This document shows, piece after piece, positions 1 to 64,000 of a DNA stretch of 64,000 nucleotides (its first letter is position 1; the number at the start of each line of letters is the position of its first letter). The DNA comes from Candidatus Woesearchaeota archaeon. GTDB taxonomy: Archaea; Nanobdellota; Nanobdellia; SCGC-AAA011-G17; GW2011-AR17. Below the pieces are notes generated by a model that was not told where the DNA came from, did no database searches, and saw nothing but the letters and a program-made list of their open reading frames with translations. The stretch covers positions 29,953 through 93,952 of the forward strand of contig CAYPLB010000003.1 of NCBI GenBank assembly GCA_964411565.1, read 5' to 3'. The position numbers and the translations under genes were made by a program.

Positions 1-1
1 A

Positions 2-136
2 ATATATTCTATAAGAGATATTCCAGCAGATATTTTGAGTAAAGTGGATGTTATAATAGATGTTGGAGAAATAAAAGGTAAAGCTTCAAAAGTAATAGAT
101 TATAGTAAAGATGAAAAAAAAATATTAAGAGACTGA
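2..136 (+). CDS. 3' end of an upstream ORF (partial; start outside window); weak YrdC/Sua5-like C-terminus
   Basis: Open frame from the window edge to TGA at 134-136 (...DVIIDVGEIKGKASKVIDYSKDEKKILRD*). Family assignment rests on weak motif resemblance only. Confidence 0.25.
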   Translation: MYSIRDIPADILSKVDVIIDVGEIKGKASKVIDYSKDEKKILRD

Positions 137-192
137 TATATATATCTAAACTTACAATAAATTATATAAAGTAAGTTAATATTAAGTATTTT

Positions 193-1632
193 ATGAGGAA
201 GGGAATTATATTATTTGTGTTGTTTTTGTTATCAATGAGTGTTGTTTCAGCATATGGGGGGATTGGTTTAGAAGAAGTTAGTTCAACAACTATGATTGAG
301 CCAGGTCAAATTGCTGAATATAGTTTAACTATTAAAAACCTAGGACCTAAATATTATCAATTACAAGTTAGTGGAGATCCTTATGCAGGATTACCATCTT
401 CATATTTTGAATATGTTTTTGTTGATCCAAACTATGTAGAATTATATGGACAAGGAGAAGTTCAAGTAAATGTAAGTATTTTATTGAAAGATGATGTGAC
501 TGTTAAAAAAAGATATGAAACCTATATTACTGTAACAGGAATAAATGATGAAAGTATTTTAGAATCGTACTACATGCAAGTATTTGCAAAAGAACCTACA
601 GAACCAGTAAGTCTTTATGTTTCTGAAGCAGCAGAAAGTGTTGCACCAAATAATGATTATGTCTTGAAATTAGGTCTGTTAAATAATATGAATGAAGATC
701 TGAATAATATTGATGTGTTAGTTTCAAGTGATTTATTTGAAGATCAACAAACTGTACAACTATTTGATGACCAAGAAAGAGAAGTAGAATTTAATTTTCC
801 AATTGAAACAACTGCAAGTCCAGGGAATTATACTTATAGTGTTAGATTGTATCTTGATGATGAATTAAAAGCTACAACTACAGGAGAATTTATTGTTGAA
901 GAAAGTTTGGATGTTAGTGAGACTGTAAAAATTAGTGAAGAGTTTTTGTATAAAGAAATTGTAATTACAATTGAAAATACAGGTAATATGGAAGTTTCAA
1001 GTTCCTATGAATATTCTTTGCCTTGGTATGAAAGATGGTTTGCAAGTTATAGTGTTGATGCAGATGTAGAAGATGGAGCTGCACAGTGGACATTTAATAT
1101 TGCACCAGAAGAAGATGTTGTAGTTGTTATAGGAATAGATTATAGACCATTAATAATTGGAATTATTGCGTTAATACTAGCAGGAATAATTGCTTACTTT
1201 ATGTTTACAAGAAGAGTTACTATAAATAAAAAAGTGTTTAAGATGAAATATAGCACAGATGGTTTGACAGAGTTTAAAGTTAAATTAAATGTGAGAAATA
1301 GAACTAGTAAAAAAATTAAAGATATTACAGTAGTAGATAGGTTGCCAAGAATAATTAGACCAAATATGCATTTTGGAACTTTACATCCAACTGGAGTTGA
1401 AAGAGCTGCAAAAGGTGTAAGAATGATGTGGAAGATTAAAGAATTAGTTCCTGGTGAAGAAAGAATTATTTCTTATGATGTTCAACCAAGAATGGGAGTA
1501 ATTGGAAAATTAACTTTACCTTCAGCTATTGGTAAGTTTAAGAATATTAGAAATAGAGTAACAAAAATTAGGTCGAATAGTCCATTTGTTTATTCAGGTA
1601 TACCAGATGATAGGAAGAAAAAGAAAAGGTAA
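193..1632 (+). CDS. hypothetical cell-surface protein (signal peptide, large ectodomain, C-terminal TM anchor)
   Basis: N-terminal signal peptide MRKGIILFVLFLLSMSVVSAYG; long beta-rich body; single TM IIGIIALILAGIIAYFMF near the C-terminus followed by a basic tail. Confidence 0.6.
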   Translation: MRKGIILFVLFLLSMSVVSAYGGIGLEEVSSTTMIEPGQIAEYSLTIKNLGPKYYQLQVSGDPYAGLPSSYFEYVFVDPNYVELYGQGEVQVNVSILLKDDVTVKKRYETYITVTGINDESILESYYMQVFAKEPTEPVSLYVSEAAESVAPNNDYVLKLGLLNNMNEDLNNIDVLVSSDLFEDQQTVQLFDDQEREVEFNFPIETTASPGNYTYSVRLYLDDELKATTTGEFIVEESLDVSETVKISEEFLYKEIVITIENTGNMEVSSSYEYSLPWYERWFASYSVDADVEDGAAQWTFNIAPEEDVVVVIGIDYRPLIIGIIALILAGIIAYFMFTRRVTINKKVFKMKYSTDGLTEFKVKLNVRNRTSKKIKDITVVDRLPRIIRPNMHFGTLHPTGVERAAKGVRMMWKIKELVPGEERIISYDVQPRMGVIGKLTLPSAIGKFKNIRNRVTKIRSNSPFVYSGIPDDRKKKKR

Positions 1633-1667
1633 ACCTTATAAAGAAATTCTTTTTTTAGATGTTTAAA

Positions 1668-1793
1668 CCCTGTCTGGCTCAACGGTAGAGCACTCGGCTG
1701 TAGATCAATTCGCCCTTTGACAGTGCAAATGCATAGGATGAAAAAGGGAGAGCCGTACCCGAGCGGTTCCTGGTTCAAATCCGGGGGCAGGGA
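1668..1793 (+). tRNA. tRNA-Tyr (anticodon GTA) with 54-nt intron at canonical 37/38 position
   Basis: Acceptor CCCTGTC/GGCAGGG, D-arm GCTC-AACGGTA-GAGC, anticodon stem CTCGG/CCGAG with loop CTGTAG|C, T-arm CCTGG-TTCAAAT-CCGGG, discriminator A, no encoded CCA. Intron 1704-1757 interrupts after position 37. Confidence 0.7.
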
Positions 1794-1800
1794 TTTTTAT

Positions 1801-2139
1801 TTATAACATTTTCAAATTGCCAGTTAAAGAATCAATTTTTTCTTCGTCATCTGGACCAATACCTAAACAAGTAATAGTTGGTCTTTTGAAAAAAGTTTTT
1901 CCTGCATCTTTAATTAAACCAGTTGTAAAACCAGAAGACTTTGCATTAATAAGAAATTGCTTTAGTTCTTTTAAATCTTTAACTTTTAAAACAACTTTCT
2001 TCATTCCTTCATGTTTCCACTCATGAATTTTTGTTTTTGAAGAATTTAATGTTGCTTCAACAGAAGCATGTGCAACCTGAACAGACAATTTTCCCTTGTC
2101 CATTTTTAAATCTTGTCTGACTAAAATTACTTGTTTCAT
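1801..2139 (-). CDS. pth2: peptidyl-tRNA hydrolase, archaeal/eukaryotic type (Pth2)
   Basis: MKQVILVRQDLKMDKGKLSVQVAHASVEA...KRPTITCLGIGPDDEEKID matches the Pth2 family over its whole length. Start taken at the internal Met (aa 22 of the listed ORF). Confidence 0.85.
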   Translation of the reverse strand: MKQVILVRQDLKMDKGKLSVQVAHASVEATLNSSKTKIHEWKHEGMKKVVLKVKDLKELKQFLINAKSSGFTTGLIKDAGKTFFKRPTITCLGIGPDDEEKIDSLTGNLKML

Positions 2140-2239
2140 TACCTTAAGGAAGAATTTTAGATATTTAAACTTATCCAAAAGACTTATATTATATATAATC
2201 AATGATATATTTAATTTAAAGAAGGAGGAATGAAAAAAT

Positions 2240-4000
2240 ATGAAAAAAATATTAGTTATTTCTATGTTTTTAATTTTATTAACAGCAACAGGCGCAAGTG
2301 CAAGTGTATGGGATTCATTAGCAGATGGATTTGAATTTATGACAGGAGCTTCTATAGGAATTATGGAAGGAGAAGAAGATAATACAGGTGGAGAAGAACC
2401 TGCTTCGGAGCCAGAGCCATAACCTGAGCCGGAACCAGAGCCAGAACCAGAGCCAGAACCAGAACCAACTGATGATGGTGGAGATGATGGAAGTCAACCT
2501 GTTGATACTGGAAATGATGGAAGTCAGCCTGTAGATACTGGAGATGATGGAAGTCAGCCTGTAGATGATGGTGGAGATGATTACCAAGATGATGACCAAT
2601 ATCAAGATGATGATGGAGATGACTACCAAGATGATTACCCTTCATATAATTGTGGTGATGGAATTTGTGAACCTGGAGAATATGATTGTCATGATGATTG
2701 TGGTGGTGTAGATTATAATGATCAAGGACCTGGAGATGATGGTCAATACTATCCAGAACAACCTACAGGATATTGTGGTGATGGAATTTGTCAAGAAGCT
2801 GAGAAAAAACCATACCCAGATGGATGTCATGATGATTGTGATCCTAATAGAGGAAGACCAAGAAGAGAAGCTGGACAACCTGTTAGAGGACCAAGTTATG
2901 CACCTGATGTATTTACTGAAGACCTATTAGAAAGATATGGAGAAAATTGGTGTGAAGCTTTAGGAATGGAAGCAGATGTACATCCAGGGATGAGTGGACC
3001 AGTTGTTGAATGTGTTCCTTATGGTCAAGCTAGAAATGGAATGATTGAGAGAGAAATTGATGTTACAAAAGCTTTATCATTAGTTCTAAAATTAGAAGAG
3101 ATTTCTATAAAAATTAGTGAAGATGGACCATTACATAATAAAATTTCAAATCTATATAATTTCTACAAAGATAATGGTGCAGAAGAAGATGCAGAAAGAT
3201 TTGCAAATGCTTTAGAATATATGAGTGAAGGTAAAGTAGCAATTGATACTCTAAAGGAAAATATGAAGACAACAATTGAAAATGAAGGTAAACTAACTGT
3301 TGAATCACTTTATTCCTTTAAGTCAATGTCTAGAGAAATTATTGATGGAGTTTTCAATAAAATAACTTATGCAATGCTTGGAGTAGATGTAGCTGCTTTA
3401 GAAGTTGAAGTTCTTTCTGAAGATTGTGGATATGACCATCTTTGTTTTGAAGAGAAGTTCCATAACTGTGCAGTTGGTTCAAGTTTTAGTCCAGATGAGT
3501 TTATTACATTGTCTATTGTTGAGTTAAATGATGCAGGACAGTGTACAATTGATCTAAGCTTTGATACAGGTGAACAAGTTTCTTGTCTATTTGAAACTAC
3601 AGACTATAAGTATAGACCTTTAGCTGAAGAGTCATTTAAAGAAGTTTGTGGTGAAGAACTTAGAACTGTATTAGAAGAGATGGAGTCAAGATATGGTCCA
3701 GGAGAAGGAGAAGGTCCTGATGGTCCAGAGTACCATAGTGAATGTGGTGATGGAGTTTGTGATGATGATGAAATTGGATACTGTTTTGATGACTGTGATG
3801 AAGGAAGTGGATACGATGACTATTATGAATATGAAGATGAATATAGTGATGATGATAGTCAAGATGTAGATGAAACAACTGAAGAAGCTGTAGAGGAAAC
3901 TACAGAAGAAGAACCAGCTGAAGAAGAAACTGTAGAAGAAACTGTAGAAGAAACAACTGAGGAAGAAACTGTAGAGGAAACAACTGAGGAGGTGGTATAA
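2240..4000 (+). CDS. secreted highly acidic low-complexity protein with repeated Cys motif; reading frame interrupted by one in-frame TAA (2420-2422): possible pseudogene, sequencing error or readthrough
   Basis: Signal peptide MKKILVISMFLILLTATGASA. An EP dipeptide repeat runs straight through the TAA (..EPEP*PEPEPEP..) and the same frame stays open to 4000. Three copies of CGDG(I/V)C...C.DDC; SQPVDTGDDG x3; C-terminal EETVEETTEE repeats. Confidence 0.55.
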
Positions 4001-4001
4001 A

Positions 4002-4193
4002 ATGATGAAAAAAGTTTTGGCAATATTTTGTATCCTATGTCTGTTATTTTTATTAACTGGATGTAGTGAAACAAGTATTGGATCTGATGATGAAGCTGTA
4101 GAAGAAATAGGTGATATTAATGAAGAGATTGCAGAAATTACAGAAGATCTAAATGAAATCAATGAAGAATTAGGCTCTGAAGAAGAAGTCTAA
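4002..4193 (+). CDS. small acidic putative lipoprotein
   Basis: Signal peptide with lipobox-like LLTGC; remainder is Glu/Asp-rich. Start abuts the stop of the preceding gene. Confidence 0.45.
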   Translation: MMKKVLAIFCILCLLFLLTGCSETSIGSDDEAVEEIGDINEEIAEITEDLNEINEELGSEEEV

Positions 4194-4209
4194 AATATTT
4201 TTTCTTTTT

Positions 4210-5316
4210 TTATTTTAAATGAAATTCTACGATATCATCATCTTCTAAACTATATTCAAGACCTACTTTTTGGCCATCATGTTTAGCACCTTTACCCCAA
4301 ACTCTAGCATAACGAAATTTGTTATAGAAATCTTTGTGAATAGTAATAGCTAATTTTTTAATATTATCACCTTTGTGTAAAGCTACTGGTGGCCAATCTT
4401 TATCTTTACCAGGAGTTTTTGTAAAAACTTTTATTAAACCCAAAGCATCAAATATTTGTTTTTTTAATTCTTCAATACCTATTCCAGTTTTTGCTGATAT
4501 ACCTTTTCCTTTAATATCTGATTTGTTGTGAATAATAAGTAAAGGTAAGAAAACTAAAGCTTCGTTCAAAACATCAGCAAGGTCTTCAATAGTAACTTTT
4601 TCATAAGCTGTAATAATAGCATTGTGATATCCGTGAGACTGTAACATCTTTGTTGCTTGTCTTACGGGAAAATTAAAATATTTTTTACCTAGAAATTCTA
4701 TACCACCTTGACCTTGTTTTTTTATTATTACTTTTGGCTTTTCAGCATTAAGTCTTATTTGAGCTTTTTCAAATTCATTATATAATAAGTCTAATTGCTC
4801 TTTTTCATCTTGAGTGTTATCAATAACAAAAATAATTAAATCTGCACTTCTCATTGCACTAAAATATGCAGGACCATCACCTTTGTAAGCAAAATCTTCA
4901 AATATTGCAGGCATTTCAACTATTTGAATACCAACACCTTTGTAATCCATAATTCCAAATTCAGGTTTTACTGTAGTATATTTATATTCAGCAATAGTTG
5001 GTTTTGCATTTGTCAAAACTGTAACTAAAGAAGATTTTCCAGCATTTGTTAAAGAAACTAAAACAACTTGAGCAGCACCTTCTTTTTTTATTGTTAAATG
5101 TTTACCTCTACCCTTTGAGGTCTGTCTAGTTTTTTCAATTTGAGTTCTTAATTTAGAAAGTTTTTGTTTGATTTGTGCTCTAAGATTCTCAGCACCCTTA
5201 TGACTAGGAGCTGTTTTAAGCATTTCTTCTAAGCCTGCAATTTTCTCAGCAATGGTACTAGCTTCATGATATTTTTTTTCAGCTCTAAAATATTCAGGTT
5301 TTGCATTAATTGGCAT
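4210..5316 (-). CDS. Obg/DRG-family GTP-binding protein with C-terminal TGS domain
   Basis: P-loop VVLVSLTNAGKSSL, G-domain motifs, and a C-terminal TGS-like segment (...KVGLEYSLEDDDIVEFHLK). Length 368 aa is typical of archaeal DRG. Confidence 0.8.
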   Translation of the reverse strand: MPINAKPEYFRAEKKYHEASTIAEKIAGLEEMLKTAPSHKGAENLRAQIKQKLSKLRTQIEKTRQTSKGRGKHLTIKKEGAAQVVLVSLTNAGKSSLVTVLTNAKPTIAEYKYTTVKPEFGIMDYKGVGIQIVEMPAIFEDFAYKGDGPAYFSAMRSADLIIFVIDNTQDEKEQLDLLYNEFEKAQIRLNAEKPKVIIKKQGQGGIEFLGKKYFNFPVRQATKMLQSHGYHNAIITAYEKVTIEDLADVLNEALVFLPLLIIHNKSDIKGKGISAKTGIGIEELKKQIFDALGLIKVFTKTPGKDKDWPPVALHKGDNIKKLAITIHKDFYNKFRYARVWGKGAKHDGQKVGLEYSLEDDDIVEFHLK

Positions 5317-5390
5317 AGATAATGTTAAAATTTTAAGCTTTTTAAAGATTTACCAAAGATTTTTAAAGAAATTAGCTATAATATAAGATA

Positions 5391-5918
5391 ATGATAAGTT
5401 TAGAATATCCTCATTTATTAACCAATATAGTTGCAAGTTTGTTAGTAATAGGTTTTGGAATTGTTATTGGAAATATTCTTTCAGTATTAACAAAAAAATT
5501 GTTGGAAAGCTTTGAAGTTGAAAGATTATTAAAAAAAATAAATATACAGTTTCCTGTTGAAGAATTTTTGAGCATTTCTGTAAGATATATCTTTTATTTA
5601 GGTGGTTTAATTTTAGGTTTAACATTTCTAGGACTAGGAGAAATTGTACTAATCGGAGTGTTAATAGGAGTATTAGTAATATTAATAGTATTTATATTAG
5701 CAGCTATTAAAGATTTAATTCCAAACTTTTTTGCAGGTGTTTTAATTTATTTTAAGAAAAAAATAAGAAAAAATGAAATAATTAGTTTTGAACAAGCAGA
5801 AGGAAAAGTTACTAAAATATCATTATTAGATACAAGATTGAAAATGAAAGATGGAGATATTGTTATTGTACCAAATGTTCTTATTCTAAAAAGCAAAATA
5901 GTTAAAAAGAAGAAATAA
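5391..5918 (+). CDS. small MscS-like mechanosensitive channel family membrane protein
   Basis: Three predicted TM helices then the MscS beta-domain signature ...LDTRLKMKDGDIVIVPNVLILKSKIV. Shorter than canonical MscS. Confidence 0.45.
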   Translation: MISLEYPHLLTNIVASLLVIGFGIVIGNILSVLTKKLLESFEVERLLKKINIQFPVEEFLSISVRYIFYLGGLILGLTFLGLGEIVLIGVLIGVLVILIVFILAAIKDLIPNFFAGVLIYFKKKIRKNEIISFEQAEGKVTKISLLDTRLKMKDGDIVIVPNVLILKSKIVKKKK

Positions 5919-5930
5919 ATTAAAGTTCTT

Positions 5931-6671
5931 ATGAAGTACACAATAGTAATTTGTAAAGATGATGCAGGACAGAATATCAAAGGTTTTCTAGATGAATTTA
6001 AAATGAAATACTATGAAGTAGATAAAATCTGTTTAGATTGTGAGAATATTGATGAAGAAACTGAAGGAGATATTTTTGTTTTTGCTACAACACATAGATC
6101 AGAGAAAGGAAATGTTAGTTTAACAGTACATGCTCCAGGTAATTTTGCTAAAGCTGAATTAGGTGGAAAGAATAAAGAACTTTGTGTTGCTCCAGCTTCT
6201 TTGATTAAAAAAATGTATTTGGAACTAAAGAAAAAATTTGATGGAGTTGTTAGTTTAGAAGTTACTCATCATGGACCTTTTATGAAAAAGCCAGTTTGCT
6301 TTATTGAAATTGGATCTTCAGAAAAAGAATGGAATGATAAAAAATTTGGTAAAATTATTGCTGAAGTACTAAGAGAAAGTTTAGGTAAAGAAGAGAAATG
6401 TAAAACTGTAATAGGGATTGGAGGTAATCATTATCCTCATGAATTTAATAAAATTTTAGATAGAACTGAGTATGCAATAGGCCATATTTGTCCTAAATAT
6501 AATCTGGAAAATTTAGATGAAGAAATGTTGAAACAAATGTTAGAGAGAAATTTAGAGGATGTAGAGTTTGTTGTTGTTGATTGGAAAGGTTTAGGACAAA
6601 ATAAAGCTAAAGTTAAAGATTTGTTAGAAAATTTAGGAATTAAATATAAAAAAACAAAAGAATTAAAATAA
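5931..6671 (+). CDS. dtdA: D-aminoacyl-tRNA deacylase, archaeal type (DtdA)
   Basis: Blocks ATTHRS, EVTHHGP, FIEIGSSEKEW, GIGGNHYP, GHICPKY and VVDWKG match the archaeal DTD (tRNA_deacylase) family. Confidence 0.85.
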   Translation: MKYTIVICKDDAGQNIKGFLDEFKMKYYEVDKICLDCENIDEETEGDIFVFATTHRSEKGNVSLTVHAPGNFAKAELGGKNKELCVAPASLIKKMYLELKKKFDGVVSLEVTHHGPFMKKPVCFIEIGSSEKEWNDKKFGKIIAEVLRESLGKEEKCKTVIGIGGNHYPHEFNKILDRTEYAIGHICPKYNLENLDEEMLKQMLERNLEDVEFVVVDWKGLGQNKAKVKDLLENLGIKYKKTKELK

Positions 6672-6911
6672 TTATTTCTTCTTCTTTTTTGCTGGTTTCA
6701 TATCTTGTTTTCTTTTAACTAAGATATAATAAACAACAGCACCAATAATACCAGCTAATAAAACTACAATCAACCAAAGAACTTTGTCAGTTTCTACGTC
6801 AAAATCTCTTTTGATAACATCAACGATCATCCATATCCAAAAAATTAAGAATGCAATAGGGATTAACATTAATAAAATCACAAGAAGTAACATTAATATT
6901 TCTATTATCAT
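6672..6911 (-). CDS. PLD-nuclease N-terminal-like (PLDc_N) small membrane protein
   Basis: Two TM helices with the conserved W...IVDV...W segment (FLIFWIWMIVDVIKRDFDVETDKVLWLIVVLLAGIIGAVVYY) and a basic tail. Confidence 0.55.
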   Translation of the reverse strand: MIIEILMLLLVILLMLIPIAFLIFWIWMIVDVIKRDFDVETDKVLWLIVVLLAGIIGAVVYYILVKRKQDMKPAKKKKK

Positions 6912-6947
6912 TTTATTAAAAGAAGTAAAGATAGTTTAAAAAGTTTT

Positions 6948-7940
6948 TTAATTCAAGTGTTTATTATTTTTGTAAGAAATAATTTTCTTGTGCCATTCCC
7001 AAGCAGATTGAATTATACTATTTAGATCTTCTTTTGCTTCCCAATTAAAAATTTGTTTTATTTTCTCCGGAGATGCAATTAAAGTTGCAGGATCACCCTC
7101 TCTTCTAGGAGATTCTATAGCAGGAATAGGATGTCCAGTTATTTTTCTACATTTCTCAATAATATCTTTTACAGAAATTCCTTTACCTGTGCCAACATTA
7201 AGTTTTAAACTTTCATTTTTATCTTCTAAATGTTTTAATGCTAATAGATGAGCTTTTGCTAGATCTAAAACATGAATATAATCTCTTAAACAAGTACCAT
7301 CTGGAGTAGGATAATCATTTCCAAATATTTTTATGTGGTCTCTTTTTCCTGAAGCAACTTCTAAAACTAAAGGAATTAAATGAGTTTCAGGAGTATGATC
7401 TTCTCCTAAACCATAAGCTGCACCACAAGCATTGAAATATCTTAAACAAATACTTTTTAGACCATAAACTTCATAAGAATCTAATATATTTTCAAACATT
7501 AATTTACTTAAACCATAATAATTAGTAGGAATCTTTTCTGAAGATTCTTTAATAGGAATTTCTTTAGGTTGGCCATAAACACTAGCTGTTGAAGAAAACA
7601 CTATTTTTTTTACATTAAATTCAAGCATTACTTTTAGTAAGTTTAAACCTGCAAAAGTATTATTTTCAAAATATTTGTGAGGGTCTGTCATAGACTCCCC
7701 AACCTCAATAGAGCCAGCAAAATGAATTACAGCATCAATTGTATTTTCAGAAAAAACTTTTCTTATATCTTCAATATTTTTTAAATCTAAGTTATAATGT
7801 TTAATATATTCTGGAATGAAAATTTTATGACCATTGGAAAAATTATCAAGAACAATAATATTATAATTATTTTCAAGAAGTAAACGAACTGTATGACTGC
7901 CTATGTATCCAGCTCCTCCTGTGACTAAAATAGTCTTCAT
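6948..7940 (-). CDS. galE: UDP-glucose 4-epimerase
   Basis: N-terminal Rossmann motif MKTILVTGGAGYIGSH and the YxxxK catalytic region; GalE family length. Confidence 0.9.
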   Translation of the reverse strand: MKTILVTGGAGYIGSHTVRLLLENNYNIIVLDNFSNGHKIFIPEYIKHYNLDLKNIEDIRKVFSENTIDAVIHFAGSIEVGESMTDPHKYFENNTFAGLNLLKVMLEFNVKKIVFSSTASVYGQPKEIPIKESSEKIPTNYYGLSKLMFENILDSYEVYGLKSICLRYFNACGAAYGLGEDHTPETHLIPLVLEVASGKRDHIKIFGNDYPTPDGTCLRDYIHVLDLAKAHLLALKHLEDKNESLKLNVGTGKGISVKDIIEKCRKITGHPIPAIESPRREGDPATLIASPEKIKQIFNWEAKEDLNSIIQSAWEWHKKIISYKNNKHLN

Positions 7941-9304
7941 TTTATTATATTTGGTCTCCCTATTGCATGATATGAAAAGTTAGTATTTTGTATTTGTGTA
8001 TAATTTAATAAATCCTTACCATCAAAAATAATTTTATCTTTCATTTTTTCTTCTAAAGCATTAAAGTCAGGTAATCTATAAGTTTTCCAATCATTTAAAA
8101 TAATTAAAGCATTAGAATTATTTACAGCTTCATATTTATCCTTAAATAATTTAAAATTAGTTAGATCAACACCTTTCCTTTGCATTTCTTTTAAAAATTC
8201 TTCATTAGCTTCGGGATCATGAGCGTGAACAATAGCACCTTGTTCTAATAATTTAGGAACTACTTCAACTGAAGCTGCATCTCGAGTATCATTAGTTTCT
8301 TTTTTGAAAGACAAACCCCAAACTGCAAATACCTTTCCATCAAAATTATTATTATATAACTTATCTAGAGTTCTATTAACTTCTAATCTTTGATATCTAT
8401 TTTGGTTTAATATTTGATCCAAAACAATGAAATCTTGTTCATTTCCCCCAAGGTCTTTGATTGTGTGGTATAACTGTGAAACATCTTTGTCAAAACAACT
8501 TCCACCAAAACCTAAACCAGGATGAACAAATTTCCCTATTCTAATGTCATCTAAAATTGCTGGAATCATATCTCTCCAATTAGCACCAGACTTTTTTGCA
8601 ACATTAGCAAAAATATTAGTTAATACAACTTGAGAAGCTAAGTAAGCATTACAAACATATTTTGTTAACTCTGAACTTTCAGGAGACATAAAATAAATTT
8701 TCTCTTGTTGAGTTAAAAAGAATGGAGCATATAAATCTCTCATTATTTTTTTTGCTCTATCTGAATTTACACCTACAATTATTCTCTTAGGCATTGTAGA
8801 ATCTCTAACAGCTCTACCTTCAGCTAAAGTTTCAGGATTTGATACTACATCAAAATCTCCAGAGTAATATTGTTTTATGATATCTTCAACTTTCTTTGCA
8901 GTACCAACAGGAACAGTACTTTTATTTACTAAAATTTTATAAGAAGGATTTAATTGTAAGGATTTTCCAAGCATATGAGCAACACTTTCAACATATTTTA
9001 AATCTGCTTTTCCATCTTGATCAGGAGGAGTGCCTACACAAGAAAAAATAACTGTTGAAGCATTTATTGCGGATTCAGCATTTGTTGTGAATTTTAAAAA
9101 AGATTTTTCATAAGCTCTTCTTAATAATTCTGGAAGACCAGGTTCATGGATATGTAATTTTGATGATCTGCCTTCACAAAAGTCTATCAAAGATTGAATT
9201 CTTTCTGAGTTTACATCAAAAAGTATTACTTTATTGTCTTGACTAGACATTGTAGCTGCATGAACTACACCAACAAATCCCGCCCCTGCGATTGCGATGT
9301 TCAT
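7937..9304 (-). CDS. nucleotide-sugar dehydrogenase (UDP-glucose/GDP-mannose 6-dehydrogenase family)
   Basis: N-terminal NAD-binding motif MNIAIAGAGFVGVVHA; catalytic Cys region GFGGSCF; 455 aa; overlaps galE by 4 nt (operon). Confidence 0.9.
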   Translation of the reverse strand: MNIAIAGAGFVGVVHAATMSSQDNKVILFDVNSERIQSLIDFCEGRSSKLHIHEPGLPELLRRAYEKSFLKFTTNAESAINASTVIFSCVGTPPDQDGKADLKYVESVAHMLGKSLQLNPSYKILVNKSTVPVGTAKKVEDIIKQYYSGDFDVVSNPETLAEGRAVRDSTMPKRIIVGVNSDRAKKIMRDLYAPFFLTQQEKIYFMSPESSELTKYVCNAYLASQVVLTNIFANVAKKSGANWRDMIPAILDDIRIGKFVHPGLGFGGSCFDKDVSQLYHTIKDLGGNEQDFIVLDQILNQNRYQRLEVNRTLDKLYNNNFDGKVFAVWGLSFKKETNDTRDAASVEVVPKLLEQGAIVHAHDPEANEEFLKEMQRKGVDLTNFKLFKDKYEAVNNSNALIILNDWKTYRLPDFNALEEKMKDKIIFDGKDLLNYTQIQNTNFSYHAIGRPNIIK

Positions 9305-9350
9305 AGAGAAGAATGTAAGATTTGGGTTTATAAGGTTTATGTAGATCTGA

Positions 9351-10136
9351 TTAGATTATAGAATTATTTATGTCAGTTCTACAAGAACATTCAGTTAAAA
9401 TTAATCTAGGTAAAACAGTTTTTATTAATAATTTAACTTTGTCAGAATTTTCTTTCATTACTCTTAAAACTTCTTCAAAAGTAACTGCAGCTGTACTTTC
9501 TCTCCAACAATCATAATCAGTAGACATTGCAATAGAAGCATAACAAATACCAGCCTCTCTAGCTAAAACAACTTCTGGAAAAGTTGACATGTTAATAATA
9601 TCAGCATTCCAAGATCTAAACATATGAGATTCAGCTTTTGTAGAAAATCTTGGACCTTCAATTGTTACTACAGTACCTTTATTGTGAATTTCAAAATTTA
9701 ATTCTGTTGCTGTGGCAATTAACATGGTTCTTAATTTATTACAAAAAGGCTCAGCCATAGGAATGTGACAAACTTGATTTTTATCATAAAAAGTTGATGC
9801 TCTTTTTGTTGTTCTATCAATAAATTGGTCAGGAAAAACTAAGTGACCAGGTTTGATTTCTTCTCTTAAAGAACCTACAGCAGTAGTTGCTATAATATGT
9901 GTACATCCAAGTTCTTTAAGTGCCCAGATATTTGCTCTTGAATTTACATTGGAAGGCATGATTTGATGTTTTGGACCATGTCTTGCTAAAATTGCAACCT
10001 CAATACCATTTAATATACCTACTGTAATTGACGAAGAAGGTTGACCATATGGAGTCTGTATATCTACTTTTTTGTAATCTTCTAAAAGATTTGGATCATC
10101 TAAACCAGATCCACCAATTATACCAACTTTTATCAT
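9351..10136 (-). CDS. mtnP: S-methyl-5'-thioadenosine phosphorylase
   Basis: [14 protein letters not shown]...TPYGQPSS...ILARHG...SLREE matches the PNP/MTAP family. Confidence 0.88.
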
Positions 10137-10231
10137 GAAAATAGAAGGAATACTTGAGTTTTAAAAGAATAATTGTGTTAGAATATACATAGAAATCCTT
10201 ATAAAGAATATTAAAGTTTTATTGGTTAACT

Positions 10232-10337
10232 GGGGTAGTAGTTTAACTTGGCTAGAGCAGTCGGCTCCAACCCGACAGATCGGGGAAACAATCTACATAA
10301 TGGAGAATGTTCCGAAATTCAAATCCCTGCTACCCCA
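10232..10337 (+). tRNA. tRNA-Trp (anticodon CCA) with a putative 32-nt non-canonical intron between positions 53 and 54
   Basis: Acceptor GGGGTAG/CTACCCC, D-arm GTTT-AACTTGGCTA-GAGC (two G-U pairs), anticodon arm GTCGG-CTCCAAC-CCGAC, variable AGAT, T-stem CGGGG/CCCTG, T-loop TTCAAAT, discriminator A. A 32-nt insertion (10286-10317) separates the T-stem 5' strand from the T-loop. The reverse strand also gives an anticodon arm (UGG) but no T-arm. Confidence 0.5.
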
Positions 10338-11004
10338 TTTTTTTAAAAGTTTCATATTTTTTTAACTTTCTTTCATTTTTAGGTTCAATTTGCTCAAAGA
10401 AATTTTTTATACTTGTACTTTTTCTAATTACTACTTGATGAGTATTACCTCTACAGATATAGGAAGAAATACCTAATTTTTTTAATACTTCATGTATGTC
10501 TTTTGCAAATTTATAAGACTTCATTGAATATTTAATCAAAATATAATTATAACCTTTATCTCTTTGTAAAGTTACACACCCATCAGTGTCAAATAAACCT
10601 CTAAGAAATGCAGCAAGATGAGTATTTTTTGAAAGTAAAGAATGAGGTAATCTAAGATTTGTTTTAGGACCTACAGGACATTGAAGATAAATTGAAAGAA
10701 AATTAAAAATCGTTTTTGATCTACCTCTTAAAGTATAACAATTACCAAAAGTTTCATGTTTTAAATTTATTCCAAAAAGATCTTTAAATAAATAATCTAT
10801 TCTTGCCATATATTTAACATCAAATCTGGAATCTCCTGCATATGTAAAACAATAGTCAGATTTTTTAGAATCACACCTTAAACATCCATCTCCATAATGA
10901 ATCCCTAAGAACTCAGAAAGTTTTATGTCCATTTTTTTGGGAAGAATTATTCCTCTAGATAAATCGTTTCTACCTCTTTTTATAATATTAATATCAAAAT
11001 CCAT
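10330..11004 (-). CDS. free-standing LAGLIDADG homing endonuclease
   Basis: Two LAGLIDADG-type motifs (LGIHYGDGC and LRGLFDTDGC) spaced as in double-motif enzymes. The 3' end overlaps the last 8 nt of tRNA-Trp on the opposite strand. Confidence 0.75.
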   Translation of the reverse strand: MDFDINIIKRGRNDLSRGIILPKKMDIKLSEFLGIHYGDGCLRCDSKKSDYCFTYAGDSRFDVKYMARIDYLFKDLFGINLKHETFGNCYTLRGRSKTIFNFLSIYLQCPVGPKTNLRLPHSLLSKNTHLAAFLRGLFDTDGCVTLQRDKGYNYILIKYSMKSYKFAKDIHEVLKKLGISSYICRGNTHQVVIRKSTSIKNFFEQIEPKNERKLKKYETFKKMG

Positions 11005-11088
11005 TAAATATGTTCAAAGAAAAGAGATTAATAATCTTTTACTAGAAAAAACTGAAAATATTTCAAAATTTTTGAAAAGTTTTCAGAA

Positions 11089-11538
11089 TCAAGCAAAAGA
11101 AGAACTTGATTGAGAAACAGATTTTTCTATTTCAATTTTAAAATCAGGTTTTATTTTGTAAACATGATTATGTTTATTATATTCCATTTCATCAACAGCA
11201 TATCCAGTAATAATTGTACTGTCTGTTTTGAAATCATAAATAATAGAAAACTCTACATCTTGTTCTAATAATTCTAAATATTTATTGAATTTTGTTTCAA
11301 ATTCACTTTGAAAATTAGAGGAAGATGCTTCCTTTGCAGCAAGATTTGCTGAGAGTTCAATATAATAAATATCTTTTTCAGCTTCAAAATAAGTGTTAAA
11401 TAATTCAATTTCTTTTTCTCCAAGATATAAATCAGATCCCCCAGGAGAATTTTTCCCAGTATTACCATAAAACATAAAGAGAGCTATAATGAAACCTAAA
11501 CATACAATGTACATGAAAACAGCTGCTCTTTTATTCAT
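11089..11538 (-). CDS. hypothetical N-terminally anchored protein in pilus-like locus
   Basis: MNKRAAVFMYIVCLGFIIALFMF signal-anchor; 4-nt start/stop overlap with the next gene. Confidence 0.4.
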   Translation of the reverse strand: MNKRAAVFMYIVCLGFIIALFMFYGNTGKNSPGGSDLYLGEKEIELFNTYFEAEKDIYYIELSANLAAKEASSSNFQSEFETKFNKYLELLEQDVEFSIIYDFKTDSTIITGYAVDEMEYNKHNHVYKIKPDFKIEIEKSVSQSSSSFA

Positions 11539-12086
11539 TCGTAAACCTCCAAAACAACTTTTAATTTTTTATTACCATCAACTTCAGGAATATTAAGTTC
11601 AGCACTATAAGGATTGTCTATGTCAATTATAATAGGTGTACAAAAGAAAATCATTTTATCTTCTTCATTATATACACTAATATACCAATCTGAAGAAATT
11701 GGATCAAGATAAGTTTCTAAATAAGCTACTAAAACATCATCACAAGATAATCTATCTGAAAATTCAGATTTTAAAAATCCATTAAATAAAAAACCATCTT
11801 GAGGCGAAGGATAATTCCTACCTGTGTAAGACAATATTTCTCCTAATGTATAATCATCATCAATTTGAAGTTTCATTAAATTAATTAAGTCAGTATCTAA
11901 AAATTCTGCGTCCATAGCATTTACTTCATTATTATTTGGAAGAATTGAATCCATTATATTTCCAACACTAAATTTAGAAACAAAATTAAAAGCTATTAAA
12001 ATAACAATAATCACTGCAAGAATAACTAGAGCAGTTCCAAACTCTGTCCAATCATCGAACATTGCAAATCCTTTTTTCTTTAACAT
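11535..12086 (-). CDS. prepilin-like protein with class III signal peptide
   Basis: MLKKKG|FAMFDDWTEFGTALVILAVIIVILIAF: basic N-terminus, [KR]G cleavage motif, hydrophobic helix. Confidence 0.55.
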   Translation of the reverse strand: MLKKKGFAMFDDWTEFGTALVILAVIIVILIAFNFVSKFSVGNIMDSILPNNNEVNAMDAEFLDTDLINLMKLQIDDDYTLGEILSYTGRNYPSPQDGFLFNGFLKSEFSDRLSCDDVLVAYLETYLDPISSDWYISVYNEEDKMIFFCTPIIIDIDNPYSAELNIPEVDGNKKLKVVLEVYE

Positions 12087-12562
12087 TCTATCAACTCAAA
12101 ATTGAATTCTAAAATTGAATTCTTTATTTCTCCATTATCATATACTTGTACTATTTTGTTTATTGTTTGTTTTTCATTGAATTCTTTATCACCAATAGAT
12201 TTCCCATTTAAAGTTAAACCCATTTTTGTATCAATAAATCTTCGCATAACTTCAAATTCTAAATTATCAGGATCTAAATAATTAAAACAGGAACTAATAT
12301 TACCATCATTAAATTTATTTAAGTCAATAGTACCAACAACAGTCCTATCAATGTCTTCATTAAAATAAGCTATACAATCTGAATCTGTTAAAACCTTAGC
12401 TAACATAATTTCATGATAAATAGGATCAACACACTCAGCTTTAATCTTTTGTGTATCAGTAGTAATATTTATGAAAGCAAGAAAAAGAATTGAAACAACT
12501 AAAATACCTACAATAAAATAAATTAATTTTCCTCCAATCATTTGACCTTTATTTGTTTTCAC
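12080..12562 (-). CDS. prepilin-like protein with class III signal peptide
   Basis: MKTNKG|QMIGGKLIYFIVGILVVSILFLAF, a KGQ-type (EppA-like) cleavage motif. Confidence 0.6.
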   Translation of the reverse strand: MKTNKGQMIGGKLIYFIVGILVVSILFLAFINITTDTQKIKAECVDPIYHEIMLAKVLTDSDCIAYFNEDIDRTVVGTIDLNKFNDGNISSCFNYLDPDNLEFEVMRRFIDTKMGLTLNGKSIGDKEFNEKQTINKIVQVYDNGEIKNSILEFNFELIEC

Positions 12563-12896
12563 TGGTTAAGTCACCTCCTTTAGATTCGAGATGTAAAGTA
12601 TAATTTGAAAAAAGATTCGTGAGTTTAGTATTTTTTAAAACATTAACAATTGAATCATCAATTTCTACTTCATAAGTAGATTTAACACTGTAATCATATT
12701 CAATGAAACCTGGAGAAGCAGTCATTGTTTCTGAAAGTAAAGATAAATCCTCTTGTAAGTAAAATTCGTTTATAGTAGAATAAGAATCAGGGTTCATTGC
12801 TAAAGAAACTAAAATACCTAAAATCATAATACCTAAAATAAGTTCTATTATGTAATAAGACTGAAGTTCTATACCAGCTTGGCCTCTTTTATTCAT
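12549..12896 (-). CDS. prepilin-like protein with class III signal peptide (start trimmed to internal Met)
   Basis: MNKRG|QAGIELQSYYIIELILGIMILGILV, with Q at +1 and E at +5. The listed ORF extends to 12983 but the upstream part lacks pilin features. Confidence 0.55.
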   Translation of the reverse strand: MNKRGQAGIELQSYYIIELILGIMILGILVSLAMNPDSYSTINEFYLQEDLSLLSETMTASPGFIEYDYSVKSTYEVEIDDSIVNVLKNTKLTNLFSNYTLHLESKGGDLTSENK

Positions 12897-12968
12897 AAGT
12901 CTATATGAGCTTTTTTTATTTATATAATTATAGGAAGATTTAAAATGTTTTAAGACTAAGAAATAAAT

Positions 12969-13172
12969 ATGAAAGATGGACATAAAAGAAGTTTTTTGAA
13001 AACTGTAAGTTATAGAATTTCTTCAACAATATTAACTGCAGTAATTGTATTTATTTTTACAAGAAATTTAACACTATCCTTAGGAGTTGGTGCAGCTGAA
13101 TGGATTTTTAAGTCTATATGGTATTATGGACATGAAAGACTTTGGAATTGGACAAAATGGGGTAAAAATTAA
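12969..13172 (+). CDS. small membrane protein, DUF2061-like
   Basis: ...SYRISSTILTAVIVFIFT...EWIFKSIWYYGHERLWNW resembles the conserved YY.HER.W motif of the DUF2061 family; sits between divergent pilin genes. Confidence 0.4.
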   Translation: MKDGHKRSFLKTVSYRISSTILTAVIVFIFTRNLTLSLGVGAAEWIFKSIWYYGHERLWNWTKWGKN

Positions 13173-14203
13173 ACAAAAGCTTGTTCTTCCTCAGTTTCTT
13201 GAATATTAGAAAAATCATACTCATAAGGAACAAAAGATAATTTTGAATCCTTGAATAATAAAGTTGAAGAAACTTTTATTTGGGTATTATCATTAACTTC
13301 CCCATTAACATAAGGAGAAATATAAGTGTAAGCATTAGTTTCGGTATCAACAACATCACCATAACCAACAACTTCAGTTATTTCTAAGTTGTAGAGAGTT
13401 ATTGCATCAGCACCTTCTAATTCATCATTAAATTCTACAGCATTAGCAATTTTTGTTTCAAAACTATCTGAAGATAAAATACTTGAAGTAGCTAAATCAA
13501 TAAGTTCTACTTTATCTGTGTAAAAATTTAAACCAGTATCATAATTTAAAAATTCTAAATCTAATTCACAAGGAGCTTCTCCAGTTTTTTCTAAACAAGA
13601 TTTGTAAGTATTAGTTTGTTCTTCAAAACTAGACACAAGTAATTTTTCTGTTGATGTAACACAAGTGTCATCGTCACAGAAATAAATAGTATTACCAAAT
13701 TTTTCATATGTTAAAAACATTAAAGAATCATCTTCACCTTCTCTTAAAACACCATTAGAAGGACAAGTTTTGTCAAGGAAAGTTAGTTCAGTATTATCAA
13801 ACTTTTTACAACCCATTAAATTATCAATACAAATATCTTCTAAGTCAGAGATTATTGAAAAAAATGGACCTTTACAAATACATAAACAAGGATAACCACC
13901 ACATTCATCTTTGGGAATTGTAATCTCTTCTTTACAAGGTTTTTCTTCACCCTTAAAGTCATTACCATTATTGAAAGAAACTAAATAATGATTTTCATAT
14001 AAATAAAATAAAGTAGAATTTGCAGTACCATCATCTAAATTATCAATATTAAAAGCTAAAGATTTGAAACTTTGAGTTGTCTCAGAAGAATCTATTAATT
14101 CTTTTCCAATAATAACTGAAGCAGCAATACCAACTACAGCAACTATCATAGTTATTGTTACAAGGATTAAATAATCCGTAGCTCCTTTTTTTGTAGATAT
14201 CAT
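13169..14203 (-). CDS. large pilin-like/adhesin protein with class III signal peptide
   Basis: MISTKKG|ATDYLILVTITMIVAVVGIAAS followed by a 300-aa Cys-containing ectodomain. Confidence 0.55.
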   Translation of the reverse strand: MISTKKGATDYLILVTITMIVAVVGIAASVIIGKELIDSSETTQSFKSLAFNIDNLDDGTANSTLFYLYENHYLVSFNNGNDFKGEEKPCKEEITIPKDECGGYPCLCICKGPFFSIISDLEDICIDNLMGCKKFDNTELTFLDKTCPSNGVLREGEDDSLMFLTYEKFGNTIYFCDDDTCVTSTEKLLVSSFEEQTNTYKSCLEKTGEAPCELDLEFLNYDTGLNFYTDKVELIDLATSSILSSDSFETKIANAVEFNDELEGADAITLYNLEITEVVGYGDVVDTETNAYTYISPYVNGEVNDNTQIKVSSTLLFKDSKLSFVPYEYDFSNIQETEEEQAFV

Positions 14204-14385
14204 TCTATAGCTAATCCTTCAGTAGCTTGGCCTAATTCTGTACCTAAAGAAGAGGAAGTACCTGATAAACTTTCTACAAAAGTACCAATCTGATCTTGGA
14301 ATATAATAGCAATAACAATTAGTACCATTAAAGCTAGAATCAATAAGATCATAAATCTTAAAGTTAATTCACCTTTTTTTGTCAT
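14200..14385 (-). CDS. minor pilin-like protein with class III signal peptide
   Basis: MTKKG|ELTLRFMILLILALMVLIVIAIIF; 61 aa. Confidence 0.55.
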   Translation of the reverse strand: MTKKGELTLRFMILLILALMVLIVIAIIFQDQIGTFVESLSGTSSSLGTELGQATEGLAIE

Positions 14386-14420
14386 ATTAAAATTAAAAGA
14401 ATAAAAGTATTTAAAAGTTA

Positions 14421-14756
14421 CTAGGAAGAATCCTTACACTCACCATCATCCCAAGTTTTCTTTAAATTGAAATAGTCGTTGTTACAATCAGTTATTTTAC
14501 TACCACTATTATCTTCTAAAGTATCTGGGAAACCAGGATTATTCCAACTTGTTTCATCATCAGTTGCACAATAGAGACTACATTTAGATTTGTACAAAGC
14601 TAATTGCTCTGTGGAAGTTGAACCAACTTCTTCTGTCTGTTTAAATAAAGCACCTAATCCTCCTGTGAAGAAAAGAGCAACTAAGATCAAAGCAATTAAA
14701 GCAAGAACTGCTAAGATTACGAAATTTAAAGAAATATCCATACCTTTTTTATTCAT
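14421..14756 (-). CDS. pilin-like protein with class III signal peptide
   Basis: MNKKG|MDISLNFVILAVLALIALILVALFF; small Cys-containing globular domain. Confidence 0.55.
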   Translation of the reverse strand: MNKKGMDISLNFVILAVLALIALILVALFFTGGLGALFKQTEEVGSTSTEQLALYKSKCSLYCATDDETSWNNPGFPDTLEDNSGSKITDCNNDYFNLKKTWDDGECKDSS

Positions 14757-14808
14757 TGTGTTACACCTCTTAGTATATTTATATGAGAGAGATATTTAAA
14801 GTTTTCTA

Positions 14809-15678
14809 TCAAACACTTTCGATTTTATGACAATATTTTACATCAGAAGCTGTAAAGAAATCTACAACTTTGGTTCTATCTGATGCATCTACACCAAAAC
14901 TGTAATAATTGTCTGAAGGGAAAAATTCTGATAATGGACGTTCAATTAAATCAGAAAGTATACAAATTCTAGTATCATCAATCTTGTAAAATATAGGTGC
15001 AGCTTTTAGTGTATAAGAATAACTAGATTTATCATCGCAAGTTGGAGGCCATGCAGCACAAAGATCTTGTGCTACTTTTTTATCTTCATAAAATTCAAAA
15101 GTATAATCTGCACCTTTTTCAGTAGGATTTTTATTTGTTCTATCATCTTGCCAATAAACATATAAGTGGTTTACTGAACCTTTGTCATCACTTATGATTT
15201 GAAAATTCTCTGGAAAAACACAACCCATATCATTTGGAGTTAATACAAAAGCTCCAGGATCTTTTTTTGTAACCATTAAACCTAGAGTATAAGGTTTTGT
15301 TTCTCTCGCTTCATAAGTTCCATCATCATTATTAATAACAGAAACTACAGATGCACTTTGATCATATACATTTTGAATTAAGTAAGAAGAAGATTCAGAA
15401 ACAGCTCCTAAAGTTTGAGAATAACATAAACATTCAGTTCCAGCTATTGTATTGAAACCACCATAACAATAATCATCAATATTTGAAAATAATTTTTCAA
15501 AAGATTCTACAGTTTGAGTTGTTGCTTCAGCTTCTTTATCTTGAACAAAAACTTTGTCAAAACTATCAGTTATAATACTAAAAATTTCACTAGATTGTTC
15601 GTTAAATACAACTCCAACTACTAAAATGATTATTAAAATAATAATTGCTGCTATAATAGTTTGTCCTACATCTGCCAT
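14809..15678 (-). CDS. pilin-like/secreted protein (weaker class III signal peptide)
   Basis: MADVG|QTIIAAIIILIIILVVGVVF has a G|Q cleavage-like motif but lacks the basic residue. Confidence 0.4.
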   Translation of the reverse strand: MADVGQTIIAAIIILIIILVVGVVFNEQSSEIFSIITDSFDKVFVQDKEAEATTQTVESFEKLFSNIDDYCYGGFNTIAGTECLCYSQTLGAVSESSSYLIQNVYDQSASVVSVINNDDGTYEARETKPYTLGLMVTKKDPGAFVLTPNDMGCVFPENFQIISDDKGSVNHLYVYWQDDRTNKNPTEKGADYTFEFYEDKKVAQDLCAAWPPTCDDKSSYSYTLKAAPIFYKIDDTRICILSDLIERPLSEFFPSDNYYSFGVDASDRTKVVDFFTASDVKYCHKIESV

Positions 15679-15679
15679 T

Positions 15680-15847
15680 TTATTTTCCTAGTACTTTTGT
15701 TGTTAAATATACAATTGTTTCAAGAGCTTTTTCTTTTAATGTAGAAGAAAAAGCAATTACTGCAATTAATACAATTATTACAAGTATAAATGCTGCAATA
15801 TATTCCCAAGCAATATCTCCTCTTTTATTATGCAATAAGGCTTTCAT
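15680..15847 (-). CDS. minor pilin-like protein with class III signal peptide (start trimmed)
   Basis: MKALLHNKRG|DIAWEYIAAFILVIIVLIAVIAF from the internal Met. Confidence 0.45.
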   Translation of the reverse strand: MKALLHNKRGDIAWEYIAAFILVIIVLIAVIAFSSTLKEKALETIVYLTTKVLGK

Positions 15848-16709
15848 CCAATGGTGGACCATATACCAAACACCCCCTGTAAGTTGGATCTTCATCAAGA
15901 ACAGTATCTAATAAGATTTGATTAGTTACTTCAGTACTAGTATCAGTTAATAAGAATATTGCTGACCCTCCTGCAACTGCTAAAGAACCTCCCATAGTAA
16001 GAGGAGCAAAGAAAATTCCAGCAGCAAATATCTGTGGTAAAGCCCATAATTTAGCCATCCCAGTAATAAGACTATCAACATTCTCAGCTTCAAAATTTTC
16101 ATTAGTAGTAATTAAAATTCTGTCATCATCACTATCTCCAATTAAATCCTGATCATCATAAAATATAATGTAATAATATTCATCTTTGACTAATTTTTTA
16201 TCAGGAATCCCTTCTGATTCTATATCAAAACATAAAGTTTGGTAACCTGTATTTTGTTCTAAATAATTATAAGCAGAGTTTGTAACATCTGTTTTTACAC
16301 CATCTTTGTAAGCTATTGAATATGCAAAATATTCTTCTAATGAAATATCTTCTTGAGGAACAATTGCATAAACAAAATAAGTTTCATCAATAGCAGCACC
16401 AAAATCACAAGCTCCTTCTTTAAACATCCACCAAGTATCAGTTAATTTTGTAGAAAATTCCTCCATAACAATAGGTTCTTCTATTACATTGAATCTACAT
16501 GCAGAAGGAAAATGTGAAAAGAAACCACCACCACATTTAGCAGTGTTTGTTAACCAACAAGAAGTTTGAGAAAAAAAGTCAGCAGTAAAAACTCCCTTAG
16601 CACCTAATACTATTCCAGTAATACTAAGAATTACAACTACTGCAATAATTAGAAGAACTGTTTGCTCTGGAGCAAGTTTACCTCTTTTATTTTTAACCAA
16701 TGATTGCAT
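15828..16709 (-). CDS. pilin-like protein with class III signal peptide
   Basis: MQSLVKNKRG|KLAPEQTVLLIIAVVVILSITGIVLG followed by a 250-aa ectodomain. Confidence 0.55.
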   Translation of the reverse strand: MQSLVKNKRGKLAPEQTVLLIIAVVVILSITGIVLGAKGVFTADFFSQTSCWLTNTAKCGGGFFSHFPSACRFNVIEEPIVMEEFSTKLTDTWWMFKEGACDFGAAIDETYFVYAIVPQEDISLEEYFAYSIAYKDGVKTDVTNSAYNYLEQNTGYQTLCFDIESEGIPDKKLVKDEYYYIIFYDDQDLIGDSDDDRILITTNENFEAENVDSLITGMAKLWALPQIFAAGIFFAPLTMGGSLAVAGGSAIFLLTDTSTEVTNQILLDTVLDEDPTYRGCLVYGPPLDESLIA

Positions 16710-16792
16710 TTTTTACACCTATTAAAATTAATGTAACAGCTAGAAACAAAACTAAAATTGAAATTAATATTACTAAAGTTCTCCCTGTCATT

Positions 16793-18952
16793 TTATATCT
16801 GTCCCACCGATAGTGCTAATAAGTTGAAAGCAAATATTGTAACACCAGCAATTAATATGTATAAGAGTGTCCCTCTATATAAATTTTTACCTAAAGTATA
16901 TTCTTCATTTAATTTGTCTACACCATTCTCAATACCATTTGCAAGAATTGTTAAAACTATAACCATTTGTACAACATAAATTCCAACAATCATTTGTAAA
17001 TAAAATGGAGGAATAATTTTATCAACTGGGAAAATGTTGGCAAGATTACTAGCACCAGCTAAAACACTTGTGTCAGAACCAGAAGTTGCAGAATCTAATG
17101 AAGTTCCTAAACTAGAAATTATAGCAGTAATCATAGTACCTATTCCAACTACAATTCCAGCAATTAAAGGAGTTAAAAAACTAACTTGTGATTTCATTGA
17201 AGAAGTAATTTCGGATAACAAATCTTTTAGCCTTTCAGAAACTTTGTAAATTTTATCTAAATAATCAGCAATACTTAACAAAGCTCTTGATACAACCATA
17301 GGACCCTTTCTAGAAGATTCTACTAAGACTTTCATAGTACTTTCAATTAAAGAAGAAGGATAAGCAAGAATAGCTCCATTTGTTTCATTGAAAATTGCAG
17401 CCTGTAAATTCATTCCAAGACTTCTAATATTTTTATCAACTATACCTAAAAATTTTCCAGTAGGTGTTCCAGCTAAACCTCTAGCTACTTCACCGAAAGC
17501 CATCTCTGAAGGCATACCACCACCAATCCTATTTCCTAATTGGAAAATAGCACCCCTAAATTCTGTTTCAAGTTTTTTTGTTTCTTCTCTAATTTTTATT
17601 AATTTGTTTGCTCTTATTGAAAAATAGGAACCTATACCTAAAGCTAAAGCAATTGGAATGAATAAACTTAACATAGTAGCACCAAGACCAAAAGGACCTA
17701 TTGTAGTACCCGCATCAGTTTCTCTGTAATCTAAAAGTAGAATATTATCTGTTAAAAAAACTTCAGTAGATGGATCAATAAAATGTAAAATAATTGGAGA
17801 AAAACCAATTAATAAAAGTATTACAAGTAAGAAAATAGCTATGTGTTTGGGTTCAATAAAAATTTCATTATCTTTAGAAAGTTTAAGAGAAAATTTTCTA
17901 AGTTTTTCAAATTGTGGAAGATTAGTAATATCTGATTGAGCATAACCTATTGGCCTCTTTGATAATAAAGTGTAACCAAAATAAAATACTGCAAAAGGTA
18001 AAAGTAAATTGTAAAGAATAGCTATGTGGAACCATTTAATCCCCATAAAACTTCCAATTAAAGGTAAAATGATTAAACCTAAAATAGGTAAGATAACACC
18101 CATCATGTGAAGCATAGTCATAGGAGACTTGACCTCTTGAGCATAGTGAAGCATACTATCATATGTTCCTTCTAGAATTACTGAAAGAGATTTTTCTAAA
18201 AGTTCAATTCTTCTTTCATCTTTCCCTTCAAAAAGAGAAGATTCAATTAAATGAAAAGATTCAACAAAAGCTAAGTTGTAATCCTTCCAGCCATTTAAAT
18301 AAAATTCTAAAGATTCTTGGACAGTAGGAAATCTTTTTGTTTCAGCATCCCATAAAATTTTTCTTAAGTCTAAAGATAAAGGTTCTCCAACATGTTCACC
18401 AGCAAATTTAATTGCATGTTCTAAATTAGATGTGTGACGCATGTAAATTACTGTGTACAAAACACAAAGTACCATTTGATTAGAAGCTTGAAGTCTTCTC
18501 TTCTGTGCTAAATGCTGAGGAAATTTTGATAAAGGTAAGAAAAGTAAAACTCCACAAAGAACAATCATAAGAGGAACTAAAAGTTGCATAAAACCAAATA
18601 AAAATGTTAAAAACCAAACAACAAAACCTAAGAAAATAAATGAGAACATTGTTAAAATTGCAAAAGTGTAAGCTGCTGCAGGAGTTATGTTTAAATGGAT
18701 TTGATCAATAGCATCCTGCATTTCTTTTTTTACTTCTTCCTTTGCAGGAGCAAAATCAATTATTGAATGTGCAAAATTACAAGCTCGCTCATAAAGAGAA
18801 TTTTCTAAGTGAAGAGCCTCTTTTCTAAAGGTTTCATAATCCTGAGTAAATTTACCTGAAGAAGGTTGATCCATTAAAGAATCTGTATCAGAACCCAACT
18901 TAGCACCATACTTATCCATCACCTTCCGAAATCTCGGATCTATCTGCACCAT
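16793..18952 (-). CDS. large polytopic membrane protein, candidate pilus assembly platform (TadC/FlaJ-like)
   Basis: 719 aa with many TM helices, immediately downstream of the prepilin genes on the same strand. Family assignment rests on context and topology, not on a motif I could read. Confidence 0.4.
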   Translation of the reverse strand: MVQIDPRFRKVMDKYGAKLGSDTDSLMDQPSSGKFTQDYETFRKEALHLENSLYERACNFAHSIIDFAPAKEEVKKEMQDAIDQIHLNITPAAAYTFAILTMFSFIFLGFVVWFLTFLFGFMQLLVPLMIVLCGVLLFLPLSKFPQHLAQKRRLQASNQMVLCVLYTVIYMRHTSNLEHAIKFAGEHVGEPLSLDLRKILWDAETKRFPTVQESLEFYLNGWKDYNLAFVESFHLIESSLFEGKDERRIELLEKSLSVILEGTYDSMLHYAQEVKSPMTMLHMMGVILPILGLIILPLIGSFMGIKWFHIAILYNLLLPFAVFYFGYTLLSKRPIGYAQSDITNLPQFEKLRKFSLKLSKDNEIFIEPKHIAIFLLVILLLIGFSPIILHFIDPSTEVFLTDNILLLDYRETDAGTTIGPFGLGATMLSLFIPIALALGIGSYFSIRANKLIKIREETKKLETEFRGAIFQLGNRIGGGMPSEMAFGEVARGLAGTPTGKFLGIVDKNIRSLGMNLQAAIFNETNGAILAYPSSLIESTMKVLVESSRKGPMVVSRALLSIADYLDKIYKVSERLKDLLSEITSSMKSQVSFLTPLIAGIVVGIGTMITAIISSLGTSLDSATSGSDTSVLAGASNLANIFPVDKIIPPFYLQMIVGIYVVQMVIVLTILANGIENGVDKLNEEYTLGKNLYRGTLLYILIAGVTIFAFNLLALSVGQI

Positions 18953-18978
18953 CTTTTCTAATAAATAATATAAGAATT

Positions 18979-19536
18979 TTATTTATATAGTTGTTGGATT
19001 TCTTCAAAAAGTTCAGGAAGTTCTTTGTAGATCTCAAAATGAGCTCTGTTTTCTAAAACTATAGACTTTGCATTTAATTTTTCTTCAAAAACCTTTGCTT
19101 CAGAAACTGGAACATATTCATCATCTGTTGAAAATAAAGCTATAAATTTTTCACAATTCTGTTTTACTTTTTCTAAATCAATAAAAATTTCTAACCAAGG
19201 ATTAGCTATTTCAACATCATCAGGATGATCTGTTAAATCTAAATGAAAAAAACCTGCAACAAAAAAAGAAGCTTTTACCTTTTTATCAAATTTTTCTAAG
19301 AATCTAATTATAGTTTGACAACCCATACTATGACCAATGAAAATTGATTCTTCATCAGCATCTTTTGCAATTTCTTGTAAGTGAGGAACCCAAGTTTCTA
19401 TTTTAGGTTCTCCTGGATTTGGCATTTGAGGAATAATAACTTCAAAATTTAGTTCTTCTAATTTATTTTTTAACCAAGGAAACCAACAATTATAAGGATG
19501 ACCTTCCCAACCATGAATGATATATGCTTTTTTCAT
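18979..19536 (-). CDS. alpha/beta hydrolase, YdeN/RBBP9-like serine hydrolase family
   Basis: MKKAYIIHGWEGHPYNCWFPWL...IFIGHSMGC (GxSxG nucleophile elbow); 185 aa. Confidence 0.65.
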   Translation of the reverse strand: MKKAYIIHGWEGHPYNCWFPWLKNKLEELNFEVIIPQMPNPGEPKIETWVPHLQEIAKDADEESIFIGHSMGCQTIIRFLEKFDKKVKASFFVAGFFHLDLTDHPDDVEIANPWLEIFIDLEKVKQNCEKFIALFSTDDEYVPVSEAKVFEEKLNAKSIVLENRAHFEIYKELPELFEEIQQLYK

Positions 19537-19573
19537 AATATAAGAATAAATTAAGAATTAAAAAAAGTTTGGA

Positions 19574-21751
19574 TTATAGTTTTTTAAATTTTAGTAATAA
19601 AGAGTTAGTTACAACACTAACACTACTTAGTGCCATAGCACCACCAGCAATTATTGGAGAAAGTAACCAACCTGTGTAAGGATATAAAACACCAGCAGCA
19701 ATTGGAATTCCTAATACATTGTAAAACAAGGCCCAGAATAAATTTCCTTTAATTTTAGACATTGTTAACTTACTAAGTTTGATTGCTTTTGCAACATCAA
19801 CAGGATTGTCTCTCATCAAAACTATGTTTCCAGTTTCCATTGCTACATCAGTTCCAGAACCCATAGCAATTCCAATCTCAGCCTGAGCTAATGCAGGTGC
19901 ATCATTTATACCATCACCAACCATTGCAACTTTTCCTTTTCTTTGTAACTTCTTTACATAATTTGCTTTATCTTTTGGTAAAACTTCTGCGAAAACATGT
20001 TTAATTCCAACACTTTTTGCAATAGCTTTTGCAGTTCTTTTGTTATCTCCTGTAATTAAGTATACTTTAATTCCCATTTTCTTTAATTTGTAAACAGCCT
20101 TACCAGAAGATTCTCTAAGATTGTCAGCTACTGCAATGATTCCAAGTAAAGTTTTTCCAGAACCTAAGAACATTACTGTTTTTCCTTCTTCCTCTAAAGT
20201 ATTAATTTTTTCTAAATGTTTTTTTAAATTTACTTTATTATCCTTCATTAACTTAGTATTACCAAAGAAATAATCTTTTTTTCCGATTTTAGCTTTGATT
20301 CCATGACCAGGTAAAGCTTTGAAATTTGTAGATTTAGGAATTGTAATTTTTTCTTTCTTTGCATAATTGATTATAGCTTCAGCTAAAGGATGTTCAGATT
20401 GTTTTTCTAAAGCTGCAATAATTTTTAAGATGTTTTTATTCTTTCCTGTAATAATTAAATCAGTTAGTTCAGGTTTACCTTTTGTAATTGTACCTGTTTT
20501 ATCAAAAATAACATACTTAATTTTATGAGCTGTTTCTAAAGCTTCTCCACCTTTGATTAAAATACCTTTATTTGCACCTTTACCAGTACCTACCATGATT
20601 GCAGTCGGTGTTGCTAAACCTAATGCACAAGGACAAGCAATTACTAATACAGCTACAGAAGCAATTAATGCAAATGAGATTCCTGCACCAAAAGTTACCC
20701 AAGAAATAAATGTTATCAAAGCAATAGCAATTACAGTAGGTACAAAATAAGCAGAAACTAAATCTGCAAATCTTTGAATTGGAGCTTTTGTTTCTTGAGC
20801 TTCTTCAACTAATTTAATAATTTGTGCTAAAGTTGTATCTGCTCCAATCTTAGTAGCTTTAAACTTGAAAGACCCTAATTTGTTTATAGTTCCACCAATA
20901 ACTAAATCCTTGATATTTTTCTCGACTGGAATACTTTCTCCAGTAATCATACTTTCATCAATAGAAGAATGGCCACTGATTATTTTACCATCAACAGGAA
21001 TTTTTTCTCCAGGTTTTACAAGAATAATGTCTCCTACAATTACTTCTGAAATAGGAATTCTTATTTCTTTTTTATTTCTAATTACAATTGCAGTCTTTGG
21101 ACTTAAACCCATTAACTTTTTTATTGCATCAGAAGTTTTACCTTTAGCAATCGATTCTAACCATTTGCCCATAATAACTAAAGTAATCAAAATTGCTGAG
21201 GTTTCAAAATATTGTCCTAAAGTTGGATTAAATAAAACAGCATAAACACTAAAGAAATATGCAGCACTTGTACCAAGAGCAATTAAAGAATCCATGTTAG
21301 CAGTTTTGTTCTTTAATGCTGCCCAAGCACCTAAATAAAATCTTTTTCCAACATAAAATTGAATTGGTGTAGCTAAAGCCCATAAAATATACTCTTCATA
21401 AGGAATATGAATCTTAAGCCACATAAAAATCATTCCAATAACAAAAACAGGAATAGCAAAAATAAGACTAAGAAAAAACATTTTTTTGTAATAATTTATT
21501 TCTTTCTTTAAGAAATTTGAATGTTTGTCTTTTAATCCTTTAATTTGTGATGCATCATAACCTTTACTTTTAATAATTTCAATAATATTTTTTTCTGAAA
21601 TCTTTTTTTCATCAAAAACAATTTTAGCTTTTGATGTTGCAAAATTTACAGTAGCATCTTGCACACCTTTGGTTTTCTTTAAAGATCTATCAATTATAGT
21701 TGCACAACTAGCACAATGCATTCCACTTATTTGCAAATTTGTTTTTTTCAT
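19574..21751 (-). CDS. copA: copper-translocating P1B-type ATPase
   Basis: N-terminal HMA domain GMHCASCA, the CPC motif ([11 protein letters not shown]), DKTGTIT phosphorylation site and GDGINDAP hinge. Confidence 0.92.
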
Positions 21752-21799
21752 TTCTTAGTCTTCCTTAATATGTTAAAACATATAAGCCTTACTCTAAGA

Positions 21800-23248
21800 T
21801 TATCCTCCACAACCACAACCTCCACCACAACCTCCGCCGCAGCCTCCGCCACTTCCACAAGAACTACCTGTAGGAATAGCTGCAACTTCATTTATAGATT
21901 CTTCAAGGTCTTCACTAGAATAATCACTAAGATCATCAACTACAATAAATGAACCAGGAATCATACCCATCCAACAACTCCAAGAAATTATACCTTCTTC
22001 TGTTGCAGTAAATTCAATTGTTTGTTCACCATATTCAATATCAAAATATAAATCTAAACTTGGAACTTGTATAGCATTGTTACAACCAGTTATTTCTTCA
22101 GCATTAATTATCCAACGAACAGGAACATCTTTTTCAATAACAAATAAATCTGTTTGCCAACCATATCTGTCAACAGTCATATAAATCTCTTGATAACCAC
22201 TCTTCATAACAGCTAAACTATCTGAATCTACTGAATCAACATTGGAAGCTGTAACTTGTCCTATAATAGAATTAAAATCATAACCTGTTCCAGTTAAGGC
22301 TAATGCATTGTTAACCATTAATAATCCTAAGATTATTACAATTGCACCTGATGCTTTTAAAATTTTGTGAGTCATTTTGCTGGAAACTAAACTTGCAAAA
22401 AAACCAAAGCCAAGCATAACAGGTAATGTACCTAAGGCAAAAACAAAAAGGAGGGTTGCACCTTCAATAACACTACCAGTTCCTGCTGCCATAATATAGA
22501 TTGCTTGCAAAGGGCCGCAAGCAATCATAAGTCCATTCAGTAGGCCAATTATCAAAGGACTAGAACTTCTGTTTTTCCCTACAAACTTGTTAAGGAAACT
22601 TGGAGTTTTGAATGTTAATTTTCTTAATATTGGAAATATGTTTAACATTTTTAATCCAAAAATTACTAAGAATAAACCAGCAATTAATCCAGCAATTCCT
22701 CTCATCATTGGAGTGAATGCAATAATTGAACCAATTAAACCAAAAAAAGCACCAATTAAAGTGTAGGAAACAGTCTTACCTAAACCATACATAAAATGAG
22801 ATTTGTAAGATTTTCTTCCAGCTTCAGCATCTTTTGCTGTGTATGAAACAACAAAACCACCACACATACTTATACAATGAAAACCAGTTAGTAAACCAAC
22901 AACAAATAATAAACCATAACTCATACTAGAACTTATTTCAGGTAATTGAATAGCATTTGTCAAATTAATTAGGAAATATAAGGCAATAAATATTCCAACA
23001 ATAGCAAATGCCCAAGCCCAATATTTTCTTTTTGAATTGTTTTGATCACAAGAATAACCTTTTTCAGAAATTTTTGATTTAATATTTTTTAAAGAAATCA
23101 AATCAGGATCAAAAGTTACTTCTGCTTTTGAAGTTGTATAATTTATTTTAAAGTTTTGAATTCCATCTAAGTCTAAAACTTGTTTTTTAATTATCTTTTC
23201 ACAAGATTCACAAGTCATACCATCTACTTTAAAATTTTCTTTTTTCAT
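21800..23248 (-). CDS. HMA-domain membrane protein with C-terminal cupredoxin-like domain and Cys/Gly-rich tail (putative metal transport/binding)
   Basis: N-terminal HMA (GMTCESCEKI), about 8 TM helices including an HC...MCGG segment, a C-terminal soluble beta-domain (SWSCWMGMIPGSF), and a terminal GSSCGSGGGCGGGCGGGCGCGG encoded by a GC-rich island. Confidence 0.5.
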   Translation of the reverse strand: MKKENFKVDGMTCESCEKIIKKQVLDLDGIQNFKINYTTSKAEVTFDPDLISLKNIKSKISEKGYSCDQNNSKRKYWAWAFAIVGIFIALYFLINLTNAIQLPEISSSMSYGLLFVVGLLTGFHCISMCGGFVVSYTAKDAEAGRKSYKSHFMYGLGKTVSYTLIGAFFGLIGSIIAFTPMMRGIAGLIAGLFLVIFGLKMLNIFPILRKLTFKTPSFLNKFVGKNRSSSPLIIGLLNGLMIACGPLQAIYIMAAGTGSVIEGATLLFVFALGTLPVMLGFGFFASLVSSKMTHKILKASGAIVIILGLLMVNNALALTGTGYDFNSIIGQVTASNVDSVDSDSLAVMKSGYQEIYMTVDRYGWQTDLFVIEKDVPVRWIINAEEITGCNNAIQVPSLDLYFDIEYGEQTIEFTATEEGIISWSCWMGMIPGSFIVVDDLSDYSSEDLEESINEVAAIPTGSSCGSGGGCGGGCGGGCGCGG

Positions 23249-23442
23249 TCTAACTTATAACCTTCCTTTTCTATTGTTTTTTTTATAGTCTCAAGAGAAG
23301 TTTTATTTTCATCAAAAGTTATTGTAATAATATCTTTTTCAAAAGAAATATCTTTAACCCTTAAATCTTCTAATGAGTCTCTAATTAGCATCTCACAACT
23401 TTTACAATGCATACCTGTAATTTTGAATTTTTCTGTTTTCAT
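23245..23442 (-). CDS. copZ: copper chaperone (HMA domain)
   Basis: MKTEKFKITGMHCKSCEMLI; 65 aa; 4-nt overlap with the upstream gene. Confidence 0.8.
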   Translation of the reverse strand: MKTEKFKITGMHCKSCEMLIRDSLEDLRVKDISFEKDIITITFDENKTSLETIKKTIEKEGYKLE

Positions 23443-23541
23443 GAAGAAAATATTGTTGTACTCATTTTAATACCATTCCCAATAAAAATTCAGTTGTTTA
23501 TCGTTTATATCTTTAGAATTCTTAAGAGTTATCGTTTATAT

Positions 23542-24072
23542 CTAAAATTTCTTCTTCAAGAAAATTTCTTTAGTTTTACCTGATTCTTTCCTATAAATGA
23601 TATCTCTTTCTTCAAGTTTTTTTAATACTAAGGATAAAAGAGTTTTTGAGATTCCTGTTTTGTACCTCAAAGTAGACTGTTTGATACCTTCTTTATCATA
23701 AACTGTTTTCAGAATTTTTTGTTCTTGATCATTAAAACCAGAAATAAATGCTTTAAATTCATCTTTTTCTTTTGCTGTTTTTAATGCAGATGAAACTTCT
23801 TTGTGTTGTGCAACTAACATTTGTTGAGTTTTATCAAAGTAAATAAGATAAATCCCAAGTATTAAAATTGCTAAAGTTATAATTCCTCCAAGATATAATA
23901 ATGTGAAATTTCTATCCTCATGTAAACAAGTACCATCATCTAAGTAACATGAACCTTGCTCGTCGATAATTGTTGAAATATATTGATCTTGTTGTGCTTT
24001 AAAAAAGAAGAGAAATACTAATAATAATACTGCCATAATAATTAAAATTAGACCAATTTGCTTCTGATTCAT
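23542..24072 (-). CDS. membrane-anchored winged-helix transcriptional regulator (candidate metal-responsive regulator)
   Basis: Two TM helices flank a short Cys-containing loop (QGSCYLDDGTCLHED). C-terminal wHTH (...GISKTLLSLVLKKLEERDIIYRKESGK). First gene of the cop cluster on this strand. Confidence 0.5.
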   Translation of the reverse strand: MNQKQIGLILIIMAVLLLVFLFFFKAQQDQYISTIIDEQGSCYLDDGTCLHEDRNFTLLYLGGIITLAILILGIYLIYFDKTQQMLVAQHKEVSSALKTAKEKDEFKAFISGFNDQEQKILKTVYDKEGIKQSTLRYKTGISKTLLSLVLKKLEERDIIYRKESGKTKEIFLKKKF

Positions 24073-24103
24073 GAGATGAAAAATATATTTGTAGTATATA
24101 TAG

Positions 24104-27100
24104 TTACTGATTTTTCAATTCTTCTTTCAACCAAGCTTCCCATCTTTCTTTTATCAACTTAGTATCTTGAGTTCCCACTTCTTGTTTAACTTCATCAGAA
24201 ATCCTATAGAATTTTTCATTTGATTTTAAGGAAAATTGAGCTTCTAAAATATCTTTATTATTTATTTTTTTAGAATAATCTACTAATAAAGATTTAATCT
24301 CTGCTCTTAGTTTTATGTTGTCCCAAATAGCATCCCAATTACCAACCCATTCTTTTACACTACCACCTATTGCCTTCAATACTTCTGAATCACCATTTAT
24401 TAAATCAGGAGTAGGTTCTAATAAATCAGTTTTCGCATTGTATTTCATTAAGTCTACAAAACCACCTTCTTGTAAAGGATCGTCTTCCCAAGTTTTTCTA
24501 ACCTCAGTAATAGAAGTTACTCTTCTCATTTTACTTAAACCTGAAGCAGATTGAATAGGAGAACACATAACAATAATATCAGTAGCTTTGAAGGAAGTTT
24601 TAGGAACACCTAAATCATTTACAACTCTGTCATAAATACCATAAGGAGAATCACCGTGAATAGTTCCTGCAACTACATTAGCAGAAGCACCAATTCTCAT
24701 TGCTTCATAAAGTGCAACAGCTTCGGTACTTCTCACTTCTCCTACAATCAATGCAGAATCTCCTAATCTTAAAGAAGTTCTAATTCCTTCATCAGCTGGA
24801 ACCTCAGTACCACCTTTAACTAAAGCTGATCTAACTTTTAATGGTTGAACATTGTAACCAAGTTCTCTCATTGACTCTGTTGGGAGTTCTAAAGTGTTAT
24901 GAGCAACAATATTATTACAAACAAAACTTTCATTACTTGGAACTGAGAGATCATAAACAAATTGTTCTTCATTTTTAAGTTTTTTAATTTCAACTATTTT
25001 ATCCCAAAAAATATTTGATTCAGATAAAGATTTTAATTTGGAAAGAATGATTAAATCTGAAGAAAATAATTGAGTCATAAAACCTAATTTAGTTCTTCCA
25101 ATGTTTGAATTTGAATTTATATAATCTCTTGAATTGAAATTTTTATTTAAAACTTTTAATTTTTTCTTAAATTCTAAAGATAAAGGAATTATATCAGAAC
25201 TATCATGTGTAGAAGTTTTTAAACATAAATTTCTTAGATTATCTTTTTTATATTCTTGTAATAAATCTATGTGTTCTTTAAATAAATTAAAATCTCTAAT
25301 AGTAGATATAGCTCCAGGATAAGAATTAGAATTTTTACTAATCTTCCTTATTCTAAAAATTATTCCAAATTGAAGAAGAAGTGTCTGTATATCCTCCATT
25401 AATTTTCTAGAATTAAGACTAATTACAATTTCTTTATTACTAACACAACCATCACCAGAAAATAAACCACATAAAATACATGCAATTTGAGCTTTTGATA
25501 GATTATAAATCCAACTTGGAACTCTTTTTGTAAAAGCATTCCCTTTAAATTCTAGAATCTCTCTAAATAAGAATTTTAAAGTTTTTGAATGTAATAAGGT
25601 TGAGATTCCATCTGAACTATGAATCTTTGGTTTAATTCCCCATTTTTTAGCAAATCTCTTAATTACATTTCTTTCTTCATTTGTACTAACTGAAAAAATT
25701 ATACTATTCTTATCATAACAACCATCAGCAAGCCAAAGACCTATTAGAGTTAGAAAATCCTTGTCCAGTTTTATTTTTATAGGCATCCAAAAAGAATTAT
25801 GACCACATTTCCACTCAATTCCTTTTAAATTACTAATATTAATATTTAAAGAGTGTAAGTCAGATAAAATTTTTCCAGGAATAAGTCCTAATCTAAACCA
25901 TTTATTTCTTTGTGCTTTTTTATAACCATGTTCTTTAGCAAGTTGTTTTACTTCAAATTTATGTTTTTTTAAGAATTCCTTAATATTTTCTCCTCTAAAA
26001 TATAATTTACTCATATGAGAAGGAAATTGAGTGATGAAAAGTTTACTAATACTTAAATTATTATTAATATACTCTCTGGGTGAAGCAATGTAATCTCCTT
26101 GTTTAAGTTCTCCAGTTTTTATTTCTACAATATCTGCATCAGAACCTAAAGTAAATAATGAATGATCTCCAGTTACTTTTATAATTCTACCAGTTGAAGT
26201 TCTAACTTCAAAAATATCTTTCTTAACTTTATGACGAATAAATTTACTTACTTTAGAAAAATTTATTTTTCCATCTTTAGTCATAGATAAAACTTCAATA
26301 TTTAAAGGATTGCCGCAAATTTCATGTTCAGATAAATTATACCAAGCCTGATAGTTTTCAATTTGTTCATTAACAAGATCTCCAATTCTTCTTCTTTTTA
26401 TTAAACCATTCTGTTTGATTAACATTTCACAATCTTCAGTAACACTATCTTCAACAGTCAAAATTCGGTATTTCCTCATAATTTCTAATAAAGTAGAACC
26501 AAGGAAAGATGTTTTTCCAGAAGATCTTGTTCCTGCTACTAAATGTGTTCTTGAACCATGAATTGTAAAACTTAAAAGACCAGCACCTAAAGGTGAAATC
26601 ATTTTATTTTCAATGAACAAAGGTAAAGTCCAAGGTTTATCTCTGTGTCTTCTAAAAGACATACCATAACCATAAGGATTTAATGGTTTTCCAATAATTG
26701 AAAGTCTTGATCTTGCTTTAGGTAAAACTACTTCTGTATCCAAAATAGGGTTTGCTTCGTCTAAAGGTCTTCCAGAAAGTAATCTTAACTTTGTTGCCCA
26801 ACTTTCAAAATCATTTTTTGTGGGTGTAATATTTGTTGTACATTCATTGTGATCATTGTGTAAAAGGAAAATTGGAACTTGACCCATTGGAGAGTTAATA
26901 GTTAAATCTTGAACATTTGGATCTTCTAATAATAATTCAATAACACCAAATCCAATTGTATGTCTTACTAGAATTTCAGTTAAATTTTCTATTTCTTCAG
27001 GAGAAAGCAACATCCCTTTTTGTTCTGCAAGCTCTTGGATCATACCTTTACCTATGTTTGTAAAAGTTTTTCTCATTTTATGAGGATCTAAAAATTCTTC

Positions 27101-27931
27101 ATCTCTTGGTTGATGTTCAGCTAAAACTTTTCTTGCTAATTCTAAAATCTCATATTTATCCTCAGAAATTTTAAATTCAGGAGGATTAATTTGATAAAAC
27201 TTTTTTATGTCATCCTTTAAATCAAAAACAGTTACATCTGTATTAGGATTAATTTTGTAAATAGAAAGTTGTTTTCCATCTAAAGGAGGAGAAGTTATTA
27301 ATTTTGTATACATAAAATCTGGAGTAATAGAAGGTTTGAAAAATAACTTGTAAACTTCCCTGTTTCCAAAAGTATAACCTGGAAGAAATTCTCTTGCTAA
27401 ATTAATTAATTGAGTTTTATCAAACTGTTCAAAAATTTGATTTAATAAATCTAAGTAAACTTGTAAGGATTTTTTTTGATTTATATCTGTATATGATTTT
27501 AAAATAATATTATTTTTTCTAATTAATCTTTTTAATTCAACATAAGCACCAAGAGGATCACTTTTTAGTAAACTGAAAAATATGTACCTTAATGGATCAA
27601 ACCTTTGTCCTAAAACTTGAGGAGAATCTGAAGGTAAACCAAAATTTTGCAAACTTGTAGCCTTTTTACTTCTTACAAAATAATTGTATATGTTTGCAAT
27701 TTCAATTAATAATTGAGTTTCTTCGTAACTATAATTATAATTTCTTCTTTGTGAAAATATTAAACGAGATATAGAAGGATTTTCAGCAAGTTTTTCAATA
27801 GCATCCAACATAACTAAATGATTCTCTTCAATGGAAGGAATATAAGATACAGCTTCATAATTAATTTTGAGAATCTCATCTTCTCCCTCTTTTAAGATTT
27901 CAGTATTCTTAGCTACTTGTGTATAAACCAT
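24104..27931 (-). CDS. FlaI/VirB11/GspE-family secretion ATPase (type IV pilus/archaellum-type) containing a LAGLIDADG intein
   Basis: Walker A GTRSSGKTSF, Asp box ILTVEDSVTED, then after the intein Walker B/His box SALIVGEVRSTEA...AGTIHGDSP. The N-terminal 500 aa match the FlaI N-domain size. Confidence 0.85.
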   Translation of the reverse strand: MVYTQVAKNTEILKEGEDEILKINYEAVSYIPSIEENHLVMLDAIEKLAENPSISRLIFSQRRNYNYSYEETQLLIEIANIYNYFVRSKKATSLQNFGLPSDSPQVLGQRFDPLRYIFFSLLKSDPLGAYVELKRLIRKNNIILKSYTDINQKKSLQVYLDLLNQIFEQFDKTQLINLAREFLPGYTFGNREVYKLFFKPSITPDFMYTKLITSPPLDGKQLSIYKINPNTDVTVFDLKDDIKKFYQINPPEFKISEDKYEILELARKVLAEHQPRDEEFLDPHKMRKTFTNIGKGMIQELAEQKGMLLSPEEIENLTEILVRHTIGFGVIELLLEDPNVQDLTINSPMGQVPIFLLHNDHNECTTNITPTKNDFESWATKLRLLSGRPLDEANPILDTEVVLPKARSRLSIIGKPLNPYGYGMSFRRHRDKPWTLPLFIENKMISPLGAGLLSFTIHGSRTHLVAGTRSSGKTSFLGSTLLEIMRKYRILTVEDSVTEDCEMLIKQNGLIKRRRIGDLVNEQIENYQAWYNLSEHEICGNPLNIEVLSMTKDGKINFSKVSKFIRHKVKKDIFEVRTSTGRIIKVTGDHSLFTLGSDADIVEIKTGELKQGDYIASPREYINNNLSISKLFITQFPSHMSKLYFRGENIKEFLKKHKFEVKQLAKEHGYKKAQRNKWFRLGLIPGKILSDLHSLNINISNLKGIEWKCGHNSFWMPIKIKLDKDFLTLIGLWLADGCYDKNSIIFSVSTNEERNVIKRFAKKWGIKPKIHSSDGISTLLHSKTLKFLFREILEFKGNAFTKRVPSWIYNLSKAQIACILCGLFSGDGCVSNKEIVISLNSRKLMEDIQTLLLQFGIIFRIRKISKNSNSYPGAISTIRDFNLFKEHIDLLQEYKKDNLRNLCLKTSTHDSSDIIPLSLEFKKKLKVLNKNFNSRDYINSNSNIGRTKLGFMTQLFSSDLIILSKLKSLSESNIFWDKIVEIKKLKNEEQFVYDLSVPSNESFVCNNIVAHNTLELPTESMRELGYNVQPLKVRSALVKGGTEVPADEGIRTSLRLGDSALIVGEVRSTEAVALYEAMRIGASANVVAGTIHGDSPYGIYDRVVNDLGVPKTSFKATDIIVMCSPIQSASGLSKMRRVTSITEVRKTWEDDPLQEGGFVDLMKYNAKTDLLEPTPDLINGDSEVLKAIGGSVKEWVGNWDAIWDNIKLRAEIKSLLVDYSKKINNKDILEAQFSLKSNEKFYRISDEVKQEVGTQDTKLIKERWEAWLKEELKNQ
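24896..26431 (-). mobile_element. 512-aa intein with LAGLIDADG homing endonuclease domain inside the secretion ATPase
   Basis: Starts with Cys (CEML...) straight after VEDSVTED, ends ...IVAHN followed by +1 Thr. Internal LIGLWLADGC and LCGLFSGDGC motifs. Exteins rejoin into a canonical ATPase sequence. Confidence 0.8.
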
Positions 27932-28074
27932 CTCCTTGAGAAATTTAATAGATGGAGACTTAAAATAAGTTTCTATTCTGAAAATATAGTTTATATCCTA
28001 TAAAAAGGTTTATTAATTAGTAAAGGATAAATTAAAGTTAAGAGAGGTTGATAGATTCCTCGTTGTTTTAGACT

Positions 28075-28542
28075 ATGGCACAAGAACCTGTACAAGTGGA
28101 TTTTACCCAAGCTATGAATGAATTAGCTAATAGGCTAAGAGTTTTAGAAGGTAAACATGGAACTTATGCTGAGAAATTATTAGTAATGAATCAAAATATG
28201 ATTGAAGAGTATAAAAAAACAATGAGTGAGTTTAAAGTTATTAGGCAAAGTTTAGCTGATATGACAAAAGATATCGATGCTGTGAAAAATGTTGTAAAAC
28301 ATTTAAGTGATGAAGCAGGGAAGTTTGCAAAAAATCAAGATGTGAAAGTTCTCCAAAAATATGTTGACTATTGGAACCCTATGAATTTTATGACAGAAAA
28401 AGATGTTTTAATCTTAGTAGATAAAGTTTTAGGAAAGAAAGGAATAGTCCATAAAAGAGTTGAGAAAATGGAGAAAGAAATAGAAGATAGTCTTGAAAAT
28501 AAATTTGAATTAAATACAGAGGAAGAAAAAGATGGCAAATGA
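28075..28542 (+). CDS. hypothetical coiled-coil protein
   Basis: 155 aa, predicted helical; 11-nt overlap with the next gene. Confidence 0.4.
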   Translation: MAQEPVQVDFTQAMNELANRLRVLEGKHGTYAEKLLVMNQNMIEEYKKTMSEFKVIRQSLADMTKDIDAVKNVVKHLSDEAGKFAKNQDVKVLQKYVDYWNPMNFMTEKDVLILVDKVLGKKGIVHKRVEKMEKEIEDSLENKFELNTEEEKDGK

Positions 28543-29218
28543 AATACCAATTAGTGAAGTTTTAGACCTAATTAAGAAAGGTTTAAGTAATGAAGAGATT
28601 ACTAAACAATTAGAAGCAAAAGGTTTTAATTTGCAACAAATTTCAGATGCTATTAATCAAGCTAAAATAAAAGAAGGAGTTGAAGGAAATATGCCAGAAC
28701 AAAATATGCAAGAACAACAAGCACAACAACAAAGTGCGGAGCAAGAAATTCCGTTACCACAAGGTACACCAGAAGGTCAAAATCAAGTTCAAGGAGTTAC
28801 AGAAGTGCAAGGTGGAATGCCTATGCAACAACAAGATCAATATCAACCTGCTCCACAACAAGCTTATCCACAACAAGGTCAAAGTTATGGAGATATGCAA
28901 GCACTAGTAGAACAAATTATTGAAGAGAAGTGGCAAGCAATGATGAAAGATGTAGGAGATATTAGAGTATTTAAATCCAGAGTTGGAGATGACATGGAAT
29001 CTGTAAAACAGGAACTTATGAGAACACAAAAGAGATTAGAAGATTTACAGGTTGCTGTTATGGGTAAAGTAAAGGATTATAATGATGGAGTTGTAAAAAT
29101 TGGAAGTGATATGAAAGCTCTTGAACAAGTATTTACAAAAATTATGGAACCTTTAACCTTAAATGTAAAAGAATTAGGAAGAATTACAGAAAGTTTAAAG
29201 CATAAAAAGAAAAAATAA
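28532..29218 (+). CDS. hypothetical Gln-rich coiled-coil protein
   Basis: Small N-terminal helical domain, a Q/P-rich low-complexity linker (QEQQAQQQSAEQE...QQQDQYQPAPQQAYPQQGQ), and a C-terminal coiled-coil loosely similar to the upstream ORF. Confidence 0.4.
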   Translation: MANEIPISEVLDLIKKGLSNEEITKQLEAKGFNLQQISDAINQAKIKEGVEGNMPEQNMQEQQAQQQSAEQEIPLPQGTPEGQNQVQGVTEVQGGMPMQQQDQYQPAPQQAYPQQGQSYGDMQALVEQIIEEKWQAMMKDVGDIRVFKSRVGDDMESVKQELMRTQKRLEDLQVAVMGKVKDYNDGVVKIGSDMKALEQVFTKIMEPLTLNVKELGRITESLKHKKKK

Positions 29219-29233
29219 TTTATTTTTTTTATA

Positions 29234-29773
29234 TTAACTCGTGTTGGCCGATATAAATCTAACTCCAAAACCAGCAATAACAATTAATAATAGAAAACCT
29301 AATATCTTAGGAGTAAAAATAATTTGACCAATATTCTGAACTAAGTCACCATCTTCAGTTACTTCACCAGTTGCAGTTATGTCATGTATTTGTTCTCCAT
29401 ATACTTGAGTAAATGCATAACCAAAAATCCCAAGACTTATAATTAAAATTGTCCAAAATACTACAATGTTTGAACCAAATACTCCCGAGACTATGTCAGG
29501 GTTTACTCCCATAAATAAGAAAGTTAATACTAAAAATAATAGGAAAATAAAAAGTACAATAAACCAAGGTAAAGATAAAGTAATTACTTCAGAGATTCCT
29601 GGCACAATAATAAATAAAGCTGCTAAACAAAATGAAATTAATAAGTTAACCCAAGGTTGTCCTGAAAAAAAACCTGTCTTCTCAAGTAATGCCCAAAGTA
29701 CAACCATTACAAAAAGAAATACAATTATAGGAATAAAATATTCAATTAAGCCTAAGTCAAGTACACTAGCCAT
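29234..29773 (-). CDS. 4-TM membrane protein, paralog 3 of a tandem triplet
   Basis: Shares N-terminal architecture with the two upstream genes; start/stop overlaps. Confidence 0.45.
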   Translation of the reverse strand: MASVLDLGLIEYFIPIIVFLFVMVVLWALLEKTGFFSGQPWVNLLISFCLAALFIIVPGISEVITLSLPWFIVLFIFLLFLVLTFLFMGVNPDIVSGVFGSNIVVFWTILIISLGIFGYAFTQVYGEQIHDITATGEVTEDGDLVQNIGQIIFTPKILGFLLLIVIAGFGVRFISANTS

Positions 29774-30330
29774 TATTTCTTTCCTCCTAATTGTTTGGAT
29801 AAACTACCTAGACCCTTAAATAAATCTGCAATGCCTTTGTCAGTTTTACCTGGTTCACTTGTAATAAAGAATAGGAATAAGAAAAATAAACCTATACCAA
29901 TTATAAGGTACCAATCAGATTGTGAAAATTGTAACCAAGATGGAACACTTAAAGATGCTGAAGCAAATAAAGCCCAAGCTACTGCACCTAAAGTTAGTAA
30001 AACACCTAAACCTAAAGGAACTCCTGTCCAACCATCTGAAGGACCTAATAAAATTCCAATTAATAATAAAATTACTACAAAAACTAATGCAACTAATGAA
30101 ATTTGAGGTAAGAATTGGTTCATAATTTCAACAATTGATACTTGTCTAACAACAAGAAGAGCCATTGCTAAAGCAATAACTGCATTGAAATTTTTACTGT
30201 TCTCACCAAAGATTTTTATTTTTTGTAAAATTGCAAAAATTAATGTGAAAACTAAAATAAAAGGTAAAGCTACATCATAGAAACCTAAATTTTCAAGATT
30301 ATTAATAAAATCTGTTAATTCAGATGCCAT
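29773..30330 (-). CDS. 4-TM membrane protein, paralog 2 of a tandem triplet
   Basis: MASELTDFINNLENLGFYDVALPFILVFTLIFAILQKIKIFG, clearly paralogous to 30330..30893. Confidence 0.5.
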   Translation of the reverse strand: MASELTDFINNLENLGFYDVALPFILVFTLIFAILQKIKIFGENSKNFNAVIALAMALLVVRQVSIVEIMNQFLPQISLVALVFVVILLLIGILLGPSDGWTGVPLGLGVLLTLGAVAWALFASASLSVPSWLQFSQSDWYLIIGIGLFFLFLFFITSEPGKTDKGIADLFKGLGSLSKQLGGKK

Positions 30331-30893
30331 TATTCATCATCACCTCCACTTGAATCACCTTTTCCAGAGTCAAATACAAATTTCATAATTCCAAAGGTTA
30401 ATAATAAGAATACTACAATTATAAATACATCACTTCCAATCCCTGATATATAATCATAAATTATGTCTAACCAACCAAAGGAATGGAAGAATACTGCTAC
30501 AATAGCAACAATAAAAACACCAGCAAAGTATTTATTCCAACCTGCAAACATTTTGTAAAAATCAAATTCTTCTTTACCAGAAGCAAATGATCCAACTAAC
30601 ATTAGGAATGAAATTATTGCTACTAAGATTAAAGCTATTAAAGGTAAGGATTCTTGTAAAGATGCTACAATCTCTTTAGCTGCAACTACAAAGAATGCTA
30701 TAGAAAATGCAACCATTGCATTAAGATTTTTTTTAGGAATATCATTTCCTTGGAACTTTTCAGTACCAAAAATTTTGGTTTTTTCAAGAATACCAAAAAC
30801 AATTGTGAAAACTAATAAGAATGGTAGAACCACATCAAAGAATCCAAAGTCTTGTAATAAGTCAATTGCCTCTCCTAAAACAGTAGTCCCCAT
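30330..30893 (-). CDS. 4-TM membrane protein, paralog 1 of a tandem triplet
   Basis: MGTTVLGEAIDLLQDFGFFDVVLPFLLVFTIVFGILEKTKIFG; acidic C-terminal tail. Confidence 0.5.
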   Translation of the reverse strand: MGTTVLGEAIDLLQDFGFFDVVLPFLLVFTIVFGILEKTKIFGTEKFQGNDIPKKNLNAMVAFSIAFFVVAAKEIVASLQESLPLIALILVAIISFLMLVGSFASGKEEFDFYKMFAGWNKYFAGVFIVAIVAVFFHSFGWLDIIYDYISGIGSDVFIIVVFLLLTFGIMKFVFDSGKGDSSGGDDE

Positions 30894-30951
30894 AGAGAGA
30901 TATTAGACTAAGATAATTTATAAAACTATCGTTAATTATTAAAGAAAAAAA

Positions 30952-31248
30952 TTAAAGATCTGCATCCATAGATGAGTCTTCATCAAGTTGGTCTTCATAA
31001 CTAGGTACTGCATTTTTTGAGATTATCATAATGTCACCAACAGCTTTAACTAATTGATGAGGAACTACAACACCTCTTGCACCACTAAGAATTCTAGTTA
31101 AGAAAGAATTTTTGGTAGCTTTTATTCTCCATCCAGCAACTTTGTTACCTTGAAGAACTGCTTCATCTATATCTCCGAAATAATCACCAGAATCTGTGAA
31201 TACTTGCATATTATAAATTTCGTTTACGTTTTTAACCTTTAGAGCCAT
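30952..31248 (-). CDS. PRC-barrel domain protein
   Basis: 98 aa with the PRC-barrel pattern (...VFTDSGDYFGDIDEAVLQGNKVAGWRI...) and an acidic tail. First gene of the operon with the membrane triplet. Confidence 0.55.
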   Translation of the reverse strand: MALKVKNVNEIYNMQVFTDSGDYFGDIDEAVLQGNKVAGWRIKATKNSFLTRILSGARGVVVPHQLVKAVGDIMIISKNAVPSYEDQLDEDSSMDADL

Positions 31249-31311
31249 TTTTATTCCTCCTTGTATTATAAGAGATAATCTTTTAAGTGTTTAAATATTT
31301 TTCTTTACTAT

Positions 31312-31983
31312 ATGCATAAAATAGGCAATTTATGGTTGATTGGAACATCTCATATATCTCCAGAGAGTGTAAAAGAAGTTAGAAAAGTTATTTTGGAAAA
31401 TCATGCTGATATTGTAGCTTTGGAGTTAGATAAAGGAAGATTTTTATCTTTAATGGGGAAAAAATCTAAAATTAGAGTAAGAGATATTAGAAGAGTTGGA
31501 GTGAAAGGATTTTTATTTATGTTGTTAGGAGCATGGGTTGAAGAACAATTAGGAAAAGTTGTGAAAACAAAACCAGGTGCAGAAATGAAAAGTGCTGTGA
31601 AAGCAGCAGCTAAAATAAAAGCTAAAATTGCATTAGTAGATCAAGATATTAATATAACTTTGAAAAGACTGTTTAAAGAAATTACTTGGAAAGAAAAGTT
31701 TAGATTTGTTTGGGATATTATAAAAGGAGTTGTGTTTAGGCAACAAGAAGTAAAAGGTTTTGATTTGAGAAAAGTTCCAAGTGAAGATATGATTGCCAAA
31801 TTAGTTGATAGAGTAAAAGATAGGTACCCTTCAATATATAAAACTCTGATCCATGAAAGAAATGTTGTTATGAGTAGAAAATTATTGAAAATGATGAAAA
31901 TGGAAGAAGATAAAAAAATTGTTGCTGTAGTTGGTGCAGGCCATGTTAGAGGTATGATGAAAATAATAAAGAATAAAATTTAA
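31312..31983 (+). CDS. TraB/PrgY/GumN-family protein
   Basis: LWLIGTSHISPESVKEVRKVI...PDIVALELD and C-terminal AVVGAGHV match TraB-family conserved blocks. Confidence 0.65.
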   Translation: MHKIGNLWLIGTSHISPESVKEVRKVILENHADIVALELDKGRFLSLMGKKSKIRVRDIRRVGVKGFLFMLLGAWVEEQLGKVVKTKPGAEMKSAVKAAAKIKAKIALVDQDINITLKRLFKEITWKEKFRFVWDIIKGVVFRQQEVKGFDLRKVPSEDMIAKLVDRVKDRYPSIYKTLIHERNVVMSRKLLKMMKMEEDKKIVAVVGAGHVRGMMKIIKNKI

Positions 31984-32616
31984 TTATTTTTTCTTAGCTT
32001 TCTTTTTAGTCTTCTTTTTTACTTTTTTCTTTACTTTCTTCTTTACTTTCTTCTTTACTTTCTTCTTTACAGCCTTTTTCTTAACTTTCTTTTTAACTTT
32101 TTTCTTTGTAGGTTTTTTGTAAACTTTTATTTCCTTTCTTTTTTTAGGCCAAAAAGCTAAATATGCAAGAACTAAGAAGACCATAATTAAAATTGCACCA
32201 ATAATCCAATAAATGATTGATAGGCCTCTTTCAACTTCTGCCGCTTGGAATCTTACTTCAACACTCTCTCTATAAGCTACTCTCTTTGAAAACTTTTGAT
32301 CATCTAATTTACCAGTTAATGTAACATATTTTATTTCTTCTTTGTTATAATCTTCTAGAATTTCAGTTAGATCAGCAATAAGATAAACTTTATTTCCTGA
32401 AACATCAATACTCGTATCAACTATGTAAGTGTCTGAAAGAGAATTTGTTTCTACTTTAACAGTTATATCTGAAAATCTAATGTCTAAAGTATTTAATCCT
32501 GAAAATGATAAAGTTAACTCATCTGAATCTAAAGAATCAACATCAACAGTTAATGCTGATGCTGAAAATAAGCTAAGACTTAGTATAATTAGTAAAAGTA
32601 ATGATATCTTTTTCAT
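31984..32616 (-). CDS. secreted/membrane-anchored protein with about 50-aa poly-lysine cytoplasmic tail
   Basis: Signal peptide, ectodomain, one TM helix (IIYWIIGAILIMVFLVLAYLAFW), then the tail ...KKKVKKKVKKKAVKKKVKKKVKKK..., encoded by tandem ctttcttctttac repeats at 32020-32100. Confidence 0.5.
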   Translation of the reverse strand: MKKISLLLLIILSLSLFSASALTVDVDSLDSDELTLSFSGLNTLDIRFSDITVKVETNSLSDTYIVDTSIDVSGNKVYLIADLTEILEDYNKEEIKYVTLTGKLDDQKFSKRVAYRESVEVRFQAAEVERGLSIIYWIIGAILIMVFLVLAYLAFWPKKRKEIKVYKKPTKKKVKKKVKKKAVKKKVKKKVKKKVKKKVKKKTKKKAKKK

Positions 32617-32697
32617 ATTTGTAAATGAGGTTTATTAGTATATAAATGTTTTCCAAGAATAATAAACTATAAATACTTCTTAGTATTATTTTATTCT

Positions 32698-33489
32698 ATG
32701 TTTAGCAAGAAAGAAATTTTTCCATTAGTTGTTTCAATTTTAGTTTTAGCTTTAGCTCTAGGATTAGATGATGGAACAGAAGTGTTTGAATGGTCATATT
32801 GGATAAGCAATTTGATAATGGTTACTTTTATGGTAGCAGTTTCTTTCTTAATACATCAATTAGCACATAAATGGATTGCTAGAAGACAAGGATTTATTGC
32901 TGAATATAAATTATGGGGAATAAAAACATTTAGATGGATGCCTCAATCTATTGTTAGAAAAACAAATAATTTTTTTCCAAGAAAAATTAATTTTATGGGA
33001 AAAAGATATGAAATTCGAAGTTTTCCAATAGGAGTTGTTATTTCTTTAGTTATTTCTTTGATAAGTAATGGAAAATTATTTTTCTTAGCATTAGGAGAAT
33101 ATAATCTTTTATTGAAAAGAGGTTCAAGAGTTGGAAAAAAATATGTTCATGTTACAGATTATGAAGATGCAAAGATTGCGTTGGCAGGTCCTATGTCACA
33201 TATAGTATTGTTATTAATTGCTGGATTTTTTAATTCATATGGAACTTTAGATAATTTTATTTTCATTAATTCAGCTTTGGCAATTTTTTATATGATTCCA
33301 ATACATAGGCTTGATGGATCTAAAATATTTATGGGATCAACATTGTTGTATGTTTCTAGTTTAATATTTATTATTGCTGTAGTTGTGTTAGTATATTTCC
33401 TTTCAGTAATTCCATTGTTAATAATAGCAGGATTAGCAACAGCTATTGGAGCTGCTTTATTTTATTATTTTTCTTACATTAAAAACTAA
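32698..33489 (+). CDS. site-2-protease-like (M50-like) membrane protein with non-canonical HQLAH motif
   Basis: Polytopic; the motif HQLAH sits where M50 has HExxH, and a second M50-like motif is present (MIPIHRLDGSKIF, compare NxxPxxxLDG). Confidence 0.45.
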   Translation: MFSKKEIFPLVVSILVLALALGLDDGTEVFEWSYWISNLIMVTFMVAVSFLIHQLAHKWIARRQGFIAEYKLWGIKTFRWMPQSIVRKTNNFFPRKINFMGKRYEIRSFPIGVVISLVISLISNGKLFFLALGEYNLLLKRGSRVGKKYVHVTDYEDAKIALAGPMSHIVLLLIAGFFNSYGTLDNFIFINSALAIFYMIPIHRLDGSKIFMGSTLLYVSSLIFIIAVVVLVYFLSVIPLLIIAGLATAIGAALFYYFSYIKN

Positions 33490-33748
33490 CCATACTAAGA
33501 ATTCCTTTTTGTAATAACCAAATAATTGCTAACCAAGATAATACATTAAATGAACCAAGTAAAGCAATTACGAAAATAATAACTACAAATATATCAATTA
33601 TACTAGCTAAATCTCTAAAGAAAATTATCGCTTTAATTAGTAAATATATAGCAAATATTGCAGCAAACCAAGGAGCTAAAGAAAATTTTAGTAAGAATAA
33701 GCTCAAAGCAGCTATAATATCCAATAAACCTAGTATGAATGCAAACAT
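33479..33748 (-). CDS. small hypothetical membrane protein
   Basis: 89 aa, three hydrophobic helices. Confidence 0.3.
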   Translation of the reverse strand: MFAFILGLLDIIAALSLFLLKFSLAPWFAAIFAIYLLIKAIIFFRDLASIIDIFVVIIFVIALLGSFNVLSWLAIIWLLQKGILSMVSF

Positions 33749-33787
33749 GAGAATAAAGAAAAATTTGTGATTTATATTGTTTACTAC

Positions 33788-33822
33788 TATGGACAGGACA
33801 TAGACGCGCAGTATTTATATAG
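33788..33822 (+). promoter_or_regulatory. GC-rich motif (TATGGACAGGACATAGACGCGCAG) abutting a TATA box (TATTTATATAG) about 25 nt upstream of the hef ATG
   Basis: Striking GC island in AT-rich DNA; a close second copy sits upstream of the LonB-embedded endonuclease gene (61489-61519). Confidence 0.5.
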
Positions 33823-33845
33823 AAAAAGGAGAATATTATGTAAAG

Positions 33846-36035
33846 ATGTTTCAAATTAAAGGTTTTAAGCCGAGATTGTACCAAGAATCAATATTTAGTA
33901 CTACAATGAAAGCAAATACCTTAATTTGTTTGCCAACAGGAAGAGGTAAGACAAAAGTAGCATTATTGACAGCATTGCATAGATTGAATAGTTTTCCAAA
34001 TTCAAAAATAATCTTTTTAACTCCAACAAAACCATTAGCTAAACAAATTGCTGATGAATTTAAAGAAAGTTCTACAATTGAAAAAGTTGAAATTTTTACA
34101 GGATTAATAAAACCAGAAGTTAGAGAATTAATGTTTAAAGAAAATGATGTTATTGTAAGTACTCCACAAGGAATGAGTAATGATATTATTAATAAAAAAA
34201 TTGACTTGAGAAATGTTAGTTGTATTATTTTTGATGAAGCACAACATGCTGTTGGTGATTATGATTATGTTTGGATTGCTAAGCAATATAATAAAGTTGC
34301 AAATTTTCCTAGAATTATAGGATTGAGTGCATCGCCTGGATCAGATCAAGAAAAAATTAATGAAATTTGTTCCAATCTTTTTATTGAAGATATAGAAATT
34401 AGAACTGATAAAGATGAAGATTTAAAACCTTATGTAAAAGAAACTAAAGTTAAATATGAAATTATTGAATTACCTGAAAATTTTAAAGAAGCAAAAAATT
34501 ATCTTGAAAAATGTTACAAGGATAAATTGACAATTTTGAAAGAGTTTGGTTTGACTAAAACTATTTCTAATGTACATAAAACAGCACTCTTAGGAATGCA
34601 AAGAGAAATCCAAAGAAAAATATCTATGGGAGAAAAAGATCCAGCTACTTGGAAATCAATTTCGGTAGTTGCCGAAGCTATGAAAGTTCAACATGCGCAA
34701 GAAATGTTGGAAAGCCAAGGAATTTATGCAGCTTTTAATTATATGAACAAATTGTACAAAGAAGCTGAAAATGGGAAAGTTAAAGCTACTAAGAATTTAG
34801 TTGTAGATACTAATTTTAAAATGGCTTTTATGAAAATAAATAATATGCATAGTCTAGGAGTTGAACATCCAAAATTAATAAAATTAAAAGAAATTATGAA
34901 AGAAAAAAAGAGAGATAAAGTTTTGATTTTTACAAATTATAGAGCATCAGCACAAAAACTCAAAAAAGAATTGAATGAAATTGAAGGAATAAAAGCTGAA
35001 ATATTTATTGGACAAACAAAGAAGAAAGGAATAGGATTAACACAAAAAGAACAAATAAAAGTTCTTGAAGATTTTAAAAAAGGAGAATTTAATACTTTAA
35101 TTGGAACTTCTGTGGGAGAAGAAGGTATTGATATTCCTTCAGTAGAATTAATTGTTTTTTATGAACCTGTACCATCAGCGATAAGAACAGTTCAAAGAAG
35201 AGGAAGAACTGGAAGATTAGAAGATGGAAAAGTAATTGTTTTAGTTGCGAAAGGTACAAGAGATGAAGCTTATAGATGGACAGCTTACCATAAAGAAAAT
35301 AGAATGCATAGAGTATTGAAAAGTATGAAAACAAAGTTTAATTTAGGTAAATCACAAGAAACGACATTAAAAGATTTTAAAGAAAAAAAGAAATGGAAAA
35401 TGTTTGTTGATTCTAGAGAAAAAGGTTCAGGAATTGCAAGATTTTTAGTTGACAATGATGTAAATGTTACAATGCAAAATTTAGAAGTAGGAGATTTTAT
35501 TATTTCTGATAGAGTTGGTGTTGAAAGAAAAGAAATTAGAGACTTTGTTGATTCTATTATAGATAAAAGAGTACTACATCAATTAAAATCTTTGAAAGAA
35601 ACATTTGAAAGACCAATCTTAATTATTGAAGGTGTTGAAGATATTTATTCTGTTAGAAAAGTTCATCCTAATGCAATAAGAGGAATGCTTGCTTGGATTG
35701 CAGTTGATTTGAAAGTGCCAATTATTTATACAAAAGATTTTAGAGATACAGGAGAGTTTTTAATTACTTTAGCAAAGAGAGAACAAGAAAATAATGATAA
35801 AGAATTTGGAATTAGAGGAGAGAAAAAACCTCTGAGTACAAGAGAGTTGCAAGAATATATTGTTTCAGGTTTACCTGGAGTAGGTCCAAGTTTAGCTAAG
35901 AATTTATTGAAAGAATTTATGACCGTAAAAAGAATTGTTAATGCTTCAGAAGAGGAACTAAAAGATGTTGAGAAAATTGGTAAGAAAAAAGCTTCTGAAA
36001 TTAGAAAAGTTCTAGATGAAAAATATAAAGAATAA
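33846..36035 (+). CDS. hef: Hef helicase-nuclease (helicase-associated endonuclease for fork-structured DNA; XPF/ERCC4 family)
   Basis: N-terminal DEAH helicase (LPTGRGKTKVA, DEAQHA, QRRGRTGR), C-terminal ERCC4 nuclease (VDSREKGSGIARFL...GDFIISDRVGVERKEIRDF) and an HhH2 motif (VSGLPGVGPSLAKNL). Confidence 0.88.
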   Translation: MFQIKGFKPRLYQESIFSTTMKANTLICLPTGRGKTKVALLTALHRLNSFPNSKIIFLTPTKPLAKQIADEFKESSTIEKVEIFTGLIKPEVRELMFKENDVIVSTPQGMSNDIINKKIDLRNVSCIIFDEAQHAVGDYDYVWIAKQYNKVANFPRIIGLSASPGSDQEKINEICSNLFIEDIEIRTDKDEDLKPYVKETKVKYEIIELPENFKEAKNYLEKCYKDKLTILKEFGLTKTISNVHKTALLGMQREIQRKISMGEKDPATWKSISVVAEAMKVQHAQEMLESQGIYAAFNYMNKLYKEAENGKVKATKNLVVDTNFKMAFMKINNMHSLGVEHPKLIKLKEIMKEKKRDKVLIFTNYRASAQKLKKELNEIEGIKAEIFIGQTKKKGIGLTQKEQIKVLEDFKKGEFNTLIGTSVGEEGIDIPSVELIVFYEPVPSAIRTVQRRGRTGRLEDGKVIVLVAKGTRDEAYRWTAYHKENRMHRVLKSMKTKFNLGKSQETTLKDFKEKKKWKMFVDSREKGSGIARFLVDNDVNVTMQNLEVGDFIISDRVGVERKEIRDFVDSIIDKRVLHQLKSLKETFERPILIIEGVEDIYSVRKVHPNAIRGMLAWIAVDLKVPIIYTKDFRDTGEFLITLAKREQENNDKEFGIRGEKKPLSTRELQEYIVSGLPGVGPSLAKNLLKEFMTVKRIVNASEEELKDVEKIGKKKASEIRKVLDEKYKE

Positions 36036-36041
36036 AAAAAA

Positions 36042-36644
36042 TTAACAAATTAACTCTACTGTTGCTGTATCTCCATTTACATTTGTCAGTTTAATTGTCA
36101 AACCATTGATGTCTTCAGTTGAACCTGTACTCATTAATTGTGCTCTACTACCACCAACACTAACTTGAGCAGCAAATGTATCTACCATACCAATTTTTAC
36201 AGTTTTTCCTTCAATTGTAGTTGAATCACCAGATTCTATGTCAAATTGTAAACCGCAATCACTAGTTTCTTCTTCAACAACTTCTTCTTCAGGTTCTTCT
36301 TCAACAACTTCTTCTTCAGGTTCTTCTTCAACAACTTCTTCTTCAGGTTCCTCTTCAACAAATTCTATAACTTCTTCAGGTTCCTCTTCAACAACCTCTT
36401 CAGGTGCAATTTCAAGTTGACCTTCAACAGTTTCTTCTGTTTCTTCAGTATCTAAAACAGCCATTCCTGATAAATTAGAAATATTTGTAGCTGCAAAAAA
36501 AACTGCTGTAAAAAGAAGACCTGCACAAACAAAAGCTAAAAAAGTCATCAAGAATACATCTTTTCTTGTTAAGGATTTTGCCTTTTTTTCTTCGTCAGCA
36601 ACGAATCTTAATTTAGATTGATTATTTTCATCCACTTTAATCAC
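36042..36644 (-). CDS. membrane-anchored acidic-repeat protein
   Basis: N-terminal TM; four 10-aa EEPEEEVVEE repeats (30-nt tandem DNA repeats at 36238-36420); C-terminal beta-rich domain. Confidence 0.5.
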   Translation of the reverse strand: MIKVDENNQSKLRFVADEEKKAKSLTRKDVFLMTFLAFVCAGLLFTAVFFAATNISNLSGMAVLDTEETEETVEGQLEIAPEEVVEEEPEEVIEFVEEEPEEEVVEEEPEEEVVEEEPEEEVVEEETSDCGLQFDIESGDSTTIEGKTVKIGMVDTFAAQVSVGGSRAQLMSTGSTEDINGLTIKLTNVNGDTATVELIC

Positions 36645-36698
36645 AGAGTTAAGAAAGAATATTTTATATTTAAATGTTTTTATAAAAAAATAAAAAAA

Positions 36699-39116
36699 TT
36701 AAGGTTTTTTCCAGAAGAAAAATATTGCTCCTCCTAATATACCTAAAATAACAACTCCAATTCCAGTCCATAACCACCATCTTGAAGAAGATTCTTCTGC
36801 TGCATAAGCAATTTGTTCTTCAATTTCTTCCTCTGGAGTTTCTTCTGCTTCTGTAACTTCTTCCTCGATTACAACTTGTCCAGTAATTTCTTGCTCTACT
36901 ACTTCTTCTTCTTCTTCAGTAGTTGTTGTAGCTGCAGCTCCCCCACTTGAACCACCAGAACCACCACTTGAACTAGAACTAGAATCAGAACTTGTATCAG
37001 CAGTTACTACTGAACCTGTTACTGAAGGACCTGTACCTGAGAAATGAGGTAATCTAATCCAGATTCTATCACCACTAGAATCAATATAACAAGGATTTGT
37101 TGAATTAAAGAAACTACTATTTTGATTTGTTGCACAAGTTACATTACCCATTAAAGTTTGCCACTGAGCAGAATAAGTATTGTAGTGACTAAAGTTTGCA
37201 GCTAAATCATTTCCAGTTGTTCCATTTGCAGATGTGTTCCATATTACATTCCATTCTTCATCATATAAGAATGGAATTGAAATATTTACATCAGAAGTTT
37301 CATCTAAACCAGTTTGAGAAGAACTTCCTACAGTATATGGCATAGCAATTAAAATATAGTCATAAATAGTTGGACCTGCTGAACCAAACCTTAATGCCTT
37401 TGTAAAACCATCGTCTGTTGATTCTGCTGAAGTATCATCATCATCAAACAAAGCATCTGGAGGACCAGAAGCAAATAAGTCTACATTTACATAATGTACA
37501 ATTACATTATCCATTTCCATTCTGAAACTTAAAGCTCCTCCACCTATAACAGTACTAAATGGAGTAAAAGAATCCATAGTTGAACTTGTTAAAGAACAAA
37601 CACTTGGTGCATTAGGTAAATCACAACTGGAATTAGATCTCAAAAGAGTAATTGTAATTCCGCTTGCACCTATTGCACTATCAATATCACCAGGATTAAA
37701 TGCTTTCATAGAAATATTTGAATTTGATTGTATTTGTGCTGCAGTTTTTGTACTCATTCTTTTAGGTGCAAAATTACCCATAGAATATACATTAATTTCT
37801 TTATATCCAGTAACATTTATCATAGGCAAAGAATACATTGCATGACCTGCAGTTATATCATTCATAAAAGTTAATTCAAAGCCCATTTGATAGTTTGTAT
37901 AATCTAATATTGTCTCAATGTGTGCATTAATTCCGGATAAAGTTTGATTATCTGTAGCATTAACTAAACTAAAGGTTTGTCTACTTGTATTAACATAGAT
38001 TGAAGAACCTGCTGCACCTCCACCATCACTCATAGAAATATTTGTTGAATCTCCAAGTAAACCATAAACAGTAAAGTTAATTCTATGATTTGCAGAATTT
38101 ACAGTTAAGTTTCTATAAGCACCATAATAATCAGTACCATTATGTCCAGTCATAAATAAAATATAACCAACAGTTTCTGCAGCTGCATAAGGTAAGGAAA
38201 TGTTTGCCCAACCAGTCATTTGAGATATTCCAGTTGTATAGTTATATACATCTGTAGAACTTACCCAAGCACTTGTATTATAAGGTAAAGTTCCAGCACT
38301 CATAAAAAGCATATTACCTGGTTCAGAAACAAAAGGTACTATAGTAATATTATCCCATCCAGAAATAGTATCAACATTTGATGTATTAATGTAAGCTTCT
38401 AACCTTGCCATAGATTCAGTAACATTGAAAGATTTATGTAAAGTTCTTGTTGTAACATTATATCTAGAATAATTAGTTGTACCAGAATTGTCTGCAATTA
38501 CATAAGTTTCTGTTGCACCAGTAAAATTATTCCAATTAAAACTAACAGGTACAAAATTTTCTGTTCCACCTGATTGAGGATAAGCCATTATAGAATAATT
38601 TCTATCCTTAGGGACATTACAAACATAATTTAAAGTTGTGAGGGAGGAACATGTTTGTACTGGCCATCCAAGTTTTGTATCTTTTACTTGAGCAGCAAAT
38701 GAAGTAAATGAAGCTGAACTATTCATAACAGTTATATTAATAGTAGCTGATTCTTTGAGATAATAATTTACATCTGCTAAAGTTACAAGTTCAGCATAAG
38801 GTAAAGCAGGAAGAGATTGTCCTACATAATCAATGTAATTTAAAGTTGTATTAGTGTGTTTTATACTCACTGAATAGAAATATGATGCATCTGCTGATAC
38901 ATTAACACTAAACCAACCAGAAGCATTTGCTAAAGAACTATTAGTTCCTAAATCTGCCCAGTTAGCATCTTTTAATGTTATTGTTATATTAGTTCCGTTT
39001 AATCGAGTTCCTAAAGAATCAAAAGTTGTTCCATTAAATGGAAATGTGGCTGCAGCAACAGAAGTTACAAAAAGTGTTGCTAAAATAATTATTATACATA
39101 TTAATATTTTTTTCAT
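36699..39116 (-). CDS. putative S-layer / major cell-surface glycoprotein
   Basis: Signal peptide; 805 aa very rich in N-X-S/T sequons; C-terminal Thr/Glu-rich stalk; single TM with a KKP tail. Confidence 0.5.
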   Translation of the reverse strand: MKKILICIIIILATLFVTSVAAATFPFNGTTFDSLGTRLNGTNITITLKDANWADLGTNSSLANASGWFSVNVSADASYFYSVSIKHTNTTLNYIDYVGQSLPALPYAELVTLADVNYYLKESATINITVMNSSASFTSFAAQVKDTKLGWPVQTCSSLTTLNYVCNVPKDRNYSIMAYPQSGGTENFVPVSFNWNNFTGATETYVIADNSGTTNYSRYNVTTRTLHKSFNVTESMARLEAYINTSNVDTISGWDNITIVPFVSEPGNMLFMSAGTLPYNTSAWVSSTDVYNYTTGISQMTGWANISLPYAAAETVGYILFMTGHNGTDYYGAYRNLTVNSANHRINFTVYGLLGDSTNISMSDGGGAAGSSIYVNTSRQTFSLVNATDNQTLSGINAHIETILDYTNYQMGFELTFMNDITAGHAMYSLPMINVTGYKEINVYSMGNFAPKRMSTKTAAQIQSNSNISMKAFNPGDIDSAIGASGITITLLRSNSSCDLPNAPSVCSLTSSTMDSFTPFSTVIGGGALSFRMEMDNVIVHYVNVDLFASGPPDALFDDDDTSAESTDDGFTKALRFGSAGPTIYDYILIAMPYTVGSSSQTGLDETSDVNISIPFLYDEEWNVIWNTSANGTTGNDLAANFSHYNTYSAQWQTLMGNVTCATNQNSSFFNSTNPCYIDSSGDRIWIRLPHFSGTGPSVTGSVVTADTSSDSSSSSSGGSGGSSGGAAATTTTEEEEEVVEQEITGQVVIEEEVTEAEETPEEEIEEQIAYAAEESSSRWWLWTGIGVVILGILGGAIFFFWKKP

Positions 39117-39272
39117 TTCACCTTTCCTCCCCAGTATAGGTTGTTTAAATTTAGAGGCAAAATAATATATAAAAGTATCTAGTCTTTATCAATTACAAAA
39201 GTTCCATTGTAACCACATTTACAAAAGTAAACTCCTGTAAAAGGATCTAAACTGATTTTTTCAGATTTACAT

Positions 39273-39806
39273 TTAGGACAAATTAACATTGTGAAGTTCC
39301 GAATACCTAGGACCTGCTCTTGTGAGTTCAGATTGAAATAATTTTATTGAAGAGATTTCTAGTTCTAAAGGTTTGATTTGAATATTGTTTATTGAAGCTT
39401 GGAAATCTTTATCTCTTCTTATTTGCTTTACTCTACCAAGAGTTAAATGAGATTGAAATTTTTGTTCTGAAGGGATTATTGTTAAAAGTGCTTCGTCTAC
39501 TTTTTGTTGAAGTTTAATAATATTATCTTCAGGTTCTAAAGATACCCAAATTACTTTAGGATTTTTTGAATTAGGAAAGAAACCTATTTTTCCTAAGTTT
39601 ACTTTAATTTTATTGAATTTTATTTTAGATAGTTCTTCTTTAATCTGAGGAATTTTGTCTTCTTTGATCTCACCCATAAATTTTAAAGTTAAATGTAAGT
39701 TCTTTTTAGAAACCCAAGTTATCTTAGCCTCTTTTACTTCCTTTTGAAGATTAAATAAATAATCTTTAATTTCTTTATTTAAGTCTACAGCTACAAAAAT
39801 TCTCAT
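39273..39806 (-). CDS. thpR: RNA 2',3'-cyclic phosphodiesterase (2H phosphoesterase, LigT/ThpR)
   Basis: Two H-x-T-x motifs (HLTLKFMGE and HLTLGRV) in a 177-aa protein. Confidence 0.8.
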   Translation of the reverse strand: MRIFVAVDLNKEIKDYLFNLQKEVKEAKITWVSKKNLHLTLKFMGEIKEDKIPQIKEELSKIKFNKIKVNLGKIGFFPNSKNPKVIWVSLEPEDNIIKLQQKVDEALLTIIPSEQKFQSHLTLGRVKQIRRDKDFQASINNIQIKPLELEISSIKLFQSELTRAGPRYSELHNVNLS

Positions 39807-39827
39807 GTATAATATAATATTTTAGAA

Positions 39828-40532
39828 CTATAAAAACTCTGCTATTATAGAAGCTGCAGTTTTTGCTGTTAAATTGTTAATATCATTGTCAGGATTTAAT
39901 TCTACAATGTCTAAAGCCTTTAAATTATGTAATTTTTTTAACCTTTGAATATAATAAAATAATTCTCTAGTTGTAAAACCTCTTGGTTCTATATATGAAA
40001 CTCCTGGAGCAAAAGCAGGATCTAAAACATCTAAATCAATGGATAAATATAATGCTTCAAATTGTCTGAGAAATTCCATAATTGCATCACAACTAATATT
40101 TAAACTCATATAATTTTGAAATGGGATATATCTAATTCCTTTTTCTTTGTAGTAAGATAACTCTCTTGGATGGATTGCTCTTATTCCAATTACCATAATA
40201 TTTTCAGGTTTCAAAATATTTTCTTCAATTAAAAATTTTAAATAATCTTGATGTGAAGGAAAGTTAAATTGTTGAAATACATCAGGATGAGCATCAAAAA
40301 CAATGAAACCAGGATTTGAATATTTTTTTACAAAATTCTTTACAGTGTAATATGTAATAGTATGATCTCCACCTAAGTAAATTTTTGCATCTTCTATATT
40401 ATGAATATCACACTCTTTGATTTGTGGAACTTTAGGGTTTGACATTAAAGATTTTAGTTGTTCAATAATTAGGTCCGGTGATTTAGCACAAGCTTTATGT
40501 TCTCCATCTGTATAAGGTATCTTTACAATCAT
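39828..40532 (-). CDS. speB: agmatinase/arginase-family ureohydrolase
   Basis: GGDHTITY and SIDLDVLDPAFAPGV metal-binding motifs. Start placed at the internal Met; the listed ORF extends to 40589. Confidence 0.75.
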   Translation of the reverse strand: MIVKIPYTDGEHKACAKSPDLIIEQLKSLMSNPKVPQIKECDIHNIEDAKIYLGGDHTITYYTVKNFVKKYSNPGFIVFDAHPDVFQQFNFPSHQDYLKFLIEENILKPENIMVIGIRAIHPRELSYYKEKGIRYIPFQNYMSLNISCDAIMEFLRQFEALYLSIDLDVLDPAFAPGVSYIEPRGFTTRELFYYIQRLKKLHNLKALDIVELNPDNDINNLTAKTAASIIAEFL

Positions 40533-40563
40533 ATGTAAAAGAAAAAATAAGGGTTTTATAAAG

Positions 40564-41637
40564 TTATCTTGTGACCTTGAAAGACTCAACTTTTTCTAAT
40601 AATTCTTTAGCTTTCTTGTTTTTCAAAAAATGTTCTCTAACAGGGACTAAAAATTCATCAAGATATTTAGCAGCTGTTGCTTTTACATCCATTGGATGAA
40701 CTTTTTTAGCTACAAAATCTTTTTCAAGATCTTCGTAAGAGTTGTATTCTAAGTTTCCACCAAACTTTTCTGGCCTTTCAATTAAAATTTTGTCAACTTT
40801 TTCAAAGATAATATATCTGTAGTATTCTAATACAGGATTATTTTCAACTTCACCCTCAGGGCAATATGCTTTTTTGAATTTTTTATTAATTTCTTCAGTT
40901 GTATCTGTCATGAAAATTGCAGAACTAGGAATTGATTTTGACATTTTTTTTGCAATAGCTGCTTCAACTCCTGTTGCATTTGGATCTGCAGGTTTGTTTA
41001 ATCCCATTAACATGTGATGATGAATAGCAATAGGTTTTTTCTTTCCAATTTTTGGTGCAATTTCTCTAGCCAACATATTTACTTTTCTTTGATCCATACC
41101 AAGTTGAGCAATGTCAACACCTAAATGAAAAATGTCTGTTGCTTGCATACAAGGATAAAATATTTGAGCAGCTGAAAGTTTTTCAGAATCTGATCTACCC
41201 ATAATTTGTGCACATCTAGTAATTCTAGTTACAGAATTAATTCTACCAATTCTAATAACTTGTAACCAATATTCTTGGTTCATATGTTCTGATGCCCATA
41301 AAAATTCTACATTTTTCATATCTAAACCAGAGGCTTTCCAAACTTCAATAAAATATTCACCAACAGTTCTAATCTTTTCTAAATCACCATCCATTTTGTT
41401 GTTCATCAAAGCAAACCAGTCAGCAACCCAGAATTTAAATTTAACACCAGCTTTTGTTAATTTGTTAACATTAATTACTCTTAGAAGTCCTTGAGCTACA
41501 TGAATTCTTCCAGAAGGTTCAAACCCATCATAAGCAACAGGATTCTTCTTAGTTTTAAGAAGTTCTTTTAATTCTTCTTCGTTGATTATTTCTTCCCCTA
41601 CTTCTTTGATTAAATTAAATTTTTCTTCGACATTCAT
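40564..41637 (-). CDS. tyrS: tyrosyl-tRNA synthetase (archaeal type)
   Basis: Class I HIGH-like region AYDGFEPSGRIHVAQ and KMSKS motif; 357 aa. A tRNA-Tyr is also in the window. Confidence 0.75.
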   Translation of the reverse strand: MNVEEKFNLIKEVGEEIINEEELKELLKTKKNPVAYDGFEPSGRIHVAQGLLRVINVNKLTKAGVKFKFWVADWFALMNNKMDGDLEKIRTVGEYFIEVWKASGLDMKNVEFLWASEHMNQEYWLQVIRIGRINSVTRITRCAQIMGRSDSEKLSAAQIFYPCMQATDIFHLGVDIAQLGMDQRKVNMLAREIAPKIGKKKPIAIHHHMLMGLNKPADPNATGVEAAIAKKMSKSIPSSAIFMTDTTEEINKKFKKAYCPEGEVENNPVLEYYRYIIFEKVDKILIERPEKFGGNLEYNSYEDLEKDFVAKKVHPMDVKATAAKYLDEFLVPVREHFLKNKKAKELLEKVESFKVTR

Positions 41638-41702
41638 GTTATCTAGAAATTATCTTTAATTATATAAAAGTGTTGGTCTGAAATATTTAAAATTTAAAAA
41701 AA

Positions 41703-42098
41703 TTAAACAGAATAATTAATAATAATTCCTTGTTTTTCTAAAACTTTGAAAAAGTTTAATACATCTTCAGAAGTTCTCATACCAGGATTATTATGCCCAG
41801 ATGCATTATTATAGCCTGAAGTTAAAACCTCTGGACCATTATAAACTTGAGTTTTAAGAATTTCCATTACTTCGCTTGTAAGTTGAGGTAATTGAGGTTT
41901 CCTTCCTTTTATCCATTGGATTTTAAAGCCACCTTTAAATTTCTTAAAAATAATAATATTAAAATTCTGAACTGTTCCAGTAGCACTTGCTTTTTCAGTT
42001 ATTGTTACAGGTATTGAACCTATTTCATCTCCGTCTTGCAAACTATTTAATTTTTCTAAAAATTCTTTGTCATTTGTCATAGGTAAAATATATAACAA
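41703..42098 (-). CDS. hypothetical protein
   Basis: 131 aa; no family recognised. Confidence 0.3.
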   Translation of the reverse strand: MLYILPMTNDKEFLEKLNSLQDGDEIGSIPVTITEKASATGTVQNFNIIIFKKFKGGFKIQWIKGRKPQLPQLTSEVMEILKTQVYNGPEVLTSGYNNASGHNNPGMRTSEDVLNFFKVLEKQGIIINYSV

Positions 42099-42172
42099 AA
42101 CAAATTTATAAAATTATCTGTGTTAGTCTGAAATATTTTCAGAAATTCTTAAGTCCTAGTTATAAAGTTCAT

Positions 42173-42811
42173 TTGAGTAATAATCTTATGGAAGAAAAAG
42201 ATATTTTTAGACTTGCTTTATTCACAGTATTTATTGGAATTATTAGTTTATTTCTTATTTCAGAAGTTTTTAGTGACCAATTATTGTTAGAAGGACCATT
42301 TATTGTAACAAATGTTGTTGATGGTGATACTATTGATTTAGATAATGAGGAAAGGATAAGATTCTCAGGAATTAATACTCCAGAAAGTGGAGAATGCTAT
42401 TATGATGAAGCGAAAAAAGAATTAGCTAGTTTAGTCTTAGGAAAAGAAGTTTATTTAGAACCAGATATGACAGATACAGGAAAGTATGGAAGAAAATTAA
42501 GGTATGTTTATGTTGAAGATATTTTTGTTAATGGATATTTAGTTGAAAATGGTTTTGCTAAAGTTTATGATAAATATAATTCAAGTACAAAGAAGTATGA
42601 TGAATTGAAAGAATTAGAAAAAATGGCAATGGATAAAGGATTATGGAATTGTGTAGATCCTAAAGAAGGTTGTATGTTTGTTGCAAGTAAAAATTCAAAA
42701 ATTTATCATAAACCTGAATGTAAATGGGCAAAAAAAATAAAAGAAGAAAATTTAATCTGTTTTCATTCAGAAGAAGAAATTGTAGGATTTGAGCCAGCTA
42801 AGAGTTGTTAA
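42173..42811 (+). CDS. thermonuclease (staphylococcal nuclease-like) with N-terminal TM anchor
   Basis: VVDGDTIDLDNEERIRFSGINTPE...GRKLRYVYV SNase catalytic signature. Confidence 0.8.
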   Translation: MSNNLMEEKDIFRLALFTVFIGIISLFLISEVFSDQLLLEGPFIVTNVVDGDTIDLDNEERIRFSGINTPESGECYYDEAKKELASLVLGKEVYLEPDMTDTGKYGRKLRYVYVEDIFVNGYLVENGFAKVYDKYNSSTKKYDELKELEKMAMDKGLWNCVDPKEGCMFVASKNSKIYHKPECKWAKKIKEENLICFHSEEEIVGFEPAKSC

Positions 42812-43635
42812 TAATTTTCAAATAAATCTATAATATTTTCTGCATGATATCCATCATTATTTAATTTTTCAAAAAGAATATTGTAATTTACAGGAGTTTC
42901 TTGATAATCATAAACATGAAAAACAATACCTACAAATTCGTTATCATCTGCAGTCTCTAAAGCTTCATATAATTCTTCAAAAGATACGGCAACATTCCCT
43001 TCATTACCATAAAGTGCAAAAGAAATTTGTAATGGATTTGCATTTTCAAATTCTACTCCAGTAGGGATACTAATTAAGTCTTCAACTCCTTCAGAACCTC
43101 CATTAGTAGCATAAGGAATCTCAGAAGGATAATCAAAAAAATCTTGATCACCAACACAAGCAAAAAGAATCTCTTCTGAAGCAGGAAGTTGTTTCATTAA
43201 ATCCATCATTTCATCAATTGATCCAATGTATTTATCACTAATCATAAATTCTTCTTGATAAGTGTAACCATTCCAATGGTTTTGATGTGGACCATGATGA
43301 TGTAAACCAATACCATGTCCATTAGCTTCCCAAGATCTTAACAAATCTAATCTTGCATTATCTTCTAAAATATAAGTTGCCCATTGAGGATTCATTTCTA
43401 AACTTAATTTCTGGTTATATTGGTCAGCTAGTTCAACTAAAGAAATTAATGAAGACCAATATTCTTCAGGGTAGTCTGTAGTTTGAGGATTTCCACCAGG
43501 TTCATGATGAATAGCAATGTAAAAATTAATATCTTTATCTAATACTATGTCTCCAGGAATCAAATTATTATTATTTTCACAAGAACAAGAAGTAATAAAT
43601 ATTAAAATACAAAGTAAGATAAATAATTTTTTCAT
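42808..43635 (-). CDS. hypothetical secreted lipoprotein (His-rich)
   Basis: Signal peptide with lipobox ITSC and His clusters (HHEPGG, HHHGPHQNH). Confidence 0.4.
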   Translation of the reverse strand: MKKLFILLCILIFITSCSCENNNNLIPGDIVLDKDINFYIAIHHEPGGNPQTTDYPEEYWSSLISLVELADQYNQKLSLEMNPQWATYILEDNARLDLLRSWEANGHGIGLHHHGPHQNHWNGYTYQEEFMISDKYIGSIDEMMDLMKQLPASEEILFACVGDQDFFDYPSEIPYATNGGSEGVEDLISIPTGVEFENANPLQISFALYGNEGNVAVSFEELYEALETADDNEFVGIVFHVYDYQETPVNYNILFEKLNNDGYHAENIIDLFENY

Positions 43636-43656
43636 AAAAGTTTTGTGTTTTGCAAG

Positions 43657-44223
43657 TTAATAAATATTCCTTCTAGGCATTTTTTTAATTGGAGATTTTT
43701 CAAACTTGATAATATGTTCTTGTTGATTAATACCCATAAAATCTAAATCTTCCAAAAACTTAGAGAAAATTTCAACTGTTGCAAGTACATCAGTCATTGC
43801 TCTGTGTTCTTGTTTGTTTACAATTCCAAGATGATTACAAATAATAGAAAGTTTTTTGCTTGGTAATTCTGGAAGGAGTCTATTTGCTAACTTTCTTGTA
43901 CAAAGTCTTTTGTTTTCAAAGTTTAAACCTAGTCTTTCAGCATTTTTTGACAAAAAACCATGGTCAAAAGTTGCATTATGAGCGACAACAATCGAATCTC
44001 CTACAAAGTTTAAAAAATGAGGCATGATCTTATCAATAGTTGGAGCATTGCTAACCATTTCGTTAGTAATTCCAGTTAATTTAACAATAAAAGAAGGGAT
44101 TGGGGTTTGTGGGTTAACTAAAGTTTCGAATTGATCTACAATTTTATTATTCTCAAATTTAACAGCAGCTATCTCTGTGATTCTATGATAATGTTTAGAT
44201 AAACCTGTTGTTTCAATATCCAA
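43657..44223 (-). CDS. DnaQ-like 3'-5' exonuclease (DEDDh)
   Basis: Exo I MDIETTGL, Exo II VAHNATFDHGFL and Exo III EHRAMTDVLA. Confidence 0.8.
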   Translation of the reverse strand: MDIETTGLSKHYHRITEIAAVKFENNKIVDQFETLVNPQTPIPSFIVKLTGITNEMVSNAPTIDKIMPHFLNFVGDSIVVAHNATFDHGFLSKNAERLGLNFENKRLCTRKLANRLLPELPSKKLSIICNHLGIVNKQEHRAMTDVLATVEIFSKFLEDLDFMGINQQEHIIKFEKSPIKKMPRRNIY

Positions 44224-44381
44224 AATAATGTATGAACTAATAGTATCACCCCTTTTTTAATTTTGAATAGGAAAGGATTAATAAATATTTGGATAGTTTT
44301 TTGAAAATAATTAATCAAAGATGAAAAATTTTCAGTTTTTTTTAGATCCTAGTTATAAAGTTTATTTGTAAGTTTAGTTTT

Positions 44382-45566
44382 ATGTTTTTTGAAATTTTAT
44401 TAATTGTAGGAATTGGAATTTGTTTAGGAATAATAACAGGATTAATTCCAGGAATACATGTTAATCTTATTTCTGTGATAATTCTTAGTTTGTCAGTATT
44501 TCTTTTAAAATATTTTAGTGCATTAGATGTTTGTATTATAATTATTTCAATGGCAATAACTCATTCTTTTTTAGACACTATTCCTTCAGTATTTTTAGGA
44601 GTCCCTGAAGAAGATACAGCTCTTTCTATTTTACCTGGGCATAGATTATTATTAGAAGGAAGAGGATTTGAAGCTGTAATGTTAACAGTAGTTGGTTCTC
44701 TAGGTGGTTTATTAGTAGGATTTATGTTTATACCTTTACTTCTGAAATTAGTTAGTATAATTTACCCTTTGATTAAAGATTATATAGGTTGGATTTTGTT
44801 AACTGTAAGTATTTTTATGATTTTGAGAGAAAAAAACAAATTATGGGCCTTAGTAATATTTATCTTATCAGGAGTTTTAGGATTAATTGTATTAAATTCA
44901 ACAGTAGATGAAGTTTTGTTTCCATTATTTTCTGGATTGTTTGGAGTTAGTATGTTGTTAATGAGTTTACAAGATAATGTTAGTATACCTAAACAAAAAG
45001 TTACAAGTATAATTGCAAAAGGAAAATATAAAGCAATAGGATGTTCTGTTATTGTTGGTTGGTTTGCAAGTTTCTTGCCAGGATTAGGACCAGCACAAGC
45101 AGCAGTTATAGGATCTCAATTCGTAAAGTTAACAGAAAAAGGATTTATGATTTTAATTGGAGGATTGTCAACAGTAAATATGTTATTATCTTTAGTAACA
45201 TTTTATGTTTTAGATAAAGCAAGAAATGGAGCTGTTGTAACTGTCTCTAAAATTATTGAGATTAGTTTTTATGAATTTTTAATATTTATTACAGTAGCTT
45301 TAATTGTAGGAGGAGTTGCAAGTATTTTAGCAATAAAGTTAACAAAAGTTTTTTCAAAGTTAATTAGTAAAGTTAATTACAAAAAATTGTGTATAAGTAT
45401 AATTTTACTGATTTGTGTATTAGTTGGAATAATTACTGGTTGGGTTGGGTTGATTATCTTAGTTGTAAGTACAGCTTTAGGAATAGTTCCTGCAATAAAA
45501 AATGTATCTAGAAGTCATATGATGGGATGTTTATTAATTCCAGTAATGAGTTATTTTTTATTATAA
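44382..45566 (+). CDS. TctA/DUF112-like polytopic membrane transporter
   Basis: GLIPGIHVN and LPGLGPAQAAVIG resemble the duplicated TctA signature; 394 aa. Confidence 0.4.
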   Translation: MFFEILLIVGIGICLGIITGLIPGIHVNLISVIILSLSVFLLKYFSALDVCIIIISMAITHSFLDTIPSVFLGVPEEDTALSILPGHRLLLEGRGFEAVMLTVVGSLGGLLVGFMFIPLLLKLVSIIYPLIKDYIGWILLTVSIFMILREKNKLWALVIFILSGVLGLIVLNSTVDEVLFPLFSGLFGVSMLLMSLQDNVSIPKQKVTSIIAKGKYKAIGCSVIVGWFASFLPGLGPAQAAVIGSQFVKLTEKGFMILIGGLSTVNMLLSLVTFYVLDKARNGAVVTVSKIIEISFYEFLIFITVALIVGGVASILAIKLTKVFSKLISKVNYKKLCISIILLICVLVGIITGWVGLIILVVSTALGIVPAIKNVSRSHMMGCLLIPVMSYFLL

Positions 45567-45803
45567 AAAAAGAAATAAAAAGATTAGTCTTCGTCTATAT
45601 CTTCCATCTCAGAATAATCTTCTTCGTAGTTGTCGTCATAATCTCCGTCGGACCAATCTTCGTCTGCTCTCAAAAATAAATCTTTATCTAATAAATTCCT
45701 CATTTTTTATCACCTTTTTGTCGAAGAATAGTCTAACTTATTTATATATTTTTGCTTGTCAAAAAAAGAATAATTTATTAACCCAATTGATTTAATTTTT
45801 AGA

Positions 45804-46076
45804 ATGAAAGAAAAAATTCTAATTGTTATATTATTAATTTCGATAGGATTAAATGTGTTCTTTTTAGTGAATTCAGCTATTACAGGACAAACTGTGGTAG
45901 AAGTTGAAGAACAAACAGATTTTAATGTTTATACAGAGGCTGTTTGTGAAGAAAATGAAAATATAGAATGTCATGATGAAGTATTTGTTGCTTGTAATGG
46001 TGTTGAAACAAAATTAGGAAATATAGTAGGAAATAATCCTGAGTTTGAATTAGATTGGGAAGATCCAAGAGAGTAA
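45804..46076 (+). CDS. small secreted Cys-containing protein
   Basis: Signal peptide plus a 60-aa acidic domain with 4 Cys. Confidence 0.3.
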   Translation: MKEKILIVILLISIGLNVFFLVNSAITGQTVVEVEEQTDFNVYTEAVCEENENIECHDEVFVACNGVETKLGNIVGNNPEFELDWEDPRE

Positions 46077-46109
46077 GTTTTATAAATTAAATGTAGTACT
46101 ATAATAATT

Positions 46110-46679
46110 ATGTTAGATAATTGGTTTTCAAAAAAGGTTAAAAAAGTTGAAGAAAAAGTTCTTGATCCTTCTGTTAGAGAATTTGAAGAAATAGGAAAAG
46201 GTTTTAACCATCTTACAGATAATTTTCTAAAAAGGATATTAACAGAGGAATGGAAAGATGTTTCAGGAAAAAAAGTAAAAAGTATTATGGAGAAAGCAAC
46301 CGTAGTAAAAGAAAGTACTTCTATGAAGATAGTAATTAATAAGTTAAAGAGAGTGGAAGATACATTAATTGTTATAGATAACAATGGAAAATTATTAGGT
46401 ACTATAGAAGAATCAGATATTATTCAATTACTTATTCCTCAAGATAGAGTTACAGATTTAATTGGTGTTATGGGGAGCTATTATAATAAAACATACTTTG
46501 CAAAAAAAGCTGGTGAAATTATGAAAAAAAATATTTATTTTGTTACACCAGAAACAGCAATTGAAAAAGCAGCATATCTTATGTATAAGAATAAATTAAT
46601 TACTATTCCTGTTATTAAAAAAGATAAAATTGTTGGTGTTGTACATCAAAGAGATCTAATTAAAAAAATAAAGAGGTAA
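46110..46679 (+). CDS. CBS-domain pair protein
   Basis: Two CBS-like segments (...LIVIDNNGKLLGTIEESDI... and ...ITIPVIKKDKIVGVVHQRDL...). Confidence 0.65.
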   Translation: MLDNWFSKKVKKVEEKVLDPSVREFEEIGKGFNHLTDNFLKRILTEEWKDVSGKKVKSIMEKATVVKESTSMKIVINKLKRVEDTLIVIDNNGKLLGTIEESDIIQLLIPQDRVTDLIGVMGSYYNKTYFAKKAGEIMKKNIYFVTPETAIEKAAYLMYKNKLITIPVIKKDKIVGVVHQRDLIKKIKR

Positions 46680-46680
46680 A

Positions 46681-47883
46681 ATGAGTGGAGAAGTAGCTAT
46701 AAGTAATGTATTATTATCTTTGTTTGCAGTTTTAGCTAGTTCTTTAATTCTTGGTGAAATATTTGAACGTTTAGGTTTAGATGCAGTTATTGGATATATT
46801 ATTGCAGGTTTATTATTAGGACCATCTGTTTTAGGTTGGGTTTCTCCACATGCAATGGAAGAATTTGCAATTATTGGAGCAGTGTTAAATTTATTTTTAG
46901 CAGGATTAAAAGAAGAAGATTAATCTGCATTGTATAAAAATAAAACAGCAATGATGATGGGACTTGGTTTACTTGTTTTTGGTTTTGTAATTATCTTTGG
47001 AGTTTTAAGTACACCATTAATGAGTCTTGTTGCAGGAAAATCTTATACATTTGTACAAATAGCTTTCTTAGCTTTAGCTTATGCAGTTGTAGATTTAGGT
47101 GTTCCAGCAAAAATGTTAATGTCAAAAAGATTGTTGAATACAGAGTTTGGACAAATGGTTTTGAATGGAGCAGTTATTAATGTAATTGCAGGATTAAGTT
47201 TGTTAACATTATTTACATTATTCTTTACACCTGAACTAGGTGCAATAGCTAGTAAGTTTATTGGAGTTATTGCTTTTATGGCTTTGTTTATGGGTTTATT
47301 TTGGATAGTTTCAAGATTTGGAAAGTATATGATTTTGTTAGAATCAGAAGAAGCACAGTTTACTTTGACAATGGCTTTAGTATTATTAATGGCTTTCTTA
47401 ACTGAGAGTTTAGGATTCTCAAATATTCTAGGAGCTTTCTTAGCAGGAATTATTATCTCAAGATCAACATTCTCTGGAACAAGAAGTTTTGTAGATAGAT
47501 TTAAAGCAGTATCAATGGGATTATTTGTACCATTATTCTTTGCATGGTTTGGTTTAGAATTAGTATTAAGTGGTGAGGCAGGAATTATTGCTAATATTAT
47601 TCCAGCTTTGATATTCTTTGGATTGTCTTGTGTGTTAAAATTTAGTTATACATATGTATATAGTAAGATAAAGAAAATACCAGCTCCAGGTTTAGTTTCT
47701 TCTTCAATGTTGAGTTTAGATGTAGAAACTTTAATTATTTTAATCCTAGCAATTGAAATCGGAGTCTTTGAAGGAACAGAAATGTTGTCTATATTTGCAC
47801 CTTCTGTTTTATTGACTACAATATTAGTAGCTGTTCTTGTAAAAGTGTTTATGAAATTAGAAGCTAAAGATATAAAAGTTTAA
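46681..47883 (+). CDS. CPA2-family cation:proton antiporter (Kef/NapA-like), interrupted by an in-frame TAA at 46921-46923 (split gene, pseudogene or error)
   Basis: The first 80 aa (…GYIIAGLLLGPSVLGW…) are the antiporter N-terminus. The frame reopens two codons later (TTG 46930) and continues with typical CPA2 membrane-domain sequence; both parts share one frame. Confidence 0.65.
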
Positions 47884-48218
47884 AGTAATCTTTCAATTTC
47901 TCTAATCAATCTCTGTTCTTTTAAATCAATTTCATCAATCTCTGCTTCATCTTCACCTTGACTAGAAATAATATTTTGTTCTATAATTTTTAATTCAGCT
48001 CTTATTTGTGTAGGATTGAAAGGTTTTTGTCTCTTTAAAGTTTTAAGTCTTTTTTGACTATCTGAAACTCTACCTAATTCTCTTGAAAGAAAACTTTTCT
48101 TAGTTGTAGCTAATTCTATGAAAGTAATAATTTTTTCTTTTATTATTTCTTCTTTAGTTTTTATTTTTTGAGAATCTTCATCTTTTTTTATAAATTTTTT
48201 TAATAAGTTTCTTACCAT
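47880..48218 (-). CDS. hypothetical charged helical protein
   Basis: 112 aa; K/E-rich. Confidence 0.3.
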   Translation of the reverse strand: MVRNLLKKFIKKDEDSQKIKTKEEIIKEKIITFIELATTKKSFLSRELGRVSDSQKRLKTLKRQKPFNPTQIRAELKIIEQNIISSQGEDEAEIDEIDLKEQRLIREIERLL

Positions 48219-48271
48219 TAGTGATATATTAGAAGAAAAACTTTATAAATGTTTTTAGGTATTAGAAAGCT

Positions 48272-48706
48272 ATGGCAACAGAAGTAAGTTCTTTATTGAT
48301 ATTACCAGCTTTAGCTATGGGTATAGTAATAGGTATAATAGAAATGTTTTTTCTACATGGAGATGAAGCATTTTCAGGATCACATTGGTTAAAACATGGT
48401 TTGACACATATCTTCCCAGTTTTAATTATAGCTTTACTAATTTCTATGAATGTAGATTTTTTTATAGCCCAATTTGGTGGATCTCTACCAGCAATATTAA
48501 CTAATCCATATATTTTGAGAGGTGCAATAGCATTAGTAGTAACAATAAAAGTATATTCAGGATCAGCAGTTGTAGCTGGAGGTAGAGGTAAAGGTATGCA
48601 TGAAAGTGTTATCCATTGTTTAATTATTGGTGGATTAGTAGCAGTTGCTCCTTATATTTGGCCTTTTATAGCACCATTTATGCCAACATGGTTAGGTGGA
48701 AGTTAA
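48272..48706 (+). CDS. hypothetical membrane protein
   Basis: 144 aa; about 4 TM helices. Confidence 0.3.
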   Translation: MATEVSSLLILPALAMGIVIGIIEMFFLHGDEAFSGSHWLKHGLTHIFPVLIIALLISMNVDFFIAQFGGSLPAILTNPYILRGAIALVVTIKVYSGSAVVAGGRGKGMHESVIHCLIIGGLVAVAPYIWPFIAPFMPTWLGGS

Positions 48707-48766
48707 TTCTTTTTTTATTTTTAATACATAATTATTATAAAGTGATGAAAAAAGTTTTTTATAAAA

Positions 48767-49417
48767 ATGGTATTTCATTTAGAAGATATAAGAGATCATC
48801 CTCAATTAGTAAGAGAATGGGAATTTGATAAGGATAAAGGTTTATTTTATCCGAGATTTGGTGGAATGAAAATGTATGCAGTCTGTAATGAACAAGGTAG
48901 GGCTATTTTTGATAGACCTATAAGACAACAAAAAAATAGTGGTGTAGTTATTGTACCATATTCAAAAAGTAAGGATTCTATTCAAGTAGGATTAATAAAA
49001 CAATATAGATGGGAACAAGGAAAAGATATATGGCTTTTTCCAATGGGACTTAAAGAAGAAGGTGAAAGTTATGAAGATGCATGTTTAAGAGAAATGGGAG
49101 AAGAATCAGGATTAAAATCTAAAAATCTACCAGAATATTTAGGTGAAGGTGTTCCAAATGTATCTTGGGATCTTACAATAGATAAATTCTATGCTGTAAA
49201 TGTAGAAGAAATAGTAAATAGTGAAGAAGAATTTGGAGAAGAAAGTGAGAGAGTTAGAGCAGTAAGAGGATATAATTTTAGTCAATTACAAGATATGCAA
49301 AGAGATGGACAATTATATGATGGTTTATTTAAAGCTGGTTTAACAGAATTTATCCTAAAACATCCGAATTTGTTTATAGATAATTTTATAAATTCAGATT
49401 TTTTAATTTTTTTATGA
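48767..49417 (+). CDS. NUDIX hydrolase
   Basis: Nudix box GLKEEGESYEDACLREMGEESGL fits Gx5Ex7REUxEExGU. Ends with TGA overlapping the next start (ATGA). Confidence 0.75.
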   Translation: MVFHLEDIRDHPQLVREWEFDKDKGLFYPRFGGMKMYAVCNEQGRAIFDRPIRQQKNSGVVIVPYSKSKDSIQVGLIKQYRWEQGKDIWLFPMGLKEEGESYEDACLREMGEESGLKSKNLPEYLGEGVPNVSWDLTIDKFYAVNVEEIVNSEEEFGEESERVRAVRGYNFSQLQDMQRDGQLYDGLFKAGLTEFILKHPNLFIDNFINSDFLIFL

Positions 49418-49728
49418 TATTAGATAAATTAGTTCCACAAGCACATTATTGGTATAAAAACAAAATGTCAGAAATATGGATCCCTATTTCTATGAGAGAA
49501 ACTTTTAGATATAATAAAGTAGAGACTTGTGTATCTCTTGTATTAGGTATAGGATATGGTTTAGCAAATTATTTAGGAATTGCAGAGATTGATGATCTTA
49601 CAAGTCAAGTTACATATTTAACAACAACAAACACTATTGTAGCAAAGCTTGTTTTTAAAGCAGCACACCAAACAGGTGAAAAAGCAAGAGAAAGAAAATT
49701 AGAGAATGTTTTAAGAAAAATTAGATAA
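49414..49728 (+). CDS. hypothetical protein
   Basis: 104 aa; no family recognised. Confidence 0.3.
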   Translation: MILDKLVPQAHYWYKNKMSEIWIPISMRETFRYNKVETCVSLVLGIGYGLANYLGIAEIDDLTSQVTYLTTTNTIVAKLVFKAAHQTGEKARERKLENVLRKIR

Positions 49729-49767
49729 ATTTTTTATTAATTTTAAAATAAATATTAAATTAAACAC

Positions 49768-49783
49768 ATTAGCGGTAAAACGC
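49768..49783 (+). promoter_or_regulatory. conserved motif ATTAGCGGTAAAACGC just 5' of a TATA-like box
   Basis: A near-identical copy (ATTAGCGGTATAACGC) lies at 57689-57704 in the same position relative to a TATA box and a plus-strand gene. Confidence 0.4.
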
Positions 49784-49858
49784 TTTTTAGTATAATTTAG
49801 TTAAAATATGTGATAGAAGAGAAAAAAGTTTTTATAATCAAAGAAAAAATTTATTGGA

Positions 49859-50425
49859 ATGTTAGTAAGAAATTACTCTACCTTAGATAGTTTTTTTTAT
49901 GAAGAAATTCCGAGATGTCTTTCTAGAAGAGATGTAAAAGTATCTGAGCATACAGAGTGGTATTTGACTCATTTGTTAAGTAATTGTAAAAGTCATTTAT
50001 TATCTGATGAAGATGGGTTTGAGTCAGTTACATTATTACAAGAAAAAAGTTATGAAAATCCAAGTTTAACAAAAAGAATAGGTGATCAGTGCTTAATTTG
50101 GGTAGGTTTATTTTATGATTATATTGAAAGAATAGGAAAGGGACAATTAGATTATCATTGTTCAGTTGGTAGTATATCTTATGATACTTTTGCTAATCTT
50201 GCTAGACAAGGGGGAGATATTTTAAAAGATACATATCTAGAACTAGCAAATAAATTTATAGAAATTGCAGAAGCATTAAGATTAATTGAAACACAAAAAG
50301 AATTGAAACCTAAACAACTAGTTGATACTATTGAAAGATACAAAAAAGAAAGAAGAATAAAAGATTTATTATTATTACAAGCAAATGGAATATATCCTGA
50401 ATATACAATAAATGTATTGGCTTAG
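49859..50425 (+). CDS. hypothetical protein
   Basis: 188 aa; no family recognised. Confidence 0.3.
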   Translation: MLVRNYSTLDSFFYEEIPRCLSRRDVKVSEHTEWYLTHLLSNCKSHLLSDEDGFESVTLLQEKSYENPSLTKRIGDQCLIWVGLFYDYIERIGKGQLDYHCSVGSISYDTFANLARQGGDILKDTYLELANKFIEIAEALRLIETQKELKPKQLVDTIERYKKERRIKDLLLLQANGIYPEYTINVLA

Positions 50426-50769
50426 AATTTTTGGTCAATAATGTTTCTTTTCATAGCATTTATTTTTTGCATAAATACATCTGGAATATCTAAATACTGT
50501 AATTCTGGATCTTCTAAAGTTTCTAAAAATTCCTTTTCTTGTTTCTTTAAATCATAATAAAGACTTAAGTATTGGCCAGAATCTGCAAGCATCTTTTGTT
50601 TTGTAGAATTTATTGAAGACATTAATTTCTCTATTTTTCGCATGAATATAGACTCAGGACTAAGAAGAACTTTCTCAGGTTTTGGATTAATTTCATCTTC
50701 TGATAAAGGTAAACCTACCTTTCTAGGCTGAGATTTTATTCTTTCTAAACGCTCACGAACACTATCCAT
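50422..50769 (-). CDS. hypothetical protein
   Basis: 115 aa. Confidence 0.3.
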   Translation of the reverse strand: MDSVRERLERIKSQPRKVGLPLSEDEINPKPEKVLLSPESIFMRKIEKLMSSINSTKQKMLADSGQYLSLYYDLKKQEKEFLETLEDPELQYLDIPDVFMQKINAMKRNIIDQKF

Positions 50770-50817
50770 ATAAGGAGATAATATAAATGATTTAATAAAG
50801 TTTTATAGGATAGAGTA

Positions 50818-51675
50818 TTAATTTCCTTTCTCCCATAAATCACCAGCTTTATTGAAAGCTAATTTCCTTTGGAATTTAGAGTTCTTTACATAAATTTGAG
50901 TTGTGCCAATGTCAGAATGACCAGCATATGATTTGATTAGAAAAGAATCTACACCTTCATCAGCCATATGTTGTAACCTAGTGTGTCTTAACATGTGAGG
51001 CCTTAAATCTCTGTTTAAAATCTCCCTACCATATTTTTTTAAATGATACCATACAGTGATAGGTTTTATTATAAAAATTTTCTCAGAAGGATTTATGAGC
51101 TTTTTAGAATCTAGATATTCTTCAAGTAAAACTTTTGTAGAATCTTGGAAATAAACAGTTCTAGGTTTCTTACCCTTGCCCATCAAAGTAGCTTCTTTAA
51201 TATCTAAATCAATATCCTTAAGTTGTAAATTTGTTAATTCAGAAACTCTAGCACCAGTATCATAAAGAAATTTAATGATTAATTTGTCTCTTGGCTTTTT
51301 AATATTATCAACAAGATAAAGTAATTCTTTCTTAGAAAGTACATAATTAGCTAATTTTTCTGCATCATTCAATGCAGTACTAGGCTTCTTGTTGAAATTA
51401 ACTATTCTTTTAATTAAATCTTCTTCATAACCCAAACTTTTGAGATACAAGAAAAGAGCATATCTAGCAATAGGATGGTTTCTTTCTTTGAGATATTTCT
51501 CATGTTTTTTTAAGAGTTTATCAAAATTTTCTTTCTTCTTCGTATCAGGAATATATTTTGCAAGAGTTAATACTCCTTCAATAGTTCTTTCGCCTAATTT
51601 CTTTTCAGAGTTCCTTTTAGAAAAATCTCTTAGAAAAGCTTCAAATTTTAGAATTTTTCTTCTTTTTAGTGTAGT
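50818..51675 (-). CDS. tyrosine recombinase/integrase (XerA-like); catalytic domain starts at TTG 51450, in-frame N-terminal extension to 51675 lacks a canonical start codon
   Basis: Catalytic residues: TGARVSEL (Arg I), HMLRHTRLQH (H-x-x-R) and the Tyr in GTTQIYV. The 75-codon upstream open frame (…FEAFLRDFSKRNSEKKLGERTIEGVLTLAKYI…) looks like a core-binding domain. Confidence 0.75.
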   Translation of the reverse strand, partial: TTLKRRKILKFEAFLRDFSKRNSEKKLGERTIEGVLTLAKYIPDTKKKENFDKLLKKHEKYLKERNHPIARYALFLYLKSLGYEEDLIKRIVNFNKKPSTALNDAEKLANYVLSKKELLYLVDNIKKPRDKLIIKFLYDTGARVSELTNLQLKDIDLDIKEATLMGKGKKPRTVYFQDSTKVLLEEYLDSKKLINPSEKIFIIKPITVWYHLKKYGREILNRDLRPHMLRHTRLQHMADEGVDSFLIKSYAGHSDIGTTQIYVKNSKFQRKLAFNKAGDLWEKGN

Positions 51676-51746
51676 TCACCTCGACTAAATTAAAGATGTA
51701 ATAAGTTATATAAAAAAGTATAGTTTGATGATTAAAATTTTAGATC

Positions 51747-52139
51747 TTAGATTAAATGTTTTAATTGAGGTTCTAACTCAGGATGTTGCTTTAAAAGAAG
51801 ATCTAATCTAAAATAAGCACCACCACAAGAAATATCTATATCTTCAGAAGGATCTACAATAATTTGTTCTTTAGGTATATTTTTTAAAACACTAGTAGAA
51901 TAATCTCTATTTTCAATAAACCTTTGGTAAGTTTCTCTATCCATTGGTATACCATTCCAATTAAAATCTTCACAACCTAATTCATAATCTTCAATACTTA
52001 GAGATATATCTATTCCATTAAATGATACCATAGGATTAGGAAATCTATTTGAACAATAATCAAAGGCTGCATGAGTGCCAAATTCTTCTAAATGTTTACA
52101 TCTTAAGCATGCTGCAAGATTTTTTAAAGGGTTATACAT
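51747..52139 (-). CDS. hypothetical Cys-containing protein
   Basis: 130 aa. Confidence 0.3.
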   Translation of the reverse strand: MYNPLKNLAACLRCKHLEEFGTHAAFDYCSNRFPNPMVSFNGIDISLSIEDYELGCEDFNWNGIPMDRETYQRFIENRDYSTSVLKNIPKEQIIVDPSEDIDISCGGAYFRLDLLLKQHPELEPQLKHLI

Positions 52140-52202
52140 ATTAAAACTGAGGAAAAATAATGGTTTAAATAGTTTACCTATTAAGAATATTTAATGAAAA
52201 AA

Positions 52203-53084
52203 TTATTCAATTTTCTCAATTGTCCATGTAACAGTTCTAATCCTATTTTCAAATCCATTATCTAATTCTTTGTAAGCTGAATCTGTATAAGTACCAGAAC
52301 TATCTTCTGAAAAATATAATTTACAAATTGAAGCAGGACTTAAAACATCATCAGATAAATCAGCTTCACAAGGATAAACATCTCCTCCACCTGTACTAAT
52401 GCCATCAAAACCAACTAACTTATCTTCAACATCTGTTTCACCAGTATCACTATAATGAATTGTTTTAGAAGTAGAAACTGAAGAATCTTCTGTAACATAA
52501 CCAGGAGCTATGTAAAACCAAAATTCATCATTTGCATCAAGACTAATAACTCTAACAAACCCTTCAATTTCTTCAGAAAATGAACTAGAAGCAGGACCTA
52601 TAGAAGTTGTTATGTAATAAGATTCAGGAATGTATTCTTGTTCTTCAGTATAATCATAATAATAATCAGCGCTAACATCCATTACATAAAAATTTGAAGT
52701 ATCACCAAAATGTATTCTAACAAGATTAAAATCATAAGAATTAGTAGTTATTGAATCTAATTCATAACCTCATTCTTCACTTCTTGTACTTTTCATAATA
52801 GTTATTTCATCACTTATTGAAGCTGTATAAAATTCTAAAGAAGTTTCACCATATACTTCATCTAAACTGAAAGGTAAACCACTATCATCTAAATCTTCAT
52901 TATCATAATCGTAAGATTGACTACCTGGATTTTGACCTTGACCAGAACTACTTGATTGACTTGAACCAGAAGAAGAACTTGAATCAGAACTTGAATTATC
53001 TGAAACAGGTATTTCAATATCACATGAAGTTATTAGTAATAATGATATGATTATTAAAAGTAATAATTTTAATCTCATATACAT
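52203..53084 (-). CDS. secreted Ser/Asp-rich putative lipoprotein interrupted by a single in-frame TGA (52770-52772)
   Basis: Lipobox signal peptide (MYMRLKLLLLIIISLLLITSC). 52770..53084 and 52203..52682 are in the same frame with no other stop between them. Confidence 0.45.
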
Positions 53085-53317
53085 AAAAAAGATGCTAAGA
53101 TATATAAGTTTAATGTAAGATTTTATGGAAAATAAGGCAAAAATAAAGATTTTTGATAAAATATGAGGAATTAAGCCTGTTAAATTAAGATTAAATAAAA
53201 GAAGGTATATAGTTTAATAAAAATATTAATTTTATCGTCGATAAATGATTAAAAGTTTTGATCAAAAACTAAAAATTTTAAAGTATAGAATATTTGATAA
53301 AAGATTAAAAGTTTTAA

Positions 53318-53812
53318 TCAGTTTTTAGATAAGTATTTTTTCAATTTTCTGGCTGCTTTTTTAACTTCTTTTATGTTTTCTTCTGTTTTCATATTTTTTC
53401 TAGCATATTTCAAAATACTAAGGACATCAGGAAAATCTTTCATCCATTCATACTTTGGAAGTAAAGCAATATGAAAATGTGAAGGATTTACTTTACTTTC
53501 AATAGTTTCTTCTTTAAAGAGAATTTGAATATATTTGATATTAAGTACTTCCTTCATAGCTTTTCGAGTTTCACAAATAAAGTTGATAAATTCAATTCTT
53601 TCCTTTTTATTGAAATCAGCAAATCCCACAATATGTCTTTTAGAAGCAATAACAATAAATCCAGGAATAGGAATTTCATAATCTTGTTGAAGATCAAAAT
53701 ATTTTGTTTCAGAAATAACTCCACCAATTCTTTTTATTTCACCAGACTGTAAAGCACAACTTATACAATGAATGTCTTTTTCAATGTTTTCTATAGATTT
53801 AATCTTCGGCAT
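53318..53812 (-). CDS. HIT-family (histidine triad-like) protein
   Basis: N-terminal C-x-x-C (HCISCALQSGE) and the triad region PSHFHIALLP (third His replaced). Start trimmed to the internal Met. Confidence 0.6.
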   Translation of the reverse strand: MPKIKSIENIEKDIHCISCALQSGEIKRIGGVISETKYFDLQQDYEIPIPGFIVIASKRHIVGFADFNKKERIEFINFICETRKAMKEVLNIKYIQILFKEETIESKVNPSHFHIALLPKYEWMKDFPDVLSILKYARKNMKTEENIKEVKKAARKLKKYLSKN

Positions 53813-54416
53813 TTTTCTTTTTCTTCTTGGTTTTTTTAGAAGATTTAATATCAATTACTATCTCTTTTGAGCTTCCTGAAGGAATGATGATATCTTCATC
53901 AACTCTTACTAATACTTGATTTCCAGATCTTTTTCTTTTAACATATCCTATTTTTTCTAATAAGTTAATGTATTTGATTAAAGTACTTTTTACTTGTTCG
54001 TAAGATTTTTTAGGATAATTTTCCTCAGCAACTTCTCTAAATGAAAACCATTTATTTGGTCTTTCTCTACAAATACCAGAAATAACTCTCACTAAATCTC
54101 TTTGAGCATCAGTTAAACTATTCCACTTCTTTTCGTCATCTTCACTAGGTTCGAAAGTACTTTCATATATAGGTTCTACTGAACTCTCACTTATGGTATT
54201 CTGTTCAAGATTTATTAGTCTTTCATCTATATTTTCTAATTTATCAATAATACTCTGAAAATTACCATGATGAAATTCATCTCTATTTTTGAAATGATTT
54301 ATCCATTTAGAAATATGATCCATATCATTTCTAATATTTTGAAATGAACTTTTTACAGAATTATTAAATTCAGAAGAATGTTTCTGAATGCCTCTTTTTA
54401 TCAACCAATTTAACAT
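53799..54416 (-). CDS. coiled-coil plus C-terminal winged-helix DNA-binding protein (paralog A)
   Basis: C-terminal wHTH-like ...SYEQVKSTLIKYINLLEKIGYVKRKRSGNQVLV; similar N-terminal region to 54659..55405. Confidence 0.45.
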   Translation of the reverse strand: MLNWLIKRGIQKHSSEFNNSVKSSFQNIRNDMDHISKWINHFKNRDEFHHGNFQSIIDKLENIDERLINLEQNTISESSVEPIYESTFEPSEDDEKKWNSLTDAQRDLVRVISGICRERPNKWFSFREVAEENYPKKSYEQVKSTLIKYINLLEKIGYVKRKRSGNQVLVRVDEDIIIPSGSSKEIVIDIKSSKKTKKKKKNAED

Positions 54417-54470
54417 AGAATTATTACAAGAGTAGAAAGTTTATAAAGTTTTCGTCGAGAAAAAATGATT

Positions 54471-54562
54471 TGTAGACCACTTATAGACCGATTGTAGTCC
54501 GATTATAGTCCGATTGTAGACCAGTCTATAGACCGATCTATAGACCAGACTATAGCCCAAAA
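54471..54562. repeat. iteron-like array: 8 imperfect direct repeats of an 11-12-bp unit T(A/G)TAGACCGAT(C)
   Basis: Units read off in order: tgtagaccact, tatagaccgat, tgtagtccgat, tatagtccgat, tgtagaccagtc, tatagaccgatc, tatagaccagac, tatagcccaaaa. No spacers, so not CRISPR. Lies between the two paralogous wHTH genes, about 55 nt upstream of the 54416 start. Confidence 0.85.
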
Positions 54563-54658
54563 TAGATAATAATTATGTGAATAATGAATGATTAATTAAT
54601 AATAAAATATTGTCAATTTAAAATTATATATTAATATAAATAGATATAAAATGAGACT

Positions 54659-55405
54659 TCAAAAATCATCTCCTAGCTTCTTTTGAGAAGGATCTAAATT
54701 GTAAAATATCTGAATTAATTGTTTTTTTATGTTTAATCCTCTTATTTCTGAGGGAACTGAAAGTATGATTACTTTATTATTATATTTAGATTTAACTATA
54801 GGAATACCTTTCTTTATGAGACCACTAACATAAGTTCTTACACATCCAGAAGATATTTTGAGTTCTTTTGCTAAAGTTTCGTAAGTAACATGCTTAATTT
54901 GCTCTTCTTGCTGATAAATCACAAGAAAAGTCATAAATTCTTGTCTTGAGAGCTTACTTAAGATCCTTGGAAGATCTTCTTTAAAGCCTCGAATATCAAG
55001 TGAATAACCAGGAAGTGAATAACCAGGAAGTGAATAACCATCTAATGAAACCCCTTTATTTCCACTGGAGATTTCATTTTTTAGTAGTAAATCTTCTCTT
55101 TTAAAGCTAATTTCAGCCTTTTTTAGAGATTTAGAGACTATATTATCTTTATTTTTATTATCTTTATTATCCGAAAATGAGAGTTTAGAAGCCTCTAAAA
55201 CTTGAATTTTAGCTTCTAAAGCCTTAATTTTAGCATTTAAAGCCTCAATACTAGTATTTTGTTTAATAATATAATCTCTATTATGTCTAACTTCACCCTC
55301 TAATGCCTCGAAATGGTCCTTTACCCTCTTAAAAGACTTCTTTACAGCTTCCCTGAGATCAGATCCTAACATAAAGATAAGAAATAAAATGAGATATATA
55401 TACAT
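54659..55405 (-). CDS. coiled-coil plus C-terminal winged-helix DNA-binding protein (paralog B) with GYSLP x3 repeat
   Basis: C-terminal wHTH-like ...TYETLAKELKISSGCVRTYVSGLIKKGIPIV; internal 15-nt tandem repeat (55010-55055). Confidence 0.45.
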   Translation of the reverse strand: MYIYLILFLIFMLGSDLREAVKKSFKRVKDHFEALEGEVRHNRDYIIKQNTSIEALNAKIKALEAKIQVLEASKLSFSDNKDNKNKDNIVSKSLKKAEISFKREDLLLKNEISSGNKGVSLDGYSLPGYSLPGYSLDIRGFKEDLPRILSKLSRQEFMTFLVIYQQEEQIKHVTYETLAKELKISSGCVRTYVSGLIKKGIPIVKSKYNNKVIILSVPSEIRGLNIKKQLIQIFYNLDPSQKKLGDDF

Positions 55406-55473
55406 TTATGTGAATAATAAGTGAATAACCAAGTGCATAAGATGTGCATAATGAATATAATAAAAAGAAAAAT

Positions 55474-55926
55474 TTATCCAATATACTCTTCAGCCTTTTT
55501 ATCCTTAGTTACAGGAGTTTTTGGACTGATTGTTGGAATTCTTATATGAGGTGGTAAACCAACATCTTGAGCTAATGTTAATGCTTTTATTTGACATCTA
55601 ATTAAAACATTATTCATTACTTGTTGCATCATCTCAGGAGGTAATTGTTTTGATTTATTCCAACCTTTCATTAATTCATCAGATTTACCTTCAGGATCAT
55701 GAAAAACTAAATTACCAGCAATTTCAATAATAGCTTGATCAGGTTGATAATCTACTTTATATTCATAATAAAATCTTAGAACTTTTTCTTTCTTTCCACT
55801 TGAAATAGGTACGTCTTCTAACTTAAGATCTACAATAGTCATTCCATTATCTACTTTAATAGGAGCTTCTAATGTCTTCTTTTTCTCGATATTGATCTTG
55901 TCAAAACTAAATGATATAACTGGCAT
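55474..55926 (-). CDS. hypothetical protein
   Basis: 150 aa. Confidence 0.3.
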   Translation of the reverse strand: MPVISFSFDKINIEKKKTLEAPIKVDNGMTIVDLKLEDVPISSGKKEKVLRFYYEYKVDYQPDQAIIEIAGNLVFHDPEGKSDELMKGWNKSKQLPPEMMQQVMNNVLIRCQIKALTLAQDVGLPPHIRIPTISPKTPVTKDKKAEEYIG

Positions 55927-55983
55927 ATTTTTTCACCGAGACAAAGAAAAGAAATAACTTATTTAAAAGTTGTGGTTGTAGAA

Positions 55984-57639
55984 CTACATCTCTTCAGGAG
56001 TAGAAATAGCTAATAATGATAATCCTTCTTTTAATATATCTCTAGTCTTAGATACAAGGTTTAACCTTGCTTTAGCTAAGGATTTATCTTCTTCATAAAG
56101 TACAGGACAAGCTTGATAAAATTCGTTAAATTTTTGAGCTAAGTTAACTAAATACTTTGCTAATACAGAAGGCTTATACTGTTGTGCAGCATTTTCTATT
56201 GTAGATTCAAAGTTAAATATTAGTTTAATTAACTCAGCTTCCTTAGGATTTATTAATTTACTATAATCTACTTTAGAATTATTTTTTACCTTTCTTAATA
56301 TTGAAGATGCTCTAGCATAAGTATATTGTACATAAGGTCCAGTTTCTCCATTAAAATCTAATATAGTCTCCCAATCAAAATTAATATCTTTTACTCTATC
56401 ATGAGATAAATCCCAGAATATAATTGACCCTATACCAACTTGTTCAGATATTTTATCTTTATTTTTTAATTTAGGATTTTTTTCTTCAATTATTTCTTTT
56501 ACTTTTTCAACTGTTTTATCTAATACTTCCTCCAAGAAAACTATTTTTCCTTTTCTTGTAGACATAACAATACCTTTACCAAACTTCATCTTACCAAAGG
56601 AAATATGTAAATTATCTTTTGCCCAAGGATATTTAGCTAATTCTAACACTTTGAAAAATTGTTTAAAATGTAAAGATTGACCAGCATCAACAACATAAAG
56701 ATTTTTATAAAATTTATATTCCTTCTTTCTGTATAAAGCTGCAGCTAAGTCTCTTGTAGCATATATTGTTGCTCCATCAGATTTTTGGATTATACAAGGA
56801 GCCATATTATATTTGTCTAAGTTTACAATTAAAGCTCCTTCACTTTCCTCTATAATTCCTTTTTTATCTAAAATATTAATAGTATCTTTAAGCATGGGTT
56901 CATAAAAAGATTCTCCTGCCCAAGAATCAAAATCTACATTAAGTCTTTTGTATATCTTTTTGTATTCCTTTAAAGATAAATCACTAAATTCTTTCCAATA
57001 AGCTCTAGCTTTTTTATCTCCTTGTTCAAGTTTTGCAAAATATTCTCTACCTTTATCTACTAATTTAGGATCTTTTTCAGCTTCTTTATGGAACTTAACA
57101 TATATTTTTAACATATGTTTTAAAGGATTTTTTTTCAATTCTTTTCTATCACCCCAAGTTTCGAATGCAAAAATCATTTTACCAAATTGAGTTCCCCAGT
57201 CACCTAAATGATTAATTCTAATTACTTTGTAACCTTCAAATGTAAGTATTTTATATATTGAATTTCCGATCATAGTTGATCTTAAATGACCAATACCAAA
57301 AGGTTTCATAATATTTGGATGAGAAAAATCCATAGTAACTGTTTTTTTATTTGATTTCTTTTTCTTTATTTTAGACTCTATAATAGTTTTATTGAAAATA
57401 TCTTTATTTATAAAAAAGTTTAAGTATGGACCATTTGCTTCAACCTTCTCTAAAAATTTAGCTTTAAATTTAGGTTGTAAGTTTTTAGCTATTTCTACAG
57501 GAGATTTTTTTAATTGTTTAGATAGAGAAAAACAAGGAATAGCATAATCACCCATCTCTGGATTAGGTGGAGCTTGAAGAAGTTCAATTGAAATTTTTTC
57601 TTTCTTTAACAATTTTGAAATTTCTTTTTTAAAATCCAT
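55984..57639 (-). CDS. argS: arginyl-tRNA synthetase
   Basis: HLGDWGTQFGKMI (ArgRS HIGH region) and C-terminal DALR anticodon-binding region; 551 aa. Confidence 0.9.
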   Translation of the reverse strand: MDFKKEISKLLKKEKISIELLQAPPNPEMGDYAIPCFSLSKQLKKSPVEIAKNLQPKFKAKFLEKVEANGPYLNFFINKDIFNKTIIESKIKKKKSNKKTVTMDFSHPNIMKPFGIGHLRSTMIGNSIYKILTFEGYKVIRINHLGDWGTQFGKMIFAFETWGDRKELKKNPLKHMLKIYVKFHKEAEKDPKLVDKGREYFAKLEQGDKKARAYWKEFSDLSLKEYKKIYKRLNVDFDSWAGESFYEPMLKDTINILDKKGIIEESEGALIVNLDKYNMAPCIIQKSDGATIYATRDLAAALYRKKEYKFYKNLYVVDAGQSLHFKQFFKVLELAKYPWAKDNLHISFGKMKFGKGIVMSTRKGKIVFLEEVLDKTVEKVKEIIEEKNPKLKNKDKISEQVGIGSIIFWDLSHDRVKDINFDWETILDFNGETGPYVQYTYARASSILRKVKNNSKVDYSKLINPKEAELIKLIFNFESTIENAAQQYKPSVLAKYLVNLAQKFNEFYQACPVLYEEDKSLAKARLNLVSKTRDILKEGLSLLAISTPEEM

Positions 57640-57688
57640 GTTTGAAAATAATTGCCTTAAGTTCTTAAGTTTTTTGATTAATTTATTA

Positions 57689-57704
57689 ATTAGCGGTATA
57701 ACGC
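57689..57704 (+). promoter_or_regulatory. conserved motif ATTAGCGGTATAACGC about 40 nt upstream of the 57743 start
   Basis: Second copy of the motif at 49768; followed by a TTTTTAAAG TATA-like box. Confidence 0.4.
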
Positions 57705-57742
57705 AATAAAGTTTTTAAAGAGAAAAATATTTAAAATTAATT

Positions 57743-57997
57743 ATGAGTCGGATATCAAAAGAAAATTTAGAAAAAATAAAAAGTAATGTTTTAAGAGTTT
57801 TATTTGATGAGTCTCCAAGATCATTAAGTGCAACGAATATTGCAAATCAAGAAGCTAGAGATAAACAATTTATTTTGAAAATCTTAAAAGATTTAGAAAC
57901 TAAAAAAATAGTTAAAAATGTTACAAAAGATTTTTCAAGAAAAAGTTATTGGATTATGCATGAAGAAGCGTATAAAAAATATAAAGAATTACTTTAA
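57743..57997 (+). CDS. small putative winged-helix DNA-binding protein
   Basis: 84 aa; ...SATNIANQEARDKQFILKILKDLETKKIV is HTH-like. Confidence 0.4.
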   Translation: MSRISKENLEKIKSNVLRVLFDESPRSLSATNIANQEARDKQFILKILKDLETKKIVKNVTKDFSRKSYWIMHEEAYKKYKELL

Positions 57998-58989
57998 TAA
58001 TTTTCTTGACCATCTTCAATATAAGAAATATCAATACTTGCTTTTTTGAATATATCTCTTGAATCTTGTGCTGCATGGTATTTTCTTAAACATACTACTC
58101 TTATTATCCCAGCATTAATCATCATTTTTGCACAAATGTAACAAGGCTCTAGTTTACAATACATTGTTGCACTATCTATAGCAATACCATTCTTTGCAGC
58201 TTGGCAAATAGCATTTTGTTCTCCATGAGAAGTTCTTACACAATGTTTGGAAGTAGATCCATCTTGATGAGTTGTTTTCTTAATCTGATGTCCGACTTCA
58301 TCACAATGAGGTAAACCTTTAGGTGAACCAGCATAACCAGTAGCTAAAATTTGTTTATCTCTCACAATTAATACTCCAGTTCTTCCTCTATCACATGTAC
58401 TTCTTTTTCCTACTTCTAAAGCTAAATTCATAAAATATTCATCCCAGGTAGGTCTTTTGTAATCAATTCTTTCTATTATAGAATCTATTTGTAAATAAAT
58501 ATCTTCTAATGGACCTTCATTTTTTATATTATAATCTGCTTTCTCCATTACTTTACCTAAACCTTTGAAAAGAATGTCTCGTTCATCTCTTTCAAAAAAT
58601 TCTTCAGGAGTTTGAGGATCTTTTTCTGATCTTCTATTGTATCTAATTTCTCTAGAAGCTTGTATTGCAATTAATTTGAATCTTTTTGTATTGTTTTGTA
58701 AATAATCTAATTCTTCAGGACTTCTAATTCCTGTAATAATAACTTTATCATGATTTTCTGCTTTTTCTAAAGTTTTCCGCATAACAATATCTTTACCATG
58801 AAGTTTTCTCCATTCATCTGCTAGAATAGACATATTCATTTTTGTTGGCTCTCTGCCTTGTTCAATTAATTCATCTTTAATTACATCTGACATATTTAAT
58901 TGAATATAATTATATTTATTGATAATATAATGAGCTACAAAATCTTTTCCAGAACGCATTAAACCAGTGATACATAATGTAGTTTGCAT
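57994..58989 (-). CDS. fusion of a P-loop (d)NMP-kinase-like domain with dCMP/cytidine deaminase
   Basis: N-terminal CITGLMRSGKD P-loop; C-terminal zinc motifs HGEQNA and PCYICAKMMINAGI (H(A/G)E ... PCxxC). Confidence 0.65.
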   Translation of the reverse strand: MQTTLCITGLMRSGKDFVAHYIINKYNYIQLNMSDVIKDELIEQGREPTKMNMSILADEWRKLHGKDIVMRKTLEKAENHDKVIITGIRSPEELDYLQNNTKRFKLIAIQASREIRYNRRSEKDPQTPEEFFERDERDILFKGLGKVMEKADYNIKNEGPLEDIYLQIDSIIERIDYKRPTWDEYFMNLALEVGKRSTCDRGRTGVLIVRDKQILATGYAGSPKGLPHCDEVGHQIKKTTHQDGSTSKHCVRTSHGEQNAICQAAKNGIAIDSATMYCKLEPCYICAKMMINAGIIRVVCLRKYHAAQDSRDIFKKASIDISYIEDGQENY

Positions 58990-59045
58990 TTTATTTTATT
59001 TAGAAGTTTAGTTTATTAGTATTATTGTTATTGGAAGAATATTAT

Positions 59046-60419
59046 TTACTTTTTCTTTAACTTACCATTAAAAGATTTAAGAATTTTTTCTTTACCAGTC
59101 CAATTTAAAGCTTCTTTGAAAACTTCTTCAATTCTCATAACAGGTATAATTTTTATTTTGTTTAATTTAGTTTTTTCAATAACCAAATCTTTTTCATTTG
59201 ATTTAGGAATAATAACTCTTTTTAATCCAGCATCAATAGCTGCTTCTATCTTTGCAGTTACTCCACCTACAGCTAATACTTCTCCTCTCACAGATAAAGA
59301 ACCGGTCATAGCAGTATCTTGTCTAACTGGAACTTGTTTTAATGCAGATATAATTGAAGTTGCTACAGCAATAGAAGCTGAGTCACCTTCTACACCTTCA
59401 GTTGATTGAACAAATTGTATGAAAACATCATATTTTTCTCTCAAATCTTCTCCAAAATATTTTAGAACCAAAGCTGAAACATTCTTTACAGCTTCTTTTG
59501 CAATCTCACCTAATTTACCTGTTGCAACAAATTCAGTTTTTTTACCACCTGGAGTTACTTCTGATTCAATAGGTAAAACAATTCCTGAAAATGCAGTTTC
59601 TCCACCAATAACAGCTAAACCATTTACTCTACCTACTCTAATTCCAGATGTAACAATTACTTCATATTTCTTTTTTGCTTCAATATATTTATCAGCAATT
59701 TGTTGTTCTAAAGTTCTTGAAAGTTTTTTAGCTTCAGTAACATGTATAGCTTTAACATATTTTGATTTATCTTCTAAAGCTAAATCTCCTGCAGCTCTAA
59801 CTAATCCACCTAACTCTCTTAATCTACAAGTTAACTTACCAGAAGTAGAAGCCATTTTTCTTGCTTCATGTATAATTAATTCAACAGCTTCTTTAGAAAA
59901 ATGAGGTATTTTTTTATCTTTTACAACTTCTTGTGCAACAAAAATAGCTAATTTATTTCTATTCTCTGGAGTATCATTCATTGTATCATTCATGTAAACT
60001 TCATAACCATAACCCCTAATTCTTGATCTTAAAGCTGGATGCATATGTTTAACAGTTTCATAATTTCCTGCAGCCATTAAAATAAAATCTGTTGGTACTG
60101 GTTCTGATCTTGTCATTGCACCACTTGATCTCTCAGATTGTCCAGTGATAGGATATTTTTTTTCTTGTAATGCTGTAAGTAATTCCTGTTGTGAATGTTG
60201 AGTTAATGTTGAAATCTCATCAATAAATAAAACTCCACCAGAAGCTCTATGAATCATTCCAGGAATTAATCTTTCATGAGGAGGAGTTCCTAATCCACCA
60301 GAATTTTTACACAAAATACCATTTGCAAATAAATTACCTGTCTCTGTTGTTAGGTTGTATAAATATCCTTTAAATGGAATTTTTTCAATTTTTACAATTT
60401 TTTCCTTTTTTAAAGTCAT
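59046..60419 (-). CDS. lonB: LonB protease C-terminal fragment: 39-aa C-intein half, then C-extein (rest of the AAA+ module plus S16 protease domain)
   Basis: Starts [39 protein letters not shown]|[30 protein letters not shown]... and continues collinearly with archaeal LonB to the protease site ([30 protein letters not shown]). Confidence 0.85.
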
Positions 60420-61459
60420 TAGATAGAAAAGTTATATTTAATTATATATAAATCCTTTGATGTTAAATTCAATAAGTCTAATGTATAGTCATGAGTATAA
60501 CCTTTATCAATTAAATCAAAATATCTTTTTTCTTTTAAATATTTAAATTCTTCAAAAATTTTATCAAGTTTTTTTCCTTTATAATCACAATAATAAAGCT
60601 TAATATTTTCTTTAAAATTGTAAATATTACTAAATTTTGTAGAAATAGGAATTCTATAAACATAATGTTCTTTTTCTTTACTATAATTTATATAAATTTT
60701 ATTTGTTTTTATCTTTTTTCTATTAAAATATTTTTTAATTTGTTTAAGGTATTTAATTATGTTTAAATCATTGTTTTTCTTAGAAGTAATACCAAATTCT
60801 AAAGAATTTAAACTAGTTCCTGAAACATGCATTTTAGGTATCCCAATCTCAGATCCAAATAAAGCACCATAGAAATAATCTTCAATTTTAAGATCTACTG
60901 AAACCCATTTTGGAATTTTCATAATAGTTTTAGTTTTTTTACCAATTGGAGAACCAAGTGCTTTAAAAAACCTTATAACTTTTCGATTTGTATTTTGATA
61001 AGACCAAGATTCACCATATTCTCCACCTTCAATTTCTCTAGAGTTTAGTTCAATATCTATTCCAAAAATAATATTTAAATCTCTTTTGAATTCATATAAA
61101 GCAAATTTCTCAGAACTTGAAAGGAAAATAGCATTAAGATTTCCAAAAATTCCTCCATCACCGAAAGAAGAACCAAATATTTTTGCAATCAAATGTATTC
61201 TTTTATGATTAAATTTTAAAGGTATTAATCTTCTTTTTTTTAGCCAATTTACAGTTTGAATAGGAATAGGTTTATGTTTTCCAGCATGCCACCATCTTGT
61301 TTTGTGATAAGGTTGATTCATTAATTTAGCAATTTTTTTATATCCAAATTCAGGATTTTCTTGTTTAATTTTTTTATATTCATAATATAATCTAGATTGC
61401 TCTTGCTGTGCTTTACTATAAGTATTGATAATATCATCTTCTTTAATTATATAATTCAT
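60419..61459 (-). CDS. free-standing LAGLIDADG-type homing endonuclease located between the two LonB halves
   Basis: [16 protein letters not shown] and [11 protein letters not shown] motifs. Own ATG and upstream TATA plus GC-rich motif. Different frame from the Lon pieces; its TAA overlaps the ATG of the downstream Lon fragment (TAATG). Confidence 0.7.
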
Positions 61460-61488
61460 ATGTTTAAATTATTGTTTTTTATATATAA

Positions 61489-61519
61489 GTGCTGCGCGCA
61501 CTCATGTCCAGTGTCCATA
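61489..61519 (-). promoter_or_regulatory. GC-rich motif (TATGGACACTGGACATGAGTGCGCGCAGCAC on the minus strand) abutting a TATA box upstream of the endonuclease gene
   Basis: Paralogous to the motif upstream of hef (33788-33811); same spacing to TATA and ATG. Confidence 0.5.
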
Positions 61520-61523
61520 CTTA

Positions 61524-62519
61524 TTAAGAATTTGTTAGAAGAATATTTCCAATTTTTAATTTTTCAGCATCAATATAATTAATATTTTTATTTTCACTTA
61601 TTGCAACTTTATGTTCAGGACTTACTAATAATTCCTTACCAGACTCAGTAATAATTTTGAATAAATTACACTCTTTGTAATGTTTATTTACAGATAAAAT
61701 CTCTGTATTTATAATTTTATTATCCTTAATAGCATTAATTACATATTTATCTTTTTCAAGGAATGTTGCTTCATAACCATCTTGTTTTATTAAGTCTTTA
61801 GTTTTTGTAAGTAAATTATTGACAAAAATTTCTATGTTAATTAAACTATTATTTATTTTTATTTTGTTACTACTTTGAAATGATTGTAAAGGATCGTGAA
61901 GTACATCTCCTAAAAGTGCACCAGCATGTGCACCAGTAGCATCATGGAAAGGTGCTTTCTTTTTCTTTGAACTATCTATTAATAATTTAGGAACAGTAGA
62001 TTGTCCACCAAGTTTTGAAGTTTTTTTACTTAAGTTTAAGAAAAGCATAAAACCAATAATAAATACCATACTTGTAATCATTGAAGCTGCATATATTACA
62101 GCAGAATCAAAAGGAAAAATTTGTCTTGAGTAAAAATAATAAGGAAGTATAGTTGCAATTAATACAAAAACAAATAATAAAATATTTTGATTTCTAAAGG
62201 AACCCATAGCATTCACTTTTGCCTGAGTAACTAAAGTCTTACCTTTTCCTCTAGGATAAGTCTTTATTAAAGGAACATTATCATCTGCAGGATTTGGAAA
62301 AGAAAGTACATCTTTAAGTTTTTCTTGAGGTAATAATTCAGCTAAAGCTTGACCAAGCATACTTTTTCCTGTACCAGGAGAACCAATAAGCAATATATTT
62401 CTTCTTTGATGTGCAGCTTTTTTAATTAAATTTACAGCACCATCTTGACCAATAACTTGACTAACAATATCTTTAGGTATTTTTATATCACTAGTATTGT
62501 TATATTTTAATGTAGACAT
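61524..62519 (-). CDS. lonB: LonB protease N-terminal fragment: N-extein (Walker A, membrane hairpin) plus 119-aa N-intein half
   Basis: QVIGQDGAVNLIKKAAHQRRNILLIGSPGTGKSMLGQALAELLP...VPKLLIDSSKKKKAPFHDATGAHAGALLGDVLHDPLQ matches LonB through the membrane insertion, then intein sequence up to the stop. Confidence 0.85.
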   Translation of the reverse strand: MSTLKYNNTSDIKIPKDIVSQVIGQDGAVNLIKKAAHQRRNILLIGSPGTGKSMLGQALAELLPQEKLKDVLSFPNPADDNVPLIKTYPRGKGKTLVTQAKVNAMGSFRNQNILLFVFVLIATILPYYFYSRQIFPFDSAVIYAASMITSMVFIIGFMLFLNLSKKTSKLGGQSTVPKLLIDSSKKKKAPFHDATGAHAGALLGDVLHDPLQSFQSSNKIKINNSLINIEIFVNNLLTKTKDLIKQDGYEATFLEKDKYVINAIKDNKIINTEILSVNKHYKECNLFKIITESGKELLVSPEHKVAISENKNINYIDAEKLKIGNILLTNS

Positions 62520-62575
62520 GAGGATTAGAAAATATTGTTTAGTTTATATAATTTACTTATTAAAAAAAAATAATA

Positions 62576-62833
62576 TTAAACTATGTCTTCTTCTGCTACT
62601 ACAACAAAATCACCTACAGCAATTACAGATGAAAATGGAACTAACCACTGTCCATTCTTATCTTGCTCAATATCAAGATGATCAATGTAAGAAGTTGGAT
62701 TTTTTAGAATAATGTGCATAATTTCACCAGTTCTTGTTTCGAAAGCTAAATTACCAACTTCACCAAATTTTTTTCCAGATTTTGTCACAACAGTTTTACT
62801 CATAAGAGATCTTGAATTTCTTTTTTCTTGCAT
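62576..62833 (-). CDS. PRC-barrel domain protein
   Basis: 85 aa; ...GKKFGEVGNLAFETRTGEIMHIIL...VIAVGDFVVV fits the PRC-barrel pattern. Confidence 0.5.
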   Translation of the reverse strand: MQEKRNSRSLMSKTVVTKSGKKFGEVGNLAFETRTGEIMHIILKNPTSYIDHLDIEQDKNGQWLVPFSSVIAVGDFVVVAEEDIV

Positions 62834-62887
62834 TATAATTCCTCCTGTAATAAAGTTCTATTTTAAAGGTTTATATAATTTTCTAGA

Positions 62888-63202
62888 CTAAGATTCTAAT
62901 ATGTCTCTAAGAAAATCTTTTGTTTTCTTTTCTGCAGTATCTATAATATTAAGATCTTCCCATTCAATATTCTCAATGTCTTGCTGTACATCTTCAGCTA
63001 TAACTGATCCTGTCTTTGCAAATGTATTATCTGGACTGAAAAAATTACTTAAATCGAAGAAAGAAGCTAAAAACATTAATAACACTAGAAATATTAATCC
63101 TACTATAAAATATCTAAATATATTTTTTGTAAATTTATGTTTAAATAATTCTAATAGAAAAAAAGCTACTAAAATTACAACTACTATTGCTAATAAACCC
63201 AT
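62888..63202 (-). CDS. small hypothetical membrane protein
   Basis: 104 aa with two TM helices. Confidence 0.3.
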   Translation of the reverse strand: MGLLAIVVVILVAFFLLELFKHKFTKNIFRYFIVGLIFLVLLMFLASFFDLSNFFSPDNTFAKTGSVIAEDVQQDIENIEWEDLNIIDTAEKKTKDFLRDILES

Positions 63203-63249
63203 GTATTAATATAAAGAGGTAATAGTTTTTATAATTTGTTATTGTGTAG

Positions 63250-63670
63250 ACCCCCTCAGACCTTAATTTCCTATGGAAAGTTAAATAAAAAATTATAGAT
63301 TGTGTTCATTTTTCTTGTTTGTTTTATTTCAAATGGAGATATTAAAAATCTATTAAGAAAATTAATTATTTATAGAGGAAAAATGATTAAAAAAATTAGT
63401 CAAAAATTATTATTATTTTATTTGTTTTAAATCTTTAGAATTCTTTCTTTTTAGCTTTTAATTCTTTATTATTATTTTTTATATCTTTATATATATTTAT
63501 ATGTATTATTGTATTATTATTATTATTATAGAAAATCTATTTTGTAGTTGTTATTTTTTTGATGTTGTCATTTAAGAGTTCTATATGAAATGATGGGGTA
63601 AATTTATAAAGGAAGAAGAGTCTAAACACATTTAGATTGAGAAAAATGTTTCCAAAGGAAATAAGGGTCT
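63250..63670. promoter_or_regulatory. candidate replication origin (oriC): two inverted ORB-like elements flanking an AT-rich region directly upstream of orc1/cdc6
   Basis: 63250-63280 reads ACCCCCTCAGACCTTAATTTCCTATGGAAAG (reverse-oriented TTTCCATAGGAAA ... GGGGGT). 63648-63670 reads GTTTCCAAAGGAAATAAGGGTCT. Both have the dyad TTCCnnnGGAA plus a G-string; about 365 bp of about 85% AT, including (ATT)n, lies between them. Confidence 0.5.
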
Positions 63671-63728
63671 CTGTCTATATGTTAAACAAGATGAAAGTTT
63701 AAATAATGTTTTTGTTTAAGGAGAGTTT

Positions 63729-64000
63729 ATGGGAAAAGAGGGATTAAATCAATACTTTGAAGATTTTCTTAAAAAAGAACCATTCTTTTTAGATAAATCA
63801 GTGTTACAAGCTAATTATTCTCCTGATATAATATTACATAGAGAAGAACAAGTGAATAAAGTTGCAGGTATTTTAGCTCCTGCATTAAGAAAAGAAAAAC
63901 CTTCTAATATATTTTGTTATGGGAAAACAGGAACTGGAAAAACTTTGACAGCAAAACATGTAACTAATAGTATTATGGAAATTGCTAAGAAAAATGATTT
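63729..64000 (+). CDS. cdc6: Orc1/Cdc6 replication initiator (5' part; continues beyond the window)
   Basis: MGKEGLNQYFEDFLKKEPFFLDKSVLQANYSPDIILHREEQVNKVAGILAPALRKEKPSNIFCYGKTGTGKT: Orc1/Cdc6 N-terminus with Walker A. Confidence 0.9.
   Translation, partial: MGKEGLNQYFEDFLKKEPFFLDKSVLQANYSPDIILHREEQVNKVAGILAPALRKEKPSNIFCYGKTGTGKTLTAKHVTNSIMEIAKKND

Follow-up and report, generated by a model that had tools for sequence, protein, structure and literature searches.

The analyzed window, a 64,000-nt stretch of a Woesearchaeota contig, contains what is, by its sequence, a functional tRNA-Trp(CCA) gene with the T-arm interrupted at position 53/54. An intact gene coding for a LAGLIDADG endonuclease meets this tRNA gene from the opposite strand. 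The adjacency of the endonuclease gene and a tRNA gene is a property of the whole endonuclease family and not a product of chance. In our best reading, which we hold to be probable, the product is a free-standing homing endonuclease directed at tRNA genes, whose insertion supplies a new piece for the part of the tRNA that it displaces. The tRNA, the bulge-helix-bulge (BHB) intron and the LAGLIDADG fold are each of already known kinds. What appears to be new is the near-obligate and isotype-specific coupling of LAGLIDADG genes to tRNA genes, together with its two docking layouts and the footprints of replacement segments. No account of LAGLIDADG genes coupled to tRNA genes was found in the literature, of which subscription journals were covered in small part, and a prior description is possible.

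The tRNA-Trp gene and its T-arm intron

The tRNA-Trp(CCA) gene was located at positions 10232-10337 of the + strand, with an insert of 32 nt at position 53/54. The original prediction held that a canonical cloverleaf forms only when nucleotides 10286-10317 are excised, and the covariance models bore this out. Rfam RF00005 matched the interval with 37.7 bits (gathering score 29), with 39 nt taking the place of the 7-nt T-loop, and a tRNA-Trp-specific model gave 70.8 bits (E = 4e-15). Removal of the insert leaves a cloverleaf of 74 nt with stems of 7/4/5/5 bp, U33, the anticodon CCA and the T-loop UUCAAAU. The same excision was the single solution returned by a script that enumerated BHB-bounded introns and required a cloverleaf. 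The opposite strand, once flagged as a possible alternative, was dismissed: neither model gives a score outside the + strand, and read from the other strand, both G-U pairs of the D-stem become A-C mismatches. The features of the locus are collected in Table 1.

Table 1. Features of the tRNA-Trp locus, in window positions
Feature	Positions	Strand	Description and basis
TATA-like box TTATAAA	10199..10205	+	~30 nt 5′ of the tRNA; read from the sequence; likely tRNA promoter
tRNA-Trp exon 1	10232..10285	+	acceptor 5′ strand, D-arm, anticodon arm CCA, variable loop AGAU, T-stem 5′ strand CGGGG; RF00005 and Trp model
BHB intron, 32 nt, position 53/54	10286..10317	+	strict hBHBh′ motif; covariation across 13 introns
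tRNA-Trp exon 2	10318..10337	+	T-loop UUCAAAU, T-stem 3′ strand CCCUG, acceptor 3′ strand CUACCCC, discriminator A; covariance models and cloverleaf
Seven-T run	10338..10344	+	directly 3′ of the tRNA, within the last codons of the opposite-strand ORF; likely archaeal terminator
Free-standing LAGLIDADG homing endonuclease gene, 224 aa	10330..11004	-	convergent with the tRNA, overlaps its last 8 nt; ORF list, Pfam
LAGLIDADG motif 2 AAFLRGLFDTDG	10579..10614	-	residues 131-142, catalytic Asp141; translation
LAGLIDADG motif 1 LSEFLGIHYGDG	10885..10920	-	residues 29-40, catalytic Asp39; translation
AT-rich spacer, 84 nt	11005..11088		from the endonuclease start codon to the stop of the next host gene; presumed endonuclease promoter and part of the inserted segment

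The conservation of the locus also points to a functional gene. In the relatives L001, L010 and L090, the acceptor-stem pair G4-C69 is changed to A-U in a compensatory manner. The exons and the promoter region are conserved in comparison with L090 at a dS of about 0.5, and the ~40 nt around the TATA-like box are nearly identical in L090 despite this synonymous divergence. ARAGORN, which had been proposed as a check, called no tRNA in the whole window (~28% G+C); hence, routine annotation would miss this gene. When run with the intron option, ARAGORN called the other tRNA of the window as Asn, a call that conflicts with the C1-G72 pair of that tRNA. The unconstrained minimum-free-energy fold of the tRNA-Trp precursor recovered neither the cloverleaf nor the BHB, which appears only under constraint; because an alternative hairpin competes, the fold is uninformative here. 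A sigma-70 promoter and terminator scan of the window was set aside since the host is an archaeon.

The insert is, as predicted from its pairing, a BHB intron that fits the strict hBHBh′ substrate of the archaeal splicing endonuclease, and the BHB motif that the original prediction proposed to look for at the exon-intron junctions is thus in place. The outer helix h consists of 2 bp, GA/UC (10278-79 with 10319-20). The central helix H consists of 4 bp, UCGG (10280-83) with CCGA (10312-15); in the predicted precursor it is built from the T-stem 5′ strand of exon 1 and the 3′ end of the intron. The inner helix h′ has 4 bp, AACA (10287-90) with UGUU (10308-11). The two 3-nt bulges, GG/A and AA/U (the slash marks the splice site), place the splice sites symmetrically, and the same sites were fixed independently by the cloverleaf alone. 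EndA, expected here to be of the epsilon2 or alpha-beta type that can act on non-canonical sites, would cut both bulges and an RtcB-type ligation would restore the T-loop, as in established archaeal tRNA splicing.

To this single structure, we can add the covariation among 13 independent 53/54 BHB cores. In their alignment, pairing was observed in 95.4% of the cells in comparison with 60% after shuffling, and none of the 500 shuffles reached the observed value. Changes on both sides were seen in 8 of the 10 BHB pairs, namely in all 8 pairs of H and h′. In the control, where the pairing partner was slid by 1-3 columns, pairing did not exceed 44%. Introns at 53/54 occur in the related loci in tRNA-Trp, Met, Gly, His and Arg; they have the same geometry and different sequences, the bulges GG/A and AA/U are common to all five isotypes, and a GGGAA-like loop is found in several of them. 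Comparison of the orthologous tRNA-Trp genes, which had also been proposed, showed that the intron is kept in the close relatives L001, L002, L010, L090 and L091, and that L093 and L094 are without a T-arm intron. The introns of these five relatives and the window differ in the terminal loop only, and the five relatives have the compensatory G-C to A-U change in the acceptor stem. The 32-nt intron has zero coding capacity and holds no ORF of its own.

The position of the intron had been described as unusual. It is uncommon, yet not new, because 53/54 is already among the listed non-canonical positions of archaeal tRNA introns (PMC4090602). The intron shares with the non-canonical BHB introns of Thermoproteales, Nanoarchaeota and ARMAN (PMC4090602) the hBHBh′ form, the short length and the location outside the anticodon loop, and the related tRNAs are multi-intron as well. 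It differs from them in that it comes from a marine DPANN lineage of Woesearchaeota/Nanoarchaeota type, the bulges are shared across isotypes, and a homing endonuclease gene adjoins the tRNA.

The endonuclease gene and its family

The second part of the original prediction, a double-LAGLIDADG ORF of 224 aa on the opposite strand with an 8-nt overlap, agrees with both the coordinates and the Pfam LAGLIDADG_3 match (5.8e-18). Within 20 homologs, G38, D39 and G40 of motif 1 and the stretch G136-G142 of motif 2, including D141, are invariant, and so are two lysines. The family profile matches the endonuclease domain of the VMA intein (3e-18), PI-PfuI, I-DmoI (5e-10) and I-Tsp061I, with E-values from 3e-18 to 4e-8, and it aligns to I-DmoI across residues 30-210. 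NCBIfam contains no model dedicated to this endonuclease family. By sequence, the product is a single-chain, two-motif LAGLIDADG endonuclease of the I-DmoI type. In comparison with the 85%-identical L090 ortholog, the dN/dS of the gene was 0.167 at a dS of 0.47; in the same comparison, housekeeping neighbours gave 0.045 and 0.088, and fast-evolving ones 0.33 and 0.46. These values indicate that the gene is intact and under purifying selection. Like I-DmoI, I-Tsp061I, PI-PfuI and the VMA intein, the enzyme is built as a single chain of two LAGLIDADG domains, and the acidic residue needed for catalysis is present in each. Those proteins are embedded in rRNA introns or inteins, whereas the family described here is free-standing against tRNA genes. 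The I-DmoI/I-PorI arrangement, with the ORF inside a BHB intron of the host RNA gene, was not found at the window locus.

A scan with one genome per species gave at least 481 relatives, of which the best 80 were analyzed as species-level loci; 90 loci were considered in total. The closest relatives of the window are DPANN genomes assembled from metagenomes. The best 80 come mostly from Woesearchaeota, Nanoarchaeota, Pacearchaeota, Aenigmatarchaeota and Iainarchaeota, together with a few CPR bacteria. A tRNA adjoined the ORF in all homolog contexts fetched first. For the family scan, a covariance model was built from seven spliced tRNA-Trp sequences. With this model, 78 of the 90 loci showed a tRNA where the ORF ends, and 9 more were recognized with Rfam and by reading the flanks; some of the latter carry three or four introns. 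At the species level, the ORF 3′ end abuts or overlaps a tRNA gene in 77 of these best 80 loci, where about 2-3 are expected by chance. Many of the neighbouring tRNAs have two to four introns. The intron maps of those with three or four were made by targeted searches and sequence reading, and their 37/38 introns fall outside the strict BHB rule. The arrangement seen in the window recurs in five independent assemblies (L001, L002, L010, L090 and L091).

The ORF and the tRNA are arranged in two layouts. In the first, to which the window belongs, the two genes converge and the ORF meets the 3′ end of the tRNA; in the second, both are read in the same direction and the ORF leads into the 5′ end of the tRNA. 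The side of the ORF that touches the tRNA is its 3′ end in either case. In a neighbour-joining tree of 86 proteins, built without support values, the clades match the tRNA isotype (Trp, Gly, Arg, His, Phe and Met, with a CPR class-II group), which indicates subfamilies that are dedicated to single tRNA isotypes. Within the Trp clade of the same tree, co-directional members are nested among convergent ones. Three MAG/SAG assemblies gave two loci each, and both copies in every pair stand beside different tRNAs.

Displaced tRNA ends and the probable mobility of the gene

In the window, the locus is flanked by a PNP-family phosphorylase gene and a row of small genes for hypothetical proteins. The same neighbours are present in relatives, where the PNP is 70-77% identical, and they allowed us to compare homologous sites. 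In L006-L009, a 37%-identical endonuclease gene lies 5′ of the tRNA-Trp gene and is co-directional with it, and a gap of only 4 nt separates the 3′ end of the tRNA from the gene that follows. In L006, that distance is to the stop codon of the next gene, and the window thus has ~750 nt extra. In L093 and L094, the syntenic tRNA-Trp gene has no endonuclease gene; it contains a D-loop intron and no T-arm intron, and its anticodon arm and T-arm are nearly identical to those of the window. Hence, three states were found at the homologous site, with the gene 3′ of the tRNA (window), 5′ of it (L006-L009) or absent (L093/L094). In L097 and L098, an unrelated Mrr-like nuclease gene lies against the tRNA 5′ end, and this gene ruled out L097 as a nuclease-free allele. 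An endonuclease-free allele was also sought in the species-level lineage of the window itself by a metagenome scan with a 24-nt tRNA-Trp anticodon-arm pattern, and none was found; the scan matched two contigs only, both of the same lineage and both with the endonuclease gene and the intron.

Further traces of movement are remnants of tRNA ends on the far side of the endonuclease gene. Past the endonuclease start, L014 and L023 have exact 14-16-nt copies of tRNA positions ~58-73, and L089 has a 25-nt copy of the T-arm and acceptor. In L040, L061, L053, L055, L059 and L068, copies of tRNA positions 1 to ~26 are located immediately upstream of the endonuclease start codon. In total, at least 9 loci have such remnants beside the gene, with an empirical p ≤ 0.006 in 8 of 80 loci (binomial 3e-8). 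The window was searched in the same way for a leftover 3′ end of the tRNA on the far side of the endonuclease gene, and none was found. The simplest reading of the footprints is that the mobile unit consists of the endonuclease gene and a tRNA segment that replaces the displaced one, and that both enter a tRNA gene together. In the co-directional layout, the 5′ remnant directly before the start codon suggests transcription of the endonuclease from the original tRNA promoter, and such a gene probably uses that promoter.

tRNA genes are known targets of the integrases of archaeal viruses and plasmids and of eukaryotic retrotransposons (PMC5006619). The loci described here share with them the conserved and safe landing sites in tRNA genes and the partial tRNA duplications that flank the insert. 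They differ in having no integrase or reverse transcriptase, the insert being one LAGLIDADG gene 0.7-1.1 kb long. We also considered whether an integrase had produced the repeated tRNA ends and rejected this, since the inserts are single LAGLIDADG genes with no recombinase.

A likeness is also found in organelles. Free-standing mitochondrial homing endonuclease genes, e.g., at fungal atp6, enter the 3′ end of a host gene and bring a second copy of that end to replace it. In both systems, a duplicate of the displaced segment travels along, so that the host gene remains complete and a remnant persists next to it. The mitochondrial target is an organelle protein-coding gene, whereas here it is a tRNA gene on archaeal and CPR chromosomes, entered at the 5′ or 3′ end. 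In the mechanism that we propose, the endonuclease would cut copies of the tRNA gene that do not have the endonuclease gene beside them. The cut probably falls in the T-arm region where the layout is of the convergent Trp/Met type. Repair from the endonuclease-bearing copy would then install the gene together with the replacement tRNA segment. The tRNA would stay whole, and the displaced original end would be left behind as a decaying remnant.

The stability of the gene counts against homing as the main explanation. It has been kept under purifying selection over a dS of ~0.5, which a role beneficial to the host would explain equally well. Such a role could be that of a domesticated LAGLIDADG protein, inherited vertically beside its client tRNA and acting either as a WhiA-like gene-specific DNA-binding regulator or as a folding or splicing helper for an intron-rich precursor. 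The dN/dS of 0.167 fits this proposal, as do the isotype-specific clades with near-universal adjacency and the two to four introns in many of the neighbouring tRNAs. Catalytic aspartates are lost in domesticated proteins of the WhiA type, but here both are invariant in the 20 homologs. Vertical inheritance beside a client also agrees poorly with syntenic relatives, some of which have the gene, some lack it and some have it across the tRNA, with the displaced tRNA remnants, with the assemblies that have two loci beside different tRNAs, and with the occurrence of the family in both archaea and CPR bacteria. Moreover, an unrelated Mrr-like nuclease gene takes the same position in L097 and L098. 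We consider domestication unlikely.

The original prediction had suggested a relic of, or an intermediate in, the mobility of an intron and its endonuclease. The link to mobility stood, in view of the syntenic states and the tRNA remnants. The idea of an intron-encoded relic did not, with the ORF on the opposite strand and outside the intron. This idea assumes that the endonuclease ORF once lay inside the BHB intron of the tRNA and moved out, leaving a 32-nt mini-intron. It draws on the homology of the protein to I-DmoI, an enzyme whose gene lies in an intron of archaeal rRNA, and on the presence of an ORF-less intron within 20 nt of the endonuclease gene. However, except for the 8-nt overlap with the acceptor 3′ strand, the ORF lies outside the tRNA, and an ORF within a tRNA intron was found in 0 of the 90 loci. 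Relatives of the gene also stand beside tRNAs that have no intron, as in L012, L022 and the greater part of the Arg and His clades, and they occur both 5′ and 3′ of the tRNA; the flanking remnants point to insertion with a duplicated tRNA segment and not to expulsion from an intron. An origin inside the tRNA intron is thus highly unlikely.

Coincidental adjacency, an assembly artefact or a tRNA pseudogene with a junk insertion, for which the missing ARAGORN call and a BHB that appears in the minimum-free-energy fold only when constrained might be cited, is effectively refuted by the same arrangement in five independent assemblies, the adjacency in 77 of the 80 species, the BHB covariation, the compensatory change in the acceptor stem and the conservation of promoter and exons at a dS of ~0.5.

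A possible link between the intron and the endonuclease

Homing by a free-standing endonuclease with a replacement tRNA piece, the reading that we prefer, gives the T-arm intron a possible role. If the 53/54 intron lies in the presumed recognition site, it would shield the host copy from the host's own endonuclease, and the intron and the gene would travel as a linked pair, as in collaborative homing. We regard this protection as possible, with the balance of probability somewhat against it. In cyanophage S-PM2, the free-standing endonuclease F-CphI is encoded beside the intron-containing psbA gene; there, the intron prevents the enzyme from cutting its own locus and in turn owes its mobility to the enzyme (PMC6083498). 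The T4 mobE gene with the nrdB intron is another case of collaborative homing (PMC2790892). The common element is a free-standing endonuclease gene beside a gene with an ORF-less intron, and by analogy the intron-less remnant of L089 and the L093 allele, which has neither the endonuclease gene nor the T-arm intron, fit the same logic. In the phages, the introns are of group I and interrupt protein-coding genes, and the enzyme is of the Endo VII or HNH kind, whereas here a protein-spliced BHB intron, a cellular tRNA gene and a LAGLIDADG enzyme are concerned.

The locus L089 has a functional copy with the 53/54 intron and a displaced remnant without it. A stretch of ~20 bp takes in the remnant junctions (~48/49 and ~57/58) as well as the intron positions 45/46, 53/54 and 59/60, and as this is the size of a LAGLIDADG recognition site, we counted the clustering in favour of a link between intron and endonuclease. 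Introns at 45/46, 53/54 or 59/60 were found in 13 of 17 convergent tRNA-Trp lineages and in 2 of 8 other tRNA-Trp loci, where the counts are small and kinship is ignored. Several loci speak against protection. In L003, L012, L016 and L022, the endonuclease gene is convergent, yet the 3′ third of tRNA-Trp contains no intron. In L017, L024 and L068, 53/54 introns occur with the endonuclease gene at the tRNA 5′ end, and the second tRNA of L025 has a 53/54 intron and no adjacent endonuclease gene. The wider proposal, that DPANN introns at 45/46, 53/54 and 59/60 are kept and spread by splitting the recognition sites of tRNA-targeting LAGLIDADG endonucleases, so that intron and gene form a collaborative pair, seems to us doubtful.

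The origin of oddly placed archaeal tRNA introns is an old open question. One answer, the proposal of Randau and Soll in the form in which it is cited in PMC4033280, is that disruption makes conserved tRNA genes resistant to mobile elements. A nuclease family that is tied physically and phylogenetically to single tRNA genes, in intron-rich genomes, makes this protection proposal testable. As standard tRNA finders miss such genes, the tRNA sets of DPANN archaea are likely under-called. In the reading that we prefer, the loci would show how a homing endonuclease that has no intron or intein to live in can colonize an essential RNA gene, by means of a replacement gene piece. The isotype-specific clades would be a source of natural meganucleases with long conserved targets. 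If the pairing of intron and endonuclease is true, it would show directly that the disruption of archaeal tRNA genes arose from an arms race, and the family would represent a large reservoir of natural meganucleases, each specific to one tRNA gene.

Introns in tRNA-Trp and other tRNA genes

The 53/54 introns of the window and of the related loci L014, L023, L030, L081 and L089 have a GGGAA / GGAGAA-like terminal-loop motif in common, which spans tRNA-Trp and tRNA-Met of several species. With few exceptions, these introns also have GG|A and AA|U as their bulges. The comparison suggests a single intron family that moved from tRNA gene to tRNA gene.

Long introns in the anticodon loop (position 37/38) were observed in the tRNA-Trp genes of seven relatives' loci (L004, L005, L014, L017, L018, L023 and L030). 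Their common elements are UGGAGCGAUGAGC ... GCGAUGA ... CUGA-like, and resemble the box C/D guide RNA that the tRNA-Trp intron of Euryarchaeota carries. No Rfam family was found for the tRNA-Trp 37/38 introns of these seven loci.

The anticodon loop of the second tRNA of the window is enlarged by ~54-57 nt. The C1-G72 pair and the GUA anticodon point to tRNA-Tyr, whereas ARAGORN with the intron option called the gene Asn(GTT). None of the strict bulge-helix-bulge solutions (two 3-nt bulges around a 4-bp helix) for this tRNA left a clean 7-nt anticodon loop. A CGGCU/AGCCG helix with GUA on one side and UAC on the other suggests a relaxed or shifted splicing motif.

Coordinates of features in the window and in related loci (L-numbers)
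Feature	Sequence	Positions	Strand	Remark
Second tRNA	window	1668-1793	+	Rfam, 47.8 bits
Run of small hypothetical genes	window	11089-12562	-	syntenic genes in L006, L008, L093, L097, L098
Mrr-like nuclease gene	L097	2135-2860	-	weak domain matches, syntenic locus
Mrr-like nuclease gene	L098	2108-2884	-	weak domain matches, syntenic locus
LAGLIDADG gene	L033	3740-4639		between two tRNA-Gly genes
tRNA-Gly genes (CCC and GCC anticodons)	L033	3553-3624 and 4621-4692		complete
tRNA-Arg(CCT)	L025	5066-5196	+	introns at 37/38 and 53/54

Genes adjacent to tRNA loci

At the syntenic locus of L097, L098 and the P0037 contig, a co-directional gene coding for 241-258 aa lies against the 5' end of tRNA-Trp. 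Its product gave weak matches to Mrr_cat (PD-(D/E)XK nuclease) and winged-helix domains, and no similarity was found between the LAGLIDADG protein and the proteins of these three sequences. The same tRNA-Trp docking site appears to be used by a second nuclease family.

The LAGLIDADG gene of L033 has a complete tRNA-Gly on either side, in place of one tRNA and a remnant (a displaced copy of the tRNA end). No LAGLIDADG gene adjoins the L025 tRNA-Arg(CCT). About 130 nt downstream of it lies a near-copy of its 3' end with a T-run, GAATCTCACCGGGTCCGTTTTTTG, possibly a scar left by an insertion that has since been lost.

The small-gene run that follows the tRNA locus is conserved in all relatives (L006, L008, L093, L097 and L098) and fast-evolving; its products have 149, 183 and 160 aa and more, and no Pfam matches were obtained for them. 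The 183-aa protein, with a hydrophobic-looking N-terminal region, is 34% identical between the window and L006, the single pair compared.

Loci of the His clade

In the His clade (LAGLIDADG proteins encoded beside tRNA-His), an ORF directly follows the endonuclease gene and tRNA-His in L085, and the endonuclease gene alone in L071. On visual inspection, the N-terminus of this ORF (..VKGFRD..P..) seems to resemble that of histidyl-tRNA synthetase. At L029, L037, L072, L079 and other loci of the clade, the co-directional LAGLIDADG ORF has no stop codon ahead of the tRNA and reads 95-130 nt across the entire tRNA-His gene. RNase P cleavage of the co-transcript at the 5' end of tRNA-His, if it takes place, would leave the read-through LAGLIDADG mRNA without a stop codon.

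Follow-up and report, generated by a model that had tools for sequence, protein, structure and literature searches.

Cluster-2 DPANN archaea (Woesearchaeota, Pacearchaeota, Nanoarchaeota, Nanohaloarchaeota and Aenigmarchaeota) have conserved loci that encode a CpaF-like ATPase, a TadC-like platform and coiled-coil proteins; expression of such loci was reported for Ca. Nanohaloarchaeum antarcticus (Hamm et al., 2024, Nat Commun, PMC11291902). The Epd-like 'system 1', which also occurs in DPANN archaea, has many pilins, and its major pilin has no globular domain (10.64898/2026.04.22.720090; Makarova et al., 2016, PMC4858521). In bacteria, a fused TadB-TadC protein is known from the tad-2 cluster of Micrococcus luteus, and the motif G/XXXXEY marks the processing site of Flp pilins (PMC4322843).

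A 64,000-nucleotide window of a Candidatus Woesearchaeota genome (CAYPLB010000003.1:29953-93952) was analysed, following an earlier note that had proposed a type-IV-pilus-like locus with about nine prepilins, a membrane platform and a FlaI/VirB11-type ATPase that had been displaced. This core reading was upheld, and the open reading frames (ORFs) lie where the note had placed them. The gene cluster is genuine and type-IV-pilus-like but ordinary; such clusters are already known from DPANN archaea, and this one adds a further example to the loci described by Hamm et al. (2024, PMC11291902). Like those loci, it combines a CpaF-like ATPase, a TadC-like platform and filament proteins with coiled-coil genes alongside, an architecture that is syntenic in about 60 of 80 Woesearchaeal loci. 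A correspondence to 'locus 1' or 'locus 2' of that study is suggested by shared architecture. It differs from the loci as described in the main text of that paper, where an intein, a copper-cluster insertion and a fixed set of ten class III genes are not mentioned.

The locus shares with the TFF 'system 1' (the Epd pilus of Methanococcus maripaludis) the many class III proteins, the grouping in one cluster of about 11 genes, the occurrence in DPANN archaea, a putative major pilin that has no globular domain and the kinship to the bacterial Tad pilus. Two platform genes define system 1; here a single 719-aa gene holds both halves, in place of a separate TadB and TadC or EpdJ/K-like pair. The bacterial Tad/Flp (type IVc) pili, especially tad-2 of the monoderm M. 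luteus (PMC4322843), resemble it in gene order (ATPase, fused platform, Flp, TadE/F-sized and larger pilin-like proteins), in the Flp-type pilin of 45-60 aa when mature with G/XXXXEY, and in the ATPase, which is about as close to CpaF as to any archaeal structure. Unlike Tad/Flp clusters, the locus was not noted to contain TadZ/CpaE, a secretin or other envelope parts, its ATPase is about 750 aa long with an unmatched N-terminal region of 295 aa, its host is an archaeon, and its proteins gave no Flp or TadE family match in Pfam/NCBIfam scans.

Gene layout and class III signals

The gene of the 719-aa polytopic protein (16793-18952) is followed on the minus strand by ten small genes (11089-16709); with respect to transcription it thus lies upstream of the array, whereas the earlier note had put it behind the pilin genes. 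Nine of the ten small proteins combine a basic leader with a [KR][KR]G/A site and a hydrophobic helix. Ten ORFs are thus present where the earlier note had counted nine, and the nine canonical ones are not consecutive: the tenth ORF (14809-15678) lacks the motif, and a plus-strand DUF2061 gene (12969-13172, Pfam E=1.1e-14) breaks up the run. Overlaps of 4 nt, said to chain the genes, are present at two of the nine junctions (14200/14203 and 11535/11538); the other seven junctions are overlaps (7 nt, 14 nt and about 8-20 nt) or gaps (1, 35, 52 and about 270 nt).

Class III signals were scored with a FlaFind-like rule: [KR][GA] within the first 14 residues, followed by a charge-free window of 17 residues with a mean Kyte-Doolittle hydropathy of at least 2.3. 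In the 64-kb window, eight strict matches were found inside 11089-16709 and two elsewhere (a Sec-type signal at 193-1632 and an internal fragment); 30 codon shuffles gave 0-1 matches each. Two more ORFs fitted loosely: 12549-12983, if it starts at MNKRGQ (12896), and 14809-15678 (MADVG↓Q; in class III signals, arrows mark predicted cleavage sites). Counted as class III signals in the locus are eight strict matches and one relaxed match, for which cleavage is predicted.

The same pattern was seen in related loci (numbered L003 and so on). Within 9 kb downstream of the platform gene, the median was seven strict class III ORFs (36 loci with enough flank), and the density of such ORFs was 0.77 per kb in the array versus 0.10 per kb elsewhere. 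The [KR][KR]G/A site is kept in nine of ten orthologue groups in alignments from related loci, the exception being the 14809-15678 group, and the order of the array is the same in AR20 and other distant genomes. Pilin-like genes are many, as the earlier note had stressed, but 'expanded repertoire' overstates the case: the ten proteins are distinct and non-paralogous, their order is fixed across Woesearchaeales, and there is no recent expansion. None of the pilins matched a curated family above threshold in Pfam/NCBIfam scans of the ten proteins. A Gln at +1, the KG↓Q 'EppA-type' signature cited in the earlier note, occurs in three of the ten proteins, so this label is an overstatement; the residue is kept only in the p144 and p160 orthologue groups and is found in about 14% of class III ORFs in related loci.

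The absence of a prepilin peptidase from the window, also proposed earlier, was borne out by a motif scan for A24 peptidases and by tblastn with two peptidases of relatives. In L064 and L079, A24 peptidase genes lie a few kb past the array (Pfam 1.3e-15 and 1.4e-9), and L076 has a fragment. The relatives' peptidase matched the FlaK model weakly (46 bits against a cutoff of 330 bits).

Platform protein

The 719-aa protein (16793-18952, minus strand; 708 aa if translation starts at Met12) has about nine predicted transmembrane helices and reached no Pfam or NCBIfam threshold, its match to PF00482 (T2SSF) being below reporting level. The profile search that had been suggested was thus negative for the protein itself but positive for its family: 29 of 59 full-length relatives matched Pfam T2SSF (best 3.2e-10) and seven matched Spore_III_AB. 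The protein itself matched no transporter family. Searched against PDB sequences, the family profile matched EpsF alone (E=0.086).

An AlphaFold2 (AF2) model (pLDDT 74, pTM 0.70) was predicted with two T2SSF-type cytoplasmic helical bundles that alternate with transmembrane segments, as in PilC/GspF/FlaJ proteins (Pfam T2SSF, PF00482). In Foldseek searches, the model matched the cytoplasmic domains of EpsF (2vmb/3c1q, probability 0.98-1.00) and OutF (5nbg, probability 0.97) with a TM score of 0.7, and the best match of the whole chain was the PilC model 3jc8; whole-chain E-values were weak (0.24 and above), and the similarity is convincing at the domain level only. At 316 residues, the PilC chain matched in 3jc8 is shorter than the protein, which also has a region of about 90 aa ahead of the first predicted transmembrane helix and, in the model, a beta-containing segment at about residues 354-420. 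Its N-terminal and C-terminal halves align weakly with each other (hhalign E=0.003). More than 3400 homologues were found, with 47-89% identity over the full length across the order. Taken with synteny, the predicted fold and the T2SSF matches of relatives, which amount to transitive homology, indicate a divergent double-T2SSF platform of the PilC/FlaJ/TadB-TadC type.

Assembly ATPase, intein and inserted genes

The assembly ATPase (24104-27931, minus strand; precursor of 1275 aa, spliced extein of 758 aa) belongs to the T2SSE/FlaI/CpaF superfamily: the extein matched Pfam T2SSE (E=3.3e-12) and, among PDB sequences, afGspE (4.5e-25), CpaF (9e-24, 86.6 bits) and FlaI (1.9e-12, 49.2 bits). In NCBIfam, the FlaI model (119 bits, cutoff 550) and the TadA-family model (115.5 bits) were about equally distant and the extein was far below both cutoffs, so it may belong to the TadA/CpaF (or Epd) clade or to the FlaI clade. 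The N-terminal region of about 295 aa and the C-terminal tail gave no family match.

The gene is interrupted by a 517-aa intein with a LAGLIDADG homing endonuclease (24896-26446, minus strand; Pfam Intein_splicing 1.2e-26, LAGLIDADG_3 2.4e-17), whose first residue is Ser and whose last two are His-Asn, with Thr at +1 (insertion site TVED↓TLELP). The site reads TVEDTLELP in inteinless relatives and IED↓SVTGD in intein-bearing ones.

Of the 72 related loci with the ATPase gene, most have it directly upstream of the platform gene and abutting it. The ancestral operon was ATPase-platform-pilins, and in this lineage the ATPase and platform genes were separated by insertion of a hydrolase gene and, later, of a copper-resistance cluster; the displacement of the ATPase by the copper cluster, already proposed in the earlier note, is thereby supported by 80 related loci. 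The older insertion is a Ser_hydrolase-family alpha/beta hydrolase (18979-19536, minus strand, Pfam Ser_hydrolase 4.6e-21), which stands alone between ATPase and platform in L003, L007, L008 and L012 but is missing in more distant loci. The copper cluster, on the same strand, begins with a membrane-anchored MarR/TrmB-type regulator (23542-24072, Pfam MarR 2.6e-7), which, outside the window, lies between ATPase and platform in L006 and L081-83 alone. It continues with the copper-resistance genes (19574-23442) for an HMA chaperone (23245-23442, Pfam HMA), an HMA-DsbD_2 membrane protein (21800-23248, Pfam HMA and DsbD_2, 2.6e-45) and a P-type ATPase (19574-21751, E1-E2_ATPase in precomputed matches), which are missing from this position in most related loci.

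Divergent from the ATPase gene, two coiled-coil-type proteins of 155 and 228 aa are encoded on the plus strand (28075-29218). Their matches to coiled-coil families were all weak, but heptad a/d enrichment runs over most of their length, and their synteny with the ATPase extends to 61 and 58 of 80 loci, respectively. The pair probably corresponds to the coiled-coil proteins reported beside DPANN pilus loci (Hamm et al., 2024, PMC11291902); synteny alone does not prove that these genes belong to the machine, because gene order is broadly collinear in these genomes.

Proteins of the array

The array proteins, all encoded on the minus strand, include three short pilins. p72 (15680-15847) is a Flp-type pilin of 55 aa from MKALLHNKRG↓DIAWEY, annotated as 55 or 60 aa in other assemblies, with a mature part of about 45 aa and no globular domain. 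It carries the Flp motif G/XXXXEY (PMC4322843), of whose residues Glu5 is kept by 16 of the 18 orthologues and Tyr6 by most of the close ones; the Pfam scan gave no Flp-family match. p111 (14421-14756, MNKKG↓MDISLNF), preceded by a strong GAGGTG ribosome-binding site, combines a near-invariant N-terminal helix with a variable head that contains four invariant Cys. Among 44 homologues, mature residues 1-33 are 92% pairwise identical versus 40% for the rest, a contrast partly inflated because matches were required to share 5-residue words; the LSxN...GG helix is still recognisable in AR20 and other distant loci. The AF2 model (pLDDT 81) has a long N-terminal helix and no structural neighbour in the PDB. 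An invariant helix with a variable disulfide-bonded head is the pattern of a major pilin, for which p111 is the best candidate. p61 (14200-14385, MTKKG↓ELTLRF, KKG in 11 of 11 orthologues), like p72 without a globular domain, has an N-terminal helix paralogous to that of p111 (35% identity over 52 aa, E=1e-7) and scored 27.3 bits against Pfam Flp1_like (gathering cutoff 33.5); TTTAAATA is found about 30 nt upstream of its ATG.

Three larger proteins are rich in Cys. p293 (15828-16709, KNKRG↓KLAPE, 6 Cys) is the most widely retained accessory protein (28 loci by tblastn), with K-[KR]-G in 27 of 30 orthologues; a second hydrophobic segment near the C-terminus is confined to close relatives, the C-terminal transmembrane segment being variable. 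p289 (14809-15678, 8 Cys) is N-terminally anchored without a canonical class III site and was left out of the prepilin count; its orthologues read M..EAP.T, with Pro where the -1 Gly is expected in six of ten. p344 (13169-14203, STKKG↓ATDY in the class III scan, 12 Cys), with K-[RK]-G in its orthologues, is a candidate tip protein or adhesin.

The remaining four class III proteins include three of minor-pilin size. p144 (12549-12896) is really 115 aa long from MNKRG↓QAGIE, as annotated in other assemblies, and its orthologues have RG in 13 of 13 and +1 Gln in 11 of 13. p160 (12080-12562, KTNKG↓QMIG) has +1 Gln in 10 of 19 orthologues, and for p183 (11535-12086, LKKKG↓FAMF) just three orthologues were recognised. 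p149 (11089-11538, MNKRA↓AVF), the last class III protein of the array, has KK[A/G] in 11 of 11 orthologues, the -1 residue being Ala or Gly. The class III scan picked up p160, p183 and p149.

Proposed machine and alternative readings

The genes of the locus probably specify the structure and the assembly of a Tad/Epd-like archaeal type IV filament machine, one that is kept across Woesearchaeales (GTDB Nanoarchaeota). In such a machine, the intein would be spliced out of the ATPase precursor, and the spliced ATPase, presumably a hexamer, would dock on the two T2SSF-type cytoplasmic bundles of the platform. An A24 prepilin peptidase encoded outside the window would cut the nine precursors after [KR][KR]G/A, and the short pilins (p72 with its Flp motif, p61 and p111) would polymerise via their conserved N-terminal helices, with p111 as the likeliest main subunit. 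The proteins of 115-183 aa may be minor or priming pilins, and the large Cys-rich p293, p289 and p344 may be tip, adhesin or anchoring parts.

There is a modest chance that some of the ten proteins, or most of them, do not enter the filament and are instead surface or membrane proteins with a class III signal, as in the Sulfolobus bindosome, or membrane-anchored assembly factors. p289 without a cleavage motif, the second hydrophobic segment of p293 in close relatives, the lack of pilin-like family or fold evidence for the three large proteins and a weak match of the ATPase to the bindosome ATPase BasE (53.8 bits) would fit this; however, the size, motifs and conservation of p72, p61 and p111 are typical of pilins, and Pfam/NCBIfam scans revealed no substrate-binding-protein domain in any of the ten. 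A machine of the same make whose main job is not adhesion, namely a retractile or uptake filament for DNA or nutrients serving an auxotrophic DPANN cell, is unlikely. Tad/Flp pili do support natural transformation in M. luteus, whose tad-2 cluster likewise has a fused TadB-TadC (PMC4322843), CpaF-type motors are reported to drive both extension and retraction (PMC11300603), and biosynthesis is reduced in DPANN archaea; but a non-exhaustive look in and next to the locus noticed no ComEC/DprA-like or DNA-binding gene, and large Cys-rich surface proteins are better suited to binding.

That the locus is a decaying remnant which makes no filament, its ATPase uncoupled by insertions and interrupted by an intein, is very improbable. 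About 5 kb of unrelated genes do separate ATPase and platform, and the ATPase depends on protein splicing, but every gene is intact, several independent metagenome assemblies show the arrangement with identical proteins (and L006 shows it with 89% identity), and the platform is conserved across the order, as given above; the intein, found at this site in about 12 other loci as well, retains Ser1, His-Asn and Thr+1. Almost no credence is given to an archaellum for rotary motility, even though FlaI is the best NCBIfam match of the ATPase extein: that score is equal to the TadA-family score and far under the cutoff, and afGspE and CpaF are well above FlaI in the PDB sequence searches. No archaellin or FlaF/G family was matched among the ten proteins, a FlaH/KaiC-like gene is missing both between and beside the ATPase and platform genes, in the window as in related loci, and the set found next to ArlI/ArlJ in archaellum loci (KaiC-like ArlH, ArlF/G, archaellin-domain subunits) is not represented among the ten proteins or their neighbours.

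Significance

The pilus cluster is kept across Woesearchaeota, and standard annotation overlooks it because the membrane platform and the pilins are too divergent. The filament of the Tad/Epd-like machine proposed here would most likely mediate adhesion, possibly to a host cell, and a role in host attachment is plausible.

Organisation of the locus

The type-IV-pilus-like reading proposed for the stretch 11089-18952 was upheld as the main interpretation: the locus represents a type IV filament operon of the Tad/Epd-like kind that is conserved order-wide and that, in the lineage of the window, is interrupted by a hydrolase gene and a copper-resistance cluster. The gene of a 719-aa polytopic membrane protein (16793-18952, minus strand; the platform) is followed, in the direction of transcription, by ten further minus-strand ORFs, down to 11089 (p293, p72, p289, p111, p61, p344, p144, p160, p183 and p149). 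Nine tandem prepilin-like genes had been described; the array stands, with ten ORFs instead of nine, and the 4-nt overlaps said to chain them are present at only two junctions. The large membrane protein gene had been placed after the small genes and actually precedes them in transcription. The G+C content is ~27-30% throughout the window, and the locus shows no compositional break. Identical contigs occur in the samples ERZ23499079, ERZ23498658 and JGI 3300008627.

A small membrane protein of the DUF2061 family (Pfam, 1.1e-14) is encoded on the plus strand within the array (12969-13172), between p344 and p144. This gene is present in two related loci from close relatives (L006, L081) and missing from a third related locus (L002), where the gap measures 72 bp; it has the appearance of a recent insertion. 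The last class-III gene is immediately followed by a free-standing LAGLIDADG endonuclease gene (10330-11004, minus strand; Pfam LAGLIDADG_3, 5.8e-18), shared with L006 and with the related loci L081-84. The product of 193-1632 (plus strand) is a secreted protein of 479 aa in which a Sec-type signal and weak repeats of the DUF11 family were recognised; it may be a surface protein with no connection to the pilus locus.

Class III signal motifs

Class III signal peptides were detected with a FlaFind-like rule ([KR][GA] within residues 1-14, then a 17-residue charge-free window with a mean hydropathy of at least 2.3). Eight matches were obtained within 11089-16709 and two in the remainder of the 64 kb (one Sec-type signal and one internal fragment), and with 30 codon-shuffled versions of the window the count was 0 or 1 in each case; the class III signal features described in the earlier note are confirmed. 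Two array ORFs fitted more loosely: 12549-12983 (p144), if translation starts at MNKRGQ (12896), from where other assemblies call a protein of 115 aa, and 14809-15678 (p289), with MADVG/Q (slash, putative cleavage site).

For comparison, 80 related loci were taken from species-representative genomes, all Woesearchaeota/Nanoarchaeota MAGs, and for each small protein of the array the positional orthologues were aligned. [KR][KR]G, or Ala at position -1, is kept in nine of the ten orthologue groups, and the flanking positions vary. Gly occupies -1 in all orthologues of p111 (21/21), p61 (11/11) and p144 (13/13), in 27/30 for p293 and in 14 of 18 for p72, where the other 4 have Ala; in the p289 group the motif is absent, with mostly Pro at this position. 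The label "EppA-type" is not justified, since only 3/10 window proteins have Gln at +1, and p144 and p160 are the only groups to conserve it. Where the downstream flank reached 8 kb or more (36 loci), a median of 7 strict class-III ORFs was counted within 9 kb of the platform gene, and the density of such ORFs was 0.77 per kb near the platform versus 0.10 per kb elsewhere. The order of the array recurs in distant complete genomes, e.g. AR20 (genes for ~290 aa and ~50 aa, then p111-like and p61-like genes).

Pilin-like proteins

When the ten small proteins were compared all-against-all by BLAST, likeness was confined to the N-terminal helix (best pair p111/p61, 35% over 52 residues). A recent pilin expansion was ruled out, because only this helix is common and each protein has its own positional orthologues; to call the array an "expanded pilin repertoire" is an overstatement.

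The best candidate for the major pilin is p111. Pairwise identity among 44 homologues is 92% over residues 1-33 of the mature protein versus 40% for the remainder, a contrast partly inflated by the shared words that this homologue search needs; four Cys are invariant, and distant loci, too, encode a recognisable form of the helix. In the AlphaFold2 (AF2) model of p111 (pLDDT 81), a long N-terminal helix is joined to a small head; Foldseek against the PDB gave no match, and the structural comparison was thus uninformative beyond the helix. A constant helix with a variable head is the classic major-pilin pattern. In p72 (55 aa from MKALLHNKRG), the predicted processing site is G/DIAWEY, with Glu5 in 16/18 orthologues, and G/ExxWE persists in distant loci; by its sequence this site is the Flp processing motif of Tad pili, G/XXXXEY (PMC4322843). 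A sub-threshold Flp1_like match was obtained for p61.

The proteins p144, p160, p183 and p149 are of minor-pilin size, whereas p293, p289 and p344 are large proteins rich in Cys (6, 8 and 12, respectively); only 8 proteins were obtained in the homologue search with p293, too few for a model. The ten proteins are poor in N-x-S/T sequons (4 observed versus 13.9 expected from composition), compared with 83 observed versus 52 expected in the other proteins of the window. Archaeal pilins are usually glycosylated, and this depletion is thus unusual. The ectodomains of the ten proteins are Cys-rich rather than sequon-rich.

Platform protein

Scanned directly, neither Pfam nor NCBIfam had an above-threshold match for the platform or for any of the ten small proteins, and a 28-sequence platform profile had no match among PDB sequences. 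More than 3400 platform homologues were found (full-length identity 47-89%), which carry no precomputed Pfam domain; the JGI name of a few is 'TadB'. A profile search yielded 1265 representative clusters, and a platform relative is encoded in at least 230 species-representative genomes of the collection.

The best Foldseek match of the AF2 model (pLDDT 74, pTM 0.70) was the PilC model of the T4aP machine, and the cytoplasmic domains of EpsF and OutF were matched with a probability of 0.97-1.00, TM 0.68-0.74 and rmsd ~3 Å. With a 59-sequence alignment (down to 23% identity), the sole PDB sequence matches were to EpsF, weak (E=0.086) and aligned to the second cytoplasmic bundle of the platform. 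Pfam T2SSF was matched by 29/59 alignment members (best 3.2e-10, N or C half) and the GspF-like Spore_III_AB by seven. The two halves of the platform align weakly in register in the deeper alignment (hhalign E=0.003, probability 10%); on the shallow alignment no internal repeat was detected. From the model matches, the EpsF profile match, the T2SSF matches of the relatives and the half-to-half alignment, it was concluded that the platform is a divergent two-domain T2SSF protein, equivalent to a fused TadB-TadC or FlaJ. The proposed platform-like protein is thereby borne out, although T2SSF is matched by its relatives and not by the window protein itself; no transporter family was matched by 16793-18952.

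ATPase, intein and insertions

The ATPase gene (24104-27931, minus strand) encodes 1275 aa, including an intein at residues 496-1012. This intein (24896-26446, minus strand; 517 aa, Ser-start) contains a LAGLIDADG homing endonuclease and interrupts the ATPase at ..TVED/TLELP; at this site, inteinless relatives read ..TVEDTLELP.. and intein-bearing ones ..IED/SVTGD... It is absent from L006, an 89%-identity relative, and a same-site intein occurs in ~12/72 related loci, so its presence is polymorphic and the element is probably mobile.

The extein (758 aa) is an ATPase of the T2SSE type. Among solved structures it is closest to afGspE and CpaF, and FlaI scores lower; the FlaI and TadA-family models of NCBIfam score equally, both far under cutoff. 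Its N-terminal ~295 aa and its C-terminal tail match no family or solved structure. The N-terminal region is conserved in the ATPase family, and the full extein of ~750 aa is kept in all related loci.

The ATPase gene is upstream of the platform gene on the same strand in 72/80 loci, in most cases only tens of bases away. At ~73-75% platform identity, relatives have only a Ser_hydrolase gene between the two, and in the window and its nearest related loci, L001, L006 and L081-83, there are additionally genes for a MarR-type regulator, an HMA chaperone, an HMA-DsbD_2 protein and a copper P-type ATPase. This nested pattern across the 80 loci supports the claim that the ATPase gene was displaced by insertion of the copper cluster, and gives a relative order of the insertions that split the ancestral operon: hydrolase first, then copper cluster.

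Neighbouring genes and prepilin peptidase

Divergent from the ATPase gene, two coiled-coil-type proteins are encoded (28075-29218, plus strand), the second with a Gln/Pro-rich linker. Both genes are syntenic with the ATPase gene in ~60/80 loci, and searches of both proteins against PDB sequences gave only noise. Throughout cluster-2 DPANN, Woesearchaeota among them, two conserved CpaF/TadC loci with coiled-coil proteins have been reported, and proteomics supports them in Ca. Nanohaloarchaeum antarcticus (Hamm et al., 2024; PMC11291902); a search of the supplement yielded no locus tags assignable to Woesearchaeal loci. Coiled-coil proteins of Ca. Nanohaloarchaeum include NAR1_03220 and NAR1_01690. 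The 28075-29218 products are probably counterparts of the sigma-1-like coiled-coil proteins of that study. Three tandem paralogous proteins of ~185 aa, with five predicted TM segments and no family match (29234-30893, minus strand), are encoded in synteny with the genes for the ATPase and the coiled-coil proteins in ~50/80 loci; they may be part of the machine, or this may be mere genome collinearity.

A motif scan and tblastn found no prepilin peptidase in the window, as had been noted. In some distant Woesearchaeal relatives, Peptidase_A24 genes with the archaeal C-terminal domain were found in L064 (21045-21959, minus strand; 1.3e-15) and L079 (21295-22089, minus strand; 1.4e-9), on the opposite strand and a few kb past the last class-III gene, and a fragment in L076 (~17482-17640). 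The lineage thus has the enzyme, and the genome of the window may have it. The three 5-TM proteins of 29234-30893, some relatives of which carry 'GGGD', were rejected as candidates: they have no Peptidase_A24 match and do not resemble the real A24 genes.

Relation to known systems and significance

The operon resembles the Tad/Epd filament operons, a kind already reported for DPANN, and reveals no new kind of system. Woesearchaeota were not covered by Makarova et al. (2016; PMC4858521). In a 2026 preprint (10.64898/2026.04.22.720090), DPANN systems are mostly the Epd-like 'system 1', with two platform genes, many pilins and a major pilin that has no globular domain. In a groundwater study, He et al. 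described the parts of type IV pili as missing in DPANN and on that ground took pili as a mark of CPR bacteria. Such an impression can stem from threshold-based annotation, as this locus shows: its platform and pilins fall below family thresholds, and routine HMM annotation therefore overlooks it.

We tentatively entertain a more specific reading, that the operon is a distinct order-wide Tad/Epd-like subtype (a fused platform that Pfam does not recognise; an ATPase of ~750 aa whose N-terminal domain is peculiar to it; three short pilins conserved together, of which one has the Flp motif; disulfide-rich heads with few sequons; and coiled-coil proteins as partners) that builds a filament for host contact or host penetration by an episymbiont. 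If true, this subtype would explain the reports of type IV pili 'missing in DPANN'.

Pili are the leading candidates for the grip of ultra-small symbionts on their hosts. Host adhesion is most likely the role of the filament, and a role in uptake is a live alternative. The locus is unlikely to belong to an archaellum or to be a decaying remnant. Its conservation, with platform relatives in at least 230 genomes, indicates, at the level of genes, that Woesearchaeota carry a complete set for assembly and subunits. For metaproteomics and imaging, p111, p72 and p61 are offered as filament candidates and the large Cys-rich proteins as adhesin candidates.

What the first reader, a model, noticed from the sequence alone, without database searches (positions are those of the whole stretch)
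54471..54562. Eight-unit iteron array between two paralogous coiled-coil/winged-helix genes
Eight direct repeats of an 11-12-bp unit T(A/G)TAGACCGAT(C) lie about 55 nt upstream of one wHTH gene and downstream of its paralog. Tandem iterons next to a DNA-binding protein gene are the classic signature of plasmid or viral replication origins and partition sites, and of autoregulated operators. This module is about 3 kb from a tyrosine recombinase.
Basis: partly seen in the sequence, partly recalled or inferred. Interest (0 to 1): 0.6.

Follow-up and report, generated by a model that had tools for sequence, protein, structure and literature searches.

The report
Binding-site array of an archaeal regulator pair
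The eight short repeats are real and are most likely the docking sites of the DNA-binding protein encoded just downstream; this protein and its neighbouring paralog form a previously undescribed gene pair kept next to the chromosome's replication origin in many tiny (DPANN) archaea, not a plasmid or virus origin.

Summary
The array is real. It has eight units at window 54470-54561: five spaced 11 bp apart and three palindromic units spaced 12 bp apart. On the gene strand the core reads GGTCTAYA. It ends 22 bp upstream of an archaeal TATA box that drives the 205-aa "geneB" as a leaderless mRNA.

GeneB and the upstream 237-aa "geneA" are true paralogs. Both have a ~70-residue N-terminal helix, a disordered linker and a C-terminal winged helix.

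The locus is chromosomal, not episomal. The gene order Cdc6/oriC ... ArgRS - 150 aa - geneA - geneB - XerA recurs across Woese-, Pace- and Nanoarchaeota genomes. No plasmid or viral homologs were found.

In 12 of 14 related loci an 11-bp-phased array precedes geneB. Its motif changes together with geneB's winged helix. GeneA has its own array (units ending in CAC, window 55410-55456), and both that motif and geneA's recognition helix stay constant.

Both proteins also carry their motif inside their own linker-coding DNA, under DNA-level constraint.

Best reading: each array is the cognate multi-site operator of its own protein, assembling a self-linked, probably autoregulatory complex. A role as a centromere-like landmark near the origin is not excluded. 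The family is uncharacterised.

The parts
54468..54522 (-). Promoter-proximal half of the geneB-type array. Five direct repeats at 11-bp spacing: GGTCTACAATC, GGACTATAATC, GGACTACAATC, GGTCTATAAGT, GGTCTACAAAT.
   Evidence: family D1, spacing 11, 11, 11
54523..54561 (-). Distal half of the geneB-type array. Three units at 12-bp spacing, each a palindrome (G)GTCTATAGAC(C). The outermost unit is degenerate (GGGCTATAGTCT).
   Evidence: family D2; inverted repeats I3-I5
54440..54469 (-). geneB core promoter. It contains a conserved spacer TTTTTCTCGACGAAAAC (BRE-like CGAAAAC at 54448-54454) and the TATA box TTTATAAA (54440-54447). The ATG is 24 nt after the TATA box, so the mRNA is leaderless or nearly so.
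   Evidence: Read directly. The same block is conserved in L001 and L008. The assignment as an archaeal promoter rests on established knowledge of BRE/TATA spacing, not on a test.
53799..54416 (-). geneB, 205 aa. Conserved N-terminal MxxWLxKR, then a ~70-residue helix with the motif SFxNI(K/R)xDMxHISxWINHF and a His-rich stretch, an acidic disordered linker, a winged helix and a Lys-rich tail. Presumed binder of the array.
53318..53812 (-). 164-aa HIT-like protein. Its start overlaps the end of geneB, so it is probably co-transcribed in this lineage.
   Evidence: (gene calls 10957-11574 and 11561-12055 in L004)
54659..55372 (-). geneA, 237 aa (true start at the second ATG). Long N-terminal helix, disordered linker with GYSLPGYSLPGYSL, a winged helix with invariant recognition helix GCVRTYVSGLIKKG, and a conserved C-terminal DPxQKKLxDxF.
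55410..55456 (-). geneA-type array. Five units (ATTCAT, ATGCAC, ATGCAC, ATTCAC, ATTCAC) at spacings 7, 11, 12, 11. It ends 6 nt before the geneA TATA box (about 55395-55402), so it overlaps the BRE position.
   Evidence: 5 hits against 0.57 expected, P 3e-4
54998..55040 (-). Intragenic geneA-type repeats. Three perfect copies of the 15-bp unit CCTGGTTATTCACTT, which encodes GYSLP and contains the same GGTTATTCACTT as the upstream array. Synonymous positions are frozen across genomes.
   Evidence: 12 of 12 identical codons against 14 of 64 elsewhere, P 3e-7
54573..54589 (-). geneA-type units (ATTCATTATTCACATAA) in the AT-rich spacer distal to the geneB array. They suggest cross-control of geneB by geneA.
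   Evidence: larger equivalent in L008 4832-4888 and in L009-L012
50818..51450 (-). XerA-like tyrosine recombinase (catalytic domain only). A conserved neighbour of the pair.
63203..63729 (.). Context: the probable chromosomal oriC. Two inverted ORB dyads (TTTCCTATGGAAA at 63264-63276 and TTTCCAAAGGAAA at 63650-63662) flank an AT-rich stretch next to cdc6, which starts at 63730.

Best explanation
The array is the cognate multi-site operator ('iteron' array) of the coiled-coil/winged-helix protein encoded just downstream (geneB).

Inferred mechanism: geneB oligomerises through its ~70-residue N-terminal helix. Its winged-helix domains hang on flexible linkers, so they can dock on GTCTA half-sites in either orientation. 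The half-sites are spaced one helical turn apart and therefore lie on one face of the DNA. Cooperative filling of the eight sites builds a nucleoprotein complex that abuts the geneB promoter and sets transcription of geneB, and in this lineage also of the co-transcribed HIT-like gene. I expect negative feedback at high occupancy, but the sign is not shown.

The paralog geneA does the same at its own array, whose units end in CAC and overlap its BRE/TATA region. GeneA also has sites upstream of the geneB array, giving a two-protein circuit. The pair is a vertically inherited, origin-proximal chromosomal module of Woese-, Pace- and Nanoarchaeota-type DPANN archaea.

Shown: the array, its phasing and its position; paralogy and architecture; conservation of arrays across genomes; co-variation of motif and DNA-binding domain; DNA-level constraint on the intragenic copies.

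Inferred: which protein binds which motif, cooperativity, and the regulatory outcome.
For: 1. The array is far beyond chance.

2. It ends 22 bp upstream of a BRE/TATA element, and the ATG follows 24 nt after the TATA box.

3. Twelve of 14 related loci have a significant lag-11/22 array in the same place upstream of geneB. The motif differs by lineage: GGTCTAYA, TGTCTAYRA, TTGTTTAG/CTAAACAA, TTGTCAAG, CACTAAACAAT, GCGTYRGTAAY, CGTTCGGTAAA. In each fetched locus (about 7-21 kb) the lineage motif is concentrated at the geneB locus, with only scattered single matches elsewhere.

4. L010 and L011 give a natural experiment. GeneA is 91 % identical and keeps the same CAC motif. GeneB is 63 % identical, with its first 60 residues nearly identical (56/60) and most differences in the C-terminal half that holds the winged helix, and the array motif has switched from TTGTCAAG to TTGTTTAG.

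5. GeneA's recognition helix is invariant in 34 homologs. Its upstream CAC-type array is enriched in 12 of 13 loci, at spacings of 11 or 8 bp, and is always fused to the TATA box.

6. Where geneB is inverted and has no upstream array (L013, L015, L143, L144), its linker-coding DNA carries 3-7 copies of GTCCAAACAG(C). These are read in different frames (VQT, SKQ, RPNS). L144 has the reverse-complement motif GCTGTTTA upstream.

7. GeneA's linker-coding DNA carries its own motif with frozen synonymous sites.

8. Both predicted structures are a long helix, a disordered linker and a winged helix. The winged helices resemble MarR/ArsR/Fur-type DNA-binding domains.
Against: - No binding or expression data exist. 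Assigning geneB rather than geneA, Orc1 or another factor to the GTCTA motif rests on co-variation among related genomes, which are not independent samples.
- In this lineage the array sits upstream of BRE/TATA rather than over it. In archaea that geometry more often means activation, so the sign of regulation is open.
- In several genomes geneB is monocistronic. A protein that regulates only itself would have no obvious purpose, which points to a further role for the complex.
- The position of the sites relative to the promoter is not conserved (upstream in some lineages, intragenic in others).
- Only 64 kb of this genome was searched for further copies.
Confidence: 0.6

Rival explanations
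1. The array is a centromere-like or chromosome-anchoring site. The geneA and geneB complexes would mark the origin-proximal region for segregation, cohesion or tethering, and any autoregulation would be secondary. This would resemble ParB-parS, ParR-parC, AspA, SegB or RacA-ram sites.
For: - The pair stays roughly 3-9 kb from cdc6/oriC and beside XerA in distant lineages.
- The sites are linked to the protein's own gene but not to a fixed promoter position.
- GeneB's specificity drifts quickly together with its sites, which suggests few or no other targets.
- GeneB is monocistronic in several genomes.
- Eight to 14 phased sites is more than a simple operator needs.
- The N-terminus MxxWLFKKR is conserved. 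Its role as a membrane or partner-binding peptide is speculation.
- Archaeal SegB and AspA likewise bind sites upstream of their own cassettes, and whether those sites are centromeres or regulators is left open in the literature (PMC5120986).
Against: - No ParA/SegA/ParM-type motor lies within 10 kb in any locus table.
- There is no sequence relationship to ParB, AspA or SegB beyond the generic winged-helix fold.
- Most arrays abut a promoter, which regulation alone explains.
- There is no functional evidence.
Confidence: 0.2
2. The array is the iteron-type replication origin or partition site of an integrated or episomal plasmid or virus. The winged-helix proteins would be Rep or centromere-binding proteins and the recombinase would be its integrase.
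For: - Phased direct repeats with a 22-bp super-period lie next to a 96-bp AT-rich stretch and a winged-helix gene.
- A tyrosine recombinase is 3 kb away.
- GeneA gives weak sub-threshold hits to DnaD_N and HTH_11.
- Plasmid initiator and AspA structures appear among hundreds of generic winged-helix fold hits.
Against: - Synteny with housekeeping genes and oriC is conserved across genomes whose geneA proteins are only 29-60 % identical.
- There is no compositional anomaly.
- No viral or plasmid homologs were found.
- No Rep_3, ParA or ParM gene is present.
- The recombinase is XerA-like.
- A canonical Orc1/ORB origin lies 9 kb away.
Confidence: 0.04
3. The array is bound by another factor that acts on the geneB promoter or the local chromosome, for example geneA, Orc1/Cdc6 or XerA, and not by geneB.
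For: - In this window each ORB at oriC carries T(G/A)TAGAC(C/A) at its outer end, the same core as the array.
- GeneA-type units lie next to the geneB array.
- In L001, geneB-type units also lie upstream of geneA, so cross-talk exists.
Against: - The resemblance between ORB flanks and the array motif does not co-vary in L020 and L021, whose arrays use other motifs.
- GeneA's recognition helix is invariant while the geneB-array motif changes.
- Orc1 and XerA are conserved housekeeping proteins and are unlikely to switch specificity between sister genomes.
Confidence: 0.08
4. The array is a non-functional slippage-generated microsatellite in an AT-rich intergenic region.
For: - The window has many short tandem repeats (129 Tandem Repeats Finder rows).
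- Unrelated metagenomic contigs carry 11-bp GGTCTACA-type satellites.
Against: - The units are imperfect but keep a 5-6 bp core.
- Position, phase and promoter adjacency are conserved across 12 loci while the sequence turns over.
- Direct and palindromic arrangements of the same half-site are mixed.
- The motif is matched inside coding DNA with frozen synonymous sites.
Confidence: 0.03

Closest known systems
ParR-parC of plasmid R1, and omega protein of pSM19035 (type II / Ib partition-regulator systems; from my own knowledge)
   Same: Arrays of short repeats at about one helical turn (parC has ten 11-bp iterons; omega binds 7-bp heptads in direct or inverted orientation). They sit at the promoter of the binder's own operon, are bound cooperatively, and serve both as centromere and as autoregulatory operator.
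   Different: Those binders are ribbon-helix-helix proteins on plasmids with an adjacent ParM or ParA motor. Here the binder is a coiled-coil plus winged-helix protein on a chromosome with no motor gene nearby.
AspA (pNOB8) and SegB (Sulfolobus) archaeal segregation DNA-binding proteins (PMC5120986)
   Same: Archaeal site-specific DNA-binding proteins whose sites lie upstream of their own gene cassette. AspA is a winged-helix protein that spreads into a superhelical complex. For SegB, a dual centromere/regulator role is explicitly left open.
   Different: Both bind one or two palindromes, not 8-14 phased repeats. Both come with a ParA-type ATPase. There is no detectable sequence homology, and AspA appears only as a generic fold hit (E about 1e-2).
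Iteron plasmid initiators (RepA of pPS10, RepE of F, Pi of R6K; from my own knowledge)
   Same: An N-terminal leucine-zipper-like dimerisation element plus winged helix. Direct repeats and an inverted repeat lie next to the rep promoter. The protein autoregulates, and iterons co-evolve with protein specificity.
   Different: Rep proteins have two winged-helix domains (Pfam Rep_3) and bind 17-22 bp iterons beside a DNA-unwinding element on an autonomous replicon. Here there is a single winged helix, no Rep_3 match, an 11-bp unit and a chromosomal context with a separate Orc1 origin.
MarR/ArsR/Lrs14-type archaeal winged-helix regulators
   Same: They are the best structural matches of the C-terminal domains, and they are commonly autoregulated.
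   Different: Those are compact dimers on a single palindromic operator. No Pfam or NCBIfam model reaches threshold here. The 70-residue N-terminal helix, the disordered linker and the phased multi-site arrays are not features of those families.
ParB-parS within spo0J, RacA-ram sites of Bacillus subtilis, BldC (from my own knowledge; BldC from PMC5859096, title and abstract only)
   Same: A site for the protein lies inside or beside its own gene near the origin (spo0J parS). RacA is an HTH plus coiled-coil protein that binds origin-proximal sites. BldC binds direct repeats as head-to-tail cooperative multimers.
   Different: The folds and families differ and all are bacterial. None has two paralogs with separate arrays, or sites embedded in a linker-coding region.

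Membership tests
Iteron-type plasmid replication origin (Rep_3 initiators) | Tandem direct repeats (usually 17-22 bp) beside the initiator gene | tested here: inconclusive
   Eight repeats of 11-12 bp with a 22-bp super-period lie beside a winged-helix gene. The unit length is half the classical size.
Iteron-type plasmid replication origin (Rep_3 initiators) | Initiator with two winged-helix domains / Pfam Rep_3 | tested here: not met
   No Rep family hit in Pfam, NCBIfam or PHROGs. The models show a single winged helix.
Iteron-type plasmid replication origin (Rep_3 initiators) | Located on an autonomous or mobile replicon | tested here: not met
   Chromosomal synteny is conserved. No plasmid or viral homologs. 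GC content is normal.
Plasmid-type partition locus (ParR-parC, ParB-parS, omega) | Cluster of repeated sites at or near the promoter of the binder's own operon | tested here: met
Plasmid-type partition locus (ParR-parC, ParB-parS, omega) | Adjacent motor NTPase (ParA, ParM or TubZ) | tested here: not met
   None appears among the Pfam-annotated genes within 8-10 kb either side in seven locus tables.
Plasmid-type partition locus (ParR-parC, ParB-parS, omega) | Binder is a ParB-fold HTH or a ribbon-helix-helix protein | tested here: not met
   The binder is a winged helix of MarR/ArsR-like geometry.
Archaeal AspA-ParBA / SegAB | Sequence homology to AspA or SegB, with a partner ATPase in the cassette | tested here: not met
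   A profile search of PDB sequences gives no AspA or SegB hit at E <= 1. AspA appears only as a generic fold hit, rank 49. No ATPase gene is adjacent.
MarR/ArsR family transcription regulators | Family profile match above the curated threshold, and a compact dimer on one palindromic operator | tested here: not met
   Only sub-threshold HTH_11 (23.4 bits against 25) and DUF6293_C hits. The fold is similar, but the architecture and the site organisation differ.
Archaeal oriC (Orc1/Cdc6 with ORB elements) | ORB dyad TTCCnnnGGAAA pairs flanking an AT-rich unwinding element next to orc1/cdc6 | tested here: not met
   No ORB dyad occurs in or around the array. The element with these features lies at 63203-63729.
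Autoregulated operator of the adjacent DNA-binding protein (functional class) | Sites adjoin the binder's promoter, and site sequence co-varies with the binder's DNA-binding domain | tested here: met
   for geneB; for geneA
Autoregulated operator of the adjacent DNA-binding protein (functional class) | Demonstrated binding and an effect on transcription | not testable with these tools
   Needs EMSA or footprinting and in-vitro transcription or a reporter assay.

The most novel reading that the evidence does not exclude
GeneA and geneB form a DPANN-specific, motor-independent chromosome-landmark system. Two paralogous coiled-coil/winged-helix proteins each nucleate on their own phased repeat array, located in and around their own genes a few kb from oriC and beside xerA. 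The resulting complex would tether, pair or time the origin region. Possible links to other machinery are geneB's conserved N-terminal MxxWLFKKR peptide and geneA's C-terminal PIP-box-like QKKLxDxF tail, which might reach the membrane or division apparatus and PCNA. Binding sites embedded in the linker-coding DNA would be an unusual case of a protein-coding region that doubles as the protein's own docking array.
Probability: 0.17. Interest if true: 0.85.

Novelty: new variant of a known kind. Interest (0 to 1): 0.62.

Why it matters
DPANN archaea have tiny genomes, are mostly uncultivated, and their gene regulation and chromosome biology are almost unknown. This analysis identifies an uncharacterised, widespread protein family together with its likely DNA targets. 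The geneB profile finds 829 cluster representatives.

The cis-element logic has three parts:
- Arrays phased at 11 bp sit at the protein's own gene.
- The motif switches quickly together with one paralog's winged helix, while the other paralog's motif and helix stay frozen.
- Copies of the motif are embedded in the DNA that encodes the protein's own disordered linker.

This yields directly testable protein-DNA pairs that need no cultivation (DAP-seq or EMSA on synthetic genes). It also offers a natural series of specificity switches for studying how recognition evolves. The conserved position next to oriC and XerA makes the pair a candidate for the missing origin-proximal organising or segregation function in these archaea.

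Tried and rejected
1. Plasmid or virus origin. The search for related loci on viral contigs with both family alignments, and tblastn against PLSDB plasmids, found nothing. PHROGs gave only marginal, irrelevant hits.

2. Link to Orc1. In this window both ORBs at oriC end in T(G/A)TAGAC, like the array core. In L020 and L021 the ORB flanks do not follow those genomes' different array motifs, so I treat the resemblance as coincidence.

3. Metagenome-wide scan for three consecutive units (GGWCTAYAN3 x3). Their GC content is 25-66 %, they are dominated by GGGTCTACAGT-type satellites, and none encodes a geneA or geneB relative.

4. Function by homology. Pfam, NCBIfam, PHROGs, PDB sequence profiles and Foldseek against PDB give only generic winged-helix or coiled-coil matches.

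5. Paralogy by BLASTP and a shallow profile was not significant. It needed the 71-sequence alignment.

6. Literature searches found no description of this family or of arrays of this kind in DPANN.

7. dif/XerA site. I considered and rejected this on anatomy: it is a multi-copy, phased, lineage-variable motif rather than one 28-bp site. This was not tested further.

Full report
**Observation.**
The region 54470-54561 contains eight head-to-tail units with the core T(G/A)TAG(A/T)CC. Tandem Repeats Finder reports period 11 (7.7 copies) and period 22 (score 96). The repeat finder resolves two sub-arrays. One has 11-bp spacing (54470-54524). The other has 12-bp spacing (54517-54558), and its units are palindromes (G)GTCTATAGAC(C). 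Seven of the eight window matches to TRTAGWCCR are in the array, against 1.64 expected, and 0 of 100 shuffles reach 8.

**Local anatomy.**
Both flanking genes are on the minus strand. On that strand the units read GGTCTAYA. The innermost unit ends at 54468. It is followed by a conserved spacer (TTTTTCTCGACGAAAAC), a TATA box TTTATAAA (54440-54447), and the ATG of a 205-aa gene ("geneB") at 54416. This is the geometry of an archaeal promoter giving a leaderless mRNA; that reading is an inference from established BRE/TATA spacing.

The upstream gene ("geneA") is 237 aa, because homologs start at the second ATG. The first ATG lies inside geneA's own TATA box.

The organism is an AT-rich archaeon (28 % GC) with intron-containing tRNAs. 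Relatives are labelled Woesearchaeota, Nanoarchaeota or Pacearchaeota.

**The two proteins.**
AlphaFold models (pLDDT 73 and 77) show the same plan for both: one helix of about 70 residues, a disordered linker and a C-terminal winged helix. Foldseek matches the winged helices only to generic MarR/ArsR/Fur-type domains at E about 1e-3. No Pfam, NCBIfam or PHROGs model reaches threshold.

Paralogy is not visible by BLASTP or with a 5-sequence profile. A 71-sequence geneB alignment matches the geneA alignment with 93 % probability, E 3e-7, collinear over 173 columns. The geneB profile finds 829 cluster representatives. None carries a curated, family-specific functional name; the few source labels are generic or clearly unrelated automatic annotations.

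**Not a mobile element.**
The order PolD-small, Cdc6, [intergenic oriC]..., LonB, dCMP deaminase, 84-aa protein, ArgRS, 150-aa protein, geneA, geneB..., XerA-like recombinase, 112-aa protein recurs in the same species (L004-L007). It recurs in genomes with 60 % protein identity (L001 and the P0003 contig). It also recurs in more distant genomes (L008-L022, L143-L145), with some inversions.

The pair sits about 3-9 kb from cdc6 wherever the flank reaches it. GC content is flat. Neither protein has relatives in IMG/VR contigs or PLSDB plasmids. The recombinase best matches archaeal XerA.

The window's own origin is recognisable at 63203-63729: two inverted ORB dyads (TTTCCTATGGAAA and TTTCCAAAGGAAA) around an AT-rich stretch beside cdc6.

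**The array is a conserved class of element with a moving motif.**
In 12 of 14 loci the 115 bp ahead of the geneB promoter show significant lag-11 or lag-22 self-similarity. The repeated word differs by lineage:
- GGTCTAYA (window, L001)
- TGTCTAYRA (L008)
- TTGTTTAG/CTAAACAA (L009, L011)
- TTGTCAAG/CTTGACAA (L010, L012, L022)
- CACTAAACAAT (L014)
- GCGTYRGTAAY (L016, L018)
- CGTTCGGTAAA plus GTCTATAGAC (L017)

Direct and inverted copies of the same half-site are mixed. This fits winged-helix domains on flexible tethers. Within each fetched locus the lineage's motif is concentrated at the geneB locus, with only scattered single matches elsewhere.

The clearest case is L010 versus L011. GeneA is 91 % identical. 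GeneB is 63 % identical: its first 60 residues are nearly identical (56/60) and most differences fall in the C-terminal half that holds the winged helix. The array word differs while geneA's does not. This co-variation is my basis for assigning the array to geneB.

**A second array for geneA.**
Upstream of geneA, every locus has 2-14 units ending in CAC(A), such as cTTATGCACa, CTTAAACACA and CTCTGGACACA. They are spaced 11 or 8 bp apart and the last unit is fused to the TATA box as CACATAAA. The motif is enriched in 12 of 13 loci. The window copy is at 55410-55456. GeneA's recognition helix GCVRTYVSGLIKKG is invariant in 34 homologs, which matches the constancy of the motif. GeneA-type units also lie distal to the geneB array (window 54573-54589; L008 4832-4888; L009-L012). 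In L001, geneB-type units lie upstream of geneA. This suggests cross-control between the two genes.

**Sites inside the genes.**
The perfect 15-bp triple repeat in geneA (54998-55040) encodes GYSLP three times and contains GGTTATTCACTT, identical to a unit of the upstream array. Across six genomes, all 12 invariant residues of this segment use identical codons, against 14 of 64 elsewhere (Fisher P 3e-7). Distant homologs keep TTATTCATTCATTCA while the peptide changes to VYSFIHSF.

Where geneB is inverted and lacks an upstream array (L013, L015, L143, L144), its linker-coding DNA holds 3-7 copies of GTCCAAACAG(C). These are read in different frames (VQT, SKQ, RPNS). L144 has GCTGTTTA, the reverse complement, upstream.

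The conserved object is therefore a DNA word, tolerated in a disordered linker. The invariant rule is that each protein's sites are linked to its own gene.

**Interpretation.**
The best-supported reading (0.6) is that the array is the cognate, cooperative, multi-site operator of geneB and forms a self-linked, probably autoregulatory complex. GeneA does the same at its own array and also feeds into geneB. The sign of regulation is not established. Here the array lies upstream of BRE/TATA. In other lineages, and for geneA, it abuts or overlaps the BRE.

The main rival (0.2) is that the complexes are centromere-like or anchoring landmarks near the origin. Points in favour are the conserved position near oriC and XerA, the monocistronic geneB in several genomes, the fast private co-evolution of protein and site, and the number of sites. 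Points against are the lack of any motor gene and of any homology to known segregation proteins.

A plasmid or viral origin or partition site (0.04), another binder (0.08) and a neutral microsatellite (0.03) are poorly supported.

**Limits.**
There are no binding or expression data. Co-variation is read across related genomes that are not independent. Only 64 kb of this genome could be scanned for further arrays. The single metagenome scan was swamped by unrelated satellites.

Noticed in passing
window 63203-63729 (cdc6 starts at 63730, + strand, and runs off the window): Probable chromosomal oriC. Two inverted ORB dyads (TTTCCTATGGAAA at 63264-63276, TTTCCAAAGGAAA at 63650-63662) with C/G-strings flank a roughly 350-bp AT-rich repeat-laden stretch. 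The same layout occurs in L020 and L021. In this window each ORB's outer end reads T(G/A)TAGAC, like the array core, but this does not co-vary in relatives.
   Followed up: partly
window 59046-62519 (minus strand: ORFs 61524-62519, 60419-61459, 59046-60419): The LonB protease gene is split inside its AAA domain into three ORFs. The first is an N-fragment with a sub-threshold Intein_splicing hit. The second is a 346-aa ORF with no family match. The third is a C-fragment whose N-terminus looks intein-like (...NGILCKN|SGG). Relatives L020 and L021 have one 627-aa LonB, while L022 shares the three-ORF layout. This may be a split or degenerate intein.
   Followed up: partly
window 54998-55040: A perfect 15-bp x 2.9 tandem repeat inside geneA encodes GYSLPGYSLPGYSL. 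The identical DNA occurs in genomes with only 57-60 % protein identity, and it contains the geneA-type binding motif TTATTCAC.
   Followed up: yes
window 55410-55456: A second phased array (AT[GT]CAC units, spacings 7, 11, 12, 11) lies immediately upstream of the geneA TATA box.
   Followed up: yes
window 54448-54464; L009 about 4815-4832, L010, L011, L016-L018 upstream of geneB: A conserved element TTTCTCG(A/T)CGA(T)AAAAC accompanies the geneB arrays. It lies between array and TATA box in the window lineage but on the far side of the array in others. Its role is unclear; it could be a second promoter or a site for another factor.
   Followed up: partly
geneA C-terminus (window 54659-54700) and geneB N-terminus (window 54390-54416): GeneA ends in the conserved DPxQ(K/T)(K/R)LxDx(F/Y), which resembles a C-terminal PCNA-interacting (PIP-box-like) peptide. 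GeneB starts with the conserved MxxWLFKKR and has a His-rich stretch (HFKNRDEFHHGNF). No function was tested for any of these.
   Followed up: no
window 50818-51450: The XerA-like recombinase is only 205-210 aa (catalytic domain; it matches XerA model positions 90-259). Relatives have 245-288 aa with the N-terminal SAM-like domain. A 297-bp gap lies upstream of the gene.
   Followed up: partly
window 1668-1793 and 10232-10337: Two tRNA genes of 126 and 106 nt, presumably with introns, were found by Rfam but missed by ARAGORN in its default bacterial mode.
   Followed up: no
window 57743-57997 (+) and 55474-55926 (-): An 84-aa small winged-helix-like protein (divergent from ArgRS) and a 150-aa protein with no family match are both conserved in synteny with the geneA/geneB pair across all related loci.
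   Followed up: no
L023-L142 (metagenome contigs): 11-bp tandem satellites of the GGGTCTACAGT type recur in many unrelated contigs of about 40 % GC, often at contig ends. They are unrelated to this archaeon and no geneA or geneB homologs are present.
   Followed up: partly
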